Shown here one piece after another: positions 1 through 32,000 of a DNA stretch of 32,000 nt. The stretch spans positions 6,038 through 38,037 of the forward strand of contig JAQUQX010000014.1 of NCBI GenBank assembly GCA_028715885.1. Reading direction: 5' to 3'. Position 1 is the stretch's first letter; every line of letters begins with the position of its first letter. Both the position numbers and the translations under genes were made by a program. The DNA is from Candidatus Methanoperedens sp. (GTDB lineage: Archaea; Halobacteriota; Methanosarcinia; Methanosarcinales; Methanoperedenaceae). Below the pieces are notes generated by a model that saw only the letters and a list, made by a program, of their open reading frames with translations, was not told the origin of the DNA and ran no database searches.

Positions 1-534
1 GAATTCATCCTGCTCTTCCCGTGTGACATGATATTTTTCTGCTACGTTCTCTGCTGTAATTCCCATGTGATAATTTCCAAAAACATCCCACAGCCCATCA
101 TATATCATCAAATCCACAACTTCATCGTTGCCCATCTTTGCTCCCCAGCGGTTTTTTTTCAGGGCATACGGAGCCATGGACATGGACTCCATGCCTCCTG
201 CCAGCACAACATCCGCATCACCCAGCATGATGGATTGCGCCCCCAGAACAACCGATTTCAAGCCCGAGCCGCACACTTTGTTCACGCAAAAGGAAGGTAT
301 CTCTTTTGGAATTCCCGCTCCGATTGCGGCCTGTCTTGCCACATTCTGACCGTGACCTGCTGATAGAACATTTCCCATGACGACTTCTTCAACTTCACTT
401 TGTTCAACATTTACCCTTTTCAGGGCATCTTTCAGTACCACAGAACCAAGCTGTCCGGGACTGAAATCCTTAAGACTTCCCCCGAACTTCCCAACTGCAG
501 TTCTTGTTGCCGATACAATAACTACATTATTCAT
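1..534 (-). CDS. phaA: acetyl-CoA C-acetyltransferase (thiolase II), N-terminal 178 codons; the 3' end lies beyond the window edge
   Basis: Absent from the ORF track because it runs off the window. Manual reverse-strand translation from ATG 534..532 gives [24 protein letters not shown]...[38 protein letters not shown]...[21 protein letters not shown]. It contains the thiolase active-site Cys context (VCGSGL). It is co-directional with and immediately downstream of phaB. Confidence 0.9.
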
Positions 535-562
535 ATTTTCACCTAATTTTTATATACAACTC

Positions 563-1300
563 TCAAATTATTAATCCGCCATCAACACAGAGCACAGCCC
601 CATTTACAAAGTTTGCCTCGTCTGAAGCAAGATACAAATATGCATATGCAACATCCTTTGGCTCACCTAGCCTGCGCAGCGGAGTTTTTTCTTTCATCAT
701 TTCAAGTATTTTTTCAGGGACATTTGAGGTCATTGGAGTGGCAATAAATCCTGGCGCCACTGCATTGACCCGTATCCCTTTTTTACCGAGTTCCTTTGCC
801 AGGGTCTTTGTCATACCAATGAGACCGGCTTTAGTTGCAGCATAATTGACCTGCCCGACATTGCCGTTGAGTCCTACGATCGATGATGTATTGATAATTA
901 CGCCATTCCCCTGGTTCATCATGACTTCAACTACAGACTGGGTGCAGTTAAAAACACCTTTAAGATTGACGTTGACGACCTTATCCCACTGTTCCTCAGT
1001 CATTTTAGATAAAAAGGCATCCTGAACAATGCCTGCATTATTTATCAAAACGTCTATTTTACCATATTTTTCAAGAGTAATTTTAACCATCTGTTTCGAT
1101 TGTTCTCTGTTGGTTACATCCAGTTTAGCAAAAAATCCCTCTCCGTTTTTCTTTATCTCTTCTACTGTTTCATTCCCGCCCTTTTCATTTACATCTGCGA
1201 CAACGACTTTAGCTCCTTCTCTTGCAAACAGGAGCGCAGTCTCTTTACCAATACCGCTTCCGGCTCCTGTAATAATTGCAACTTTATTTTCAAGTCTCAT
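563..1300 (-). CDS. phaB: acetoacetyl-CoA reductase / 3-oxoacyl reductase (classical SDR, FabG/PhaB type)
   Basis: 245 aa with an ATG start. SDR motifs present: TGAGSGIG, NNAG and Y-x3-K (YAATKAG). A 4-nt ATGA overlap with the phaC stop. Located between phaC and the thiolase. Confidence 0.85.
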   Translation of the reverse strand: MRLENKVAIITGAGSGIGKETALLFAREGAKVVVADVNEKGGNETVEEIKKNGEGFFAKLDVTNREQSKQMVKITLEKYGKIDVLINNAGIVQDAFLSKMTEEQWDKVVNVNLKGVFNCTQSVVEVMMNQGNGVIINTSSIVGLNGNVGQVNYAATKAGLIGMTKTLAKELGKKGIRVNAVAPGFIATPMTSNVPEKILEMMKEKTPLRRLGEPKDVAYAYLYLASDEANFVNGAVLCVDGGLII

Positions 1301-2436
1301 TTTAACTTCTCCTTGCTCTTTCGGCCATTTCTTTGCTGTTCAGACTTCTCCCCTTTGTTTCCCCCAAGAGATCTCGGCTTTAGCCACTCAGTAATCTTAG
1401 GACAGACCTCTTTCTGGGATTTTCCACCCACAAATATTCCTATATGACCGGTGGGGAAGACAAGTATTTCTTTATCTGAACTTGATACCGCATCATTCAG
1501 GGGTTTACTTGCCTCATTCGGGACGAGGTGGTCAAATTTTGCCATGACATTAAGCAGTGGCATGGATATGTTTTTCAAATTGATCTTCGTACCATTGAGC
1601 GTCATCTCATTCTTGATGAGAAGGTTCTTCTGGTAGCAGTCTTTCATGAACTGCCTGAAGGTTTCCCCTGCCTGGTCGGGACTGTCAAATATCCATTTTT
1701 CCATTCTCAGGAAATTCTTTATATAATCTTCATTTCGAATTGAGCAGGTTGTATCATCAGGATTGCATTCGATCCGGTCAAACATGCCTACATACTTGTC
1801 GATCATAAGCCTGAATGGGTCAAGTAGCAAGAACCCTGAATTCAGGAAATCTCCGGGCACTATTCCATAGTAGTCCACGATCTTGTCCACGTCTAAGCTT
1901 TTTGCCCATATATTAAGAATCCCTTTATCGGTATCGAAGTCCACTGGAGCCACCAGGGTAACCAGGTTTTTTACCTTTTCAGGGTGCTGTGCGGCATACA
2001 TCACAGAAAAAGTCCCGCCCTGACATACACCCATCAGAGTGATCTTATCCAGCCCGGAGAGCTCTCTGATCTTATCTACAGAATTATTTAAATAACCGTT
2101 CACATAATCGTCGAGTGTTAGGTATCTGTCTGTACCTGATGGATAACCCCAGTCAATGACATAAACATCAAAACCTTCGTCCAAAAGCTTCTTAATTACA
2201 CTCTTATCAGGTTGGAGATCCAGAATGTAGTACCGGTTTACGAGTGCATACACTATAAGTATTGGAATGTGATGTGGTTTTTCCACAGTTGGGATATAAT
2301 GGATGAGTTTCATTTTATCTTCGGTATAAATGATATCCGATGGCGTTGTTCCAACCGAAAATTCGGGTGGTTTCAGAAATAATTCCACCCCATGTTTGAA
2401 TTTTTCAAAATCTTCTATTAAAATAAGTCCGTTCAT
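1297..2436 (-). CDS. phaC: class III-type poly(3-hydroxyalkanoate) synthase catalytic subunit PhaC
   Basis: 379 aa alpha/beta-hydrolase-like protein with the lipase-box variant GVCQGG (G-x-C-x-G-G, catalytic Cys). A conserved His context (PTGHIGIFVG) lies near the C-terminus, followed by a Lys/Glu-rich tail. Adjacent to phaE. Confidence 0.88.
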   Translation of the reverse strand: MNGLILIEDFEKFKHGVELFLKPPEFSVGTTPSDIIYTEDKMKLIHYIPTVEKPHHIPILIVYALVNRYYILDLQPDKSVIKKLLDEGFDVYVIDWGYPSGTDRYLTLDDYVNGYLNNSVDKIRELSGLDKITLMGVCQGGTFSVMYAAQHPEKVKNLVTLVAPVDFDTDKGILNIWAKSLDVDKIVDYYGIVPGDFLNSGFLLLDPFRLMIDKYVGMFDRIECNPDDTTCSIRNEDYIKNFLRMEKWIFDSPDQAGETFRQFMKDCYQKNLLIKNEMTLNGTKINLKNISMPLLNVMAKFDHLVPNEASKPLNDAVSSSDKEILVFPTGHIGIFVGGKSQKEVCPKITEWLKPRSLGGNKGEKSEQQRNGRKSKEKLK

Positions 2437-2457
2437 GGCATCTCCTTACCCAAAACC

Positions 2458-3006
2458 CTATTTTTTCTCTTCTAGAGCTTTGATCTGGCTGGTTAGTTCC
2501 TTTACTGTTTTCTTAAGAGAATACAACTCTTTGTTGATCTCATCGATTTCCGTCTTTGTAGGGAGATTCATGGGTTTCAGATAATTCTCTTCGAGCATTT
2601 CCCTGTTGTATTTTTGAAAATCCATTAAATGCGAATTCAATTTCCCCATGTCCGATGCAAAGTGGCCAGATTTCATGAATTCCTTGAAGGTCTCGCTATA
2701 CGTCTCGATCCAGATATTGTAAAATTCCTTGTATTTCTCAGGACTTATCTCACCGTTCATATCTGGCGCTGTCTTTTCCTGCACTTTCTGCATTGCTTCC
2801 ATGAATACGCTCTGGAAATTGGAATTGGAATCCATCCCTGCTGCATAAAGGTTAACAAAAGTAGAGAAACCCTTCATCATTTTTTCAGATTTCTCACGTG
2901 CTGGACCCAGTGCAGGCATCTCTACGAGCCTGCCTGTGGTGGCGTTGTATACATTTAACCACTGGTCAAAAAATTCCTGGGTGGATTCAAAACTGGATTT
3001 TTCCAT
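2458..3006 (-). CDS. phaE: PHA synthase subunit PhaE (short archaeal-type)
   Basis: 182 aa, located 21 nt upstream of phaC. C-terminal coiled-coil segment LPTKTEIDEINKELYSLKKTVKELTSQIKALEEKK. Carries one PEKYKEFYNIW motif shared with the upstream repeat protein. The stop codon is TAG. Confidence 0.7.
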   Translation of the reverse strand: MEKSSFESTQEFFDQWLNVYNATTGRLVEMPALGPAREKSEKMMKGFSTFVNLYAAGMDSNSNFQSVFMEAMQKVQEKTAPDMNGEISPEKYKEFYNIWIETYSETFKEFMKSGHFASDMGKLNSHLMDFQKYNREMLEENYLKPMNLPTKTEIDEINKELYSLKKTVKELTSQIKALEEKK

Positions 3007-3008
3007 AT

Positions 3009-4121
3009 TTAAACCGTGTCTTTGGAGGTGTGATACGATTTTACCCAGATATTTGACATGTTGCTAAATGTATCTGCGTATATCTTGGCAGCATTCTTCA
3101 CAGGCTCCATAATCTCCTTAAACGGGCTGAATGTGGGTGTGTTCTCAAAGAAGTTATCAAATGCCTTTCCATACATTTTTGCCCAGAGATTATAAAGTTC
3201 TTTATATGCCTCCGGGTCAGCGCCCTGCTTTGATAGTTCATCAGCTTTCTGTGACAGTTTTCCAAGAGTTGCTATCCAGGATTTGTAGAGGTTCTGATTG
3301 ACGTTTGCGCTGCGCTCAAATTGCTCTAATACTTCCTTTGAAGGTCTCATGGACTGGGCATCAAACATCCTGCCATAGAGCTCCTGATATGTGTTCATCC
3401 ATAAGGTATGAAATTCCTTATAGGCTTCAGGGCTCGCATTCCCCCGGGAGATCTCTGCTGATTTCATAGAAAGCTTCAGCATGGAGTCAGCATACGGCGC
3501 ATATAGCTTTGCGTATGAATCTTTCCATATTTTTGATATCTGCTCAAATGCCTCTGAATATATGTCGGGTGTTCCTGTGATGTTCTCAAATATCTCCTTC
3601 ATATTTTGCTGCAATGGCAGTGTAAGAAGCTCGTTGAGCATTTTCCCATAGGACTTTATCCACATATCATAGACTTCTTTATATTTTGCAGGATCTGCTT
3701 CGCACTGGAGTACTTCGCGGGTCGCTCTTGAATTCTCATCTAATTCGGCTATCCATGAACTGTATATTTTATTTGATTCCTCTGCGCTAACCAGGAGTTT
3801 CTCAAATGTTTCCTTATTGGATTCCAGGGTCGGGATTTGATAAAATTTACCGAAACTGTTCTGGGAGGTTTTCAACCATTCTCCATAAAATTCCTTATAT
3901 GTTTCCGGTGCAGCATCCTTTGAGAGTTCAAACGCTTTCCCGAAAAGCGCTTCTGTGGATTCGAACCAGGGCTTGTATAGCTTTAAGTAGGAATCTTCCC
4001 ACATTTTTGATACTGCTGTGTAGCTGTCTTCGCATGTCTTGAAACTATTCTTTTTTTCTGTGTGGATATCTGCTTTGTGGATATCTTTTCTTTCTTCAGA
4101 TTTTCTTACCATACTATTCAT
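3009..4121 (-). CDS. PhaE-motif repeat protein, putative PHA-granule-associated (phasin-like) protein
   Basis: 370 aa with an ATG start, ending 2 nt upstream of phaE. Four copies of P-[EA]-x-Y-K-E-[FVL]-[YH]-x-x-W at aa 72, 144, 231 and 303, within an (AB)2 internal duplication. No signal peptide or TM segment. Confidence 0.6.
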   Translation of the reverse strand: MNSMVRKSEERKDIHKADIHTEKKNSFKTCEDSYTAVSKMWEDSYLKLYKPWFESTEALFGKAFELSKDAAPETYKEFYGEWLKTSQNSFGKFYQIPTLESNKETFEKLLVSAEESNKIYSSWIAELDENSRATREVLQCEADPAKYKEVYDMWIKSYGKMLNELLTLPLQQNMKEIFENITGTPDIYSEAFEQISKIWKDSYAKLYAPYADSMLKLSMKSAEISRGNASPEAYKEFHTLWMNTYQELYGRMFDAQSMRPSKEVLEQFERSANVNQNLYKSWIATLGKLSQKADELSKQGADPEAYKELYNLWAKMYGKAFDNFFENTPTFSPFKEIMEPVKNAAKIYADTFSNMSNIWVKSYHTSKDTV

Positions 4122-4175
4122 CTCTTTTTATTTTTTATTAAATACGGGGTCTTTATTTCCCGGATTCCCAGAATT

Positions 4176-4195
4176 CCCCGGAATTAATTCCGGGG
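4176..4195. promoter_or_regulatory. perfect 20-bp palindrome CCCCGGAATTAATTCCGGGG upstream of the PHA operon; candidate operator
   Basis: Read directly and self-complementary over all 20 nt. It lies 55-74 nt upstream of the 4121 start codon. GGGGTCTT occurs three times nearby (4146, 4192, 4201) and TCCGGGG twice. This is a G/C-rich island in an otherwise AT-rich spacer. Confidence 0.4.
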
Positions 4196-4247
4196 TCTTC
4201 GGGGTCTTTTTCCGGGGTATTATCTTCTCAACCAGTGGTATTGAATT

Positions 4248-4403
4248 TCAACCCACCAACTTTTCGATATCAAGCAAAGGTATGTGATATTCTTTAGATA
4301 TCTCGAATTCTGCCTTGATCAAGGCTTCATTTTCGTTCATATCTGTGTGCATGAATGCCATCTTTCTTTTTGAAATTGCTGTCAATACATCAAATATATC
4401 CAT
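4248..4403 (-). CDS. small hypothetical ORF (51 aa), below the ORF-track cutoff
   Basis: Manual translation gives MDIFDVLTAISKRKMAFMHTDMNENEALIKAEFEISKEYHIPLLDIEKLVG, with ATG 4403..4401 and a TGA stop. It sits between the 100-aa ORF and the palindrome. There is no clear SD. Whether it is coding is uncertain. Confidence 0.25.
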   Translation of the reverse strand: MDIFDVLTAISKRKMAFMHTDMNENEALIKAEFEISKEYHIPLLDIEKLVG

Positions 4404-4438
4404 GTGTGGTCAACTTACCCCTGGGTTTTGTTCAGCAT

Positions 4439-4741
4439 TTATTCTAACATTTCGTCTGTACTTAGCAGGTATCTTGCTCTTTCCATGTTTATCTCCTCAA
4501 CCATCTTCCATGAAGACCAGTTATGGATGAGTGCTTCTTTGGGAAAAAACTTCATGAAACCTGGTACTGATCCCAAAGTCTTCTCTATATCTCCAAGCGT
4601 ATCTTCATATAACTCATCAAGGTTGACATTAGAATAGAGATAATCTCCATTTCCCACATCAACCGTGATGTCAGCAAACGGCCCTTCATGATTAATTTGC
4701 TGGACGATACCCTCCGGTACATTTATTTCTTTAAATTCCAT
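4439..4741 (-). CDS. hypothetical protein (100 aa)
   Basis: The ORF track starts at GTG 4750. ATG at 4741 is preceded by AGGTGA (4752..4747) with 5-nt spacing, so it is preferred. The C-terminal half (LGSVPGFMKFFPKEALIHNWSSWK) faintly recalls the start of carboxymuconolactone-decarboxylase-family proteins, but the domain would be incomplete. Confidence 0.5.
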   Translation of the reverse strand: MEFKEINVPEGIVQQINHEGPFADITVDVGNGDYLYSNVNLDELYEDTLGDIEKTLGSVPGFMKFFPKEALIHNWSSWKMVEEINMERARYLLSTDEMLE

Positions 4742-5167
4742 GTATTTCACCTTTTAATTAGTTCCCCTGAAGTAATTCAAGGGTAATATTCCTGAACCCA
4801 GTAGTCCCTATTGCTGCTAGGCTCTCATAACAACCCCACAACCTTACATATCGGGCAATGTCCTAATAGTCACCCCCATATATATAGTTACCCATTATAT
4901 ATTTTTGTTTTATATAGTAATAATTACATTTAGTATTAATTATTAAATTTACATATAACTATTCTCGATTTCCTATTAAATTCCACCTTCCGATTGCTGG
5001 TGAATCTTACTCTATGTTTCCACCGGCACTTCCTCTAACATCATTATATAGATTTTTATGTTCATAGTATCCCTCTTTTGTGTTTTATTGGATTCATTTA
5101 GAACCACCAAATATCTATACAACGGCAAATATTATCAAGTTAAACCACAATCCTGAAGTACCGCAAA

Positions 5168-5758
5168 ATGAATATTCACTATAAAAATATTACCATCAAA
5201 ACCACGCCTTCGGTTTATGAGCCTTCAGAGGATTCTTTTTTGCTTGCGGAGGCTGCATTATCCGAGATAAAAGACTCGGAAAGGATTCTGGAAGTGGGGT
5301 GCGGGAGCGGGATAATTTCTGCATTGATAAAAACCAATACAAAAGCAAAAATCGTGGGGATTGACATTAACCCATACGCTGCAGCATGCACAAAGGAAAA
5401 TGATATTGATGTGATACGAGGGGATTTGTTAAATGCCATTAAAGGAAAATTTGATATGATTATATTTAATCCTCCGTATCTTCCAACTGCAAAAGAGGAA
5501 TCGACAGAAGACTGGATTAATGTAGCCCTGGATGGGGGATATGATGGCAGGAGAATAATCTGGCGGTTTCTTGAGGATGCGGGTAATCACCTTGCAGAAA
5601 ATGGGCGGATTCTGATGTTAGTATCGTCGCTGACAGGGATAGAAGAGATAAAATCAAAGATGAGAGCTATGAACTATGCCATTGAAGACCTGATTCAGGA
5701 GAGATTTATGTTTGAGCAGCTCACCGTGATAAAAGGCACTAAAATACATGCCCCTTAA
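5168..5758 (+). CDS. HemK-related SAM-dependent methyltransferase (N5-glutamine methyltransferase family)
   Basis: 196 aa. SAM motif I is EVGCGSGIIS and the catalytic NPPY motif is IIFNPPYLP. The size is typical of the short archaeal HemK-related methylases. Confidence 0.85.
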   Translation: MNIHYKNITIKTTPSVYEPSEDSFLLAEAALSEIKDSERILEVGCGSGIISALIKTNTKAKIVGIDINPYAAACTKENDIDVIRGDLLNAIKGKFDMIIFNPPYLPTAKEESTEDWINVALDGGYDGRRIIWRFLEDAGNHLAENGRILMLVSSLTGIEEIKSKMRAMNYAIEDLIQERFMFEQLTVIKGTKIHAP

Positions 5759-5765
5759 ATCTCAA

Positions 5766-6047
5766 TTAAACTTCAATCTCCGCGAACCTGTCTATATCAG
5801 TCCTGTGACCCCAGATATCCCCGACAAGAAGTTTTATATTTTTCATTTTCAAAAGCGTTTTCGTTGTGTTTGAAATCGTTTTGTGATACGATGAGGGAAG
5901 CTGTATTCTCTTCAGCTTCGGGCTTTTCATCACAAGTTCAAAAATGTTTTTTTCAGATGGTCTGAAACAGAAATGTACATTTTCTTCTTTCCCGTCGATA
6001 TCTTTGAGGTCTTCCTCTGAACCAATTATTCTGAAAACGACTTTCAT
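5766..6047 (-). CDS. hypothetical protein (93 aa)
   Basis: ATG start and TAA stop. Divergent from the FeS/fwd module. No recognisable motif. Confidence 0.45.
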   Translation of the reverse strand: MKVVFRIIGSEEDLKDIDGKEENVHFCFRPSEKNIFELVMKSPKLKRIQLPSSYHKTISNTTKTLLKMKNIKLLVGDIWGHRTDIDRFAEIEV

Positions 6048-6135
6048 AATATGTATATATGGTAAATTCTACTATTTATATTTTTTACTTTGGAGAATCA
6101 TAACATTTATACATTATAAAACTAATTCCCCACGC

Positions 6136-6594
6136 ATGGTTACAGTGATGGAGCTTTACAGGCTCCTGCCCGGAACCAACTGCAAGAAATGCGGTGAATC
6201 AACATGCATGGCTTTTGCGGTTGCCTTGCTTTCAAGGAAAAAGAATATACCCGAATGCATCCCCATACTTTTGGAAAATTTCAAAAAACAGAAAGAGAAA
6301 CTTGAATTGCTGCTTTTACCTTCCGCTGGCGCAGAAGAAACAGGCATGATTATTCATCCGGAACTGTGCACAGGATGCGGCAACTGCGTAGTCGCATGCC
6401 CTGTTGATGTCGCCAATGACCCCAGAGGCGCGGCTGTGGGATGCGCTCCCACCAACGATAAAGTGATATTCAAGGTGAAGGACGGCAAAGTTGTGGCTTT
6501 AAACATCAAGGAATGCCGGCGATTCGGGAAGAACAGGGTACTCTGCTATGCATGCATAGACCCATGCCCGGCAGGCGCCATCGAGTTCGTGTAG
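6136..6594 (+). CDS. iron-sulfur protein: N-terminal RnfB/AcsC-type putative Fe-S domain fused to a 2x[4Fe-4S] ferredoxin-like domain
   Basis: The track ORF 5944..6594 is trimmed to the first ATG (6136; an alternative ATG is at 6148). The N-terminus LPGTNCKKCGESTCMAFAVALL matches the LPxxNCxxCGxxxCxxFA signature at the N-termini of RnfB and the corrinoid Fe-S protein large subunit. It is followed by CTGCGNCVVACP and a second degenerate cluster C..CIDPCP. The stop is TAG, and the ORF is in frame with the next gene. Confidence 0.7.
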   Translation: MVTVMELYRLLPGTNCKKCGESTCMAFAVALLSRKKNIPECIPILLENFKKQKEKLELLLLPSAGAEETGMIIHPELCTGCGNCVVACPVDVANDPRGAAVGCAPTNDKVIFKVKDGKVVALNIKECRRFGKNRVLCYACIDPCPAGAIEFV

Positions 6595-6603
6595 GAGTTA
6601 TTT

Positions 6604-7812
6604 ATGGTCACCTGCCCAGGATGCGCACTGCTATGCGATGATATTGAGGTCGTTGTTGAAAATAACAGGATAAAAGAAACCAGAAATACCTGCAGGCGCG
6701 GCGCTGCAAGAATGAAAGGCTGCGTGAACAGGTTAGCGCCGTCGGTTGCACAAAAGCCAGACGATATCGAAAATGCTATCAAAAAAGCGGCGGCGATTCT
6801 TCAGAATGCAAAATCACCCATGCTTTTTGGCTGGAGCAACTCCACATGTGAAGCACAATTGGAGGGTATCCAGCTTGCAAAAAAAATGAGCGCGATAATG
6901 GATGACACCTCCTCATTTTGCCAGGGGCTCCTGATTGAAAGAATACTCCAAAAAAAGTTCAGGACATGCACGCTCGATGACATCAGGAACAAAGCAGATG
7001 TGCTTGTCTATTGGGGTTCAGACGCGCAGGATTCGCAGCCGCGGCATCTCTCGCGGTTCTCGTATTTCCCCCGCGGCGAATTACGCCAGCGCGGATACGA
7101 AGAAGACCGGATTGCGATAGCCATTGACGTGCGCGAATCCAATACTGCAAAGATATGCAAGGGGCACTTTTACAGGATTCCGCCGAAAGGAGACCGGGAA
7201 TTTATCCTCGCCCTGATGGATGCACTTTCAGGGAAAGTACCCGCGTATGAGCCAAAAAAAATGCTTGAACTGGCAGCCATATTGAAAAAAGCCGAATTCG
7301 GGGCGATATTCGTGGGCTTAGGGCTTACATATTCGATAAAAGATGATTTTGATATTTTGATACCTCTGGCGGATAAACTCCCGAATTTCAATATCATGCC
7401 CATGGTGGGTCATTACAATATGCGCGGGTTTAACGAAGCATTATTTAAAGAAACAGGTTTCGTGAACAGGGTTAAGTTTGATGGCAAAGCCATTCACGAC
7501 AGCAGATATTCTATTGTCGAGGCGCTGCGCAAAAGCATAGACGCGCTGCTCGTTGTCGGTTCAGACCCGCTCTCCAGCCTTCCCCGCTCTGTAATTCCCC
7601 ATCTTGCAAACATACCTGTAATATGCATAGACCCATGCGTTACTCTGACATCAAAAATAGCAGCGGTAACAATTCCCTGCGCTGTTTCAGGAGTGGAAAC
7701 TGGCGGCAGCACCGTAAGGATGGATGGAAAGAGGGTCGAATTATCGAAGTGTATCGAGAGTAATTATCTTAACGACAAGGAAATCCTGGCACGATTGATG
7801 GAGGCGCTCTGA
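6604..7812 (+). CDS. fwdB: formylmethanofuran dehydrogenase subunit B-like molybdo/tungstopterin protein
   Basis: 402 aa. The N-terminal [4Fe-4S] motif MVTCPGCALLCDDIEV is characteristic of FwdB/FmdB. A candidate metal-ligand Cys lies in DDTSSFCQG (Cys, not Sec). An AGGAG SD lies 6 nt upstream. A 1-nt overlap (TGATG) with the fwdD-like gene. Confidence 0.8.
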   Translation: MVTCPGCALLCDDIEVVVENNRIKETRNTCRRGAARMKGCVNRLAPSVAQKPDDIENAIKKAAAILQNAKSPMLFGWSNSTCEAQLEGIQLAKKMSAIMDDTSSFCQGLLIERILQKKFRTCTLDDIRNKADVLVYWGSDAQDSQPRHLSRFSYFPRGELRQRGYEEDRIAIAIDVRESNTAKICKGHFYRIPPKGDREFILALMDALSGKVPAYEPKKMLELAAILKKAEFGAIFVGLGLTYSIKDDFDILIPLADKLPNFNIMPMVGHYNMRGFNEALFKETGFVNRVKFDGKAIHDSRYSIVEALRKSIDALLVVGSDPLSSLPRSVIPHLANIPVICIDPCVTLTSKIAAVTIPCAVSGVETGGSTVRMDGKRVELSKCIESNYLNDKEILARLMEAL

Positions 7813-8231
7813 TGGGAATTGACGTTGGGAAGTATCTTAAAAGCCCGGAATACGAAATAAAAATCACTACTTACAGGGATATTTTCCAGGCGGAAGCGCT
7901 TGAATGCGACAGGTTTGGCGCGGAGTACATGAAACATTCGGCTTGCCTTGTAATGAGTAAAAACGACATGGTGAAAATGGGATTAAAAACAGGTAACAGG
8001 GTTAAGCTCGCAAACAATTATGGCAGTGTCGTGGTCGAGGTCAGAGAATCCAAAAGAGACGAGCCCGGAGGAATTGCTTTTATGGTGAACAGCCCCTGGT
8101 CGAATGCTCTTGTGTCTGATGAGACGGGAGGAAAAGGGATACCTGAGTTTAAGAATATTACTGCAAGGATTTCGCTGGTGAAAGATGAGGCTACGACGCT
8201 TGAAAGTTTGATGGGGAGTTTCAGAAAATAG
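7812..8231 (+). CDS. fwdD: formylmethanofuran dehydrogenase subunit D-like (molybdopterin dinucleotide-binding beta-barrel domain)
   Basis: 139 aa. The size, the position next to the fwdB-like gene and the sequence character (VKLANNYGSVVVEVRESKRDEPGGIAFMV) fit FwdD/FmdD. The stop is TAG, followed by 54 open in-frame codons. Confidence 0.75.
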   Translation: MGIDVGKYLKSPEYEIKITTYRDIFQAEALECDRFGAEYMKHSACLVMSKNDMVKMGLKTGNRVKLANNYGSVVVEVRESKRDEPGGIAFMVNSPWSNALVSDETGGKGIPEFKNITARISLVKDEATTLESLMGSFRK

Positions 8232-8458
8232 AAGTTTACCGCGGCGGATGATTTGCTCCTGCGCGAACTTCTGCAGGATAAAGCCGAGCTGGATAATCGC
8301 TACAGTTTAGCCCATGCCACTATAAAGCCTGAAACGGGTGAGTATAACTCCCCAACCCGTCCAGACACCGACCCAATATTTAGATGGAATAGGTAGTAGA
8401 TATTTTAAACGGTGTATAAAATTATACTATTGTTATAACATTTAACATTGAAATTATT

Positions 8459-9475
8459 TCAAAGCGCGGTTTTTCTCTTAACCTTCTCCACTTCCTTCAA
8501 TATCGTGTCAATCCCGCCCCTCACAATCGCCTCGAACTTCTCACCGCGCATGCTCGCCCTGTTCAGCGTCTCGCCGAGGTCCAGAGGAAGCGCGATGTCA
8601 ACCCAGTTATCCCGCACCCTGTGAAGCAGAGGCTTTTCCAGCAGTTCTTTCGCTTTTTCATTAACCTTTGATGCTGTTTCGTTATCCTTGAATTTAACAG
8701 GCACATACAGTGTCAGTGAAGTAATTTTACCGTCTTTTTCTTTCGGCGTGTACAACCGAACAATCTCATTCCCGAACCTGCCGAAGAACTGGTCTGTCCC
8801 TTTGCCGAATCCTATTTTTTCAATCGCAGCTACGGCGCCGGCTGGAATGTCGTCCATGATACAGCCACAAAGCGCGCTTGTAATCTCTTTTTCTTCAGTG
8901 CTCTCTGCAATGCGGATAAAATCATCAAGCGGAAAGCCCATTACTATTTCATCATCCCTGTACCCGGAGAACATCCGTGCCCCGTTGCACAATAGAGAGA
9001 GGTTAACTTTTTTCTCCATGAAAGGGATGGCGGTACACTCGCCGCACACTGCAAACTCACCCTTGAACTTAACTTCAACCGGCTGTTTTTCATGCAACTG
9101 CGAAAGGATTGTGGATACGCGCATTATCTTGCGCGGCGTGCCGATAACGACAACAACATCGGGTTTTTTCTCTGTTTTTTCAAGCGGGGAGACGCTCACT
9201 AATTTTGTGTTCGCAGGTTTTATCCGCGGATAGACTTCGCCGTAGGTCGGTTCAGTAAACCCGAGCGCAAGTTCCGCGCTTGTGCATGTGAGTTCTTCAA
9301 CGCCGAAAACAAAGCTCTCGCCATATACTGCGCTTCGCCTCACCATTTCACAGAACCGCATGGGAGAAGTACTGGTTTTTTGTTCGGTGGCATCGCTCAG
9401 TATCCTGACTGCAACAGGCGATGACGGCAGTTCAAAAAATTTCCTGAATTTCGTTGATAATTCTGAGTAATTCAT
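8459..9475 (-). CDS. DUF169-family protein (COG2043-like) with a C-terminal extension
   Basis: 338 aa. The N-terminal 230 aa have the DUF169 pattern (PVAV..., FCEMV, conserved Cys residues, ELALGF). About 100 extra residues lie at the C-terminus. Confidence 0.6.
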   Translation of the reverse strand: MNYSELSTKFRKFFELPSSPVAVRILSDATEQKTSTSPMRFCEMVRRSAVYGESFVFGVEELTCTSAELALGFTEPTYGEVYPRIKPANTKLVSVSPLEKTEKKPDVVVVIGTPRKIMRVSTILSQLHEKQPVEVKFKGEFAVCGECTAIPFMEKKVNLSLLCNGARMFSGYRDDEIVMGFPLDDFIRIAESTEEKEITSALCGCIMDDIPAGAVAAIEKIGFGKGTDQFFGRFGNEIVRLYTPKEKDGKITSLTLYVPVKFKDNETASKVNEKAKELLEKPLLHRVRDNWVDIALPLDLGETLNRASMRGEKFEAIVRGGIDTILKEVEKVKRKTAL

Positions 9476-9543
9476 AAACCGATACCTCGCTTTATGCGGT
9501 GTTCAGGTATGCATTCGCATACCTGTCGTTTAGTATTGTTCAT

Positions 9544-10731
9544 TCAATCCTCTACTTTTATTCCGTTTTCTCGTGCGATATCCTTGAAAGCTCTGGCGAC
9601 ATATTCCACCTGTTCCCATTTCAAGCCATAAGTGTTAATCTTGAAATTCTTGCTCATGCCGGGATGGAGCCCCACTATCTTTCGTTTTTTCAATTCATGA
9701 TACAGGAAATAACCCCTGCGCTTATCCTTTTCAGCTATTTCATGAAGGGGCAGGCTTTCGATGTTCATAAGCGGATGCTGCTTTGGTTTAACGCCCATCT
9801 GGTGGAATCCCTCGATTTTTTCAAGCTCGCCAACGAAATACTGCGCCTTCTTTACCTCTTCGTCCCAGTGCTTGACCCTTTCAACCACTGCGGGGAATGA
9901 AGCCATGAGCGTTGCAACAGGCGCGCCAAATACGGGTGAGCAGCCAAACAGCGCCACTTCCTTTTTCGTGAATCCGCGCCCGCTCCAGTCGCCGCGGCAT
10001 GTGGATTTATTGAAAACCTTGCCGCTCCATTCGTATGTGGTAGCCAGTATCCCGATAGGCGCAGAAGCTGCCCAGCTCTTGTGCCCGGAGCCGCACAGGA
10101 AATCAACATGAAGCTTCTTGCCGTCAACGGGCATGATGCCTGATGAATAAGCAGTATTCAAAAGGAAAGGGACGCCATATTCCTTGCAGATTTTTCCCAC
10201 TTTTTCAGCATCAGCGACATTGCCATACCTGTAATCCACATGCGTCAGCACTGCCATTGCCGGGAGTTTGCCTGTCTTCTGTTCGACTTCCTCAAATTTC
10301 CTGGCATAGCCGTCTATATCGATTTCAAACCTTGGATAACCATTATGCGGGACTTCAACGATGTTTAATTTATTCGCCTCCGCCGCAAGATAGGATGTGT
10401 AATGCGCCAGCGCATCCAGCACCACGGTATCACCCGGCTCGCACACCATGTGCATTGCAGCCCATTTGGCATGGCGGCATCCCGCCGTGAACCTTACATC
10501 GTCCATGTTCAGGAACTCTCCCACATCCTGTACGAAATCGTGAACAGGCGGCTTATCCACAAGGTCAACCCGCGCCTCGAAGCAGTAATCGCATACCGAA
10601 TAGCCGTCCCCGAATTCAAGCAGGGCTTTTCGCGCTTCTGCCGTGAGCACGCCGCCGCGCTGGATGGGATGTACGTTGACGTAGGTGTCAGAGATGCCGC
10701 GGGTGAGGTTTTTGTATTTGTTAAGTTCCAT
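9544..10731 (-). CDS. pscS: O-phospho-L-seryl-tRNA:Cys-tRNA synthase (SepCysS)
   Basis: The track start at 10737 is TTG; ATG at 10731 is preferred (MELNKYKNL...). Hallmarks are VHPIQRGG, the PLP-lysine context CGSGHKSWAASAPIG and conserved Cys residues. Length about 395 aa. Confidence 0.9.
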   Translation of the reverse strand: MELNKYKNLTRGISDTYVNVHPIQRGGVLTAEARKALLEFGDGYSVCDYCFEARVDLVDKPPVHDFVQDVGEFLNMDDVRFTAGCRHAKWAAMHMVCEPGDTVVLDALAHYTSYLAAEANKLNIVEVPHNGYPRFEIDIDGYARKFEEVEQKTGKLPAMAVLTHVDYRYGNVADAEKVGKICKEYGVPFLLNTAYSSGIMPVDGKKLHVDFLCGSGHKSWAASAPIGILATTYEWSGKVFNKSTCRGDWSGRGFTKKEVALFGCSPVFGAPVATLMASFPAVVERVKHWDEEVKKAQYFVGELEKIEGFHQMGVKPKQHPLMNIESLPLHEIAEKDKRRGYFLYHELKKRKIVGLHPGMSKNFKINTYGLKWEQVEYVARAFKDIARENGIKVED

Positions 10732-10873
10732 GCTCAATAATCATGCTCAAAGAGATTATTAATGGACTTATAATTAACGGAAAAGGCAATGGTATTTGTA
10801 AAACGCCAATGTCTGATTATAAACCGTTGAGGATAGTAATGCTAATATATAACTTATTACCCATAGTAATATA

Positions 10874-11431
10874 ATGTCCCTCCCCACACCCGAAGACATA
10901 AAGAAACTCAGACTTGAACTCAAGCTCACCCAGCACGATATCGCCACCCGCGCCGGCGTAAGCCAGCCCCTGATAGCGCGCATCGAATCAGGCGACGTTG
11001 ACCCGAGGCTTTCCACCCTGCGCAAGATATTCAACGCCTTCGACGCAGCCAGGAAAGAACGTATCGTGGTCAGGGATATTATGCACGCACCCATCATACA
11101 TACAAGTTCTGCCAGTTCCATGGAAGATGCTGCCAGGATAATGGAAGAACACGGTTTTTCCCAGATGCCCGTAATCGACAGCGGTGTTCCGGTGGGCAGC
11201 ATCTCCACCGATCAAATAGTGAGTTCGATGACAGACCATGATATTAAAAAGGTGTCGCATCTTCTTGTCCGCAATATCATGGGCGATTCTTTTCCCACGG
11301 TCTCACCTACATCGGATGCAAACACCGTCTCAAGGATTCTTGAAAAAAATCCTGCTGTTCTTGTGCTTGAGAAGGGGAAAGTCATAGGCGTGGTGACCAA
11401 ACACGATATCATGAAGATGTTAAGGGGATAA
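10874..11431 (+). CDS. transcriptional regulator, XRE-type HTH fused to a tandem CBS pair
   Basis: 185 aa. The N-terminal HTH is LKLTQHDIATRAGVSQPLIARIESG. It is followed by two CBS-like repeats (VRDIMHAPIIH...QMPVID and VRNIMGDSFPTV...GVVTKHDIM). Confidence 0.85.
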   Translation: MSLPTPEDIKKLRLELKLTQHDIATRAGVSQPLIARIESGDVDPRLSTLRKIFNAFDAARKERIVVRDIMHAPIIHTSSASSMEDAARIMEEHGFSQMPVIDSGVPVGSISTDQIVSSMTDHDIKKVSHLLVRNIMGDSFPTVSPTSDANTVSRILEKNPAVLVLEKGKVIGVVTKHDIMKMLRG

Positions 11432-11494
11432 AAGCACATTACCTCCATTTCCACTGGACAATAACCCTATATACTTAAAAATTAATATATAAAC

Positions 11495-11678
11495 CTCCAG
11501 ACCTACGAAATCTGGAGAAATCGTGTTGATAGGTCCTTGCGGGAGAACGGCAGCGCCAAAATCTATGACCGTACAGACAACCCCAATGCGGTACACGCGA
11601 TAACAGCCTGGCACAAGGGTTACGGTGACAGACAGCGGCAAAGCCAGTGGATGAAGTTCTGAGTTAGTGCCAGGCTAC
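11495..11678. ncRNA. candidate structured RNA or 3'-UTR element in a convergent intergenic region (strand unresolved)
   Basis: The 262-nt spacer between convergent genes is GC-rich, unlike other spacers here. There is a perfect 7-bp hairpin CTCCAGA-N9-TCTGGAG (11495..11517). There is also a perfect 10-bp long-range inverted repeat, AGCCTGGCAC (11605..11614) with GTGCCAGGCT (11669..11678). A TATA-like AATATATAAA (11484..11493) lies on the plus side. On the minus strand the hairpin is followed by a T-rich tract. No family was recognised. Confidence 0.3.
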
Positions 11679-11693
11679 AGCAATAATTAAATG

Positions 11694-12998
11694 TTACTTC
11701 TTATTTTGTTTCTTCCTGTTCTGCGAGTGCATCCCGTTGGGGCTGTGCTCATCGATTAGCGATTCAAGCATGAAATATTTCTCAACCAATTTCTTAAGTT
11801 CCTCGTCCGAAATTGCCGAAACTCGTTGCTCTTCGTTATACAATTTCTGGATATCAGCATGGATAGCCTTCACGCGCGGGTCATTCTTGTCAATACTGAT
11901 GGCAACGTGCATCAATTCGTTGAGCGTTTCCTCGACCTTATAGCGTATCACTTCAAGCCCCGAAGAATCGCCTATCATCAGCTCTCTCTTCCCGCCCACA
12001 AGCTCTGGCGGATAAGGCTCGTAGGTAAATGGGTTCTTTATTATTCCTGCCGTATGAATGCCGCTTTCATGGGCAAAGATATTTTTTCCTACAACCGATT
12101 TATTGCGGGGCACCCGTATCCCGATTTCCCGTTCCATGAACCGGGCAAATTCCGTGACCGATGTTAAATCATACTTCTGGAATCCTTCAACCCTCTGTAT
12201 AAGGAACAACGCAACCTTCTCAAGCTCCGCGTTCCCTGCCCGCTCACCAATCCCGAGGAATGTAAGGCTTGACCAGTTGGCGCCGTACCAGTATCCTGCG
12301 AGTGAACATGCGACAGACATCCCGAAATCGTCATGCACATGGGTTTCGATATTCTTTGCCCCGATTTCCCGTAATCTTTTAACAATATACGGTATGCCGT
12401 ACGGTTCATCTACATCGGGGAACGGCAATCCAAAGCCAACGGTATCGCACAGGCGTATTATACAATCGGGGTCAATCTCAAGGAGTTTCTCGATAAGCGG
12501 GAACACAAAACCTTCGTTGTCCGCACGGGTCATGTCCTCGATGTGCGCCCTTGTGCGAAGCCCGTGGTCAACCGCATACTGCAGCGCTTCCGTATATTTC
12601 TTTTCAGCCTCTTCCCTGCTTTTAAGACCCATCTTGTCAATGACATGCGAGTCCGAGACCGACATCAATATGCCTGTTTCTTTTATCCCGTCCATGCTGA
12701 GCACAAAATCAATGTCCTTGGGATTTGCCCTCGCCCATCCTGTAACTTCGGGAAATTCATATCCCCTGTCAAGCATGCCCTTTACGGCTTCCCTGTCGCG
12801 CTCGTTATAGACGAACGTCTCAAGCTTTTCAATCCCGATTTTGTGAAGATACTCGTAAATTTCGATCTTGTGTCTTTTTTTCATCACAATGCCGGGCATC
12901 TGGGAGCCGTCACGAATGGTACTGTCGCTTATGAAAACATCCTGCCCCAGCGGCAGCTTGATTTTTGGCAAATCCTCGTATGTCCTGTAGATTTTCAT
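11694..12998 (-). CDS. HMGL-like (pyruvate carboxyltransferase) domain protein of the isopropylmalate/homocitrate/citramalate/Re-citrate synthase family
   Basis: 434 aa. The N-terminal TIM-barrel signature ISDSTIRDGSQMPG corresponds to DTTLRDGEQ in LeuA/NifV, with Ser replacing Glu. A metal-binding HVHDDFGM is present (cf. H-x-H), as are ERAGNAELE and HESGIH. Confidence 0.7.
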   Translation of the reverse strand: MKIYRTYEDLPKIKLPLGQDVFISDSTIRDGSQMPGIVMKKRHKIEIYEYLHKIGIEKLETFVYNERDREAVKGMLDRGYEFPEVTGWARANPKDIDFVLSMDGIKETGILMSVSDSHVIDKMGLKSREEAEKKYTEALQYAVDHGLRTRAHIEDMTRADNEGFVFPLIEKLLEIDPDCIIRLCDTVGFGLPFPDVDEPYGIPYIVKRLREIGAKNIETHVHDDFGMSVACSLAGYWYGANWSSLTFLGIGERAGNAELEKVALFLIQRVEGFQKYDLTSVTEFARFMEREIGIRVPRNKSVVGKNIFAHESGIHTAGIIKNPFTYEPYPPELVGGKRELMIGDSSGLEVIRYKVEETLNELMHVAISIDKNDPRVKAIHADIQKLYNEEQRVSAISDEELKKLVEKYFMLESLIDEHSPNGMHSQNRKKQNKK

Positions 12999-13070
12999 TG
13001 GCTGACTGATTGTATTTTTGATTTATATTACTTGTGGTTTCTGTGCTTTGTTGTAGCATCCTATTATCGC

Positions 13071-13886
13071 TTATTGCCTGTAATATTGTCCCTTCTCCTT
13101 GATACGTTTCCCAATCAACAGTCCCGCAACTACCCCACTCAGGTGCGCGCTGCGCGCAATCATGTCGCCTGCCGAACCTATGAACAGGAGGTCAAGAAGT
13201 GCAAAAAAAACCAGCGCATGGGTGATTTTCATGGGAATAAAGTAAACATAAACCATGATATCTGGCGCCAGTACCGCAAGGCATGTGAATATCCCGAACA
13301 GTGCCCCGCTTGCTCCTACAGCAGGAGCTGCCGATTTGAGAATGAAAACAGACCATAACGAGTAGCCTGCCGCAGCGACGATGCCTGAAATGAAAAACAC
13401 TGCAAGGAATTTTTGTCCCCCTATCCTGCGCTCAAGCTCGGGACCAAAAAAGAATAAAAACATCATATTGAACAAAAGATGTATCGGACCTGAATGCAGG
13501 AATATATGTGTAACAAGAGTCCATGGACGGGACAATACATCCAACGGATAAAGAGCCAGATAAGCGTCATAACGATATCCAAGGACATTCTGCAAAATAA
13601 AAGATATTATAACTATCGCCAGGATCGTTAGCGAGTAATTACTTCTTATTACCGATACGACGTTTGTCAATGAATTAAAGCGAGGTTTTGTGTATTTCTT
13701 CACAGTTACTTCGGAATCATACTGGTAGATTTTCCCGCCGCTGCGAACACGCTCTTTGTAATCCGCAAGCCCTGGACAGTTATGCGTTTCAGGCAGGCGG
13801 TGGTTATAACAATACGAGTTGCCGCAATACTTGCATGTAAAAGGCATGGGGTCCCTGAAACCGCAATAATCGCATTCTTTAGGCAT
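13071..13886 (-). CDS. rhomboid-family intramembrane serine protease with an N-terminal AN1-type zinc finger
   Basis: 271 aa. The AN1 finger is CDYCG...FTCKYCGNSYCYNHRLPETHNC. Multiple TM segments. The rhomboid catalytic Ser is in GASGALFG and the His in AHLSGVVAGLLIG. Confidence 0.85.
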   Translation of the reverse strand: MPKECDYCGFRDPMPFTCKYCGNSYCYNHRLPETHNCPGLADYKERVRSGGKIYQYDSEVTVKKYTKPRFNSLTNVVSVIRSNYSLTILAIVIISFILQNVLGYRYDAYLALYPLDVLSRPWTLVTHIFLHSGPIHLLFNMMFLFFFGPELERRIGGQKFLAVFFISGIVAAAGYSLWSVFILKSAAPAVGASGALFGIFTCLAVLAPDIMVYVYFIPMKITHALVFFALLDLLFIGSAGDMIARSAHLSGVVAGLLIGKRIKEKGQYYRQ

Positions 13887-13930
13887 TGTTTATCCGTCTG
13901 ATTCTTTTCAATTATTAATGTTCTTTGGTG

Positions 13931-14626
13931 TTATGAGCTAATAATCTGTTTGGAAATTATCTCTTTTTCCAGTTTCCCTTTAAAGAACACATAAACCTCT
14001 ATATCCCCGCCATTCTCGTACTTTCTCATCATCCGGTCGTACATCTGCCGGCTGTTCCTGAGATTCTGTTTCCTGAAGAAATCTTTGATTGAATGCATGA
14101 ACCTGAGTTTCTGCCCGAGAAAATCCAGTTCATATTTTTTTACTTCCCTTGCTATCTCTTTGCAGGTCTCATCGCTTATATCATTGTGGTACAACCCGTG
14201 CTGGTTTAAACCGCTTACCTGCCTGAAATCAACATTACCCTCCTCGTCTGCTTCCCTGTGAAGCATGTAGGGATATATTTTGCAGATTTCAGGGCGAATT
14301 TCATAATGTTTGCACCTGACGCCTGTATAGAATATGCAATCGCCGCGGGGTTTATTTTTCAGGGCATAACCCATTACATAGAACCTGCCCAGTTCATCGC
14401 AAAAATCAAAATACGGCGCAGGGCGCAGGAAACCGCTGCCAAGAGCTTCGATTATTCTTGCCGCATCGTCATCAAGGAGAAATACGTGGTCGTTGAACCC
14501 GCTGGTGCAGCATTTGCCGCAGCAATCGCATCCGAATCCCACTTCGCGGATTATATCTAGGAACCGTTCATCCGGGAAGGATGCTACGCATAGTATCTCT
14601 TTTTCGATATCTTCCGTTTTTATCAT
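13931..14626 (-). CDS. YkgJ-family cysteine-cluster protein (CxxCxxCC, putative Zn/Fe-chelating domain)
   Basis: The track start at 14638 is TTG; ATG at 14626 is preferred. The motif CDCCGKCC plus further Cys residues (CIFYTGVRCKHYEIRPEIC) is typical of the UPF0153/YkgJ family. Confidence 0.7.
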   Translation of the reverse strand: MIKTEDIEKEILCVASFPDERFLDIIREVGFGCDCCGKCCTSGFNDHVFLLDDDAARIIEALGSGFLRPAPYFDFCDELGRFYVMGYALKNKPRGDCIFYTGVRCKHYEIRPEICKIYPYMLHREADEEGNVDFRQVSGLNQHGLYHNDISDETCKEIAREVKKYELDFLGQKLRFMHSIKDFFRKQNLRNSRQMYDRMMRKYENGGDIEVYVFFKGKLEKEIISKQIISS

Positions 14627-14748
14627 GGCTTGGGTCAAAATGATTCGTTGAACTATGGCGTTATTATCTATTTAATTTATAGGGTCTTTTTTCTGTACGC
14701 GGTTTTTTTTTCAATATCGCCAAAAGAACATATAAAATAATGATAAAA

Positions 14749-14849
14749 AAAACGATAAATTATATAAAGCATCAGGTCAAGAAGGTATTGCTTTATAAAA
14801 CGGGAAAAACGGGACGTATAGCCAAAACGGATAGGAAAAATTTGAATAA
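14749..14849 (+). promoter_or_regulatory. AAAACG-box cluster and TATA-like element upstream of the heptaheme cytochrome gene
   Basis: Boxes are AAAACGATA (14749..14757), a tandem AAAACGGGA x2 (14797..14814) and AAAACGGATAGG (14824..14835), followed by TTTGAATAA (14841..14849). A TATA-like TTTATAAAA lies at 14792..14800. The start codon is at 14875, preceded by a GAGGT SD. Confidence 0.45.
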
Positions 14850-14874
14850 TTACGATTAGCGAGGTATAAGAAAA

Positions 14875-15831
14875 ATGCTGTTCACAAGCAAAAACCAACA
14901 CGTATCGTTGAAAAAAATAGTCATCTTGATTACAGTGATTGCATTCTCTTTATTAATTACGACCGTTTCCGCCCAGGAAGACGTTTCATGCTATCACTGC
15001 CACACTCAAGTGGTCAGTGAATTCAGGAATAATATCCATTACCAGAAAGGTTTTTCCTGCGACGATTGTCACGGTGGAAAAGCCCAGCCCAATACAACAG
15101 TGATTTCTTATACAGTAATGTCGGGAGATTTTATCGGCAGACCAACAAGAAGCAATATAACAAACATCTGCTCAAAATGCCATTCCCAGGAGGCAAAAGA
15201 TTACAAGATGAGTATTCACTGGGAACAGATTGCAAAAGGTCATCCAGAGGCTGCAACTTGCACCGACTGTCATGGAATCCATGAAATTCGGGCAATAAGC
15301 GACCCCAACTCCTCATCAAACCACCAGAATAGTCCGGCAACATGCGCGAAATGTCATTCCAACAAGGAACTAATGAGCGCATGGTATTACGGGATTAAAA
15401 CTGATAGATTTGATACATATAAAGAATCCTTTCACTGGAAAGCGTTGAAAAAAGGTTATGCTCTGGTTGCAACGTGCTCGGACTGCCACGGGAACCACAA
15501 CATAAAACCCCACGAAGACCCCAAGTCCAGCACATACCCGGACAATCTTCCCAAAACCTGCGGCAAGAATAACTGTCATCCTGATGTCCAGTTTGATGCC
15601 AAGATAGCCGCAGGGCTTGTCCATGATAAGGAGTCGCTTCACACAGGAGAGCTGGTTTTCAATAAGACAGGCATGAACCCACAGATGAAAGACTATTTCA
15701 TCGGTCCATTCGACCTTGCTTACTGGATAGCGTTCTTTTTCAAGATATTGACAACCGGGGTTATAGCGGTCTTTGCAGGTATGGTTTTCCTTGATTTTCT
15801 ATCACGGGTTAAAATCCACAGGAGATGGTAA
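14875..15831 (+). CDS. membrane-anchored multiheme c-type cytochrome (6 CxxCH + 1 Cx4CH)
   Basis: 318 aa. N-terminal signal/anchor (IVILITVIAFSLLITTVSAQ). Heme motifs are CYHCH, CDDCH, CSKCH, CTDCH, CAKCH and CSDCH, plus CGKNNCH. A C-terminal TM helix (YWIAFFFKILTTGVIAVFAGMVFLDFL). Confidence 0.9.
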   Translation: MLFTSKNQHVSLKKIVILITVIAFSLLITTVSAQEDVSCYHCHTQVVSEFRNNIHYQKGFSCDDCHGGKAQPNTTVISYTVMSGDFIGRPTRSNITNICSKCHSQEAKDYKMSIHWEQIAKGHPEAATCTDCHGIHEIRAISDPNSSSNHQNSPATCAKCHSNKELMSAWYYGIKTDRFDTYKESFHWKALKKGYALVATCSDCHGNHNIKPHEDPKSSTYPDNLPKTCGKNNCHPDVQFDAKIAAGLVHDKESLHTGELVFNKTGMNPQMKDYFIGPFDLAYWIAFFFKILTTGVIAVFAGMVFLDFLSRVKIHRRW

Positions 15832-15832
15832 A

Positions 15833-16582
15833 ATGGCCCGGCAAAAATTAGTGGAAGTTTCTGACTCGAAAGCAGGAGATGGTACAATGGGTGAAATTTA
15901 TTTTAAAAGGTTTACATTCAATCAGCTTGCACAGCACTGGATAATGATCGGGACGTTCATGCTGTTGGTAGTCAGCGGCATGCCTCTTAAATTCCCCGAC
16001 GCATGGTGGTCTCCTGTAATTATCAATTTCCTGGGCGGATTTGAAATGAGGACGCAGATACACCATGCAGCAGGCGTTGGAATGGTTCTTCTCGGGATAT
16101 ACCACGTTGTTTATCATGTTTTTGTTGATAAGGATTCACTGCTTGACAGGAAAGTTTGGCCGACATTGAAAGACGCCAAGGATTTCTGGCAGACAATATT
16201 TTATTACCTCGGAAAAGCCGAACACCCGAAATTCGGACGATATAGCTGGAAAGAAAAATTCGATTACTGGGGGGCATTCTGGGGAATGGTTATGTTGTGC
16301 ATAACTGGACTTATAATGCTGTTTCCCTTCAAGGCAATGGAATTAATTCCCTATGCATACGTGCATCTTGCAACCATTGTTCATACAGACGAGGCATTAC
16401 TTGCAACCCTGTTCATTTTCATAGTCCACTGGTGGAATGTTCATTATAGCCCAGAAGTATTTCCCATGTCAAAAGCATGGATAACGGGCACCCTGTCAGA
16501 GGAACAGATGAAGCACGAACATCCGCTTGAGTATGAAGAGATTATGAGGCAGATGCAGGAAAGGGACGAAAGGCTCTCTTGA
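15833..16582 (+). CDS. diheme cytochrome b-type membrane subunit (FdnI/HydC/PhsC-like)
   Basis: The track ORF is trimmed to ATG 15833, which lies 1 nt after the upstream stop with GGAG at 15821. Four or more TM helices carry conserved His residues (QHWIMIG, HHAAGVGMVLLGIYHVVYH, HTDEALLATLFIFIVHWWNVH). These fit b-heme ligation in the formate dehydrogenase gamma / Ni-Fe hydrogenase cytochrome b family. Confidence 0.75.
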   Translation: MARQKLVEVSDSKAGDGTMGEIYFKRFTFNQLAQHWIMIGTFMLLVVSGMPLKFPDAWWSPVIINFLGGFEMRTQIHHAAGVGMVLLGIYHVVYHVFVDKDSLLDRKVWPTLKDAKDFWQTIFYYLGKAEHPKFGRYSWKEKFDYWGAFWGMVMLCITGLIMLFPFKAMELIPYAYVHLATIVHTDEALLATLFIFIVHWWNVHYSPEVFPMSKAWITGTLSEEQMKHEHPLEYEEIMRQMQERDERLS

Positions 16583-16594
16583 TTGGGGTGGGTA

Positions 16595-16618
16595 TTTTTT
16601 TTATTGATATCTCTTTTT
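16595..16618 (+). terminator. oligo-T tracts (T8 and T5) just after the cytochrome b stop; archaeal-type terminator candidate
   Basis: A T8 run lies at 16595..16602, 13 nt after the TGA at 16580..16582. A T5 run lies at 16614..16618. Archaeal RNA polymerase terminates at oligo-T. Confidence 0.5.
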
Positions 16619-16761
16619 ATTTACCACCAAGACGTCGAGGCATGGAGAGTTTTTTAAATAGCTCTGTGGTATGAAACTATGATGAGCCTTAGGGACACAC
16701 ATAAAGTATGAAAAACCGTAAGCTTGAACATATAGGTTTAAGTTTTTCATTGGAAAAAATC

Positions 16762-16836
16762 AACAACTAACTCGTACGAACTCATGCTGCCGGTGTTCAT
16801 ATTAGTTCGTTGTTATCTATGAACCACAGTTCATAG
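16762..16836. repeat. two adjacent hairpin-forming inverted repeats in the convergent spacer between the two cytochrome operons
   Basis: An imperfect 20-bp inverted repeat (16762..16781 with 16795..16814) matches at 16 of 20 positions. It is followed by a perfect 8-bp stem CTATGAAC-CACA-GTTCATAG (16817..16836). Confidence 0.5.
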
Positions 16837-16938
16837 CCGACTCTGTGCGTATAACCTCTGCGTGATACTTTTCCCTGATTTCTCTCGTTAGCTATTGCCA
16901 GCGGCAGGCAATATCATGAGAGGGAAATTAAGGGGAGA

Positions 16939-18045
16939 TTACTTTCCTTTTTTCCCGCTTGCTACGCCTGTGGCATGGCAGTCCGAGCAGAACGCAGGCT
17001 GGTGGCAGTCGCTGCATATCTTGCCTATTAGAACCTGTGTCTTATGCGTTTTCAACCAGTCACTGGGGTGTTCCTGACTGTGACAGGTTTCGCATAGATT
17101 CTCCTTTATCTGCGGAGTATGCTTTACATTGGAGTGACAGTTGTAACATGCAATCTTATTATTAGTGACGTGGTTTTTATGCACGAAACTGAAGTCATCG
17201 TATTTTTCAACCCTTTCCCTGATATTATGACATGAATAGCATTTCTCCTTAGGTACAATATCATTTGCACCGGTTGATATGTTGATATGGCATGTCATGC
17301 ATTCAGCCCCGCGGCTAATATGACTTGAATGATTGAAGTTTGTATAATTTTTATGTGTTTGCTTTGGCGGACCGTGACAGGACGGGCAGCCGGATATTGA
17401 GGTATTGCCAGGCACATTTCTGAAGTGACAGGTGAAACATGATGATGTAGTTACCACTAGATGTCCTTCATCCCTCTTGGCGAATGCCGGATGGCACTGG
17501 TTGCATGAAGGGTCAGAAACGGACTGGTGCTCTTTCATGCCGATAACAAGCATAGAATGGCAGCTTGTGCATGTTAATCCGATTCCCCTCTTGGGTTGAA
17601 GCAAATGGTTTTTGTGACTGAAATTGACTCCAATATAACCAACATCTGAAGAGAATATGCGCTTTTCATGGCAGATAAGACAGTTATTATCCATGACTTT
17701 TGCATATAGTTTCCCCGAATATTCTTCTACTGTGGTTTCATAACTGTAAAATTGCATGAGCCCGTTAATCTTGCCTTTTATATGACCTATCAAACCCGGT
17801 TCGTAATGGCATTCAACGCATCGGACATCATTATGGGAAGACGTTCGCCATGAGTCATAATATGGTCTCATTATATGGCAATTTTTCCCGCAGAATGCAG
17901 GATTCTCAGTTATGTCAAGCATCTTTTCAGTGACAACCAATGCTGCAGAAAGCATGACAATCAATACTATTATAATCGGAAGCTTATGCGCTGAAATCCA
18001 GTTCTTAACAGCAGTCGTAAGTGATATCTTTTCCATAGACTTCAC
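16939..18045 (-). CDS. NapC/NirT-type membrane-anchored multiheme cytochrome, extended (12 CxxCH + 1 Cx3CH)
   Basis: 368 aa (GTG 18045; an alternative ATG at 18036). An N-terminal TM helix is followed by TENPAFCGKNCHIMRPYYDSWRTSSH and then CVECH. This resembles the NapC/NirT/CymA quinol-dehydrogenase N-terminal module (FCxSCHxM...S.H). Eleven further CxxCH motifs follow. It abuts the upstream cytochrome gene with no gap. Confidence 0.88.
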   Translation of the reverse strand: MKSMEKISLTTAVKNWISAHKLPIIIVLIVMLSAALVVTEKMLDITENPAFCGKNCHIMRPYYDSWRTSSHNDVRCVECHYEPGLIGHIKGKINGLMQFYSYETTVEEYSGKLYAKVMDNNCLICHEKRIFSSDVGYIGVNFSHKNHLLQPKRGIGLTCTSCHSMLVIGMKEHQSVSDPSCNQCHPAFAKRDEGHLVVTTSSCFTCHFRNVPGNTSISGCPSCHGPPKQTHKNYTNFNHSSHISRGAECMTCHINISTGANDIVPKEKCYSCHNIRERVEKYDDFSFVHKNHVTNNKIACYNCHSNVKHTPQIKENLCETCHSQEHPSDWLKTHKTQVLIGKICSDCHQPAFCSDCHATGVASGKKGK

Positions 18046-19020
18046 TCACCGTTTTCTTATTAAGTACAATATCGCAAAAATTCCCAGAATTAATGCCATT
18101 CCAATGGCTGGCGTACGCGGCGGCACCGTAGGTTCAACTCCGGACACCCTGTATTCGGCTTTCTTAGCCAAATCAATCCCGTTCTGGATTTGTTTGTTAA
18201 AATCCTTCAGGTTAAACCCGTGCCATAACGAAGGAATATCATTCATGACTGCCTGTGCCTTATCCAGGTCAGCCTGGGCGGTGGAGACGTCCATGCCTTT
18301 CGCTTTTGCCCCGGCAACGGCATCTTTAGCTTTTAAGAATTCTTCCTGGAATTCTTTTTGCATTTCAAGCGCCTGTTTTGCATCATTTGGGACGCTTGCC
18401 GCAGCAATCTGGTCGTTTGGATTATGGCAAACACTGCACAGGTTAGTTAGTTCGGATGCTTTGAGCACCTTAAAAGTGTGAGGTTTATGACATGTAATGC
18501 ATGATGGGGCACGGGATTCGGCTTTCATTCTCTGGTAGTGCATTGTATTCTTGAAATGCTCAAGTTCATCTGAATGACATTTTCCGCAGGTATCGGGTAT
18601 GTTTTTGAAATAAATGGTGCTGTTGGGGTCATTTACACCCTTCATCACGGCATGAGCCCCTTGTTCTGTTTTTACATTCGGGTCCCCGCTATGGCATGAG
18701 TCGCAGGTGACATAATATTTTGAATGAATCGAATCAGACCACTGCTGGAAGTTATTAGTAGCTCTTTTCCTGATGACATCTTCATGACATTCCAGTGAAC
18801 AGGATATATTTCTTTCAGTGTGATTCAATCTTATTTCATTAAAACGGCTCTGCTCATCCGTAAAAGGAGATAATGTCTTGTGGCAGTCCACACATGAATT
18901 ATTAAGAGCGTCTAAATGCACCGCTCCTGCTGGCGCAATAAACATGATAAAATATACAATTAATATCGGTACAATTCTCAAATCGAACATAATGTGCAGT
19001 TTTTTAGTTTTTGGCGTCAT
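18046..19020 (-). CDS. multiheme c-type cytochrome (5 CxxCH + CSLECH) with a helical C-terminal domain and a C-terminal TM anchor
   Basis: 324 aa. Signal peptide. Heme motifs are CVDCH, CSLECH, CDSCH, CGKCH, CITCH and CSVCH. The C-terminus is PPRTPAIGMALILGIFAILYLIRKR. It is a paralog of 21624..22583, at roughly half identity over the heme domain by eye. Confidence 0.9.
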   Translation of the reverse strand: MTPKTKKLHIMFDLRIVPILIVYFIMFIAPAGAVHLDALNNSCVDCHKTLSPFTDEQSRFNEIRLNHTERNISCSLECHEDVIRKRATNNFQQWSDSIHSKYYVTCDSCHSGDPNVKTEQGAHAVMKGVNDPNSTIYFKNIPDTCGKCHSDELEHFKNTMHYQRMKAESRAPSCITCHKPHTFKVLKASELTNLCSVCHNPNDQIAAASVPNDAKQALEMQKEFQEEFLKAKDAVAGAKAKGMDVSTAQADLDKAQAVMNDIPSLWHGFNLKDFNKQIQNGIDLAKKAEYRVSGVEPTVPPRTPAIGMALILGIFAILYLIRKR

Positions 19021-19074
19021 TTCTCGTTTTCACCGTGTTTATAATTCGAATCATCAATATTTCAACGCAGAACA

Positions 19075-19086
19075 CCTATCCGTTTT
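19075..19086 (-). promoter_or_regulatory. AAAACGGATAGG box (minus-strand sense) upstream of cytochrome gene 18046..19020
   Basis: The reverse complement of CCTATCCGTTTT at 19075..19086 is identical to the 12-mer at 14824..14835. It is in the same orientation relative to its downstream gene and 55 nt upstream of ATG 19020. Confidence 0.4.
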
Positions 19087-19137
19087 TTATTCTGCCTTTG
19101 GGGGTCAATTTGATGAGTTGATACAATAAATAGCTTA

Positions 19138-20322
19138 CTATTTATCCGGATTTCGCTCGGGTTCTTCTTCCATGTCCTTCCATGGCGGAAGGATATACGT
19201 TACAACTATCAGGATAATAAACGGAATAGTCAATATCACAATCGCGGGCAAGACGCCTTCTTTGCTAAAGAAAACCGGGACGTATGTAAGCGTTCCACTA
19301 AGGCTCTTGGATATCTCCTGTCCTCCGATTACCACATTCCACCGCATTGCGAAAACGCCGATTAGAACAAAAACAGATGAGATTGATATCATAATCATTT
19401 TGAGGGTTTCACGGTTCTTTATCATGCCTACCAGGAGGAGTAGCACGAACGGGATGAAGATACCCATTGTCAATTGCACTCCGTAAAAGGTTGTAGCGAT
19501 TTTATCCGAAAGCAGCCTGTTTATTATCTCGATTTCCTCAAGCGATTCGTATTTCATGCTGATAATCTCAAGCATTTCCAAGGTCACATCTAATATCAAG
19601 AAAATCCACAGATAATGCGCGAGTGAATGAAGACATTTGTGGTCGATGGCATGTTTCCGAAGCTTCATTGCAATAATATATAGTAAAATCAACAGTGCTA
19701 TGCCCGACACAATGGCAGACATAAGGAATATGAGGGGCATGAGGGGAGTTGACCACCATGGATTGGCTTTAATCCCGCCAAATATGAAACCTACATAGCC
19801 ATGCAGGAAAGCGGCTGACGGGATACCAATGATGGCAAGTCTCTTTGCGAGTTTTTCGTCATCGTGCAGCGCTTTTTCAGATATGTCATATGAAAAAAGT
19901 GCAAGTGCGGAATATAACAGTTCTTTCCATCCTCTGGAGTTAAGGGCATTTTTGACAATATCTTCCCTGAAAGACAGCCATATCTCAAGCACTACCACAA
20001 TCAAATAAAATGAATAAATATACCCGAATCCCGACATTGCAGAGGTTACATGGGGAGTAAACATGATTTCAATGCCGCGCTCCGGACGCCCGAGATGCGT
20101 GAGCAGAGGCATCGTAGCGACAAGCAGGAAAGATAAAGCGGTAAGAAGTGCAAATCTTGCCACCGGTTTAATTTCTTTTTTACCAAAAACATGATACAAC
20201 GATGATGCTATGAATGCCCCGGCTACAAGACCTGTGATATACGGGTATAATACAATCAGTATGCTCCATTGTATTTCAGCTTCATTGGGATACACATATC
20301 CCCAGATTAAATTCTCCATCAT
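19138..20322 (-). CDS. NrfD/PsrC-family integral membrane quinone-interacting subunit
   Basis: 394 aa with about 10 TM helices. The N-terminus WGYVYPNEAEIQWSILIVLYPYITGLVAGAF is typical of the NrfD/polysulfide reductase family. A 4-nt overlap with the FeS subunit gene. The stop is TAG immediately followed by TAA. Confidence 0.85.
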   Translation of the reverse strand: MMENLIWGYVYPNEAEIQWSILIVLYPYITGLVAGAFIASSLYHVFGKKEIKPVARFALLTALSFLLVATMPLLTHLGRPERGIEIMFTPHVTSAMSGFGYIYSFYLIVVVLEIWLSFREDIVKNALNSRGWKELLYSALALFSYDISEKALHDDEKLAKRLAIIGIPSAAFLHGYVGFIFGGIKANPWWSTPLMPLIFLMSAIVSGIALLILLYIIAMKLRKHAIDHKCLHSLAHYLWIFLILDVTLEMLEIISMKYESLEEIEIINRLLSDKIATTFYGVQLTMGIFIPFVLLLLVGMIKNRETLKMIMISISSVFVLIGVFAMRWNVVIGGQEISKSLSGTLTYVPVFFSKEGVLPAIVILTIPFIILIVVTYILPPWKDMEEEPERNPDK

Positions 20323-21089
20323 CGCACTTCCCTGTCCAATCCGACATAGTACACCTTGGGTTTCGTTCCAAGGTCGGGTTTCAGGACATTGATTCTCTCT
20401 TCATCCAGGATTTTATTGACCGCACTGTCAGGGTCTTTCAGGTCGCCGAATTTGCGCGCCCCCACAGGACATGCCTGGACGCATGCAGGCAAAAGACCTT
20501 TTGTAATCCTGTGGTAGCACCATGTACATTTGTCGGCAGTACGCTTTTCCGTGTTAAAATACCTCGCGCCGTAAGGGCAACCCTGGATGCAATACCGGCA
20601 TCCGATACAGTAATCATAATCTACAAGGACAACGCCGTCTTTTGTCTCATACGTAGCCCCGACCGGACAAACCTGGACGCATGGCGGATTATCGCAATGA
20701 TTGCATATTTTAGGGACGTAGAAAGCTTTTTTGATATCCTCAGCCGGGATGTCATCGGTAAACCCATCGATGCTTCCGTTGGGTGAATCTATTTTCACTT
20801 CCCCACCTCTAAGTACCCTGTATCTTTCAACCCATGTCCTGTAAACCGGTTCGTCAAAAGGAACTTTGTTTTCAAGCTTGCAGGCATTTGCGCATCTTCC
20901 GCACCCGATGCATTTTTTGGTATCAACCACAAAACCCCAGTAATGTTCATTCCAGTCGTATTCACCTTTTGGAGATTCCCCTGCCGCGCTGCCGTTTGTG
21001 ACGAGGGACTCGATAACAGCAGTGCCTGCCGCCGCTCCGATAATGACCCTGCATCCGATTTTAGTGAATTCGCGCCTCGATATTTCCAT
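20319..21089 (-). CDS. TAT-exported 4x[4Fe-4S] ferredoxin subunit (NrfC/PsrB/HybA/ActB-like)
   Basis: 256 aa. A twin-arginine signal, MEISRREFTKIG. Four Cys clusters: CIGCGRCANAC, CNHCDNPPCVQVCP, CIGCRYCIQGCP and CTWC...CVQACP. Confidence 0.88.
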   Translation of the reverse strand: MEISRREFTKIGCRVIIGAAAGTAVIESLVTNGSAAGESPKGEYDWNEHYWGFVVDTKKCIGCGRCANACKLENKVPFDEPVYRTWVERYRVLRGGEVKIDSPNGSIDGFTDDIPAEDIKKAFYVPKICNHCDNPPCVQVCPVGATYETKDGVVLVDYDYCIGCRYCIQGCPYGARYFNTEKRTADKCTWCYHRITKGLLPACVQACPVGARKFGDLKDPDSAVNKILDEERINVLKPDLGTKPKVYYVGLDREVR

Positions 21090-21101
21090 GTTCTCTCTCC
21101 G

Positions 21102-21551
21102 TTATATGAACCACGGCTTATGCGGGTTATGACAGTAAGTGCATTTCAGGTTTTCACCGTGCGTTTCAGGGTCTATCTGCGGGAAATTCGCAGGTCTGGC
21201 TGCCCGTTTGAAATGGCATAAACCGCAATAGTCTCTCGAATCGTTTGCTGGCGGCGGCATTATCCTTACATTGCCCACATGTTCTTCGGAAGGACCATGA
21301 CACGTTTCACAGTTTACGGTTTTATGCCTGTCCTTTGCCCATACTGAATATATGGTTTTGTGACAGTTCTCTTCACCGCAGGCTGCCGACCCTGCATATT
21401 CTACCTGGAAGTTTTTAATTTCATTGACAGAGTCGCCCCTGTACCATCCATATTGCCCGAAAGATTGCGGGACAACTAACGACCGTACGAAAATAAAAGC
21501 AATTATCACAAGCGCCAGTAACGTAAATGCTCGTTTCAGGTGTGGCTGCAT
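21102..21551 (-). CDS. small membrane-anchored tetraheme cytochrome (3 CxxCH + 1 Cx4CH), c3/ActA-like
   Basis: The track ORF starts at ATG 21593. ATG 21551 is preferred because GGTGAG lies 6 nt upstream and it yields MQPHLKRAFTLLALVIIAFIFV, an N-terminal anchor. Heme motifs are CGEENCH, CETCH, CGLCH and CTYCH. Confidence 0.85.
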   Translation of the reverse strand: MQPHLKRAFTLLALVIIAFIFVRSLVVPQSFGQYGWYRGDSVNEIKNFQVEYAGSAACGEENCHKTIYSVWAKDRHKTVNCETCHGPSEEHVGNVRIMPPPANDSRDYCGLCHFKRAARPANFPQIDPETHGENLKCTYCHNPHKPWFI

Positions 21552-21623
21552 TATTTTCTCACCATTTAATAATAGAGGTTCTCTCCCGTTCATAAATCGT
21601 TTTTGCCATTGCTTTATAGTCCT

Positions 21624-22583
21624 CTATTTCTTTCTTATAAGATACATTACAGCCAGCAGTGAAATTATTCCTGTCAAGCCAACAAATCCAGGTGTTTTAG
21701 GAACCGATGTCCTGGTTGGTGTGTGGGATGGTTTTACCATCTCTTCTGCTTTCTTGACTTCCTTGCTGGCTGAATCTATTTCATCCCCGAAATGCGTGAG
21801 ATTGAATTCATGCCACATAGGCGCAAGACCGCCCAATGTTTTTAGCGCATTATCCGTGTACGCTTCAGCCTGCGTTACATCTGTTCCGTTCTTCTTAGCC
21901 CAGAAAATATCCTGCCTTGCCATTTCGATATTGAATTTCAATTTATTTACTTTCATGAGCATATCCTCCGCCTTGAGAGGGATGTCGTACGGTGCTACTT
22001 TTTTATACACTGAATGGCAGTTTCCGCAGACTGTCCTGAAATCCTCGGGATTCATGACCGTGAACGTATGCGGTACATGGCAGGTTGTGCATGTCGGCGC
22101 AAGTTTCAGGGCTTCAAGCCTCTTGAAATGCGTGCTGTTTTCAAAATTAGCAAGTTCCCCTGAATGACATTTTCCACACGTTTTTGGGACATTAGTATAA
22201 TAGACCGGGCTTTCAGGGTCGGTATTATTCCTGAAGTTTTTATGCGCCTTCTCTTTGGTGGCTTGTGCGGGGTCTCCTCCGTGGCAGGCTTCGCAAGTAA
22301 CTCCTTTCAGGGCATGGAGTGATTCAGACCACTGCTGGTAATTTGCAGTGGCAAGCGATCTGACTCTCTCTTCATGGCATTCAAGAGAACATGTAACCTG
22401 TCTTTCAAGGTGCTGGATTCTAATCTGGTTAAACTTCTTTTGCTCTTCAATAAAAGGAGTTAATGTCTTATGGCAATCTATACAGGAATTTTCAGAAGCA
22501 TTCGCCTGCGGGATTAAAAATAAGACAAATCCTGCTAATAATAAGGATGTTATTAATATTTTATTAAATGATTCCACTCGCAT
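21624..22583 (-). CDS. multiheme c-type cytochrome (5 CxxCH + CSLECH) with a PGF-CTERM-like C-terminal sorting signal
   Basis: The track start is GTG 22607. ATG 22583 gives the signal peptide MRVESFNKILITSLLLAGFVLFLIPQANA. Heme motifs are CIDCH, CSLECH, CEACH, CGKCH, CTTCH and CGNCH. The C-terminus is PTRTSVPKTPGFVGLTGIISLLAVMYLIRKK. The stop is TAG. Confidence 0.88.
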   Translation of the reverse strand: MRVESFNKILITSLLLAGFVLFLIPQANASENSCIDCHKTLTPFIEEQKKFNQIRIQHLERQVTCSLECHEERVRSLATANYQQWSESLHALKGVTCEACHGGDPAQATKEKAHKNFRNNTDPESPVYYTNVPKTCGKCHSGELANFENSTHFKRLEALKLAPTCTTCHVPHTFTVMNPEDFRTVCGNCHSVYKKVAPYDIPLKAEDMLMKVNKLKFNIEMARQDIFWAKKNGTDVTQAEAYTDNALKTLGGLAPMWHEFNLTHFGDEIDSASKEVKKAEEMVKPSHTPTRTSVPKTPGFVGLTGIISLLAVMYLIRKK

Positions 22584-22593
22584 TTTATTCAAA

Positions 22594-22648
22594 CCTTCCG
22601 TTTTCACACATACGTTTTTACCTTCTATCGTTTTAAACCTATCGTTTT
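22594..22648 (-). promoter_or_regulatory. four phased AAAACG boxes upstream of the minus-strand cytochrome operon
   Basis: In minus-strand sense the boxes are AAAACGATAGG (22648..22638), AAAACGATAGAAGG (22634..22621), AAAACGTATG (22618..22609) and AAAACGGAAGG (22604..22594). Spacing is 14/16/14 nt. They are followed directly by TTTGAATAA (22593..22585) and ATG (22583). A TATA-like TTATATAC lies at 22683..22676. Confidence 0.45.
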
Positions 22649-22754
22649 TTAATTACCTTTTGAACTATTATTTTGTATATAAGCTTTTGGTTTTGTAGAT
22701 ATTGTCAATTTGGGGGGATATATTTAACTATCTTCTCCACCATATAATATCCTG

Positions 22755-23078
22755 GTGAATATGGACAAAGAGACTTATAAATGTCCGAAATGTGGAAGTA
22801 ACGATAGCATTTGGCGGGGTTACAGGTATAATGAATCGGGGGAAAAAAGACTGAGAAAATGCAAGAATTGCGGTTCAAAATTCACACCAGATGATGGATT
22901 TTTAAGACGGCGTTATCAGAAAGAACACATTGTAGAGGCGGTCTCTCTTTATCAAAGAGGATTATCGCTAAGCAAAGTAAAAGATCACATGTGGCAGTAT
23001 CATGGAGTAAAAGTTTCTCGATGGATGATTCTTTTATGGTGGCGGGATTATTCCACGTTGATTGATAAATTCACTTAA
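22755..23078 (+). CDS. transposase-like zinc-ribbon + HTH protein (N-terminal module of IS1/IS6-type transposases, COG3677-like); no DDE catalytic domain
   Basis: 107 aa. The zinc ribbon is CPKCGS...CKNCGSKF. The HTH-like segment is EAVSLYQRGLSLSKVKDHMWQYHGVKVSRWMILLWW. It ends where the catalytic domain would normally begin. Only 81 nt remain before the convergent gene. Confidence 0.6.
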   Translation: MNMDKETYKCPKCGSNDSIWRGYRYNESGEKRLRKCKNCGSKFTPDDGFLRRRYQKEHIVEAVSLYQRGLSLSKVKDHMWQYHGVKVSRWMILLWWRDYSTLIDKFT

Positions 23079-23159
23079 ATCAATGAGGCTCACAACTCTT
23101 AAGGGTAGGAATTGCTCACCTCTTGACCCCATTATATTAATGAAAGCTCTACCGGGCGG

Positions 23160-24269
23160 TCAGGTCGAATGTGGAATATACCATGCAGGGACAAGAATGG
23201 CGCCGGGATTATTGAATCTCGCCGGTTTCTTCAGCCCGAGAATGTTCAAGGCAATTTCATAGTTGTTCTGCATTATCCTGCTTTTCTGCATAAAAGGTTT
23301 CATTTTATCAAGCAATGATACGATATTGATATCTTCGAGCGCAATCCCGAGTTCAGCCAATCTTTTTTCCTTTTTTAATGCCTTGGAAAAGGAATGATAT
23401 TGCATAGGTCCGCAGAATACCACCACATCCTGATAACCTGATTGGGCAGCCAATACGTTCAGACCTTCAATGATATTTGAGATTTTTATTTCATCTTCTC
23501 GCATTTTATTTCCCAGGAATTCCTCGTATGCCGATACAAACCCAAGTGCATGGTCTCTTAAATTTTTAACTACGTGCTCCCTTACCTTATATTTCAGTAA
23601 TCTTCCAAGCCTGCTTAAAAGTTCGCTGTAGAACTTCTCCGTTTCCTCGTATGAAACAGCCATCTGTTTATCCTGCATGGTGCTGTACCACAGGTGCTTT
23701 GGCGACTCGCGCAGTGCGGTTATCTCATTAACCACCCTCGCTATCCGTAGTACGAATTCGCCGTCTTTGTCAAGGATATCTTCATACACGGGAATTAGTT
23801 CTTCCCTGGTTTTAGTGTCCACACCATAAAAAACAACACTTAACGGGAGATGCTCTTTGCTTTCAATAAGCCTTATTTTTTTATCAATAATTCCCTTGAT
23901 GTAGATGCAATAAATCGCCTGTGACGCCCCGCTCATGCTGGCTGATATTTGATAGTACTCCGACCAGAATTCAAGCGGGGATATCAACCTTTTATTGTAT
24001 TTATTCTCAAGCTCAACAAAATCATTTGATATATCAAGGAAAACCGCCTGGGGATTAATGATATCAAGCAAACGCAGAACTTCGTTGTGGACGGCATCCA
24101 CGCCTGCCAGGGCACGCCTGGAACTCTCTGAAAAAAACCTGTCAAGTTTAAAGGGGTACTCAAGATGAGCACGCAAGGCGCTCTCGTCAACCCTGCCAAG
24201 CCAATCCCTCACAGCGACATCGTGGACGTCAAATATGTTTATAATGGGAATCAGGAATAGCTCTGGCAT
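23160..24269 (-). CDS. hypothetical protein (369 aa), no recognised domain
   Basis: A long uninterrupted ORF. The track start at 24272 is TTG; ATG is at 24269. Predicted soluble and largely helical. It lies 21 nt downstream of the 76-aa ORF. Confidence 0.6.
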   Translation of the reverse strand: MPELFLIPIINIFDVHDVAVRDWLGRVDESALRAHLEYPFKLDRFFSESSRRALAGVDAVHNEVLRLLDIINPQAVFLDISNDFVELENKYNKRLISPLEFWSEYYQISASMSGASQAIYCIYIKGIIDKKIRLIESKEHLPLSVVFYGVDTKTREELIPVYEDILDKDGEFVLRIARVVNEITALRESPKHLWYSTMQDKQMAVSYEETEKFYSELLSRLGRLLKYKVREHVVKNLRDHALGFVSAYEEFLGNKMREDEIKISNIIEGLNVLAAQSGYQDVVVFCGPMQYHSFSKALKKEKRLAELGIALEDINIVSLLDKMKPFMQKSRIMQNNYEIALNILGLKKPARFNNPGAILVPAWYIPHST

Positions 24270-24290
24270 CAATAAGATATTGTTTTGCGG

Positions 24291-24521
24291 TTATATGTTT
24301 GTTTGTGACCCCGCCGCTTTTTGCAGGACGGCTTTAATCTCCTTTCTGATATCAATTCCCGCAGAATTATCAAGATACGAAAGTCCTTCTTTTATCTTGG
24401 ATAAGTCCCAGGAGTTTTTCTGGAGTTCGGACAGGGCATTAATTAAAACGCCGATATCCTGCCGCTGTGTTGTTCCTGTTATGAATACGAATGAATCGCC
24501 CTGCCTTTCTAATCGTACCAT
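24291..24521 (-). CDS. hypothetical small protein (76 aa)
   Basis: ATG 24521 is preceded by a strong SD, GGAGGTG (24532..24526), with 4-nt spacing. No recognised motif. It is the likely first gene of a two-gene unit with 23160..24269. Confidence 0.6.
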   Translation of the reverse strand: MVRLERQGDSFVFITGTTQRQDIGVLINALSELQKNSWDLSKIKEGLSYLDNSAGIDIRKEIKAVLQKAAGSQTNI

Positions 24522-24642
24522 GGTTCACCTCCGATATATGCATCCATTACTAAATTATACTTAATAGTTTATATAATTTTTGTTCAATGAACTATCAAAT
24601 CGCCTTGATAAAAAAATAAGGGTAAACGCATCAGCGCTTACC

Positions 24643-24888
24643 TTATATTGTCCCGGATAATGAAATATCCATACTTGAGTCGTTAACCAGCGAATCCATT
24701 GCAGTGATGTCGCTCTCGGTCCCGAAAAGGTCTTCAGCGGATGTGGGGACGGGAGTCGCTGCAGGAGTTGTCTGTACAGGCGCGGGAGTTCCGGCTGTAG
24801 ATACGGGCGCTTCAGCCAGCTTATTGCCAACGCAGCCCAAAGCCGATGCAGTTACCACGAGCACAATCAGTATATAAATCCATTTCAT
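24643..24888 (-). CDS. small secreted lipoprotein-like protein, Thr/Pro-rich (81 aa)
   Basis: The signal peptide has a lipobox-like VTASALGC. A Pro/Thr/Ala-rich linker follows. A GGAGG SD lies 8 nt upstream of ATG 24888. It is preferred over the overlapping ORF 24561..24830. Confidence 0.6.
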   Translation of the reverse strand: MKWIYILIVLVVTASALGCVGNKLAEAPVSTAGTPAPVQTTPAATPVPTSAEDLFGTESDITAMDSLVNDSSMDISLSGTI

Positions 24889-24903
24889 ATTTTAAACCTC
24901 CTT

Positions 24904-25914
24904 TTAACTGCTGTTAGCGCTGGTGTTGCCGGCTGGCGTTGCAGTCGTTGTTACCGTTGGCGTCGCTGTAACGGTAACATTCGTTGTTGCCGTGGCAGTG
25001 CCTTCAGCTTCCAGTTCGCCCTTTTCGCTAACCCTTGCTTTTCCACCTGAGTGTTTCCTGAAATCCTTTACGAAATCCAGCACTTTCTTGCTTGCAGCCC
25101 TCAGGTCTTTGAGGGTTTCCCTTTGCGATTTATCCACCTGGAGCACGAATGCCTCTGCATCCTTATTATTTGTCACCGTGCCATTATCTGCAAATCCTGC
25201 ATGGCTTGTAAATAAGCCAGCGGTTGCCTGTTGGCTGTCCCTGGCTTTTTTCAGCAGTTCGTTATAATTTGCAGCATCCTTCTTAAGTTCAGAAGCGTCT
25301 TTGCCCTGGGCGGTAGCTTTCTGAATTGCTGCATCCAATCTTGCTGAAACATTATCGCCCTTTGTTATGAATGTATCTATTTTATTTTTAAGTACTATCT
25401 CGAAATCGTAGCGTGTTTCAAGCCTTATCTTAACCCATAAATCTTTTAACTCCTTATGGGCATCCCTGAATTCCTGGGTTGTGTTAGCCTGCTGCACTCT
25501 TGTCCTGATTTGTTCAAGCTGCGCTATACGGGCATCAATGTTCTTAGAAGCGTCGAATGGGATAATCCCTTTATTTTCAGGAAGTTCCACCCTGCTCTTC
25601 AGGACTTCAAGACTCGAAATTGCCTGGTCTGTCGTTCTTTCGATATATTCCCGGGTTTTGAGTGCTAATTCGTCCTTTGATTTCTTATCTTTTGCATCCT
25701 TGAACTGCTTACTGGCTTTCTCGAACTGGTCTTTTGCATCCTCAAATTTCTTCTTTGTTTCTTCGTATCTTTCCTTATGTTGCTGATATTGTTCTTTTGC
25801 CTTTTCGTACTGTTCTGTTTGGTTTTGCGCCATCGCAATCCCGGCAAAAAGGCTCAGTATGAATAATGCCGCAACAAGCGACGTTAATATAGTGAGCCCT
25901 TTTCTATTTTTCAT
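24904..25914 (-). CDS. secreted or membrane-anchored coiled-coil protein with a Thr-rich C-terminal tail
   Basis: The track start is 25941. ATG 25914 is preferred because AAGGAGGA lies 6 nt upstream. It gives the signal peptide MKNRKGLTILTSLVAALFILSLFAGIAMAQ. Long K/E/Q-rich heptad-like segments follow. The tail is TATATTNVTVTATPTVTTTATPAGNTSANSS. Confidence 0.65.
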   Translation of the reverse strand: MKNRKGLTILTSLVAALFILSLFAGIAMAQNQTEQYEKAKEQYQQHKERYEETKKKFEDAKDQFEKASKQFKDAKDKKSKDELALKTREYIERTTDQAISSLEVLKSRVELPENKGIIPFDASKNIDARIAQLEQIRTRVQQANTTQEFRDAHKELKDLWVKIRLETRYDFEIVLKNKIDTFITKGDNVSARLDAAIQKATAQGKDASELKKDAANYNELLKKARDSQQATAGLFTSHAGFADNGTVTNNKDAEAFVLQVDKSQRETLKDLRAASKKVLDFVKDFRKHSGGKARVSEKGELEAEGTATATTNVTVTATPTVTTTATPAGNTSANSS

Positions 25915-26115
25915 TTTAGTTCCTCCTTCTTTTGTTTTCAACCGTCTGGATTCGGCGATTGCATACCCAATACTATCATCTCTGAATAGATAAGCATACT
26001 TTTATACGTTAAAAAAATTAAGCTTTATTAGGGTAAATAATCCTTTACAACCCTTTATAAATGCTCTTTTAACTTTATAATAAGGTATATATATGATATT
26101 CTGAGATTACTATCC

Positions 26116-26868
26116 GTGTTTACAAAAAGATGGTTGGTCATTGTATTCGTACTTGTAACCAGCCTCGCTGCCGTAGCGCAGGCGGCGACCCTGCACGGCA
26201 CTATTTACGAATGGTCGGATTTTGAAAAGCCTCTTAAGAACGTGATAGTCGAAATCGGGGATAACTCAACAAGAGTTCAGTACAAGATTTCAACAACGGG
26301 CGAATATAACTTCACCCTTTCCCCGGGAAATTATTCAATCAAGGCAAAATATTATCGCAATAATATCCTCGAATTAACCGGTGAAGAGAATATCCAGATA
26401 GAGAAAGCAGATGAGTCCAGAGAGTTCGACATCCTGCTTTTCCCGCCAACTGAGCAAGAATATCAATATCTTGGAGATATAAACCTGACCCGCGAAATGG
26501 ATATAAAAAGCGAATATGATATGAATTATTACATGACTATCTTAATTTTAGCGCTCTTGGCTATCGTTATTTTCTATTTGTTTAAGAAGAAAAAAAATAC
26601 GGCAAACAAAACAATTACAAATGAACTATATCCGCAACCGCCTGAAAAAACAATTGAAAACCCGGGAGAGCTTCCCGAAGACCTCAATGAGATTTACGAG
26701 CTGATACTGAAAAAAGGCGGGAGAATAACCCAGAAGGAGCTAAGGAAAGAAGTGAAATACGGGGAGGCGAAGGTCAGTCTGATGCTGGACGACCTGGGGG
26801 AAAGGGGTTTGATCAAGAAAATAAAAAAAGGACGCGCTAACATTATAATTGCTGAAGTCAAAAAATAA
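26116..26868 (+). CDS. single-pass membrane protein: extracellular carboxypeptidase-regulatory-like beta-sandwich domain + cytoplasmic winged-helix DNA-binding domain (COG2512-like)
   Basis: 250 aa with a GTG start. Signal peptide ...SLAAVAQA. The segment GTIYEW...GEYNFTLSPGNYSIKAKYY resembles CarboxypepD_reg-type folds. The TM segment is YYMTILILALLAIVIFYLF. The C-terminal wHTH is ELILKKGGRITQKELRKEVKYGEAKVSLMLDDLGERGLIKK. Confidence 0.6.
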   Translation: MFTKRWLVIVFVLVTSLAAVAQAATLHGTIYEWSDFEKPLKNVIVEIGDNSTRVQYKISTTGEYNFTLSPGNYSIKAKYYRNNILELTGEENIQIEKADESREFDILLFPPTEQEYQYLGDINLTREMDIKSEYDMNYYMTILILALLAIVIFYLFKKKKNTANKTITNELYPQPPEKTIENPGELPEDLNEIYELILKKGGRITQKELRKEVKYGEAKVSLMLDDLGERGLIKKIKKGRANIIIAEVKK

Positions 26869-26923
26869 TAGGAAAAGAAGTAATTTCAAAATCGTAACAT
26901 TCATAGACGTATAAGACTTACTG

Positions 26924-28084
26924 GTGAACATGATTGAAAGGAAGGAAATAATCGAAGTATTATCTGAATACGATCTCAGTGAAACTACCATAGGAGTGCT
27001 GGCATCGCACTCTGCGCTGGACGTATGCGACGGGGCTGTGGAAGAAGGATTCAGGACACATGCGGTATGCGAGAAAGGTCGAGAGAAGACCTACACGGAA
27101 TATTTCAGGGCGCAAAGGCACAACGGGAACCCAATCCGTGGGATTGTGGACAGCGCCGATGTTTATAACAAATTCAACGAGATAATGAAACCCGGGAACC
27201 AGAAGAAACTGCGGGATAAAAATACTGTTTTCATCCCGAACCGCTCGTTTACCTCATATTGCGGGATAGATGAAATAGAAGATGATTTCAAAGTCCCGAT
27301 GTTCGGGAGCCGAAACCTCCTCCGCAGCGAAGAGCGCGGCATCGAGCGCGATTATTACTGGCTGCTTGAAAAAGCGGGTCTCCCATTCCCTGAAAAAATC
27401 AAAAAACCCGAAGATATCGACAGCCTTGTCATGGTAAAACTTCCTCATGCAGTAAAGAAACTTGAGCGCGGCTTCTTCACGGCATCCTCGTATGCGGAAT
27501 TCAAACAAAAATCGGGGGCTTTCCTGAAGCAGGGTGTAATCACGCAGGACGCGCTGGCTGATGCAAGAATCGAGCGATATATAATAGGACCTGTTTTTAA
27601 CCTTGACTTTTTTTACTCACCCATTGAAGATAATATGAGCAGGATTGAACTGCTGGGCATAGACTGGCGCTTTGAAACAAGCCTCGACGGACATGTGCGA
27701 TTACCCGCGCCGCAGCAGATGACGCTGAATGAGCGCCAGATCACGCCCGAATACACGGTATGCGGGCACAATTCAGCAACGCTTCGCGAATCCTTGCTGG
27801 AAGATGCTTTTGAGCTTGCTGAAAAATACGTCAAAGCCACGCAAAAATACTATAAACCAGGGATTATAGGACCTTTCTGTCTCCAGACCTGCGTGGACAA
27901 AGACCTGAACTTCTATGTATATGACGTGGCGCCGCGCGTGGGCGGAGGCACGAACGTGCATGTCTCGGTTGGACATCCGTACGGCAATACACTCTGGCGC
28001 AAGCCTGTGAGCACCGGGCGAAGAATGGCTATGGAGATAAGGCGGGCTATTGAGCAGGAAAGGGTGGAAGAGATTGTTACATGA
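26924..28084 (+). CDS. purP: 5-formaminoimidazole-4-carboxamide ribonucleotide (FAICAR) synthetase PurP
   Basis: 386 aa (GTG 26924, or ATG 26930). The archaeal PurP pattern is present: IGVLASHSALDV..., ATP-grasp-like core, YVYDVAPRVGGGTN. Confidence 0.88.
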   Translation: MNMIERKEIIEVLSEYDLSETTIGVLASHSALDVCDGAVEEGFRTHAVCEKGREKTYTEYFRAQRHNGNPIRGIVDSADVYNKFNEIMKPGNQKKLRDKNTVFIPNRSFTSYCGIDEIEDDFKVPMFGSRNLLRSEERGIERDYYWLLEKAGLPFPEKIKKPEDIDSLVMVKLPHAVKKLERGFFTASSYAEFKQKSGAFLKQGVITQDALADARIERYIIGPVFNLDFFYSPIEDNMSRIELLGIDWRFETSLDGHVRLPAPQQMTLNERQITPEYTVCGHNSATLRESLLEDAFELAEKYVKATQKYYKPGIIGPFCLQTCVDKDLNFYVYDVAPRVGGGTNVHVSVGHPYGNTLWRKPVSTGRRMAMEIRRAIEQERVEEIVT

Positions 28085-28109
28085 TTACAGATAAAAAGGA
28101 GATGCAAAC

Positions 28110-29477
28110 ATAAAATCCATAATTCTTGCAGGTGGTTCGGGCACGCGCCTCTGGCCGCTTAGCCGTGAGCAATACCCGAAACAGTTTTTGAAATTGGGCA
28201 AGACCTCGCTTTTCCAGGACACCGTGCTGCGATGCCTCATGGTGTCTGAGCTATCCGGGATATTTGTGGTTACAAATGAAGCCCAGAAGTTCTTTGTGAC
28301 AGGACAGATGGAGGAACTCGGGATTGATATTCCAGAGGAAAACGTACTCATTGAACCCCATGGAAAGAATACGCTGCCTGCAATCTGTTTTGGGATGCGC
28401 GAGATACAAAAACGATTCGGTACGTGTGCTGTGGGAGTATTTCCTTCAGACCACATACTGGACATGGAAGCGATGCGCACAATCGCGCAAGCGGAAAAAC
28501 TGGCATCAAGGTATCTTGTTACCTTCGGCATAAAGCCGGCTGCGCCTCACACAGGCTACGGGTACATAAAACCCGGGGAAAGCCTGGAAAACGGCTTTGA
28601 GGTCATCGAGTTCCGGGAGAAGCCAAAACTTAAAGAAGCAATGAAATACATTGAAGAGGGATGCCTCTGGAACAGCGGCATGTTCATGCTCTCTACCGCA
28701 ATATTTTTTGAAGAGTTAAAAACCCATGCCCCGCAAATATTCGGCGCATTCGCAAAATCTGCGGATATTGAGCAAATATACCGCGATATTCCATCCATCT
28801 CCATTGACTACGGAATAATGGAGAAATCTGACAGGGCTGCGGTTGTAAGGCTCGAATACAGGTGGAGCGACCTGGGAGACTTCGATTCGTTTTATGCCGA
28901 GGCTGAAAAGAACGGACAGGGGAACGCAGTCTATAATTGCGATAATGTCTCACTGGATTCCGGTTCAAACTTGATATATTCAAAAATGGATAAATTAGTA
29001 TCGCTGATTGATGTCAATGATATGGCAGTGGTGGACACGGCTGATGCGCTTCTTGTATGCCCCAGGAAAAGCAGCCAGAAAGTGAAGGAAATAGTGGCTG
29101 AGCTGAAAAAAAAGAAGGACGAAAGGGCGCTCTTGCACCAGACCGTTTACAGACCCTGGGGCTCATACACCGTACTTGAACATTCTAAGAGACACAAGAT
29201 AAAAAATATACTGGTCACGCCGGGGAAGAAACTCAGCCTCCAGCTTCATAAATACAGGAGCGAGCACTGGGTAGTTGTGAAGGGAAACGCATGTGTTCAT
29301 GTTGATGGCAAAGAATTCCATTTACATGAAGGGGAAAGTACATTTATAAAACCGGATACAAAACACAGGCTGTCAAATCCCGGAACCATTCCGCTTGAAA
29401 TCATTGAGGTGCAGCTTGGGGATTATGTTGGAGAGGATGATATTGTAAGGTTCGAGGACGAATACGGAAGGGTGTAA
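28110..29477 (+). CDS. manC: bifunctional mannose-1-phosphate guanylyltransferase / mannose-6-phosphate isomerase (type II PMI-GMP, ManC/CpsB type); start codon unresolved
   Basis: The track ORF starts at TTG 28188, but the conserved N-terminal loop IKSIILAGGSGTRLWPLSREQYPKQFLKL is encoded in frame from 28110. No ATG, GTG or TTG lies between the in-frame stop (28092) and 28188. A GGAG at 28098..28101 sits 8 nt before ATA 28110. A C-terminal cupin is present (HWVVVKG...HRLSNPG). Confidence 0.8.
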   Translation: MKSIILAGGSGTRLWPLSREQYPKQFLKLGKTSLFQDTVLRCLMVSELSGIFVVTNEAQKFFVTGQMEELGIDIPEENVLIEPHGKNTLPAICFGMREIQKRFGTCAVGVFPSDHILDMEAMRTIAQAEKLASRYLVTFGIKPAAPHTGYGYIKPGESLENGFEVIEFREKPKLKEAMKYIEEGCLWNSGMFMLSTAIFFEELKTHAPQIFGAFAKSADIEQIYRDIPSISIDYGIMEKSDRAAVVRLEYRWSDLGDFDSFYAEAEKNGQGNAVYNCDNVSLDSGSNLIYSKMDKLVSLIDVNDMAVVDTADALLVCPRKSSQKVKEIVAELKKKKDERALLHQTVYRPWGSYTVLEHSKRHKIKNILVTPGKKLSLQLHKYRSEHWVVVKGNACVHVDGKEFHLHEGESTFIKPDTKHRLSNPGTIPLEIIEVQLGDYVGEDDIVRFEDEYGRV

Positions 29478-29723
29478 TTACCACGACACCACTTTATCAT
29501 ATTCAAACAACATCTCTACAATCCTGTCGTATCCAACACACTCATGTCCTGTAACCCCTCTTGCCCCGGCATCCTCGGCGCAGGCATAGGTCGTCAAATC
29601 TGATTTTGCGTAAACGGCATCGTGCAGCAGCAATATTGCAACCTCGTTGTCCCTGCTCTGCGCTTTTGCTACCTCTATAGGGGTTTTATCATTCGGGTTC
29701 CGGATAATGTGGAGGATTTTCAT
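29478..29723 (-). CDS. dsrH: DsrH/TusB-family sulfur-relay protein
   Basis: 81 aa. MKILHIIRN...VAILLLHDAVYA...YACAEDAGARGV fits the DsrH/TusB pattern. It is the last gene of the dsrEFH-like triplet. Confidence 0.75.
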   Translation of the reverse strand: MKILHIIRNPNDKTPIEVAKAQSRDNEVAILLLHDAVYAKSDLTTYACAEDAGARGVTGHECVGYDRIVEMLFEYDKVVSW

Positions 29724-29725
29724 AA

Positions 29726-30076
29726 TTAAAAAGGTATCACAATATCAGATTCTGTTATTGTTTTCACAATCTCTTCACGACCCGCTGCCTTTACATTTGC
29801 GAGCAGGTTCGATATTCCCCTTTTTTCCATGGAAAATTTATCAGCCAGCAAAGAACATTTCAGCATGGAAAGCGCCTCGAATTCCTTATTCAACGGCTTA
29901 AGATTAACCAGCTCGGGTTTAATTGGAGTTGCCGTATAAACGCCGTCGTCCATGAAAATAACCGTTACCTTATCCTCACGCAGCGTCAGCCCCACGCTCA
30001 TACGCAGAGCCTCGGCATTTCTTCGTGTATTCAGTGGAAGGTTTCGCACAATTACGGTTATTTTTTTCATAATCAC
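29726..30076 (-). CDS. dsrF: DsrF/TusC-family sulfur-relay protein
   Basis: 116 aa (GTG 30076, or ATG 30070). DsrE/F fold pattern: KITVIVRNLPLNT..AEALRMSVGL...VIFMDDGVY...EKRGI. Confidence 0.75.
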   Translation of the reverse strand: MIMKKITVIVRNLPLNTRRNAEALRMSVGLTLREDKVTVIFMDDGVYTATPIKPELVNLKPLNKEFEALSMLKCSLLADKFSMEKRGISNLLANVKAAGREEIVKTITESDIVIPF

Positions 30077-30375
30077 CCGAAAGAAATGAACCTGTCAACA
30101 TCGCCCGCCATGCATGCATGGTCATACTGGCTTCCGAACAAAATCCCATCTACCCTGCTCACACCGCGCTGTTCCACATTGAGCGCGCAGACGGCGATAT
30201 TAACACCTTTTTTGACAAGTTCTGTAAACTCTTTTTTATGAATATTGTACACGCCATCGTACATCAAGAAAATTGATACTTCATGACCCTGTTCCCTTGC
30301 TGCCGAGCTTATTGAAATAACCGTATCGGTATTCTCATTTTCAGGGCTTGTGGTCAGAAGTATCCCGAGTTTCAT
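30073..30375 (-). CDS. dsrE: DsrE/TusD-family sulfur-relay protein with a conserved Cys
   Basis: 100 aa. MKLGILLTTSP...IFLMYDGVY...IAVCALNVEQRG. The Cys lies in the position of the DsrE/TusD persulfide-carrying Cys. There is a 4-nt overlap on both sides. Confidence 0.8.
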   Translation of the reverse strand: MKLGILLTTSPENENTDTVISISSAAREQGHEVSIFLMYDGVYNIHKKEFTELVKKGVNIAVCALNVEQRGVSRVDGILFGSQYDHACMAGDVDRFISFG

Positions 30376-30614
30376 GCCTTGCGTATCCTCACTTTCCAGA
30401 GTTTATCGCCCTTCTGCTCGATTCCCATTATCTTATGCCCCTCGTTTTTCAGGCTGCGCGGCACATTTTCCACAGCCGGGGCGTGGTCAAATGTCACGAA
30501 TAATTCCTCGCCGCTGTCAAGTTCTTCAAGTTTGAGTTTTGTCTTTACAAAGGTATAGGGGCACACTTCGCCCCTCAAATCCAGTTCGATTGCCATATTC
30601 ATCATATCCTGCAT
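30372..30614 (-). CDS. tusA: TusA/SirA-family sulfur carrier protein
   Basis: The track ORF (to 30677) overlaps the ThiF-like gene. Internal ATGs lie at 30614, 30605, 30602 and 30596. The core LDLRGEVCPYTFVKTKLKLEELDSGEELFVTFD matches the TusA pattern with its active-site Cys. Confidence 0.8.
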   Translation of the reverse strand: MQDMMNMAIELDLRGEVCPYTFVKTKLKLEELDSGEELFVTFDHAPAVENVPRSLKNEGHKIMGIEQKGDKLWKVRIRKA

Positions 30615-31408
30615 GTTTCTCCGTATATTTCTTCCTGTATCGAAGTTATCTTGGGTTCTTCGCCGCATACGGGGCACTGCTTATTCCAGCGCATTTTAAT
30701 CTCATCGAAAGTCATGTTGAGCGCATCGTAGTATATAAGCCGCCCTGTGAGCAACTCGCCTATGCCGAGAAGGTATTTCACCACTTCGGTAGCCTGGATT
30801 ACTCCTATTATGCCCGGCAGCACGCCAAGCACTCCCGCTTCCTGGCAGCTCGGCACCATTCCGGGGGGAGGCGCATGTTCAAAGAGGCACCTGTAGCATG
30901 GTCCCTTGTGCGGTATTATGGTGGTAACCTGTCCTTCGAACCGGTATATGCTGCCGTGGGAGAGGGGTTTGTTTGTGAGGACGCATGCATCGTTCACGAG
31001 ATAGCGGGTTGCGAAATTATCAGAGCCGTCAACCACGATATCATATTCCTTGAAAATGTCGATGACGTTATTTGCGTTCAGCCTCTCGATATAAGTTTTT
31101 ACCTCGATATCGGGATTGAGGTTATTGACGAACTGTTTTGCGGATTCAACCTTTGGTTTTCCCACGTTCCCGCCGTGGATTACCTGTCGCTGGAGATTGC
31201 TCAGGTCAACGGTGTCGTCGTCGATAATACCGAGCGTTCCCACGCCTGCGGCTGCAAGGTATTCGATTATTGGCGCCCCAAGACCGCCTGCGCCTATGCA
31301 TAATACCTTTGAGTTTAACAGTTTCTTTTGTCCTTTCCCGCCAACCTCTGGTAAGATGATGTGGCGCGAGTATCTTCTTATCTGTTCTTCGCTGAATCCG
31401 CCTAACAT
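30602..31408 (-). CDS. ThiF/MoeB/HesA-family E1-like adenylyltransferase
   Basis: 268 aa. RYSRHIILPEVGGKGQKKL, the nucleotide loop VLCIGAGGLGAP, DDDTVDLSNLQRQ, and zinc-site Cys pairs CYRC...CPVCG. No rhodanese domain. Confidence 0.88.
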   Translation of the reverse strand: MLGGFSEEQIRRYSRHIILPEVGGKGQKKLLNSKVLCIGAGGLGAPIIEYLAAAGVGTLGIIDDDTVDLSNLQRQVIHGGNVGKPKVESAKQFVNNLNPDIEVKTYIERLNANNVIDIFKEYDIVVDGSDNFATRYLVNDACVLTNKPLSHGSIYRFEGQVTTIIPHKGPCYRCLFEHAPPPGMVPSCQEAGVLGVLPGIIGVIQATEVVKYLLGIGELLTGRLIYYDALNMTFDEIKMRWNKQCPVCGEEPKITSIQEEIYGETCRI

Positions 31409-31555
31409 TGTATCACCATATTATTACTGGGAGTATTATTTAGGCTCATAAAGTATTACTGCCATATATAATTTGTGGTAATCACAACTGCAATGCGTAG
31501 TTTCTGTATTAAGGATTTTCCACATGCTCGCAAGTGTGAAAGACGGTAAATCGTA

Positions 31556-31960
31556 TTATATGCTCTCAGATAAGAGACGTCTTCCTGACATTTCCATAGC
31601 TTTCTTTTTCACATCCAGTTCAAAAAAAGAGACCGTTTTCGTTCCCATCTTCTTTCGCGTGTACATCAACTGCCCTCCATTTTCAAGGAATAAGCTATAA
31701 ACCTCCTCGAACTGGGCTTTCTCTTCATCCGTAAGTTCGATTGTCGATGTTTTTCCGGACAAATGATTAACCGCTACCATCACATTTACTTCCCTCACCC
31801 TTTTGAGCTTTTGTCTCTCTCCTTCATTCTCGATATACACGCTTCTTTTTAACTCCGGCGACCAGCCCACGAGCTTCCGCAGGAACTCGATGAAAGTAAT
31901 GGGTACGTATTCCCCTTCCTTGGGTTTTGAAAACTGTTTGACTAAATGATACTCTTCCAT
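31556..31960 (-). CDS. hypothetical protein (134 aa)
   Basis: ATG start and TAA stop. No recognised motif. Confidence 0.45.
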   Translation of the reverse strand: MEEYHLVKQFSKPKEGEYVPITFIEFLRKLVGWSPELKRSVYIENEGERQKLKRVREVNVMVAVNHLSGKTSTIELTDEEKAQFEEVYSLFLENGGQLMYTRKKMGTKTVSFFELDVKKKAMEMSGRRLLSESI

Positions 31961-32000
31961 TTACTTAAATCTCGCAAGTGTTTCACAAATCATATTTACA

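Follow-up and report, generated by a model that had tools for sequence, protein, structure and literature searches.

A tail-less PhaE paralogue at the head of the PHA operon of Candidatus Methanoperedens as a candidate phasin-like granule protein

In a stretch of 32,000 nucleotides from Candidatus Methanoperedens sp. (contig JAQUQX010000014.1; the whole stretch is called the window below), the PHA operon opens with a gene for a 370-aa protein, P0001, which, judged from its sequence, is a tail-less paralogue of PhaE whose internal repeats are unusually well preserved or re-duplicated. The four repeats of about 72 aa that make up this protein are shared by PhaE proteins as a family and are no innovation of P0001. 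As to its role, we lean towards a phasin-like coat or scaffold of the PHA granule derived from the PhaE body, a reading slightly favoured by the evidence laid out here. PhaE is needed for the activity of class III PHA synthases, and no role has been assigned to its body in the literature surveyed here. In the P0001 family this body exists on its own, as a conserved protein present in multiple copies, and, since the neighbouring gene keeps little beyond the tail, body and tail become separately testable.

The gene occupies positions 3009–4121 on the minus strand (ORF and translation); the preliminary description had delimited this frame correctly and was silent on the strand. The operon is compact and consists of five minus-strand genes in the order P0001, short phaE, phaC, phaB, phaA, with intergenic gaps of 2, 21, −4, and 28 nt, and both gene order and spacing agree with the earlier placement of P0001 at the head of the PHA operon. 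The short PhaE (182 aa; 2458–3006, minus strand) scores 92.9 bits on PF09712, matching profile positions 158–310 only. PhaC, the catalytic subunit of a class III PHA synthase (379 aa; 1297–2436, minus strand), is recognized by TIGR01836 with 474 bits (cut-off 365). The end of its gene overlaps by 4 nt with the gene of a PhaB-type short-chain (acetoacetyl-CoA) reductase (245 aa; 563–1300, minus strand), identified by translation, spacing, and synteny, for which the reductase function is predicted from position and family. The thiolase PhaA (1–534, minus strand), read from its translation, is truncated by the window edge and has a 392-aa homologue in other syntenic loci. The P0001 gene is located one gene from phaC, an arrangement kept in dozens of loci, and no AbrB-type phaR was identified beside it.

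A regular-expression search located the PhaE-type motif P[EA]xYKE[FVL][YH]xxW at aa 72, 144, 231, and 303 of P0001 (spacing 72/87/72) and once in the adjacent 182-aa PhaE, as had been described from the sequence alone, with the PhaE copy at aa 89; all 100,000 shuffles of P0001 contained zero copies. The type A motif SK[MI]W[EK]DSY[LA]KLY was likewise recovered at aa 38 and 196, in line with the approximate positions given earlier. The type B motif as originally written is present at aa 117 only, and its supposed second copy, LYKSWIATL at aa 278, fits a looser pattern.

The internal repeat, on whose presence the preliminary description had staked the duplication, is there: residues 1–180 and 181–370 share 37% identity over 150 aa (E 6e-36), although E-values from our own comparisons refer to very small search sets and bit scores are the safer guide. 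Type A units are 24–45% identical to type B units (E 1e-6 to 1e-13), and units A1 and A2 are 38% identical to each other. A 72-position unit HMM, for which 17 relatives supplied the units, detects four full units in P0001 with 91–107 bits each, all encoded on the minus strand. These are unit A1 (aa 30–99; 3825–4034; 92.2 bits), with SKMWEDSYLKLY and PETYKEFYGEW; unit B1 (aa 102–170; 3612–3818; 90.9 bits), with NKIYSSWIAEL and PAKYKEVYDMW; unit A2 (aa 188–258; 3348–3560; 95.9 bits), with SKIWKDSYAKLY and PEAYKEFHTLW; and unit B2 (aa 260–330; 3132–3344; 107.3 bits), with the LYKSWIATL stretch and PEAYKELYNLW. In a control search of 16,854 six-frame ORFs from the same genome, the unit HMM matched P0001 and the adjacent PhaE only. 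The units are followed by a conserved C-terminal helix (aa 334–370; 3012–3122, minus strand), which ends where the PhaE tail would start; P333, E339, K342, and Y348 hardly vary across two alignments of relatives. This helix is possibly the start of a fifth unit, as proposed earlier: a weak similarity to the start of unit A1 does exist (36% identity over 22 aa), but the unit HMM gives no detection there.

Kinship with PhaE is apparent over the entire length of the repeat array. Profile–profile comparison of 36 family members with 26 long PhaE proteins (hhalign) yielded a probability of 100% and an E-value of 5.7e-46 over 319 colinear columns, with family columns 14–366 corresponding to PhaE columns 7–337 of 386. 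The P0001 family covers the whole PhaE body and stops just short of the conserved C-terminal tail. The missing part comprises the last ~50 PhaE residues with the consensus PIxTxxEMDxVxxxxYxLKKxV, which is absent from P0001 and present in the adjacent 182-aa PhaE as NLPTKTEIDEINKELYSLKKTV. The unit HMM produces about four matches in each long PhaE (at about aa 25–70, 80–140, 155–222, and 238–305), and a relationship is detectable both between the two halves of canonical PhaE (E 1e-16) and between its units 3 and 4 (E 9e-16). The presence of the same four units in canonical long PhaE, together with full colinearity, argues for a tail-less PhaE paralogue. Hence, the earlier picture of an array of PhaE-type modules without the C-terminal tail of PhaE stands on both the hhalign and the unit HMM results, whereas the notion of a novel serial duplication of the motif does not, as canonical long PhaE already holds the same four units.

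The repeats of P0001 nevertheless differ from those of long PhaE in their regularity: the strict form YKEFYxxW was counted four times in P0001 and zero or one time in the long PhaE proteins checked. Both halves of P0001 are closer to canonical units 3–4 (E 3e-27 and 6.5e-31) than to units 1–2 (E 2e-20 and 2.7e-19), which suggests that a unit pair was later re-duplicated or homogenised in the P0001 lineage. With per-unit HMMs, A1 and A2 score equally on canonical unit 3. In short, P0001 resembles long PhaE in its four helical units of ~72 aa, its location beside phaC, and its similar size, and differs from it in missing the C-terminal ~50 residues, in coexisting with a short PhaE, and in being multi-copy. 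With the short archaeal PhaE proteins (~20 kDa; those of haloarchaea and the 182-aa neighbour) it shares the PExYKEFYxxW unit (E about 1e-13) and the operon, but they consist of ~1.4 units and a tail, and P0001 of four units and no tail.

Among 1.8 billion representative proteins, phmmer found only 173 relatives of P0001. The close ones are 340–390 aa long, and the distant full-length ones (23–30% identity) are canonical long PhaE proteins with full-length PF09712 matches of 100–144 bits. P0001 itself reaches 19.5 bits on PF09712, below the Pfam cut-off of 25.7, and has no match to TIGR01834 at E up to 1; among 36 relatives, 33 have a PF09712 match with an E-value under 0.01, and several of these exceed the cut-off. 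Searches of the PDB by sequence gave no matches for P0001 and, for a long PhaE, chance matches only (E above 0.3), with no PhaE structure among them.

The composition of the neighbouring gene raises the question of whether P0001 is a third synthase subunit, which would supply the missing PhaE body in trans and bind PhaE or PhaC by unit–unit contacts in a three-protein complex. The unit HMM matches the adjacent PhaE at aa 7–32 and 52–112, i.e., about 0.4 + 1 units followed by the tail, so that ~2.6 of the four body units are missing from it; the P0001 family is colinear with the entire body, and the 2-nt gap between the two genes suggests coupled translation. We nonetheless hold this reading, the main rival of the coat, to be rather unlikely. 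A similarly short haloarchaeal PhaE works with PhaC alone, the two restoring PHA synthesis in a phaEC deletion strain (PMC7137286; PMC2939530). Moreover, what P0001 lacks is exactly the tail that a minimal working PhaE keeps, and this argues against a role as a synthase partner.

The taxonomic distribution of the family is narrow. With few exceptions it is restricted to Methanoperedenaceae, and two or three tandem paralogues are common: in the order sample, 40 of 48 Methanoperedenaceae genomes contain it, as compared with 3 of 102 genomes of other families, and in the phylum sample it was found in only 3 of 401 genomes. Up to 11 family matches per Methanoperedenaceae genome were observed, many of them tandem. 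The named database relatives, all annotated as "hypothetical protein," originate from Candidatus Methanoperedens or unresolved Methanosarcinales bins, with one exception labelled Ca. Methylomirabilis. A search of the IMG/VR viral contigs found no relatives.

One to three family copies are situated directly 5′ of a short phaE (182–229 aa) followed by phaC in four genome loci (L015, L016, L018, and L020) and in 23 long metagenome loci. Downstream of phaC, where the contig permits, phaB, phaA, and a second reductase-like gene are usual, and three loci have no phaB-like gene there. Solo copies away from phaEC also occur. In the ten genomes tested, the family and phaC are either jointly present (five genomes) or jointly absent (five genomes of the genus), i.e., concordant in 10 of 10 cases. 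This concordance is what a third subunit would produce, but one to three copies per operon together with solo copies are easier to reconcile with a structural protein than with a stoichiometric subunit. In the phylogenetic tree, the copies form two clades (support 100/98), one containing mostly phaE-adjacent copies and the other mostly the more distal and solo ones. P0001 belongs to the distal clade although it abuts phaE, because its genome has a single copy. That either clade can supply the sole copy of a genome is a further point against a dedicated subunit.

The same data bear on the possibility that P0001 is a decaying or functionless phaE duplicate. The loss of the tail that defines a working PhaE is what one would expect of such a relic. 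However, the reading frame is intact, many Trp, Tyr, and Pro positions are invariant among the 428 homologues, two ancient paralogue clades have both been retained, and synteny is kept across dozens of loci. This pattern of conservation already contradicts decay, which we find very hard to credit.

A probable counterpart of the family is recorded in the Borgs. The Borg table of Schoelmerich et al. (2024; PMC11208441, Supplementary Data) lists a subfamily, subfam2598, to which a 371-aa and a 369-aa protein of Black Borg belong and which is labelled with two PF09712 matches; in Black Borg, the 369-aa protein is located directly upstream of a 412-aa PhaE, which is followed by PhaC. Judged by size (369/371 aa), label, and the site 5′ of phaE-phaC, subfam2598 probably corresponds to the P0001 family. 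The subfamily is flagged as universal, i.e., encoded in all 17 Borgs, and is not discussed in the text of the paper (PMC11208441); if it is indeed the same family, then the P0001 family also belongs to the gene set common to all 17 Borgs. Given this table and the PF09712 matches that many P0001 relatives bear in databases, the architecture is not unrecorded: the family is already visible in databases as "PhaE-like," and uncharacterised. The length of the 412-aa Borg PhaE would leave room for a body of its own, which weakens the case for a neighbouring protein that supplies one in trans.

The Borgs also bear on the possibility that P0001 is no bulk coat but a regulator or adaptor of granule turnover, acting by depolymerase recruitment, partitioning, or titration of PhaE into non-productive pairs. 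The Borg PHA cluster was interpreted as degradative (PMC11208441), and the matching Borg subfamily is the one flagged as universal. In addition, family copies in two loci (L073 and L078) adjoin divergent alpha/beta hydrolases, 33–38% identical to PhaC, instead of phaEC. On the other hand, most family copies head a biosynthetic operon, and neither a DNA-binding nor an enzymatic domain was found in P0001 with Pfam and NCBIfam. We regard such a turnover role as improbable.

The Borg paper mentions a "phasin" among the highly expressed Methanoperedens genes (PMC11208441), and in a Methanoperedens enrichment phaC and phaE were within the top 3% of transcripts (PMC11337218). A 2026 review of Methanoperedenaceae describes PHA storage as phaCE only and names no granule protein, and an ISME J study of salt stress has no entry for phaE or for a phasin in the supplements consulted.

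Comparison with known phasins places P0001 outside the bacterial phasin families and apart from haloarchaeal PhaP, as had been anticipated. P0001 has no match at E up to 1 to Phasin_2 (PF09361), to PF05597, or to the NCBIfam phasin and PhaR models. Weak Phasin_2 matches were obtained for 9 of 36 relatives, in the region of unit B2, and one relative alone (P0097) exceeds the cut-off, with 26.5 bits vs. 24.9 at its aa 250–321. Proteins of the Phasin_2 family (PhaP1 type, Cupriavidus necator) are amphipathic and helical like P0001, which differs from them in being two to three times larger and in its four-unit build. No Phasin_2 gene was found in the genome of P0001. The sole PF05597 gene there encodes a 105-aa protein and lies beside an ABC1/UbiB kinase gene, away from the PHA genes; as the PF05597 family is also matched in the control genome of Methanosarcina acetivorans, this protein is probably not PHA-specific.

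In haloarchaea, the gene of a proven phasin, phaP, is located directly upstream of phaE-phaC (PMC7137286). Like P0001, haloarchaeal PhaP is acidic and helical, has no enzymatic domain, and is encoded directly 5′ of phaE-phaC; unlike P0001, it is about 150 aa long and has no repeat build. Ten ORFs directly 5′ of haloarchaeal phaE were aligned and set against the family, long PhaE, and the single unit. Matches of 8–12 bits obtained with HMMs upstream of haloarchaeal phaE were not supported by profile–profile comparison: hhalign gave a probability of at most 3% and E-values of at least 0.015 for these ten PhaP candidates, and a reversed-sequence control came close to these values. As homology to PhaP is undetectable, the haloarchaeal parallel is positional only. 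It should also be noted that PhaE of Haloarcula is reportedly not retained on granules (PMC7137286), so a PhaE body need not bind granules.

The physical properties of P0001 are those of an amphipathic protein: it has 43 kDa, a pI of 5.5, 14% aromatic residues, and no hydrophobic segment, and its mean helical hydrophobic moment is 0.32 vs. 0.196 ± 0.017 in shuffles. Amphipathic helices without an enzymatic domain match the trait of the phasin functional class. AlphaFold2 with a 57-sequence alignment predicts an all-helical protein (pLDDT 71, pTM 0.41); the model obtained from the single sequence was poor (pLDDT 52), and the alignment-based one was used instead. The predicted unit consists of a helix of ~40 residues, a short loop, and a helix of ~22 residues, with the PExY motif capping the second helix. 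The conserved aromatic stripes could simply be packed inside a folded helical repeat as its core. Foldseek, which the preliminary description had recommended as a check, returned nothing better than E 0.7 or TM 0.2 against the PDB for the alignment-based model, and the comparison provided neither a similar solved structure nor a functional lead.

Taken together, these observations incline us, somewhat and with clear reservations, to the phasin-like coat or scaffold. The P0001 gene heads its operon, and its family shows the variable copy number and tandem arrangement often seen in phasins. Furthermore, the family tracks phaC, its helices are amphipathic, and some relatives touch Phasin_2 in unit B2; P0001 also holds the position of haloarchaeal phaP in a genome devoid of a Phasin_2 gene. 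Against the coat reading count the sub-threshold score of P0001 on PF09712 and the lack of any phasin-family match, the non-homology of PhaP, the behaviour of Haloarcula PhaE, the chance that the aromatic stripes are a fold core, and the negative Foldseek result. Under the coat reading, the short PhaE would bind and activate PhaC through its tail, and P0001, produced from the first cistron of the operon, would coat the polyester granule as it grows, through helices that are amphipathic and striped with aromatic residues. It would thereby act in the manner of a phasin or scaffold, setting the surface, number, and size of granules. Homology, architecture, synteny, the expansion into paralogues, concurrence with phaC, and the amphipathic helices are observed; both binding to the granule and an effect on synthesis are conjectured here from such features.

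A broader form of the coat reading concerns PhaE itself, which may be a fusion of a granule-binding body, composed of four ancient phasin-like helical-hairpin repeats, and a short PhaR-like tail that binds and activates PhaC. Methanoperedens and the Borgs would then carry the two parts separately, and the free body would represent a new archaeal phasin family. We consider this extension possible, if doubtful. Were the split reading true, it would offer a first handle on the structurally unsolved PhaE and a natural "split" test system. PHA storage in Methanoperedens is tied to survival under stress as well as to the production of acetate and current, and the P0001 family is the leading candidate for a Methanoperedens granule protein. 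A PHA-binding module, if real, could also be put to use on bioplastic beads, as a tag for affinity or display.

Finally, the alignments of relatives and the DNA upstream of the gene allow the start of P0001 to be refined and a possible control element to be proposed. In two alignments (A1 and A3), Met4 is invariant and Met1 variable, and the true start is therefore probably Met4, at 4112–4110, which would give a protein of 367 aa and shift all motif positions by −3. An A/T-rich, TATA-like stretch, read from the sequence at 4125–4144 (minus strand), lies just 5′ of the P0001 start, ~26 nt upstream of the Met4 codon. The usual distance between TATA element and start in archaea is about 26 nt, and this spacing suggests that the mRNA is leaderless. 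Further 5′ of the PHA operon, a perfect palindrome of 20 bp, CCCCGGAATTAATTCCGGGG, occupies positions 4176–4195, with no strand assigned. Six further loci have nearly identical copies 5′ of the homologous gene, with the full palindrome in five of them (L004, L006, L011, L013, and L020) and a weaker match in L016, and the palindrome is a candidate operator of the PHA operon.

The canonical PhaE (PF09712) is itself built of four related helical units of about 72 aa, as is evident from an alignment of 26 long proteins of this family. Internal comparison within this alignment yielded E-values of 1e-16 for one half of the protein against the other and 9e-16 for unit 3 against unit 4. A small literature sample, not targeted at PhaE repeats, contained no description of this four-unit build.

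Both the number and the arrangement of the PhaE-like paralogues vary among Methanoperedens loci. Genome G101 (loci L016, L018, L019, and L017) contains two complete pha operons, each headed by a PhaE-like paralogue, and a third close phaC elsewhere; it also carries a pair formed by the paralogue and a short phaE without phaC, as well as a solo 466-aa PhaE-like version with an N-terminal extension. Degenerate phaE-adjoining copies of 269–350 aa, about 44% identical, were observed in some loci (L057, L059, L082), and in these a single unit is still recognized by the 72-position profile of the repeat. At the other end of the operon, the gene that regularly comes after phaA (e.g., in L015, L016, L027, and L031) encodes another short-chain dehydrogenase, a protein of about 283 aa that shares 40% identity with PhaB; this observation comes from other loci, as the window ends inside phaA, upstream of the usual place of this gene.

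A perfect 20-bp palindrome, CCCCGGAATTAATTCCGGGG, was read from the sequence at positions 4176–4195 of the window (wider region 4141–4220), approximately 35–55 nt upstream of the operon's TATA-like stretch. Five other Methanoperedens loci (L004, L006, L011, L013, L020) have a near-identical palindrome ahead of the homologous gene, and a weaker match in L016 is situated between phaB and phaA. The palindrome is a candidate operator for some PHA regulator. The region upstream of the PhaE-like gene also contains a conserved 103-aa ORF (4439–4750, reverse strand), which has no match in Pfam or NCBIfam and is retained just upstream of this gene at 52–80% identity in at least 11 other loci; in L015, a second, weaker copy lies between PhaE-like paralogues. 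This ORF may be a part of the PHA locus.

The sole gene assigned to PF05597 (the Pfam family "Phasin") in the genome that contains the window (G000) encodes 105 aa (L023, 1432–1749, corresponding to approximately 27.6–28.0 kb of contig C2); it immediately precedes a gene for an ABC1/UbiB-type kinase and lies away from the PHA genes. Since matches to the same family are also found in the control genome of Methanosarcina acetivorans, this gene may not be specific to PHA. It may also be the highly expressed "phasin" of the Borg paper.

Finally, in three loci (L112–L114) from small archaeal genomes that belong to a different family within the same phylum, a PhaE of 295–320 aa adjoins phaC. In L114, an upstream 105-aa ORF weakly matches the PhaE body (15 bits). 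Free PhaE-body fragments may exist outside Methanoperedens as well.

Follow-up and report, generated by a model that had tools for sequence, protein, structure and literature searches.

In Methanoperedens, alternative cytochrome modules link the oxidation of methane to nitrate, iron, manganese or electrodes, and a locus in which the genes of such modules stand together raises the question of whether its transcription units share a regulatory signal and, if so, at which level that signal would act. The locus considered here is a menaquinol:cytochrome c gene island of a Candidatus Methanoperedens genome (2.09 Mb, 78 contigs, 44% GC), the heptaheme protein of which has relatives that all bear the name Candidatus Methanoperedens, and by "the window" we mean the whole stretch of DNA that was analyzed, 32,000 nucleotides equivalent to C14:6038-38037. 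The genes downstream of the boxes described below correspond to menaquinone:cytochrome c oxidoreductase clusters of the Methanoperedenaceae catalogued by Leu et al. 2020 (PMC7327174), namely NrfD/FeS/MHC and cytochrome b with a 6-7-heme MHC; transcriptomes in the same article have the expression of these clusters differing by electron acceptor, and its passages returned by a term search mention neither a cis-element nor a regulator for them. Our literature searches likewise found no description of an AAAACG motif and no transcription-start map for Methanoperedens. The features of the island are collected in Table 1.

Table 1. Coordinates of genes, boxes and predicted promoter and leader elements in the window.
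Feature	Position in window	Strand	Remark
Heptaheme cytochrome and cytochrome b genes	within 14875-22607	+	
Hexaheme-1, tetraheme, 4Fe-4S protein, NrfD, hexaheme-2 and 12-13-heme NapC/NirT-like protein genes	within 14875-22607	-	
AAAACG	14749, 14797, 14806, 14824	+	sequence check
TATA AAATTATATAAAG of the heptaheme/cytochrome b unit	14757..14769	+	27 nt ahead of first box
Heptaheme box 1, AAAACGGG	14797..14804	+	heptaheme leader
Heptaheme box 2, AAAACGGG	14806..14813	+	9 nt past box 1
Heptaheme box 3, AAAACG	14824..14829	+	fused in the window to GGATAGGA, giving the 12-mer
Exact 12-mer AAAACGGATAGG	14824-14835; 19075-19086	+; -	
GGATAGGA module	14829..14836	+	heptaheme leader
TTTGAATAA	14841-14849; 22585-22593	+; -	
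SD GAGGT of the heptaheme gene	14861..14865	+	ATG at 14875
Inverted repeat GCAGAA ... TTCTGC around the hexaheme-2 box	19067..19095	-	possible hairpin with the box in its loop
Single AAAACGG box, here AAAACGGATAGG	19075..19086	-	hexaheme-2 leader
TATA-like TTTATTGTA, probable internal promoter (predicted)	19122..19130	-	8 nt past NrfD stop
Single AAAACG between hexaheme-1 and tetraheme genes	21598..21603	-	sequence check; likely tetraheme start ATG 21551
SD GGAAGGT, abutting last hexaheme-1 box	22593..22599	-	ATG at 22583-22581; orthologue alignment
Four-box AAAACG array of hexaheme-1 (22643-22648, 22629-22634, 22613-22618, 22599-22604)	22599..22648	-	14/16/14 nt spacing; conserved in orthologues
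BRE/TATA AAACCAAAAG-CTTATATACA of the hexaheme-1 operon	22674..22693	-	alignment of 12 orthologues plus 20 orthologues

Three further properties of the genes and of the assembly were noted. Hexaheme-1 has a PGF-CTERM match that falls under the Pfam cut-off. The 12-13-heme gene most likely starts at ATG 18036, not at the GTG 18045 of the ORF list (window 18034-18055, minus strand); its Shine-Dalgarno (SD) sequence, GGTGAGTGA, overlaps the hexaheme-2 stop TGA (18048-18046), and its orthologues all open with ATGGA(T/A)AA. The assembly, at 95% estimated completeness, contains neither a 16S rRNA gene (RF01959) nor mcrB (PF02241), and because the 16S rRNA is missing we took the anti-SD sequence from congeners.

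A sequence-only reading of the window had proposed that one AAAACG(G)ATAGG box recurs upstream of the cytochrome transcription units, and every copy it listed was found in its place. One explanation, that an A-rich word has come up repeatedly by chance in spacers that are AT-rich, is in keeping with the frequencies of the shortest words under a first-order Markov model of the genome: the bare hexamer AAAACG is observed 1517 times against 1510 expected, and TTTGAATAA 60 times against 60 expected. We also rejected a genome-wide leader motif, since, genome-wide, AAAACG is not commoner in the -100 to +60 zone of genes than its 29 permutations. Against chance stand the longer word and the arrays. 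The claim that the 12-mer AAAACGGATAGG recurs beyond chance was borne out, with four genomic copies against 0.33 expected under the same model; nine matches with up to two mismatches lie in the window against 3.3 expected, a number that was reached in 0 of 100 shuffles. Clusters of at least three AAAACG on the same strand with gaps of at most 30 nt number three in the 2.1-Mb genome, against a rough Poisson estimate of ~0.05 for noncoding DNA, and two of the three stand before cytochrome operons in the window, in the upstream regions of the heptaheme and hexaheme-1 genes. Comparable clustering (at least three such clusters) is found for 24 of 1563 hexamers of similar frequency, many of whose repeated words resemble codon repeats (CAGCAG, GCTGCT) when judged by look rather than by location. 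Finally, conservation of the boxes in orthologues refutes chance as their source, and we consider that explanation exceedingly improbable.

Conservation in orthologous promoters had been set beforehand as the refuting test, and the boxes are kept in 20 to 33 congeners and in a second genus. We compared hexaheme-1 with 19 orthologues from congeners, at 67-84% protein identity, and an alignment-free footprint returned AAAACG as the top conserved hexamer of the leader, with 55 copies in 19/19 orthologues. The orthologous upstream regions open with a near-invariant AAACCAAAAG-TATATATA, the BRE/TATA itself reading as a near-invariant AAACCAAAAGnTATATATA in the 12-orthologue alignment, and the first AAAACG follows 26 to 31 nt past the TATA in 13 of 16 of them. 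Each leader carries one to five boxes (at least two in 18/20) at a modal spacing of 14 to 17 nt, and the spacers between boxes diverge freely. The last box, which is either a near-invariant AAAACGGAAGG(T) or AAAACG-N1-3-TAGG, begins 20 to 21 nt ahead of the ATG in 15/20 orthologues, and by this fixed position at -20/-21 it is fused to the Shine-Dalgarno sequence. The hexaheme-1 orthologue of the second genus of the family (one genome) is preceded by four boxes in a matching layout.

The heptaheme/cytochrome b leader repeats this arrangement with a different spacing. Its TATA is kept as AAATTAT[AT]TAA[AG]G in 33/33 orthologous upstream regions, and the layout across 33 genomes runs from the TATA through 25 to 30 nt to two AAAACGGG placed 9 to 12 nt apart, then through 8 to 35 nt to GGATAGGA, and from there through 25 to 35 nt to the SD GAGGTA and the ATG. 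AAAACG is among the top hexamers of this leader (33 copies in 17/21 orthologues), and the tandem pair of boxes is kept genus-wide; a third box occurs in few relatives only (G002, G013, G021), and the SD GAGGTA is kept in 11/21 orthologues. The copy at 14749 had also been read as a box, and we no longer regard it as one: it flanks the BRE/TATA and is retained in one sub-clade only. The same holds for TTTGAATAA as a shared partner of the boxes, given its expected frequency and its lack of conservation in heptaheme orthologues.

The leader of hexaheme-2 carries a single box. In aligned orthologues the TTTAT of its TATA-like element is invariant and most of the remainder is kept (TTTAT[TC]NNN); five further genomes also have the TTTATTG core. 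The box, AAAAACGG(G/A)TA, lies 35 to 45 nt past TTTATTGTA, and its AAAAACGG is invariant in 10 orthologues and also in G048, G058 and G001. Around it the CAGAA ... TTCTG arms of an inverted repeat are conserved: 79% of cells pair, against 26-50% in slid controls, with one compensatory change and four G-U changes, and this covariation is nonsignificant, 45 of 500 shuffles equaling it. The box claimed for the tetraheme gene is present in the window; its conservation is weak, with AAAACG in 9/19 orthologous intercistronic regions and at varying positions. Two other AAAACG copies lie nearby. The one at 18050, considered as an SD-abutting box inside the operon, was rejected because it is the codon pair for the C-terminal Lys-Arg of hexaheme-2 and differs between orthologues, and the one at 19025 lies inside an SD-ATG spacer.

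The orthologues also changed our view of the box itself. In place of a single AAAACG(G)ATAGG unit there are two separable modules, AAAACG(G) and GGATAGGA, which stand 8 to 35 nt apart in most orthologues, and the 12-mer of the window is, by this comparison, a fusion of the AAAACGG and GGATAGGA modules. GGATAG occurs in 20/21 orthologous heptaheme leaders. Copies of GGATAGGA in the source genome are enriched between genes (34% intergenic versus a 16% baseline), and at many loci they stand 1 to 17 nt ahead of start codons. The 16S rRNA of congeners ends in ...GGAUCACCUCCUAA (also read as ...CCUCCUAA), whose UCCUA pairs with UAGGA, and the GGATAGGA module is thus partly Shine-Dalgarno-like. UAGGAGGUGA, found in both copies of the 12-mer on C25, is likewise anti-16S. 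We rejected GGATAGGA as a perfect anti-16S sequence, since its complementarity is limited to UAGGA(GGUGA), and its position is uneven: 38 nt from the ATG in the heptaheme leader, directly after the TATA before the EF-2 gene. As separate observations, (T)TTGTGGATAGGATAGGA or CATGGATAGGATAGGA has three intergenic copies with no obvious downstream gene (C2:49548-49560, C6:21456-21468, C37:2303-2315), and AAAACGGATAGGATAGGA recurs in G042, G020 and G049, 8 nt before a small ORF.

How far does the signal extend beyond this island? The reading of the boxes as a general cytochrome regulon did not survive a count over the 23 multiheme genes of the source genome (at least two CxxCH motifs each): at least two boxes precede only 4/23 (-200 to +60), the other 19/23 having fewer, and most cytochrome leaders of the genome have no boxes. 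Of the four, three lie in the window, and the fourth, on C4, encodes an 11-heme protein. On C42, the third array of the genome stands before genes for a small membrane protein and a B12-radical-SAM protein. Arrays or AAAACGG...GGATAGGA composites in congeners precede cytochromes of 11, 6, 6, 4 and 11 hemes and also members of a 480-aa family, a conserved 65-aa protein and secreted proteins, and congener boxes are found as well before a protein with a chemoreceptor-like N-terminus (by look). Cytochromes are therefore over-represented among box-bearing genes, and the set is not cytochrome-specific, because boxes also precede noncytochrome genes. At ~10 unrelated loci in the genus the noncoding arrays are nearly throughout in sense orientation to the downstream ORF; for one array (L024) no downstream ORF was found. 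The source genome holds no array of five or more boxes; longer arrays with no obvious ORF exist in other genomes.

Several elements came to light alongside these loci. The remaining exact copies of the 12-mer lie outside the window at C25:24170-24182 (-) and C25:27424-27436 (-) (L130), in a duplicated element of ~170 nt whose copies are 81% identical and which consists of a TATA, AAAACGGATAGGAGGTGA (with 10 nt of complementarity to the 3' end of 16S rRNA), an ATG-TGA, a hairpin of nine perfect base pairs and a run of five T; it contains no long ORF and has no Rfam match at E<=1, and its layout is one that a small RNA or an attenuator-like leader could have. The 480-aa family has six paralogues in the source genome (C33:3725-12914, which is L128, plus C22 and C20). 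Its members are often neighbors of cytochrome genes, and four of the six are interleaved with a 7-heme gene and with a 6-heme/cytochrome b pair. It occurs in 1 to 11 copies per genome in 49/49 Methanoperedens genomes, has an N-terminus that is ribbon-helix-helix-like by eye and gave no Pfam, NCBIfam or PDB sequence match; some copies have AAAACGG and GGATAGGA in their leaders. A palindromic element of ~90 nt, which contains ACGGAT three or four times together with the complementary repeats (GAACACGGAT ... ATCCGTGTTC), occupies five intergenic loci (C3:14651-14723, C6:6797-6820, C19:6233-6266, C38:564-587 and C52:7238-7262), and judging from its sequence could be MITE-like or a structured RNA.

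One lineage has lost the boxes. In the M. nitroreducens genomes G041 and G043 (those of loci L060 and L057, respectively), the AAAACG core is gone from three leaders: 0 to 1 copies remain in the hexaheme-1 leader and 0 in the heptaheme leader, and in the hexaheme-2 leader the box has changed to AAAATAGA / AAAACAGA. The loss did not extend to the TATA boxes, to the arms of the inverted repeat or to GGATAGG, and the leaders stay A-rich. Across 20 genomes the box counts of the hexaheme-1 and heptaheme leaders are correlated (Spearman 0.64, p = 0.002, by a statistic that ignores relatedness). Change of the same hexamer at three unlinked leaders in one lineage implies a shared factor, and this joint loss, counted as one evolutionary event, is hard to explain otherwise than by a common trans-acting reader of the boxes.

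Candidates for such a factor were checked phyletically, and none of them (the 480-aa family, a wHTH gene and a YkgJ-like gene) passed. The 480-aa family is present in all 49 genomes, box-less ones included; the wHTH/DUF7343 gene (26116-26868) is retained in the box-less lineage; and the YkgJ-like gene at 13931-14638, which is oriented divergently from the heptaheme gene, lacks an M. nitroreducens orthologue but is absent from G008, G011 and G015 too, all three of which bear boxes. The zinc-ribbon ORF divergent from hexaheme-1 (22761-23078, plus strand) was rejected as IS-like by look and nonsyntenic elsewhere. It encodes 105 aa with a zinc ribbon and a helix-turn-helix-like region, has a second copy on C55 that is 88% identical and is absent from this position in all other species; these features point to a probable insertion-sequence component, not a regulator.

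Conserved A-rich repeats could also exist in the absence of any specific recognition, as tandem duplications born of slippage and kept by descent or because an unstructured A-rich leader aids translation. Short satellites are exceptionally abundant in Methanosarcina (PMC6749651), and Methanosarcinaceae-like genomes are full of A-rich tandem repeats of 13 to 19 nt (PMC6749651). The tandem repeats of Borgs are described as perfect, of recent origin and fast-evolving, and host genomes are reported to be virtually free of them (PMC9879509). The boxes resemble the repeats of Borgs and Methanosarcina in being A-rich on the coding strand, in units of 13 to 20 nt, intergenic and found in the same order or in Methanoperedens-associated DNA; they differ from Borg repeats in being imperfect, in keeping only a core of 6 to 7 nt and in being shared, as orthologous arrays, by the genus and by a second one. 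Perfect tandem versions do occur in some congeners, the genus-wide pattern is only ~2 times as frequent as its reversed control, and in the Methanosarcinaceae-like genomes of the order the AAAACG pattern has ~432 matches against ~147 for GCAAAA, ~234 for AAAAGC and ~90 for CGAAAA, so that AAAACG arrays, although very common there, are only 2 to 5 times above these three control hexamers. Because Methanosarcina is already satellite-rich and this excess is small, we make no claim of an order-wide element.

Slippage nevertheless sits poorly with how the leaders have changed. The hexamer is kept where the rest of the unit has diverged, between orthologues of 67-84% protein identity and in two genera; the lone hexaheme-2 box, which lies outside any repeat, is still invariant; and in M. 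nitroreducens the CG core was lost jointly at three loci with A-richness kept. The leaders also fold no less stably than shuffled controls, and thus the sequence itself has been retained, not composition alone. We regard slippage with no specific recognition as very unlikely. The evidence instead points to the boxes being a conserved, previously undescribed cis-element, a shared regulatory signal of some electron-export cytochrome genes. As a side observation from the same survey, the apparently orthologous loci L184 and L186 of two Methanosarcinaceae-like genomes (G135 and G152) consist of a hairpin-rich conserved segment followed by 6 to 9 tandem units that share AAAACGG(A/G)A, with unit lengths of 14-15 nt versus 17 nt; neither has an ORF within 300 nt, and by their sequence they could be repeat-bearing noncoding RNAs.

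At which level would such a signal act? The TATA noted upstream of the first box proved to be conserved and 26 to 31 nt away, and because the first box follows at that distance, the arrays lie within the predicted transcript. The suggestion that the box sits at or just after the transcription start is upheld to the same extent, the boxes being sense-oriented and downstream of a conserved TATA, with the start itself predicted. Archaeal repressors usually bind at or just downstream of the transcription start, and an array of DNA operators, at which a transcription factor at or just past the start blocks RNA polymerase recruitment or early elongation, would explain why each of the three units has its first box at ~+3 to +20 from the predicted start and why the TATA-to-first-box distance is conserved. 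The C25 copies, which place the box between the TATA and the predicted start, and the L024 array, which is 10-nt-phased and upstream of a TATA-like sequence, also fit an operator, and the coordinated loss in M. nitroreducens is compatible with any shared factor. The arrays, however, extend to +65 and reach the SD; the boxes follow one another at 9-12, 14-17 or 19 nt, a variable spacing without helical phasing; they are direct repeats without dyad symmetry; and they are in sense orientation at nearly all of the ~10 loci (the exception, L024, having no downstream ORF). The neighboring wHTH gene is, moreover, kept in the box-less lineage. DNA operators are in our judgment the main rival reading, less likely than not.

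The reading that we tentatively prefer, with somewhat less than even confidence, is that the boxes form an element of the 5' leader RNA that is single-stranded and has several sites. We counted in its favor the phylogenetic footprint, the position of the boxes, the SD fusion, the sense orientation, the unphased spacing, the hexaheme-2 arms, the co-loss and the rarity of arrays. Neither stable nor conserved structure was found in the leaders: against shuffles they fold with z = -0.5, +0.6 and -0.9, unlike structured leaders, RNAalifold predicts 0 pairs for the hexaheme-1 and hexaheme-2 leaders and Rfam 15 gives 0 matches at gathering score over the whole window. The boxes would therefore be single-stranded. 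We counted against this reading that the heptaheme and hexaheme-2 boxes lie 60 to 80 nt from the SD, a distance at which they could not occlude it directly; that the covariation of the hairpin arms is nonsignificant and the leaders yielded no conserved RNA structure; that the placement of the C25 and L024 boxes would suit action on DNA; that the candidates checked yielded no binding factor; and that the co-loss counts as a single event.

Under the leader-RNA reading, the signal would be common to at least three units, those of heptaheme/cytochrome b, the hexaheme-1 operon and hexaheme-2. The boxes would be transcribed within an unstructured, A-rich 5' leader that begins a few nucleotides upstream of the first box, and each would be a putative single-stranded site for one trans-acting factor; an RNA-binding protein is a likelier candidate for it than a small RNA with CGUUUU. 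Several copies would permit cooperative or multivalent binding, and occupancy would alter translation initiation and/or mRNA stability; in hexaheme-1 the last copy directly adjoins the Shine-Dalgarno sequence. The transcription start, action at the level of RNA and the existence and nature of the factor are all matters that we infer.

Two families of known systems offer a measure for these readings. The archaeal start-site operators of MDR1 in Archaeoglobus fulgidus (three operators) and of NrpR in Methanococcus maripaludis represent the first, and the known operators of archaeal repressors have palindromic sites or a fixed spacing and do not extend beyond the start region. The boxes resemble the MDR1 and NrpR operators in presenting multiple sites from the predicted start onward, downstream of a BRE/TATA. 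They differ from these in being direct repeats at 9 to 19 nt that run to the SD, and neither dyad symmetry nor fixed helical phasing, the marks of an archaeal operator, is found in them. The second family is bacterial: CsrA/RsmA sites are multiple GGA motifs in bacterial 5' leaders, one of which overlaps the Shine-Dalgarno sequence. CsrA is a bacterial protein that is not known from archaea.

The likeness to CsrA/RsmA leaders would lie in several short, predicted single-stranded motifs at variable spacing in a leader, in a small regulon that shares the motif, in the abutment of the last hexaheme-1 copy on the SD and in the hexaheme-2 copy that may sit in a hairpin loop; the motif here is AAAACG(G), not GGA. 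Multiple motifs with one at the SD, the signature of Csr/Rsm leaders, are found before hexaheme-1, where GGAAGGT at -21 is joined to the last of four boxes, and not in the heptaheme and hexaheme-2 leaders, and no CsrA-type decoy RNA with many boxes was found in the source genome. A Csr-like posttranscriptional system in Methanoperedenaceae, and perhaps in other Methanosarcinales, in which an RNA-binding factor acts on single-stranded AAAACG(G) leader repeats, with a regulon centered on extracellular-electron-transfer cytochromes and lost in M. nitroreducens, is accordingly a speculation that we hold to be doubtful.

No genetic system is known for Methanoperedens. A shared, conserved motif combined with a natural "knock-out" lineage gives a handle on finding the regulator of module choice, and the motif could predict co-regulated modules in metagenome-assembled genomes and provide a basis for reporters in Methanosarcina. 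Should the boxes act in RNA, they would be among the very few sequence-defined archaeal translational operators known, and if a Csr-like system does exist in these archaea, its factor would set the output of each menaquinol:cytochrome c module.

Follow-up and report, generated by a model that had tools for sequence, protein, structure and literature searches.

A Candidatus Methanoperedens island that joins the known Group 1 and Group 3 clusters of putative menaquinone:cytochrome c oxidoreductases

On the chromosome of a Candidatus Methanoperedens species, one island was found to join two clusters of Methanoperedenaceae menaquinone:cytochrome c oxidoreductases that had already been described, Group 1 (genes H-G-F-E-D-C) and Group 3 (genes A-B). 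Because the same clusters have been catalogued and transcript-profiled in this genus, the locus is a sound rediscovery and not a new system. Taken as a whole, it is probably best explained as a known Group 1 and Group 3 island whose products oxidize menaquinol at up to three membrane entry points. The island spans positions 14875-22607 (7.7 kb) of the window, which is the entire 32,000-nucleotide stretch of DNA that was analyzed. Its eight genes encode five multiheme cytochromes, an FdnI-type diheme cytochrome b, a TAT-exported 4x[4Fe-4S] protein and an NrfD protein. A recheck of the open reading frames matched the gene set and boundaries of a preliminary description made from the DNA sequence. 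The genes are arranged as follows:

A, 14875-15831, plus strand: secreted heptaheme c-type cytochrome
B, 15833-16582 (mechanical ORF from 15773), plus strand: FdnI/HydC-type diheme cytochrome b
Spacer, 16583-16938: convergent intergenic region between the two operons
C, 16939-18045, minus strand: 13-heme cytochrome with a putative NrfH-like head
D, 18046-19020, minus strand: hexaheme cytochrome, paralogue of H
E, 19138-20322, minus strand: NrfD-family integral membrane subunit, predicted ActC type
F, 20319-21089, minus strand: ferredoxin-like subunit exported by the TAT pathway, four [4Fe-4S] motifs
G, 21102-21593, minus strand: small tetraheme cytochrome with an N-terminal membrane anchor
H, 21624-22607, minus strand: hexaheme cytochrome that opens the minus-strand operon

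Methanoperedens orthologues are known for all eight proteins (62-98% identity), and the nearest genome, GCA_040960975.1, is collinear across the island and the left flank with a DNA identity of 92.7%. The spacer differs in length among relatives (2 bp in L004, about 140 bp in L007 and 5.8 kb in L020); an Rfam search of it gave no match, no terminator-like site was found and nothing in it was recognized. The preliminary description had reported no terminal reductase catalytic subunit and had named an adjacent one as grounds against its own reading. No gene for such a subunit was found up to 14 kb to the left and 9 kb to the right of the island or in the flanks of relatives, and none is linked in about 50 genomes.

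A recount of heme motifs gave 31 CxxCH and five expanded-spacing motifs, 36 in total and identical to the earlier count. These are distributed over A (six CxxCH and one Cx4CH), C (12 CxxCH and one Cx3CH), D and H (five CxxCH and one Cx3CH each) and G (three CxxCH and one Cx4CH). Six-frame translation yielded 32 CxxCH motifs in the island, of which 31 lie in the reading frames of the five cytochrome genes, and a single one in the remaining 24 kb of the window; shuffled island sequences averaged 0.47 and never exceeded 3. The CxxCH density of the island is far above chance. The expanded motifs of A (CGKxNCH, 16/16 orthologues), C (CGKNCHIM, 55/55), D (CxxECH, 42/44), G (Cx4CH, 27/28) and H (CSLxCH, 26/26) are conserved in nearly all orthologues despite varying inner residues, and they therefore behave as real heme sites.

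The domain assignments made earlier all hold in a Pfam profile search (NrfD, PF01292, Cytochrom_NNT and Fer4_11). On the plus strand, A possesses an N-terminal signal peptide and transmembrane segments at residues 15-33 and 291-309, the latter forming a C-terminal helix, and Methanoperedens has more than 90 clusters of homologues with at least 65% identity. It corresponds to the "6 heme" multiheme cytochrome of Group 3 and is the presumed partner of cytochrome b B; once the conserved Cx4CH, CGKNNCH in this window, is included, this cytochrome probably binds seven hemes. The start of B is likely the ATG at 15833, one base past the A stop, rather than the TTG at 15773 of the mechanical ORF, as suggested by orthologue alignments that start there. 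B, the Group 3 membrane subunit, has four predicted transmembrane helices, matches Ni_hydr_CYTB (PF01292) with 45.7 bits against a cutoff of 30.1 and aligns with FdnI (1kqf_C, E 2.4e-6) such that all four heme-ligand histidines of the latter (H18, H57, H155 and H169) are paired with histidines in B.

The 13-heme protein C starts with a transmembrane helix, followed by what alignment and structural modelling suggest to be an NrfH-like quinol-dehydrogenase tetraheme head and by a nine-heme extension. It scores 33.9 bits for Cytochrom_NNT (PF03264, cutoff 24.1) and 61.7 bits for the NrfH equivalog profile, which is under the cutoff of 134.2. Alignment of the head with NrfH (2j7a_C) showed that the heme-1 CH-x-M is kept (CGKNCHIM) and that a conserved lysine is paired with Lys82, whereas NrfH Asp89 is paired with a glutamine. 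NrfH was also the best Foldseek match (2vr0_F, TMt 0.68) of a model of moderate confidence (pLDDT 69). The middle part of the extension resembles ActA of alternative complex III (residues 236-349, 6lod_A, E 3e-8), and all 13 heme motifs are invariant across 14 sequences. D, which precedes C and adjoins it in 42 of the 48 loci of a census of species-representative genomes, carries a signal peptide, a helical stretch of roughly 100 residues, a Pro/Thr linker and a C-terminal transmembrane anchor, with CSLECH as its expanded motif. D and H are paralogues with 40% identity along their full length. For H, previously described as a hexaheme cytochrome with a PGF-CTERM-like anchor, the heme count stood, but the resemblance of its C-terminal anchor (…KTPGFVGLTGIISLLAVMYLIRKK) to PGF-CTERM is weak (16.3 bits, under the cutoff of 18.8).

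E matches NrfD (PF03916) with 168.7 bits (cutoff 25.8). Its model (pLDDT 83, pTM 0.86) found ActC as the best Foldseek match (8k9e_C, TMq 0.80) and PsrC with a lower score (2vpw_C, TMq 0.43), which points to a larger ActC-type NrfD subunit and not to the 8-helix PsrC type; within the FeS module, E would provide the site for menaquinol. The gene for F overlaps that for E by 4 bases and encodes an SRREF twin-arginine motif and 16 cysteines across four cluster motifs. Profile matches to Fer4_11 (100.5 bits) and DsrO (NF045797, 208 bits) and the alignment with PsrB (2vpw_B, E 4.6e-49) place F in a PsrB/DsrO/TtrB-like type, and it also matches the ferredoxin domain of ActB (6btm_B and 6f0k_B, E about 1e-25). 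G carries CGEENCH as its expanded motif; to judge from orthologues of 149 amino acids, its translation probably begins at the Met at 21551. Among bacterial relatives of E, G-F-E trios were found in L069 and L070.

Synteny across Methanoperedens showed that the same eight-gene island recurs and that its modules also occur separately. All three modules stand together in 7 of the 48 census loci and in two further genomes; with at least nine other Methanoperedens genomes carrying the island, the co-localization of all three types is not the distinguishing mark it had been taken for. The published MAG ASW-6 (Leu et al. 2020) has contiguous gene tags for both groups (ASW-6_01423-01430). One unrelated metagenome contig from outside Methanoperedens encodes homologues of A, B, C, G, F and E in one operon, in which no homologue of D or H was found. 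In at least 26 census loci, the six minus-strand genes lie close together in a single run of shared orientation. The three membrane modules proposed earlier proved separable, each being found without the others in other genomes. D-C occurs without the NrfD module in 10 of the 48 loci, as judged with at least 3 kb of flank upstream of C, and five of these ten also lack A-B. D-C with B-A and no NrfD module was seen in four loci, and in up to four more whose upstream flank is too short to tell, while the NrfD module and D-C without B-A were seen in 19. A-B stands alone in L072, the bacterial G-F-E trio stands by itself in L069, and the NrfD module and the 13-heme gene have distant tags in Mn-1 and Mn-2. 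That each module also occurs on its own is an addition of the present analysis, as are the NrfH-like head of C, the ActC type of E and the choice of Cbc4 as the best Geobacter analogue of the NrfD module.

The preliminary description stated that similar clusters had been discussed for ANME-2d, which is borne out by the catalogue of Leu et al. 2020 (mBio). Their Data Set S1A lists NrfD, 4Fe-4S, 3-heme, 6-heme, 13-heme and 6-heme proteins as Group 1, and a cytochrome b with a 6-heme cytochrome as Group 3, the latter with tags contiguous to Group 1 in ASW-6. In M. nitroreducens, Group 1 corresponds to M.Nitro_00590-00595, which are Methanoperedens_02260-02265 of Zhang et al. 2023. The minus-strand genes share content, order and CxxCH counts with it (5, 3, -, -, 5, 12; the counts 12, 5, 3 and 5 equal those of Methanoperedens_02260/61/64/65) at 69-87% amino-acid identity. 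There is no difference of substance, and the six genes are the orthologue from another species. A-B is the same gene pair as Group 3, including a cytochrome with six CxxCH, and the Group 3 tags abut the 13-heme gene in ASW-6, CMD-1 and CMD-2 as in the window; its probable placement in Group 3 rather than Group 4 follows synteny in the published table. Expression has been reported as well. The four Group 1 cytochromes of M. nitroreducens peak with soluble Fe(III), at 1.1- to 4.7-fold above nitrate (Zhang et al. 2023). The Group 1 orthologues are also well expressed under nitrate, at 362-1459 TPM, so that their expression is not confined to growth on extracellular acceptors. Methane oxidation with Mn(IV) goes along with high expression of NrfD-type and cytochrome b-type clusters. 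Ouboter et al. 2024 found expression unchanged by anode potential and highlighted a different NrfD/cytochrome b cluster. The preliminary description had named a locus silent under all respiratory conditions as grounds against its reading; published transcripts show the orthologues to be expressed. Whatever the Methanoperedens papers say on the function of these proteins is hypothesis, based on genome and transcript data.

In the proposed mechanism, Fpo and HdrDE would make menaquinol during reverse methanogenesis, for whose oxidation the membrane may offer as many as three alternative entry points. B would pass electrons across the membrane to heptaheme A, which could be kept beside B by its own C-terminal helix, as FdnH is beside FdnI, in a CbcL-like arrangement. 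At the outer face, the NrfH-type tetraheme head of C would oxidize menaquinol, and the nine hemes that follow would conduct the electrons to D, an anchored hexaheme. E would likewise oxidize menaquinol, with the four FeS clusters of F as the relay to G, the anchored tetraheme, and to hexaheme H; this arrangement would be comparable to Cbc4 or to a minimal form of alternative complex III. Hand-over would likely take place at the two hexaheme paralogues, D and H. The receivers would be pseudoperiplasmic and S-layer cytochromes encoded at other loci, through which electrons may reach Fe(III), Mn(IV), an electrode or a periplasmic reductase. The pairings A+B, C+D and E+F+G+H are suggested by gene order and analogy. 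Electron export is the same hypothesis that the literature holds for the exact orthologues; its outward direction we infer, as we do quinol-oxidase activity, complex membership and any relation of module to redox potential.

A reading with two entry points appears rather unlikely. Here the six minus-strand products would form one supercomplex resembling alternative complex III, with E as its sole quinol site and C as an ActA-like subunit docked on F instead of an independent NapC/NirT quinol dehydrogenase. The matches of E, F and C to ActC, the ActB ferredoxin domain and ActA, the tight co-directional run and the treatment of the six genes as a single "Group 1" in the literature all argue for it. 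They are countered by the ten loci with D-C and no NrfD or FeS gene in a flank of at least 3 kb upstream of C, the distant D-C tags in Mn-1 and Mn-2, the lack of the ActB B1 domain, ActD, ActE and ActF, and bacterial NrfD trios that stand alone with only the small tetraheme (L069; Cbc4). C itself, with its own transmembrane helix, NrfH-like head, CH-x-M signature and conserved lysine, also speaks against docking. We consider it unlikely that the modules chiefly supply soluble reductases of the periplasm or general pools of cytochrome c in nitrate/nitrite respiration rather than extracellular acceptors. Linkage to a reductase gene is seen in none of about 50 genomes, M. nitroreducens has a separate 4-heme nrfH (K15876), Group 1 transcripts are higher with Fe(III) than with nitrate, and species enriched on Fe or Mn carry the cluster (L038 FeB_1, L018 Fe_173 and L012 MnB_21). 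This stands against the substantial expression under nitrate, the closest likeness of C to NrfH, a dedicated donor to nitrite reductase, and the proposal of Arshad et al. that cytochrome c shuttles electrons to Nar in the pseudoperiplasm.

It is very improbable that the modules run in reverse, with electrons from Fe(II), a partner cell or a cathode reducing menaquinone as in Qrc of sulfate reducers. Qrc-like NrfD/FeS/cytochrome complexes and FdnI-type cytochromes b natively reduce quinone, F and E weakly match QrcC and QrcD, and the direction of electron flow is not fixed by sequence alone; however, Methanoperedens physiology is methane oxidation producing menaquinol, the orthologues respond to a supply of external oxidants with higher expression, and no linked electron-donor enzyme is apparent. 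Residence on a Borg or another mobile extrachromosomal element has next to no likelihood, even though Borgs carry multiheme cytochrome genes and a weak IS6/IS1 transposase-like fragment lies at the right-hand synteny break. The GC content of 40-50% is similar to that of adjacent housekeeping genes, the flanks of the island encode FwdB/D, SepCysS, homocitrate-synthase-like, PurP-like (DUF1246/DUF1297) and PHA synthase proteins in mixed orientation, and several genomes have the same left flank, in some cases on contigs of 0.49-0.75 Mb.

The preferred reading, a Group 1 and Group 3 island with up to three entry points, can be compared with several known systems. B shares the diheme b type and all four His ligands with E. 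coli FdnI, and A, like FdnH, ends in a transmembrane helix, but a heme chain replaces the FeS clusters and FdnG is absent. C shares the N-terminal helix, tetraheme head and heme-1 CH-x-M with the NapC/NirT quinol dehydrogenases NrfH and CymA; it differs from NrfH in having Cx3CH instead of CxxCH at heme 1, nine further hemes and no NrfA partner in the locus. An ActC fold in E, the ActB ferredoxin domain in F and pentaheme ActA in part of C recall alternative complex III (ActABCDEF), whereas the molybdopterin-like ActB1 domain, ActD, ActE and ActF are missing and the heme proteins of the island are different and more numerous. The papers treat Group 1 as one unit, while here it splits into an NrfD-FeS-tetraheme-hexaheme module and a module of hexaheme and NrfH-type 13-heme proteins. 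The preliminary description had likened the three modules to CbcL, CbcBA and ImcH of Geobacter. The analogy is only partly apt. By description, A-B resembles CbcL, with two separate polypeptides here (a CbcL-like homologue in which the multiheme cytochrome and cytochrome b are fused occurs in a Coatesbacteria genome, L061), and C resembles ImcH as a NapC/NirT cytochrome. The NrfD/FeS/tetraheme trio, in contrast, resembles not the bc-type CbcBA but Cbc4 of G. sulfurreducens, sharing its three-part architecture of an anchored tetraheme (CbcS, comparable to G), a 4x[4Fe-4S] protein (CbcT) and an integral membrane protein (CbcU); this likeness is one of architecture, and the archaeal cluster adds the anchored hexaheme H.

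Eight genes had been proposed for the island in a preliminary description, and all of them were found in the ORF list at exactly the proposed positions, arranged as two convergent operons:

14875-15831, plus strand: A, heptaheme cytochrome, 318 aa
15833 (ATG; mechanical ORF start 15773), plus strand: B, cytochrome b, its ATG one base past the stop of A
16939-18045, minus strand: C, 13-heme cytochrome
18046-19020, minus strand: D, hexaheme cytochrome
19138-20322, minus strand: E, NrfD protein
20319-21089, minus strand: F, 4x[4Fe-4S] protein, 256 aa, ferredoxin domain only
21102-21593, minus strand: G, tetraheme cytochrome
21624-22607, minus strand: H, hexaheme cytochrome

Orthologue alignments of B start at the ATG at 15833. 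Motif counting yielded 31 CxxCH motifs (6 in A, 12 in C, 5 in D, 3 in G and 5 in H) and one expanded motif per cytochrome, of the form Cx4CH in A and G and Cx3CH in the other three, which confirms the 36 heme motifs claimed beforehand. Six-frame translation of the island gave 32 CxxCH motifs, 31 of them in frame with the five cytochrome genes, compared with a single one in the other 24 kb of the window and a mean of 0.47 in shuffled islands. The expanded motifs were kept among orthologues of A (16/16), C (55/55), D (42/44), G (27/28) and H (26/26) despite variable inner residues, and it is thus reasonable to count them as heme sites. D and H are full-length paralogues with 40% identity, and A is only distantly related to both. 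Sequence searches of the PDB returned weak segments of octaheme nitrite reductases for G and no meaningful match for H. A simple hydropathy scan predicted a signal peptide and a C-terminal TM helix in A, D and H, an N-terminal anchor helix in C and G, four TM helices in B and about nine or ten in E. The C-terminus of H (…PGFVGLTGIISLLAVMYLIRKK) scored 16.3 for PGF-CTERM against a Pfam cutoff of 18.8, and D shows PAIG where PGF is expected. The convergent spacer between the operons (window 16583-16938, 356 bp) contains nothing recognised in sequence; in three loci of other genomes its length is 2 bp (L004), about 140 bp (L007) and 5.8 kb (L020). A search of the whole window with Rfam gave zero hits, and a promoter and terminator scan with bacterial-type models found sites no commoner than in shuffles.

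The minus-strand operon carries the gene set of Group 1 of the published Methanoperedenaceae MK:cytochrome c oxidoreductase clusters, H(5 CxxCH)-G(3)-F-E-D(5)-C(12), in the order seen in M. nitroreducens (L001, L024). The tblastn matches to L001 are collinear (H 70%, G 75%, F 82%, E 87%, D 69% and C 79% identity). Data Set S1A of Leu et al. 2020 (mBio) gives Group 1 as NrfD, 4Fe-4S, 3-heme, 6-heme, 13-heme and 6-heme genes (M.Nitro_00590-00595) and Group 3 as a cytochrome b with a 6-heme cytochrome. A, with six CxxCH motifs, and B, a PF01292 protein, fit Group 3, which is told from Group 4 by synteny only. The same data set allowed related arrangements to be recognised: tags 01423-01430 of MAG ASW-6 span both groups and have the architecture of the window, the cytochrome b and 6-heme pair adjoins the 13-heme gene in ASW-6, CMD-1 and CMD-2, the last two having no NrfD there, and in Mn-1 and Mn-2 the tags of the NrfD genes lie far from those of the 13-heme/6-heme genes (Leu et al. 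2020, mBio). For the four Group 1 cytochromes of M. nitroreducens, Zhang et al. 2023 (PMC10542353) give 12, 5, 3 and 5 CXXCH motifs, equal to the counts for C, D, G and H. Their expression peaks with soluble Fe(III), where three of the four reach about 1600-2060 TPM; the values on an electrode are 100-174 TPM and those with nitrate 362-1459 TPM. The same paper likewise draws a comparison with Geobacter ImcH and CbcL (PMC10542353). When methane oxidation depended on Mn(IV), clusters of both NrfD type and cytochrome b type were highly expressed (Leu et al. 2020, ISME J, PMC7082337). A different cluster, an NrfD/FeS pair with an Fdh-like cytochrome b, was described by Ouboter et al. 2024 (PMC10874420), who saw no dependence on anode potential.

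B belongs to PF01292 (45.7 bits, gathering score 30.1), and its histidines align with H18, H57, H155 and H169 of E. coli FdnI, so that all four heme ligands, located on TM1, TM2 and TM4, are conserved. It is not an equivalog of the formate dehydrogenase gamma subunit (TIGR01583, 60.5 against 115.85), and its neighbour is a heptaheme cytochrome, not FdnG/FdnH. E was recognised by the Pfam NrfD model (168.7 bits, gathering score 25.8) and stayed far below the cutoffs of all the named NrfD-family equivalogs NrfD (69.4 against 347.6), DsrP (43.9 against 350), HmcC, TtrC and QrcD. A sequence search with E against the PDB gave no match. The structural model of E (pLDDT 83, pTM 0.86) lies nearest to ActC of alternative complex III (ACIII; 8k9e_C, TMq 0.80, 390 columns), while the 8-helix PsrC reached a TMq of only 0.43. 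F contains an SRREF twin-arginine motif and 16 cysteines in four groups, was classified by Pfam and NCBIfam as a four-cluster ferredoxin, and resembles DsrO, TtrB and PsrB (2vpw_B, E 4.6e-49).

The N-terminal part of C resembles NrfH. Residues 24-166 match Cytochrom_NNT (33.9 bits, gathering score 24.1); a TM helix at 22-40 is followed by heme sites at C52 (Cx3CH), C76, C122 and C159, and the alignment with D. vulgaris NrfH covers the helix and the first three heme sites. The first heme motif, CGKNCHIM, is one residue longer than the aligned C-TSCHIM of NrfH, the site of the Met-ligated heme beside the quinol site. A nearly invariant lysine aligns with the quinol-site Lys82 of D. vulgaris NrfH, and a glutamine stands opposite NrfH Asp89. 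All 13 motifs are invariant in 14 homologues, down to 53% identity. The AlphaFold model of C, built from 64 sequences, is of moderate confidence (pLDDT 69); in Foldseek its top matches were 2vr0_F and 2j7a (probability 1.00, 113-148 columns), and NrfH chains were the only significant PDB matches (TMt 0.60-0.68). Residues 236-349 match the pentaheme ActA of ACIII in a sequence search. With a score of 61.7 bits against a TIGR03153 cutoff of 134.2, C is not an NrfH equivalog, and on its sequence it is classed as a relative of NrfH and not as NrfH proper.

Homologues of C, A and E are overwhelmingly found in Candidatus Methanoperedens; a look-up of the exact C sequence gave no match. The nearest genome (GCA_040960975.1, L067) contains the same eight genes and the left flank at 89-98% protein and 92.7% DNA identity, values that identify it as a sister species. 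Its left flank has two insertions relative to the window, at L067:2515-3983 and 6322-8183, one with an AbiEii-like protein and the other with an AAA_15/AAA_21 ATPase pair, which have the look of defence-type cargo. To survey the arrangement of the modules, one genome per species was used, which gave 48 loci whose C orthologue is full-length and at least 65% identical. The full window-type island was present in 7 of the 48, and the NrfD module with D-C but without A-B in 19. D-C together with B-A, the NrfD module being undetected upstream, was clear in four loci, with four more whose flank is too short. D-C stands alone in five of the 48, and a diverged C stands alone in three with enough flank on both sides, as well as in L039 and L049, where one flank is too short. 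Independently of the census, the full island was found in two further genomes (L067 and L071), and one genome (L072) has A-B alone in an unrelated context. M. nitroreducens keeps the six minus-strand genes as a block with no adjoining A-B pair. In a rough NJ distance tree of C, which shows the scatter of the full-island state and not the ancestral state, this state appears in at least three separate clades, which points to repeated rearrangement or loss.

Further 13-heme relatives were observed. Second, diverged copies (71-73% identity) in L039, L041, L042 and L044 share genomes with L012, L026, L030 and L023 and stand alone, with neither D nor the NrfD module nor cytochrome b beside them. Short relatives of 217-243 aa, spanning about half of the protein at 48-69% identity, are encoded in many Methanoperedens genomes as well (L052, L053, L055, L057-L059, P0066-P0080); P0077 among them is annotated as a NapC/NirT family cytochrome c. 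Another locus, L004:1-8881 (GCA_053537695.1), has D-C and B-A and no NrfD module; just upstream of D it encodes a cytochrome of >1190 aa with a dockerin domain, a dockerin/Big_2 protein, an S-layer, cohesin and dockerin protein and a pilin-like protein. This group of genes could specify a surface scaffold beside the quinol modules.

Outside Methanoperedens, all three modules have homologues that lie together in a single co-directional operon on a contig from a JGI metagenome (3300027815, contig Ga0209726_10000762, L070:1291-7158): an A-like cytochrome (26%), a B-like cytochrome b (31%), a NapC/NirT MHC of 512 aa (30% over the head of C), a G-like cytochrome (35%) and homologues of F (52%) and E (58%). 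In Candidatus Coatesbacteria (CP070755.1, L061:8729-16753), a 740-aa relative of C with 35% identity is preceded by an A-like MHC, and about 2.5 kb away a 699-aa ORF has segments that match an A-type MHC (29%) and cytochrome b (30%); judged from these matches, it would be a CbcL-like fusion. Among bacterial relatives of E, the G-F-E trio is also found by itself (L069). The contents of the metagenomic and Coatesbacteria loci mean that the three-module combination is unique neither to the window nor to archaea. The preliminary description had regarded the co-localisation of three quinol entry points as special, a point that does not hold given the same island in other Methanoperedens, the ASW-6 tags and the metagenomic operon. 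Its interpretation is reasonable and is the current working hypothesis in the field for these very genes; the claim of novelty through co-localisation fails. The system is already known, and the window adds no new kind of system.

The chromosomal surroundings contain the following features:

563-4121: PHA cluster with class III PhaC (474 bits) and an SDR of the FabG-like 3-oxoacyl/acetoacetyl-CoA reductase family
5944-8231: RnfB/CdhE-like FeS protein gene immediately upstream of fwdB and fwdD (formylmethanofuran dehydrogenase)
13071-14638: zf-AN1 rhomboid protease and CxxCxxCC (PF03692) genes, left of A
22696-23078: 107-aa zinc-ribbon ORF with weak similarity to the N-terminus of IS6/IS1 transposases

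Other flank genes encode SepCysS and a homocitrate-synthase-like protein, and the right flank holds hypothetical proteins, a PurP-like (DUF1246/DUF1297) protein and a mannose-1-phosphate guanylyltransferase. Two repeat-rich proteins in the PHA cluster (182 and 370 aa) have no family match and could be PhaE or phasins. The long N-terminal extension of the mechanical ORF of the RnfB/CdhE-like gene may be an artefact. In each of the 18 A-B-bearing loci with enough flank, the rhomboid gene accompanies A-B, regardless of the other genes there; the CxxCxxCC gene does so in all of these but L033. Both are absent in L072, where A-B stands alone, and neither is therefore counted as part of the island; that the rhomboid protease might be linked to the C-terminally anchored cytochromes is speculation. 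Synteny with the closest relative stops at about 22696, just upstream of H. A fragment 84% identical to the zinc-ribbon ORF was found beside the D-C pair in L022.

Two other explanations of the locus were considered. A hidden molybdoenzyme of Psr, Ttr, Arr or Dms type was rejected, as the gene for a catalytic subunit is absent here and in relatives: in agreement with what had been proposed at the outset, no catalytic reductase is encoded in the island, in the flanks within the window or in the related loci, and the sole molybdopterin-family gene of the window is the cytoplasmic FwdB, 7 kb from the island. An origin from a Borg or other mobile element was rejected on composition and on the housekeeping flanks. 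The composition of the island is uniform with that of its flanks, which argues for a chromosomal locus and not a Borg-like element.

The Group 1 block behaves as two units: many genomes have D-C without NrfD/FeS genes, C brings its own anchor together with an NrfH-like quinol head, and the G-F-E trio stands alone in bacteria. The analyses establish cofactor sites, predicted topologies, fold relations and gene linkage; the electron steps that follow are proposed from the biology of related systems. B would oxidise menaquinol, its two b hemes carrying electrons across the membrane to A, by analogy with FdnI/FdnH. The NrfH-like head of C may, as in NrfH, oxidise menaquinol at the outer face and pass electrons along 13 hemes to D. 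E would likewise oxidise menaquinol, with G and H receiving the electrons by way of the four FeS clusters in F, as modelled on PsrBC/ACIII and Cbc4. From D and H, electrons would then move on to cytochromes of the pseudoperiplasm or S-layer whose genes lie elsewhere. By analogy with FdnI and with the physiology of Geobacter CbcL and ImcH, the route through B, were its quinol site on the cytoplasmic side, would dissipate membrane potential and so may suit low-potential acceptors; if C or E oxidises quinol at the outer face, the proton yield would be kept. A more far-reaching reading is possible, if rather doubtful: Group 1 would comprise two quinol dehydrogenases that work independently, one a 13-heme/6-heme pair with an NrfH-type head and the other a minimal NrfD-FeS-4h-6h unit of ACIII/Cbc4-like kind, and together with the CbcL-like A-B pair would form an old three-module cassette from bacteria, acquired whole and later repeatedly split or pruned within Methanoperedens. 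The non-Methanoperedens contig L070 has homologues of the three in a single operon. If true, the number of modules kept would set a species' range of usable acceptor potentials. These clusters are the leading candidates for the electron route from the membrane quinone pool to minerals, electrodes or partner cells in anaerobic methane oxidisers; genomes with one, two or three modules provide natural comparison sets for transcriptomic and electrochemical tests.

The analysis contributes three separable modules, an NrfH-type head on C, an ActC-type E and a corrected Geobacter analogy. E shares the fold of the ActC-type quinol subunit; the molybdopterin-like B1 domain, ActD, ActE and ActF of ACIII are missing from the island, which has no further NrfD-like gene and no monoheme gene. 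The modules had been likened to Geobacter CbcL (GSU0274), CbcBA (GSU0593-94) and ImcH (GSU3259), a likeness of architecture. It stands for the cytochrome b module, a putative CbcL-like fusion being present in Coatesbacteria, and is revised for the NrfD module, whose counterpart is not the bc-type CbcBA but Cbc4 (GSU0068-70). In Cbc4, the anchored tetraheme cytochrome CbcS, the 4x[4Fe-4S] protein CbcT and the integral membrane protein CbcU form, by architecture, the same trio as G-F-E.
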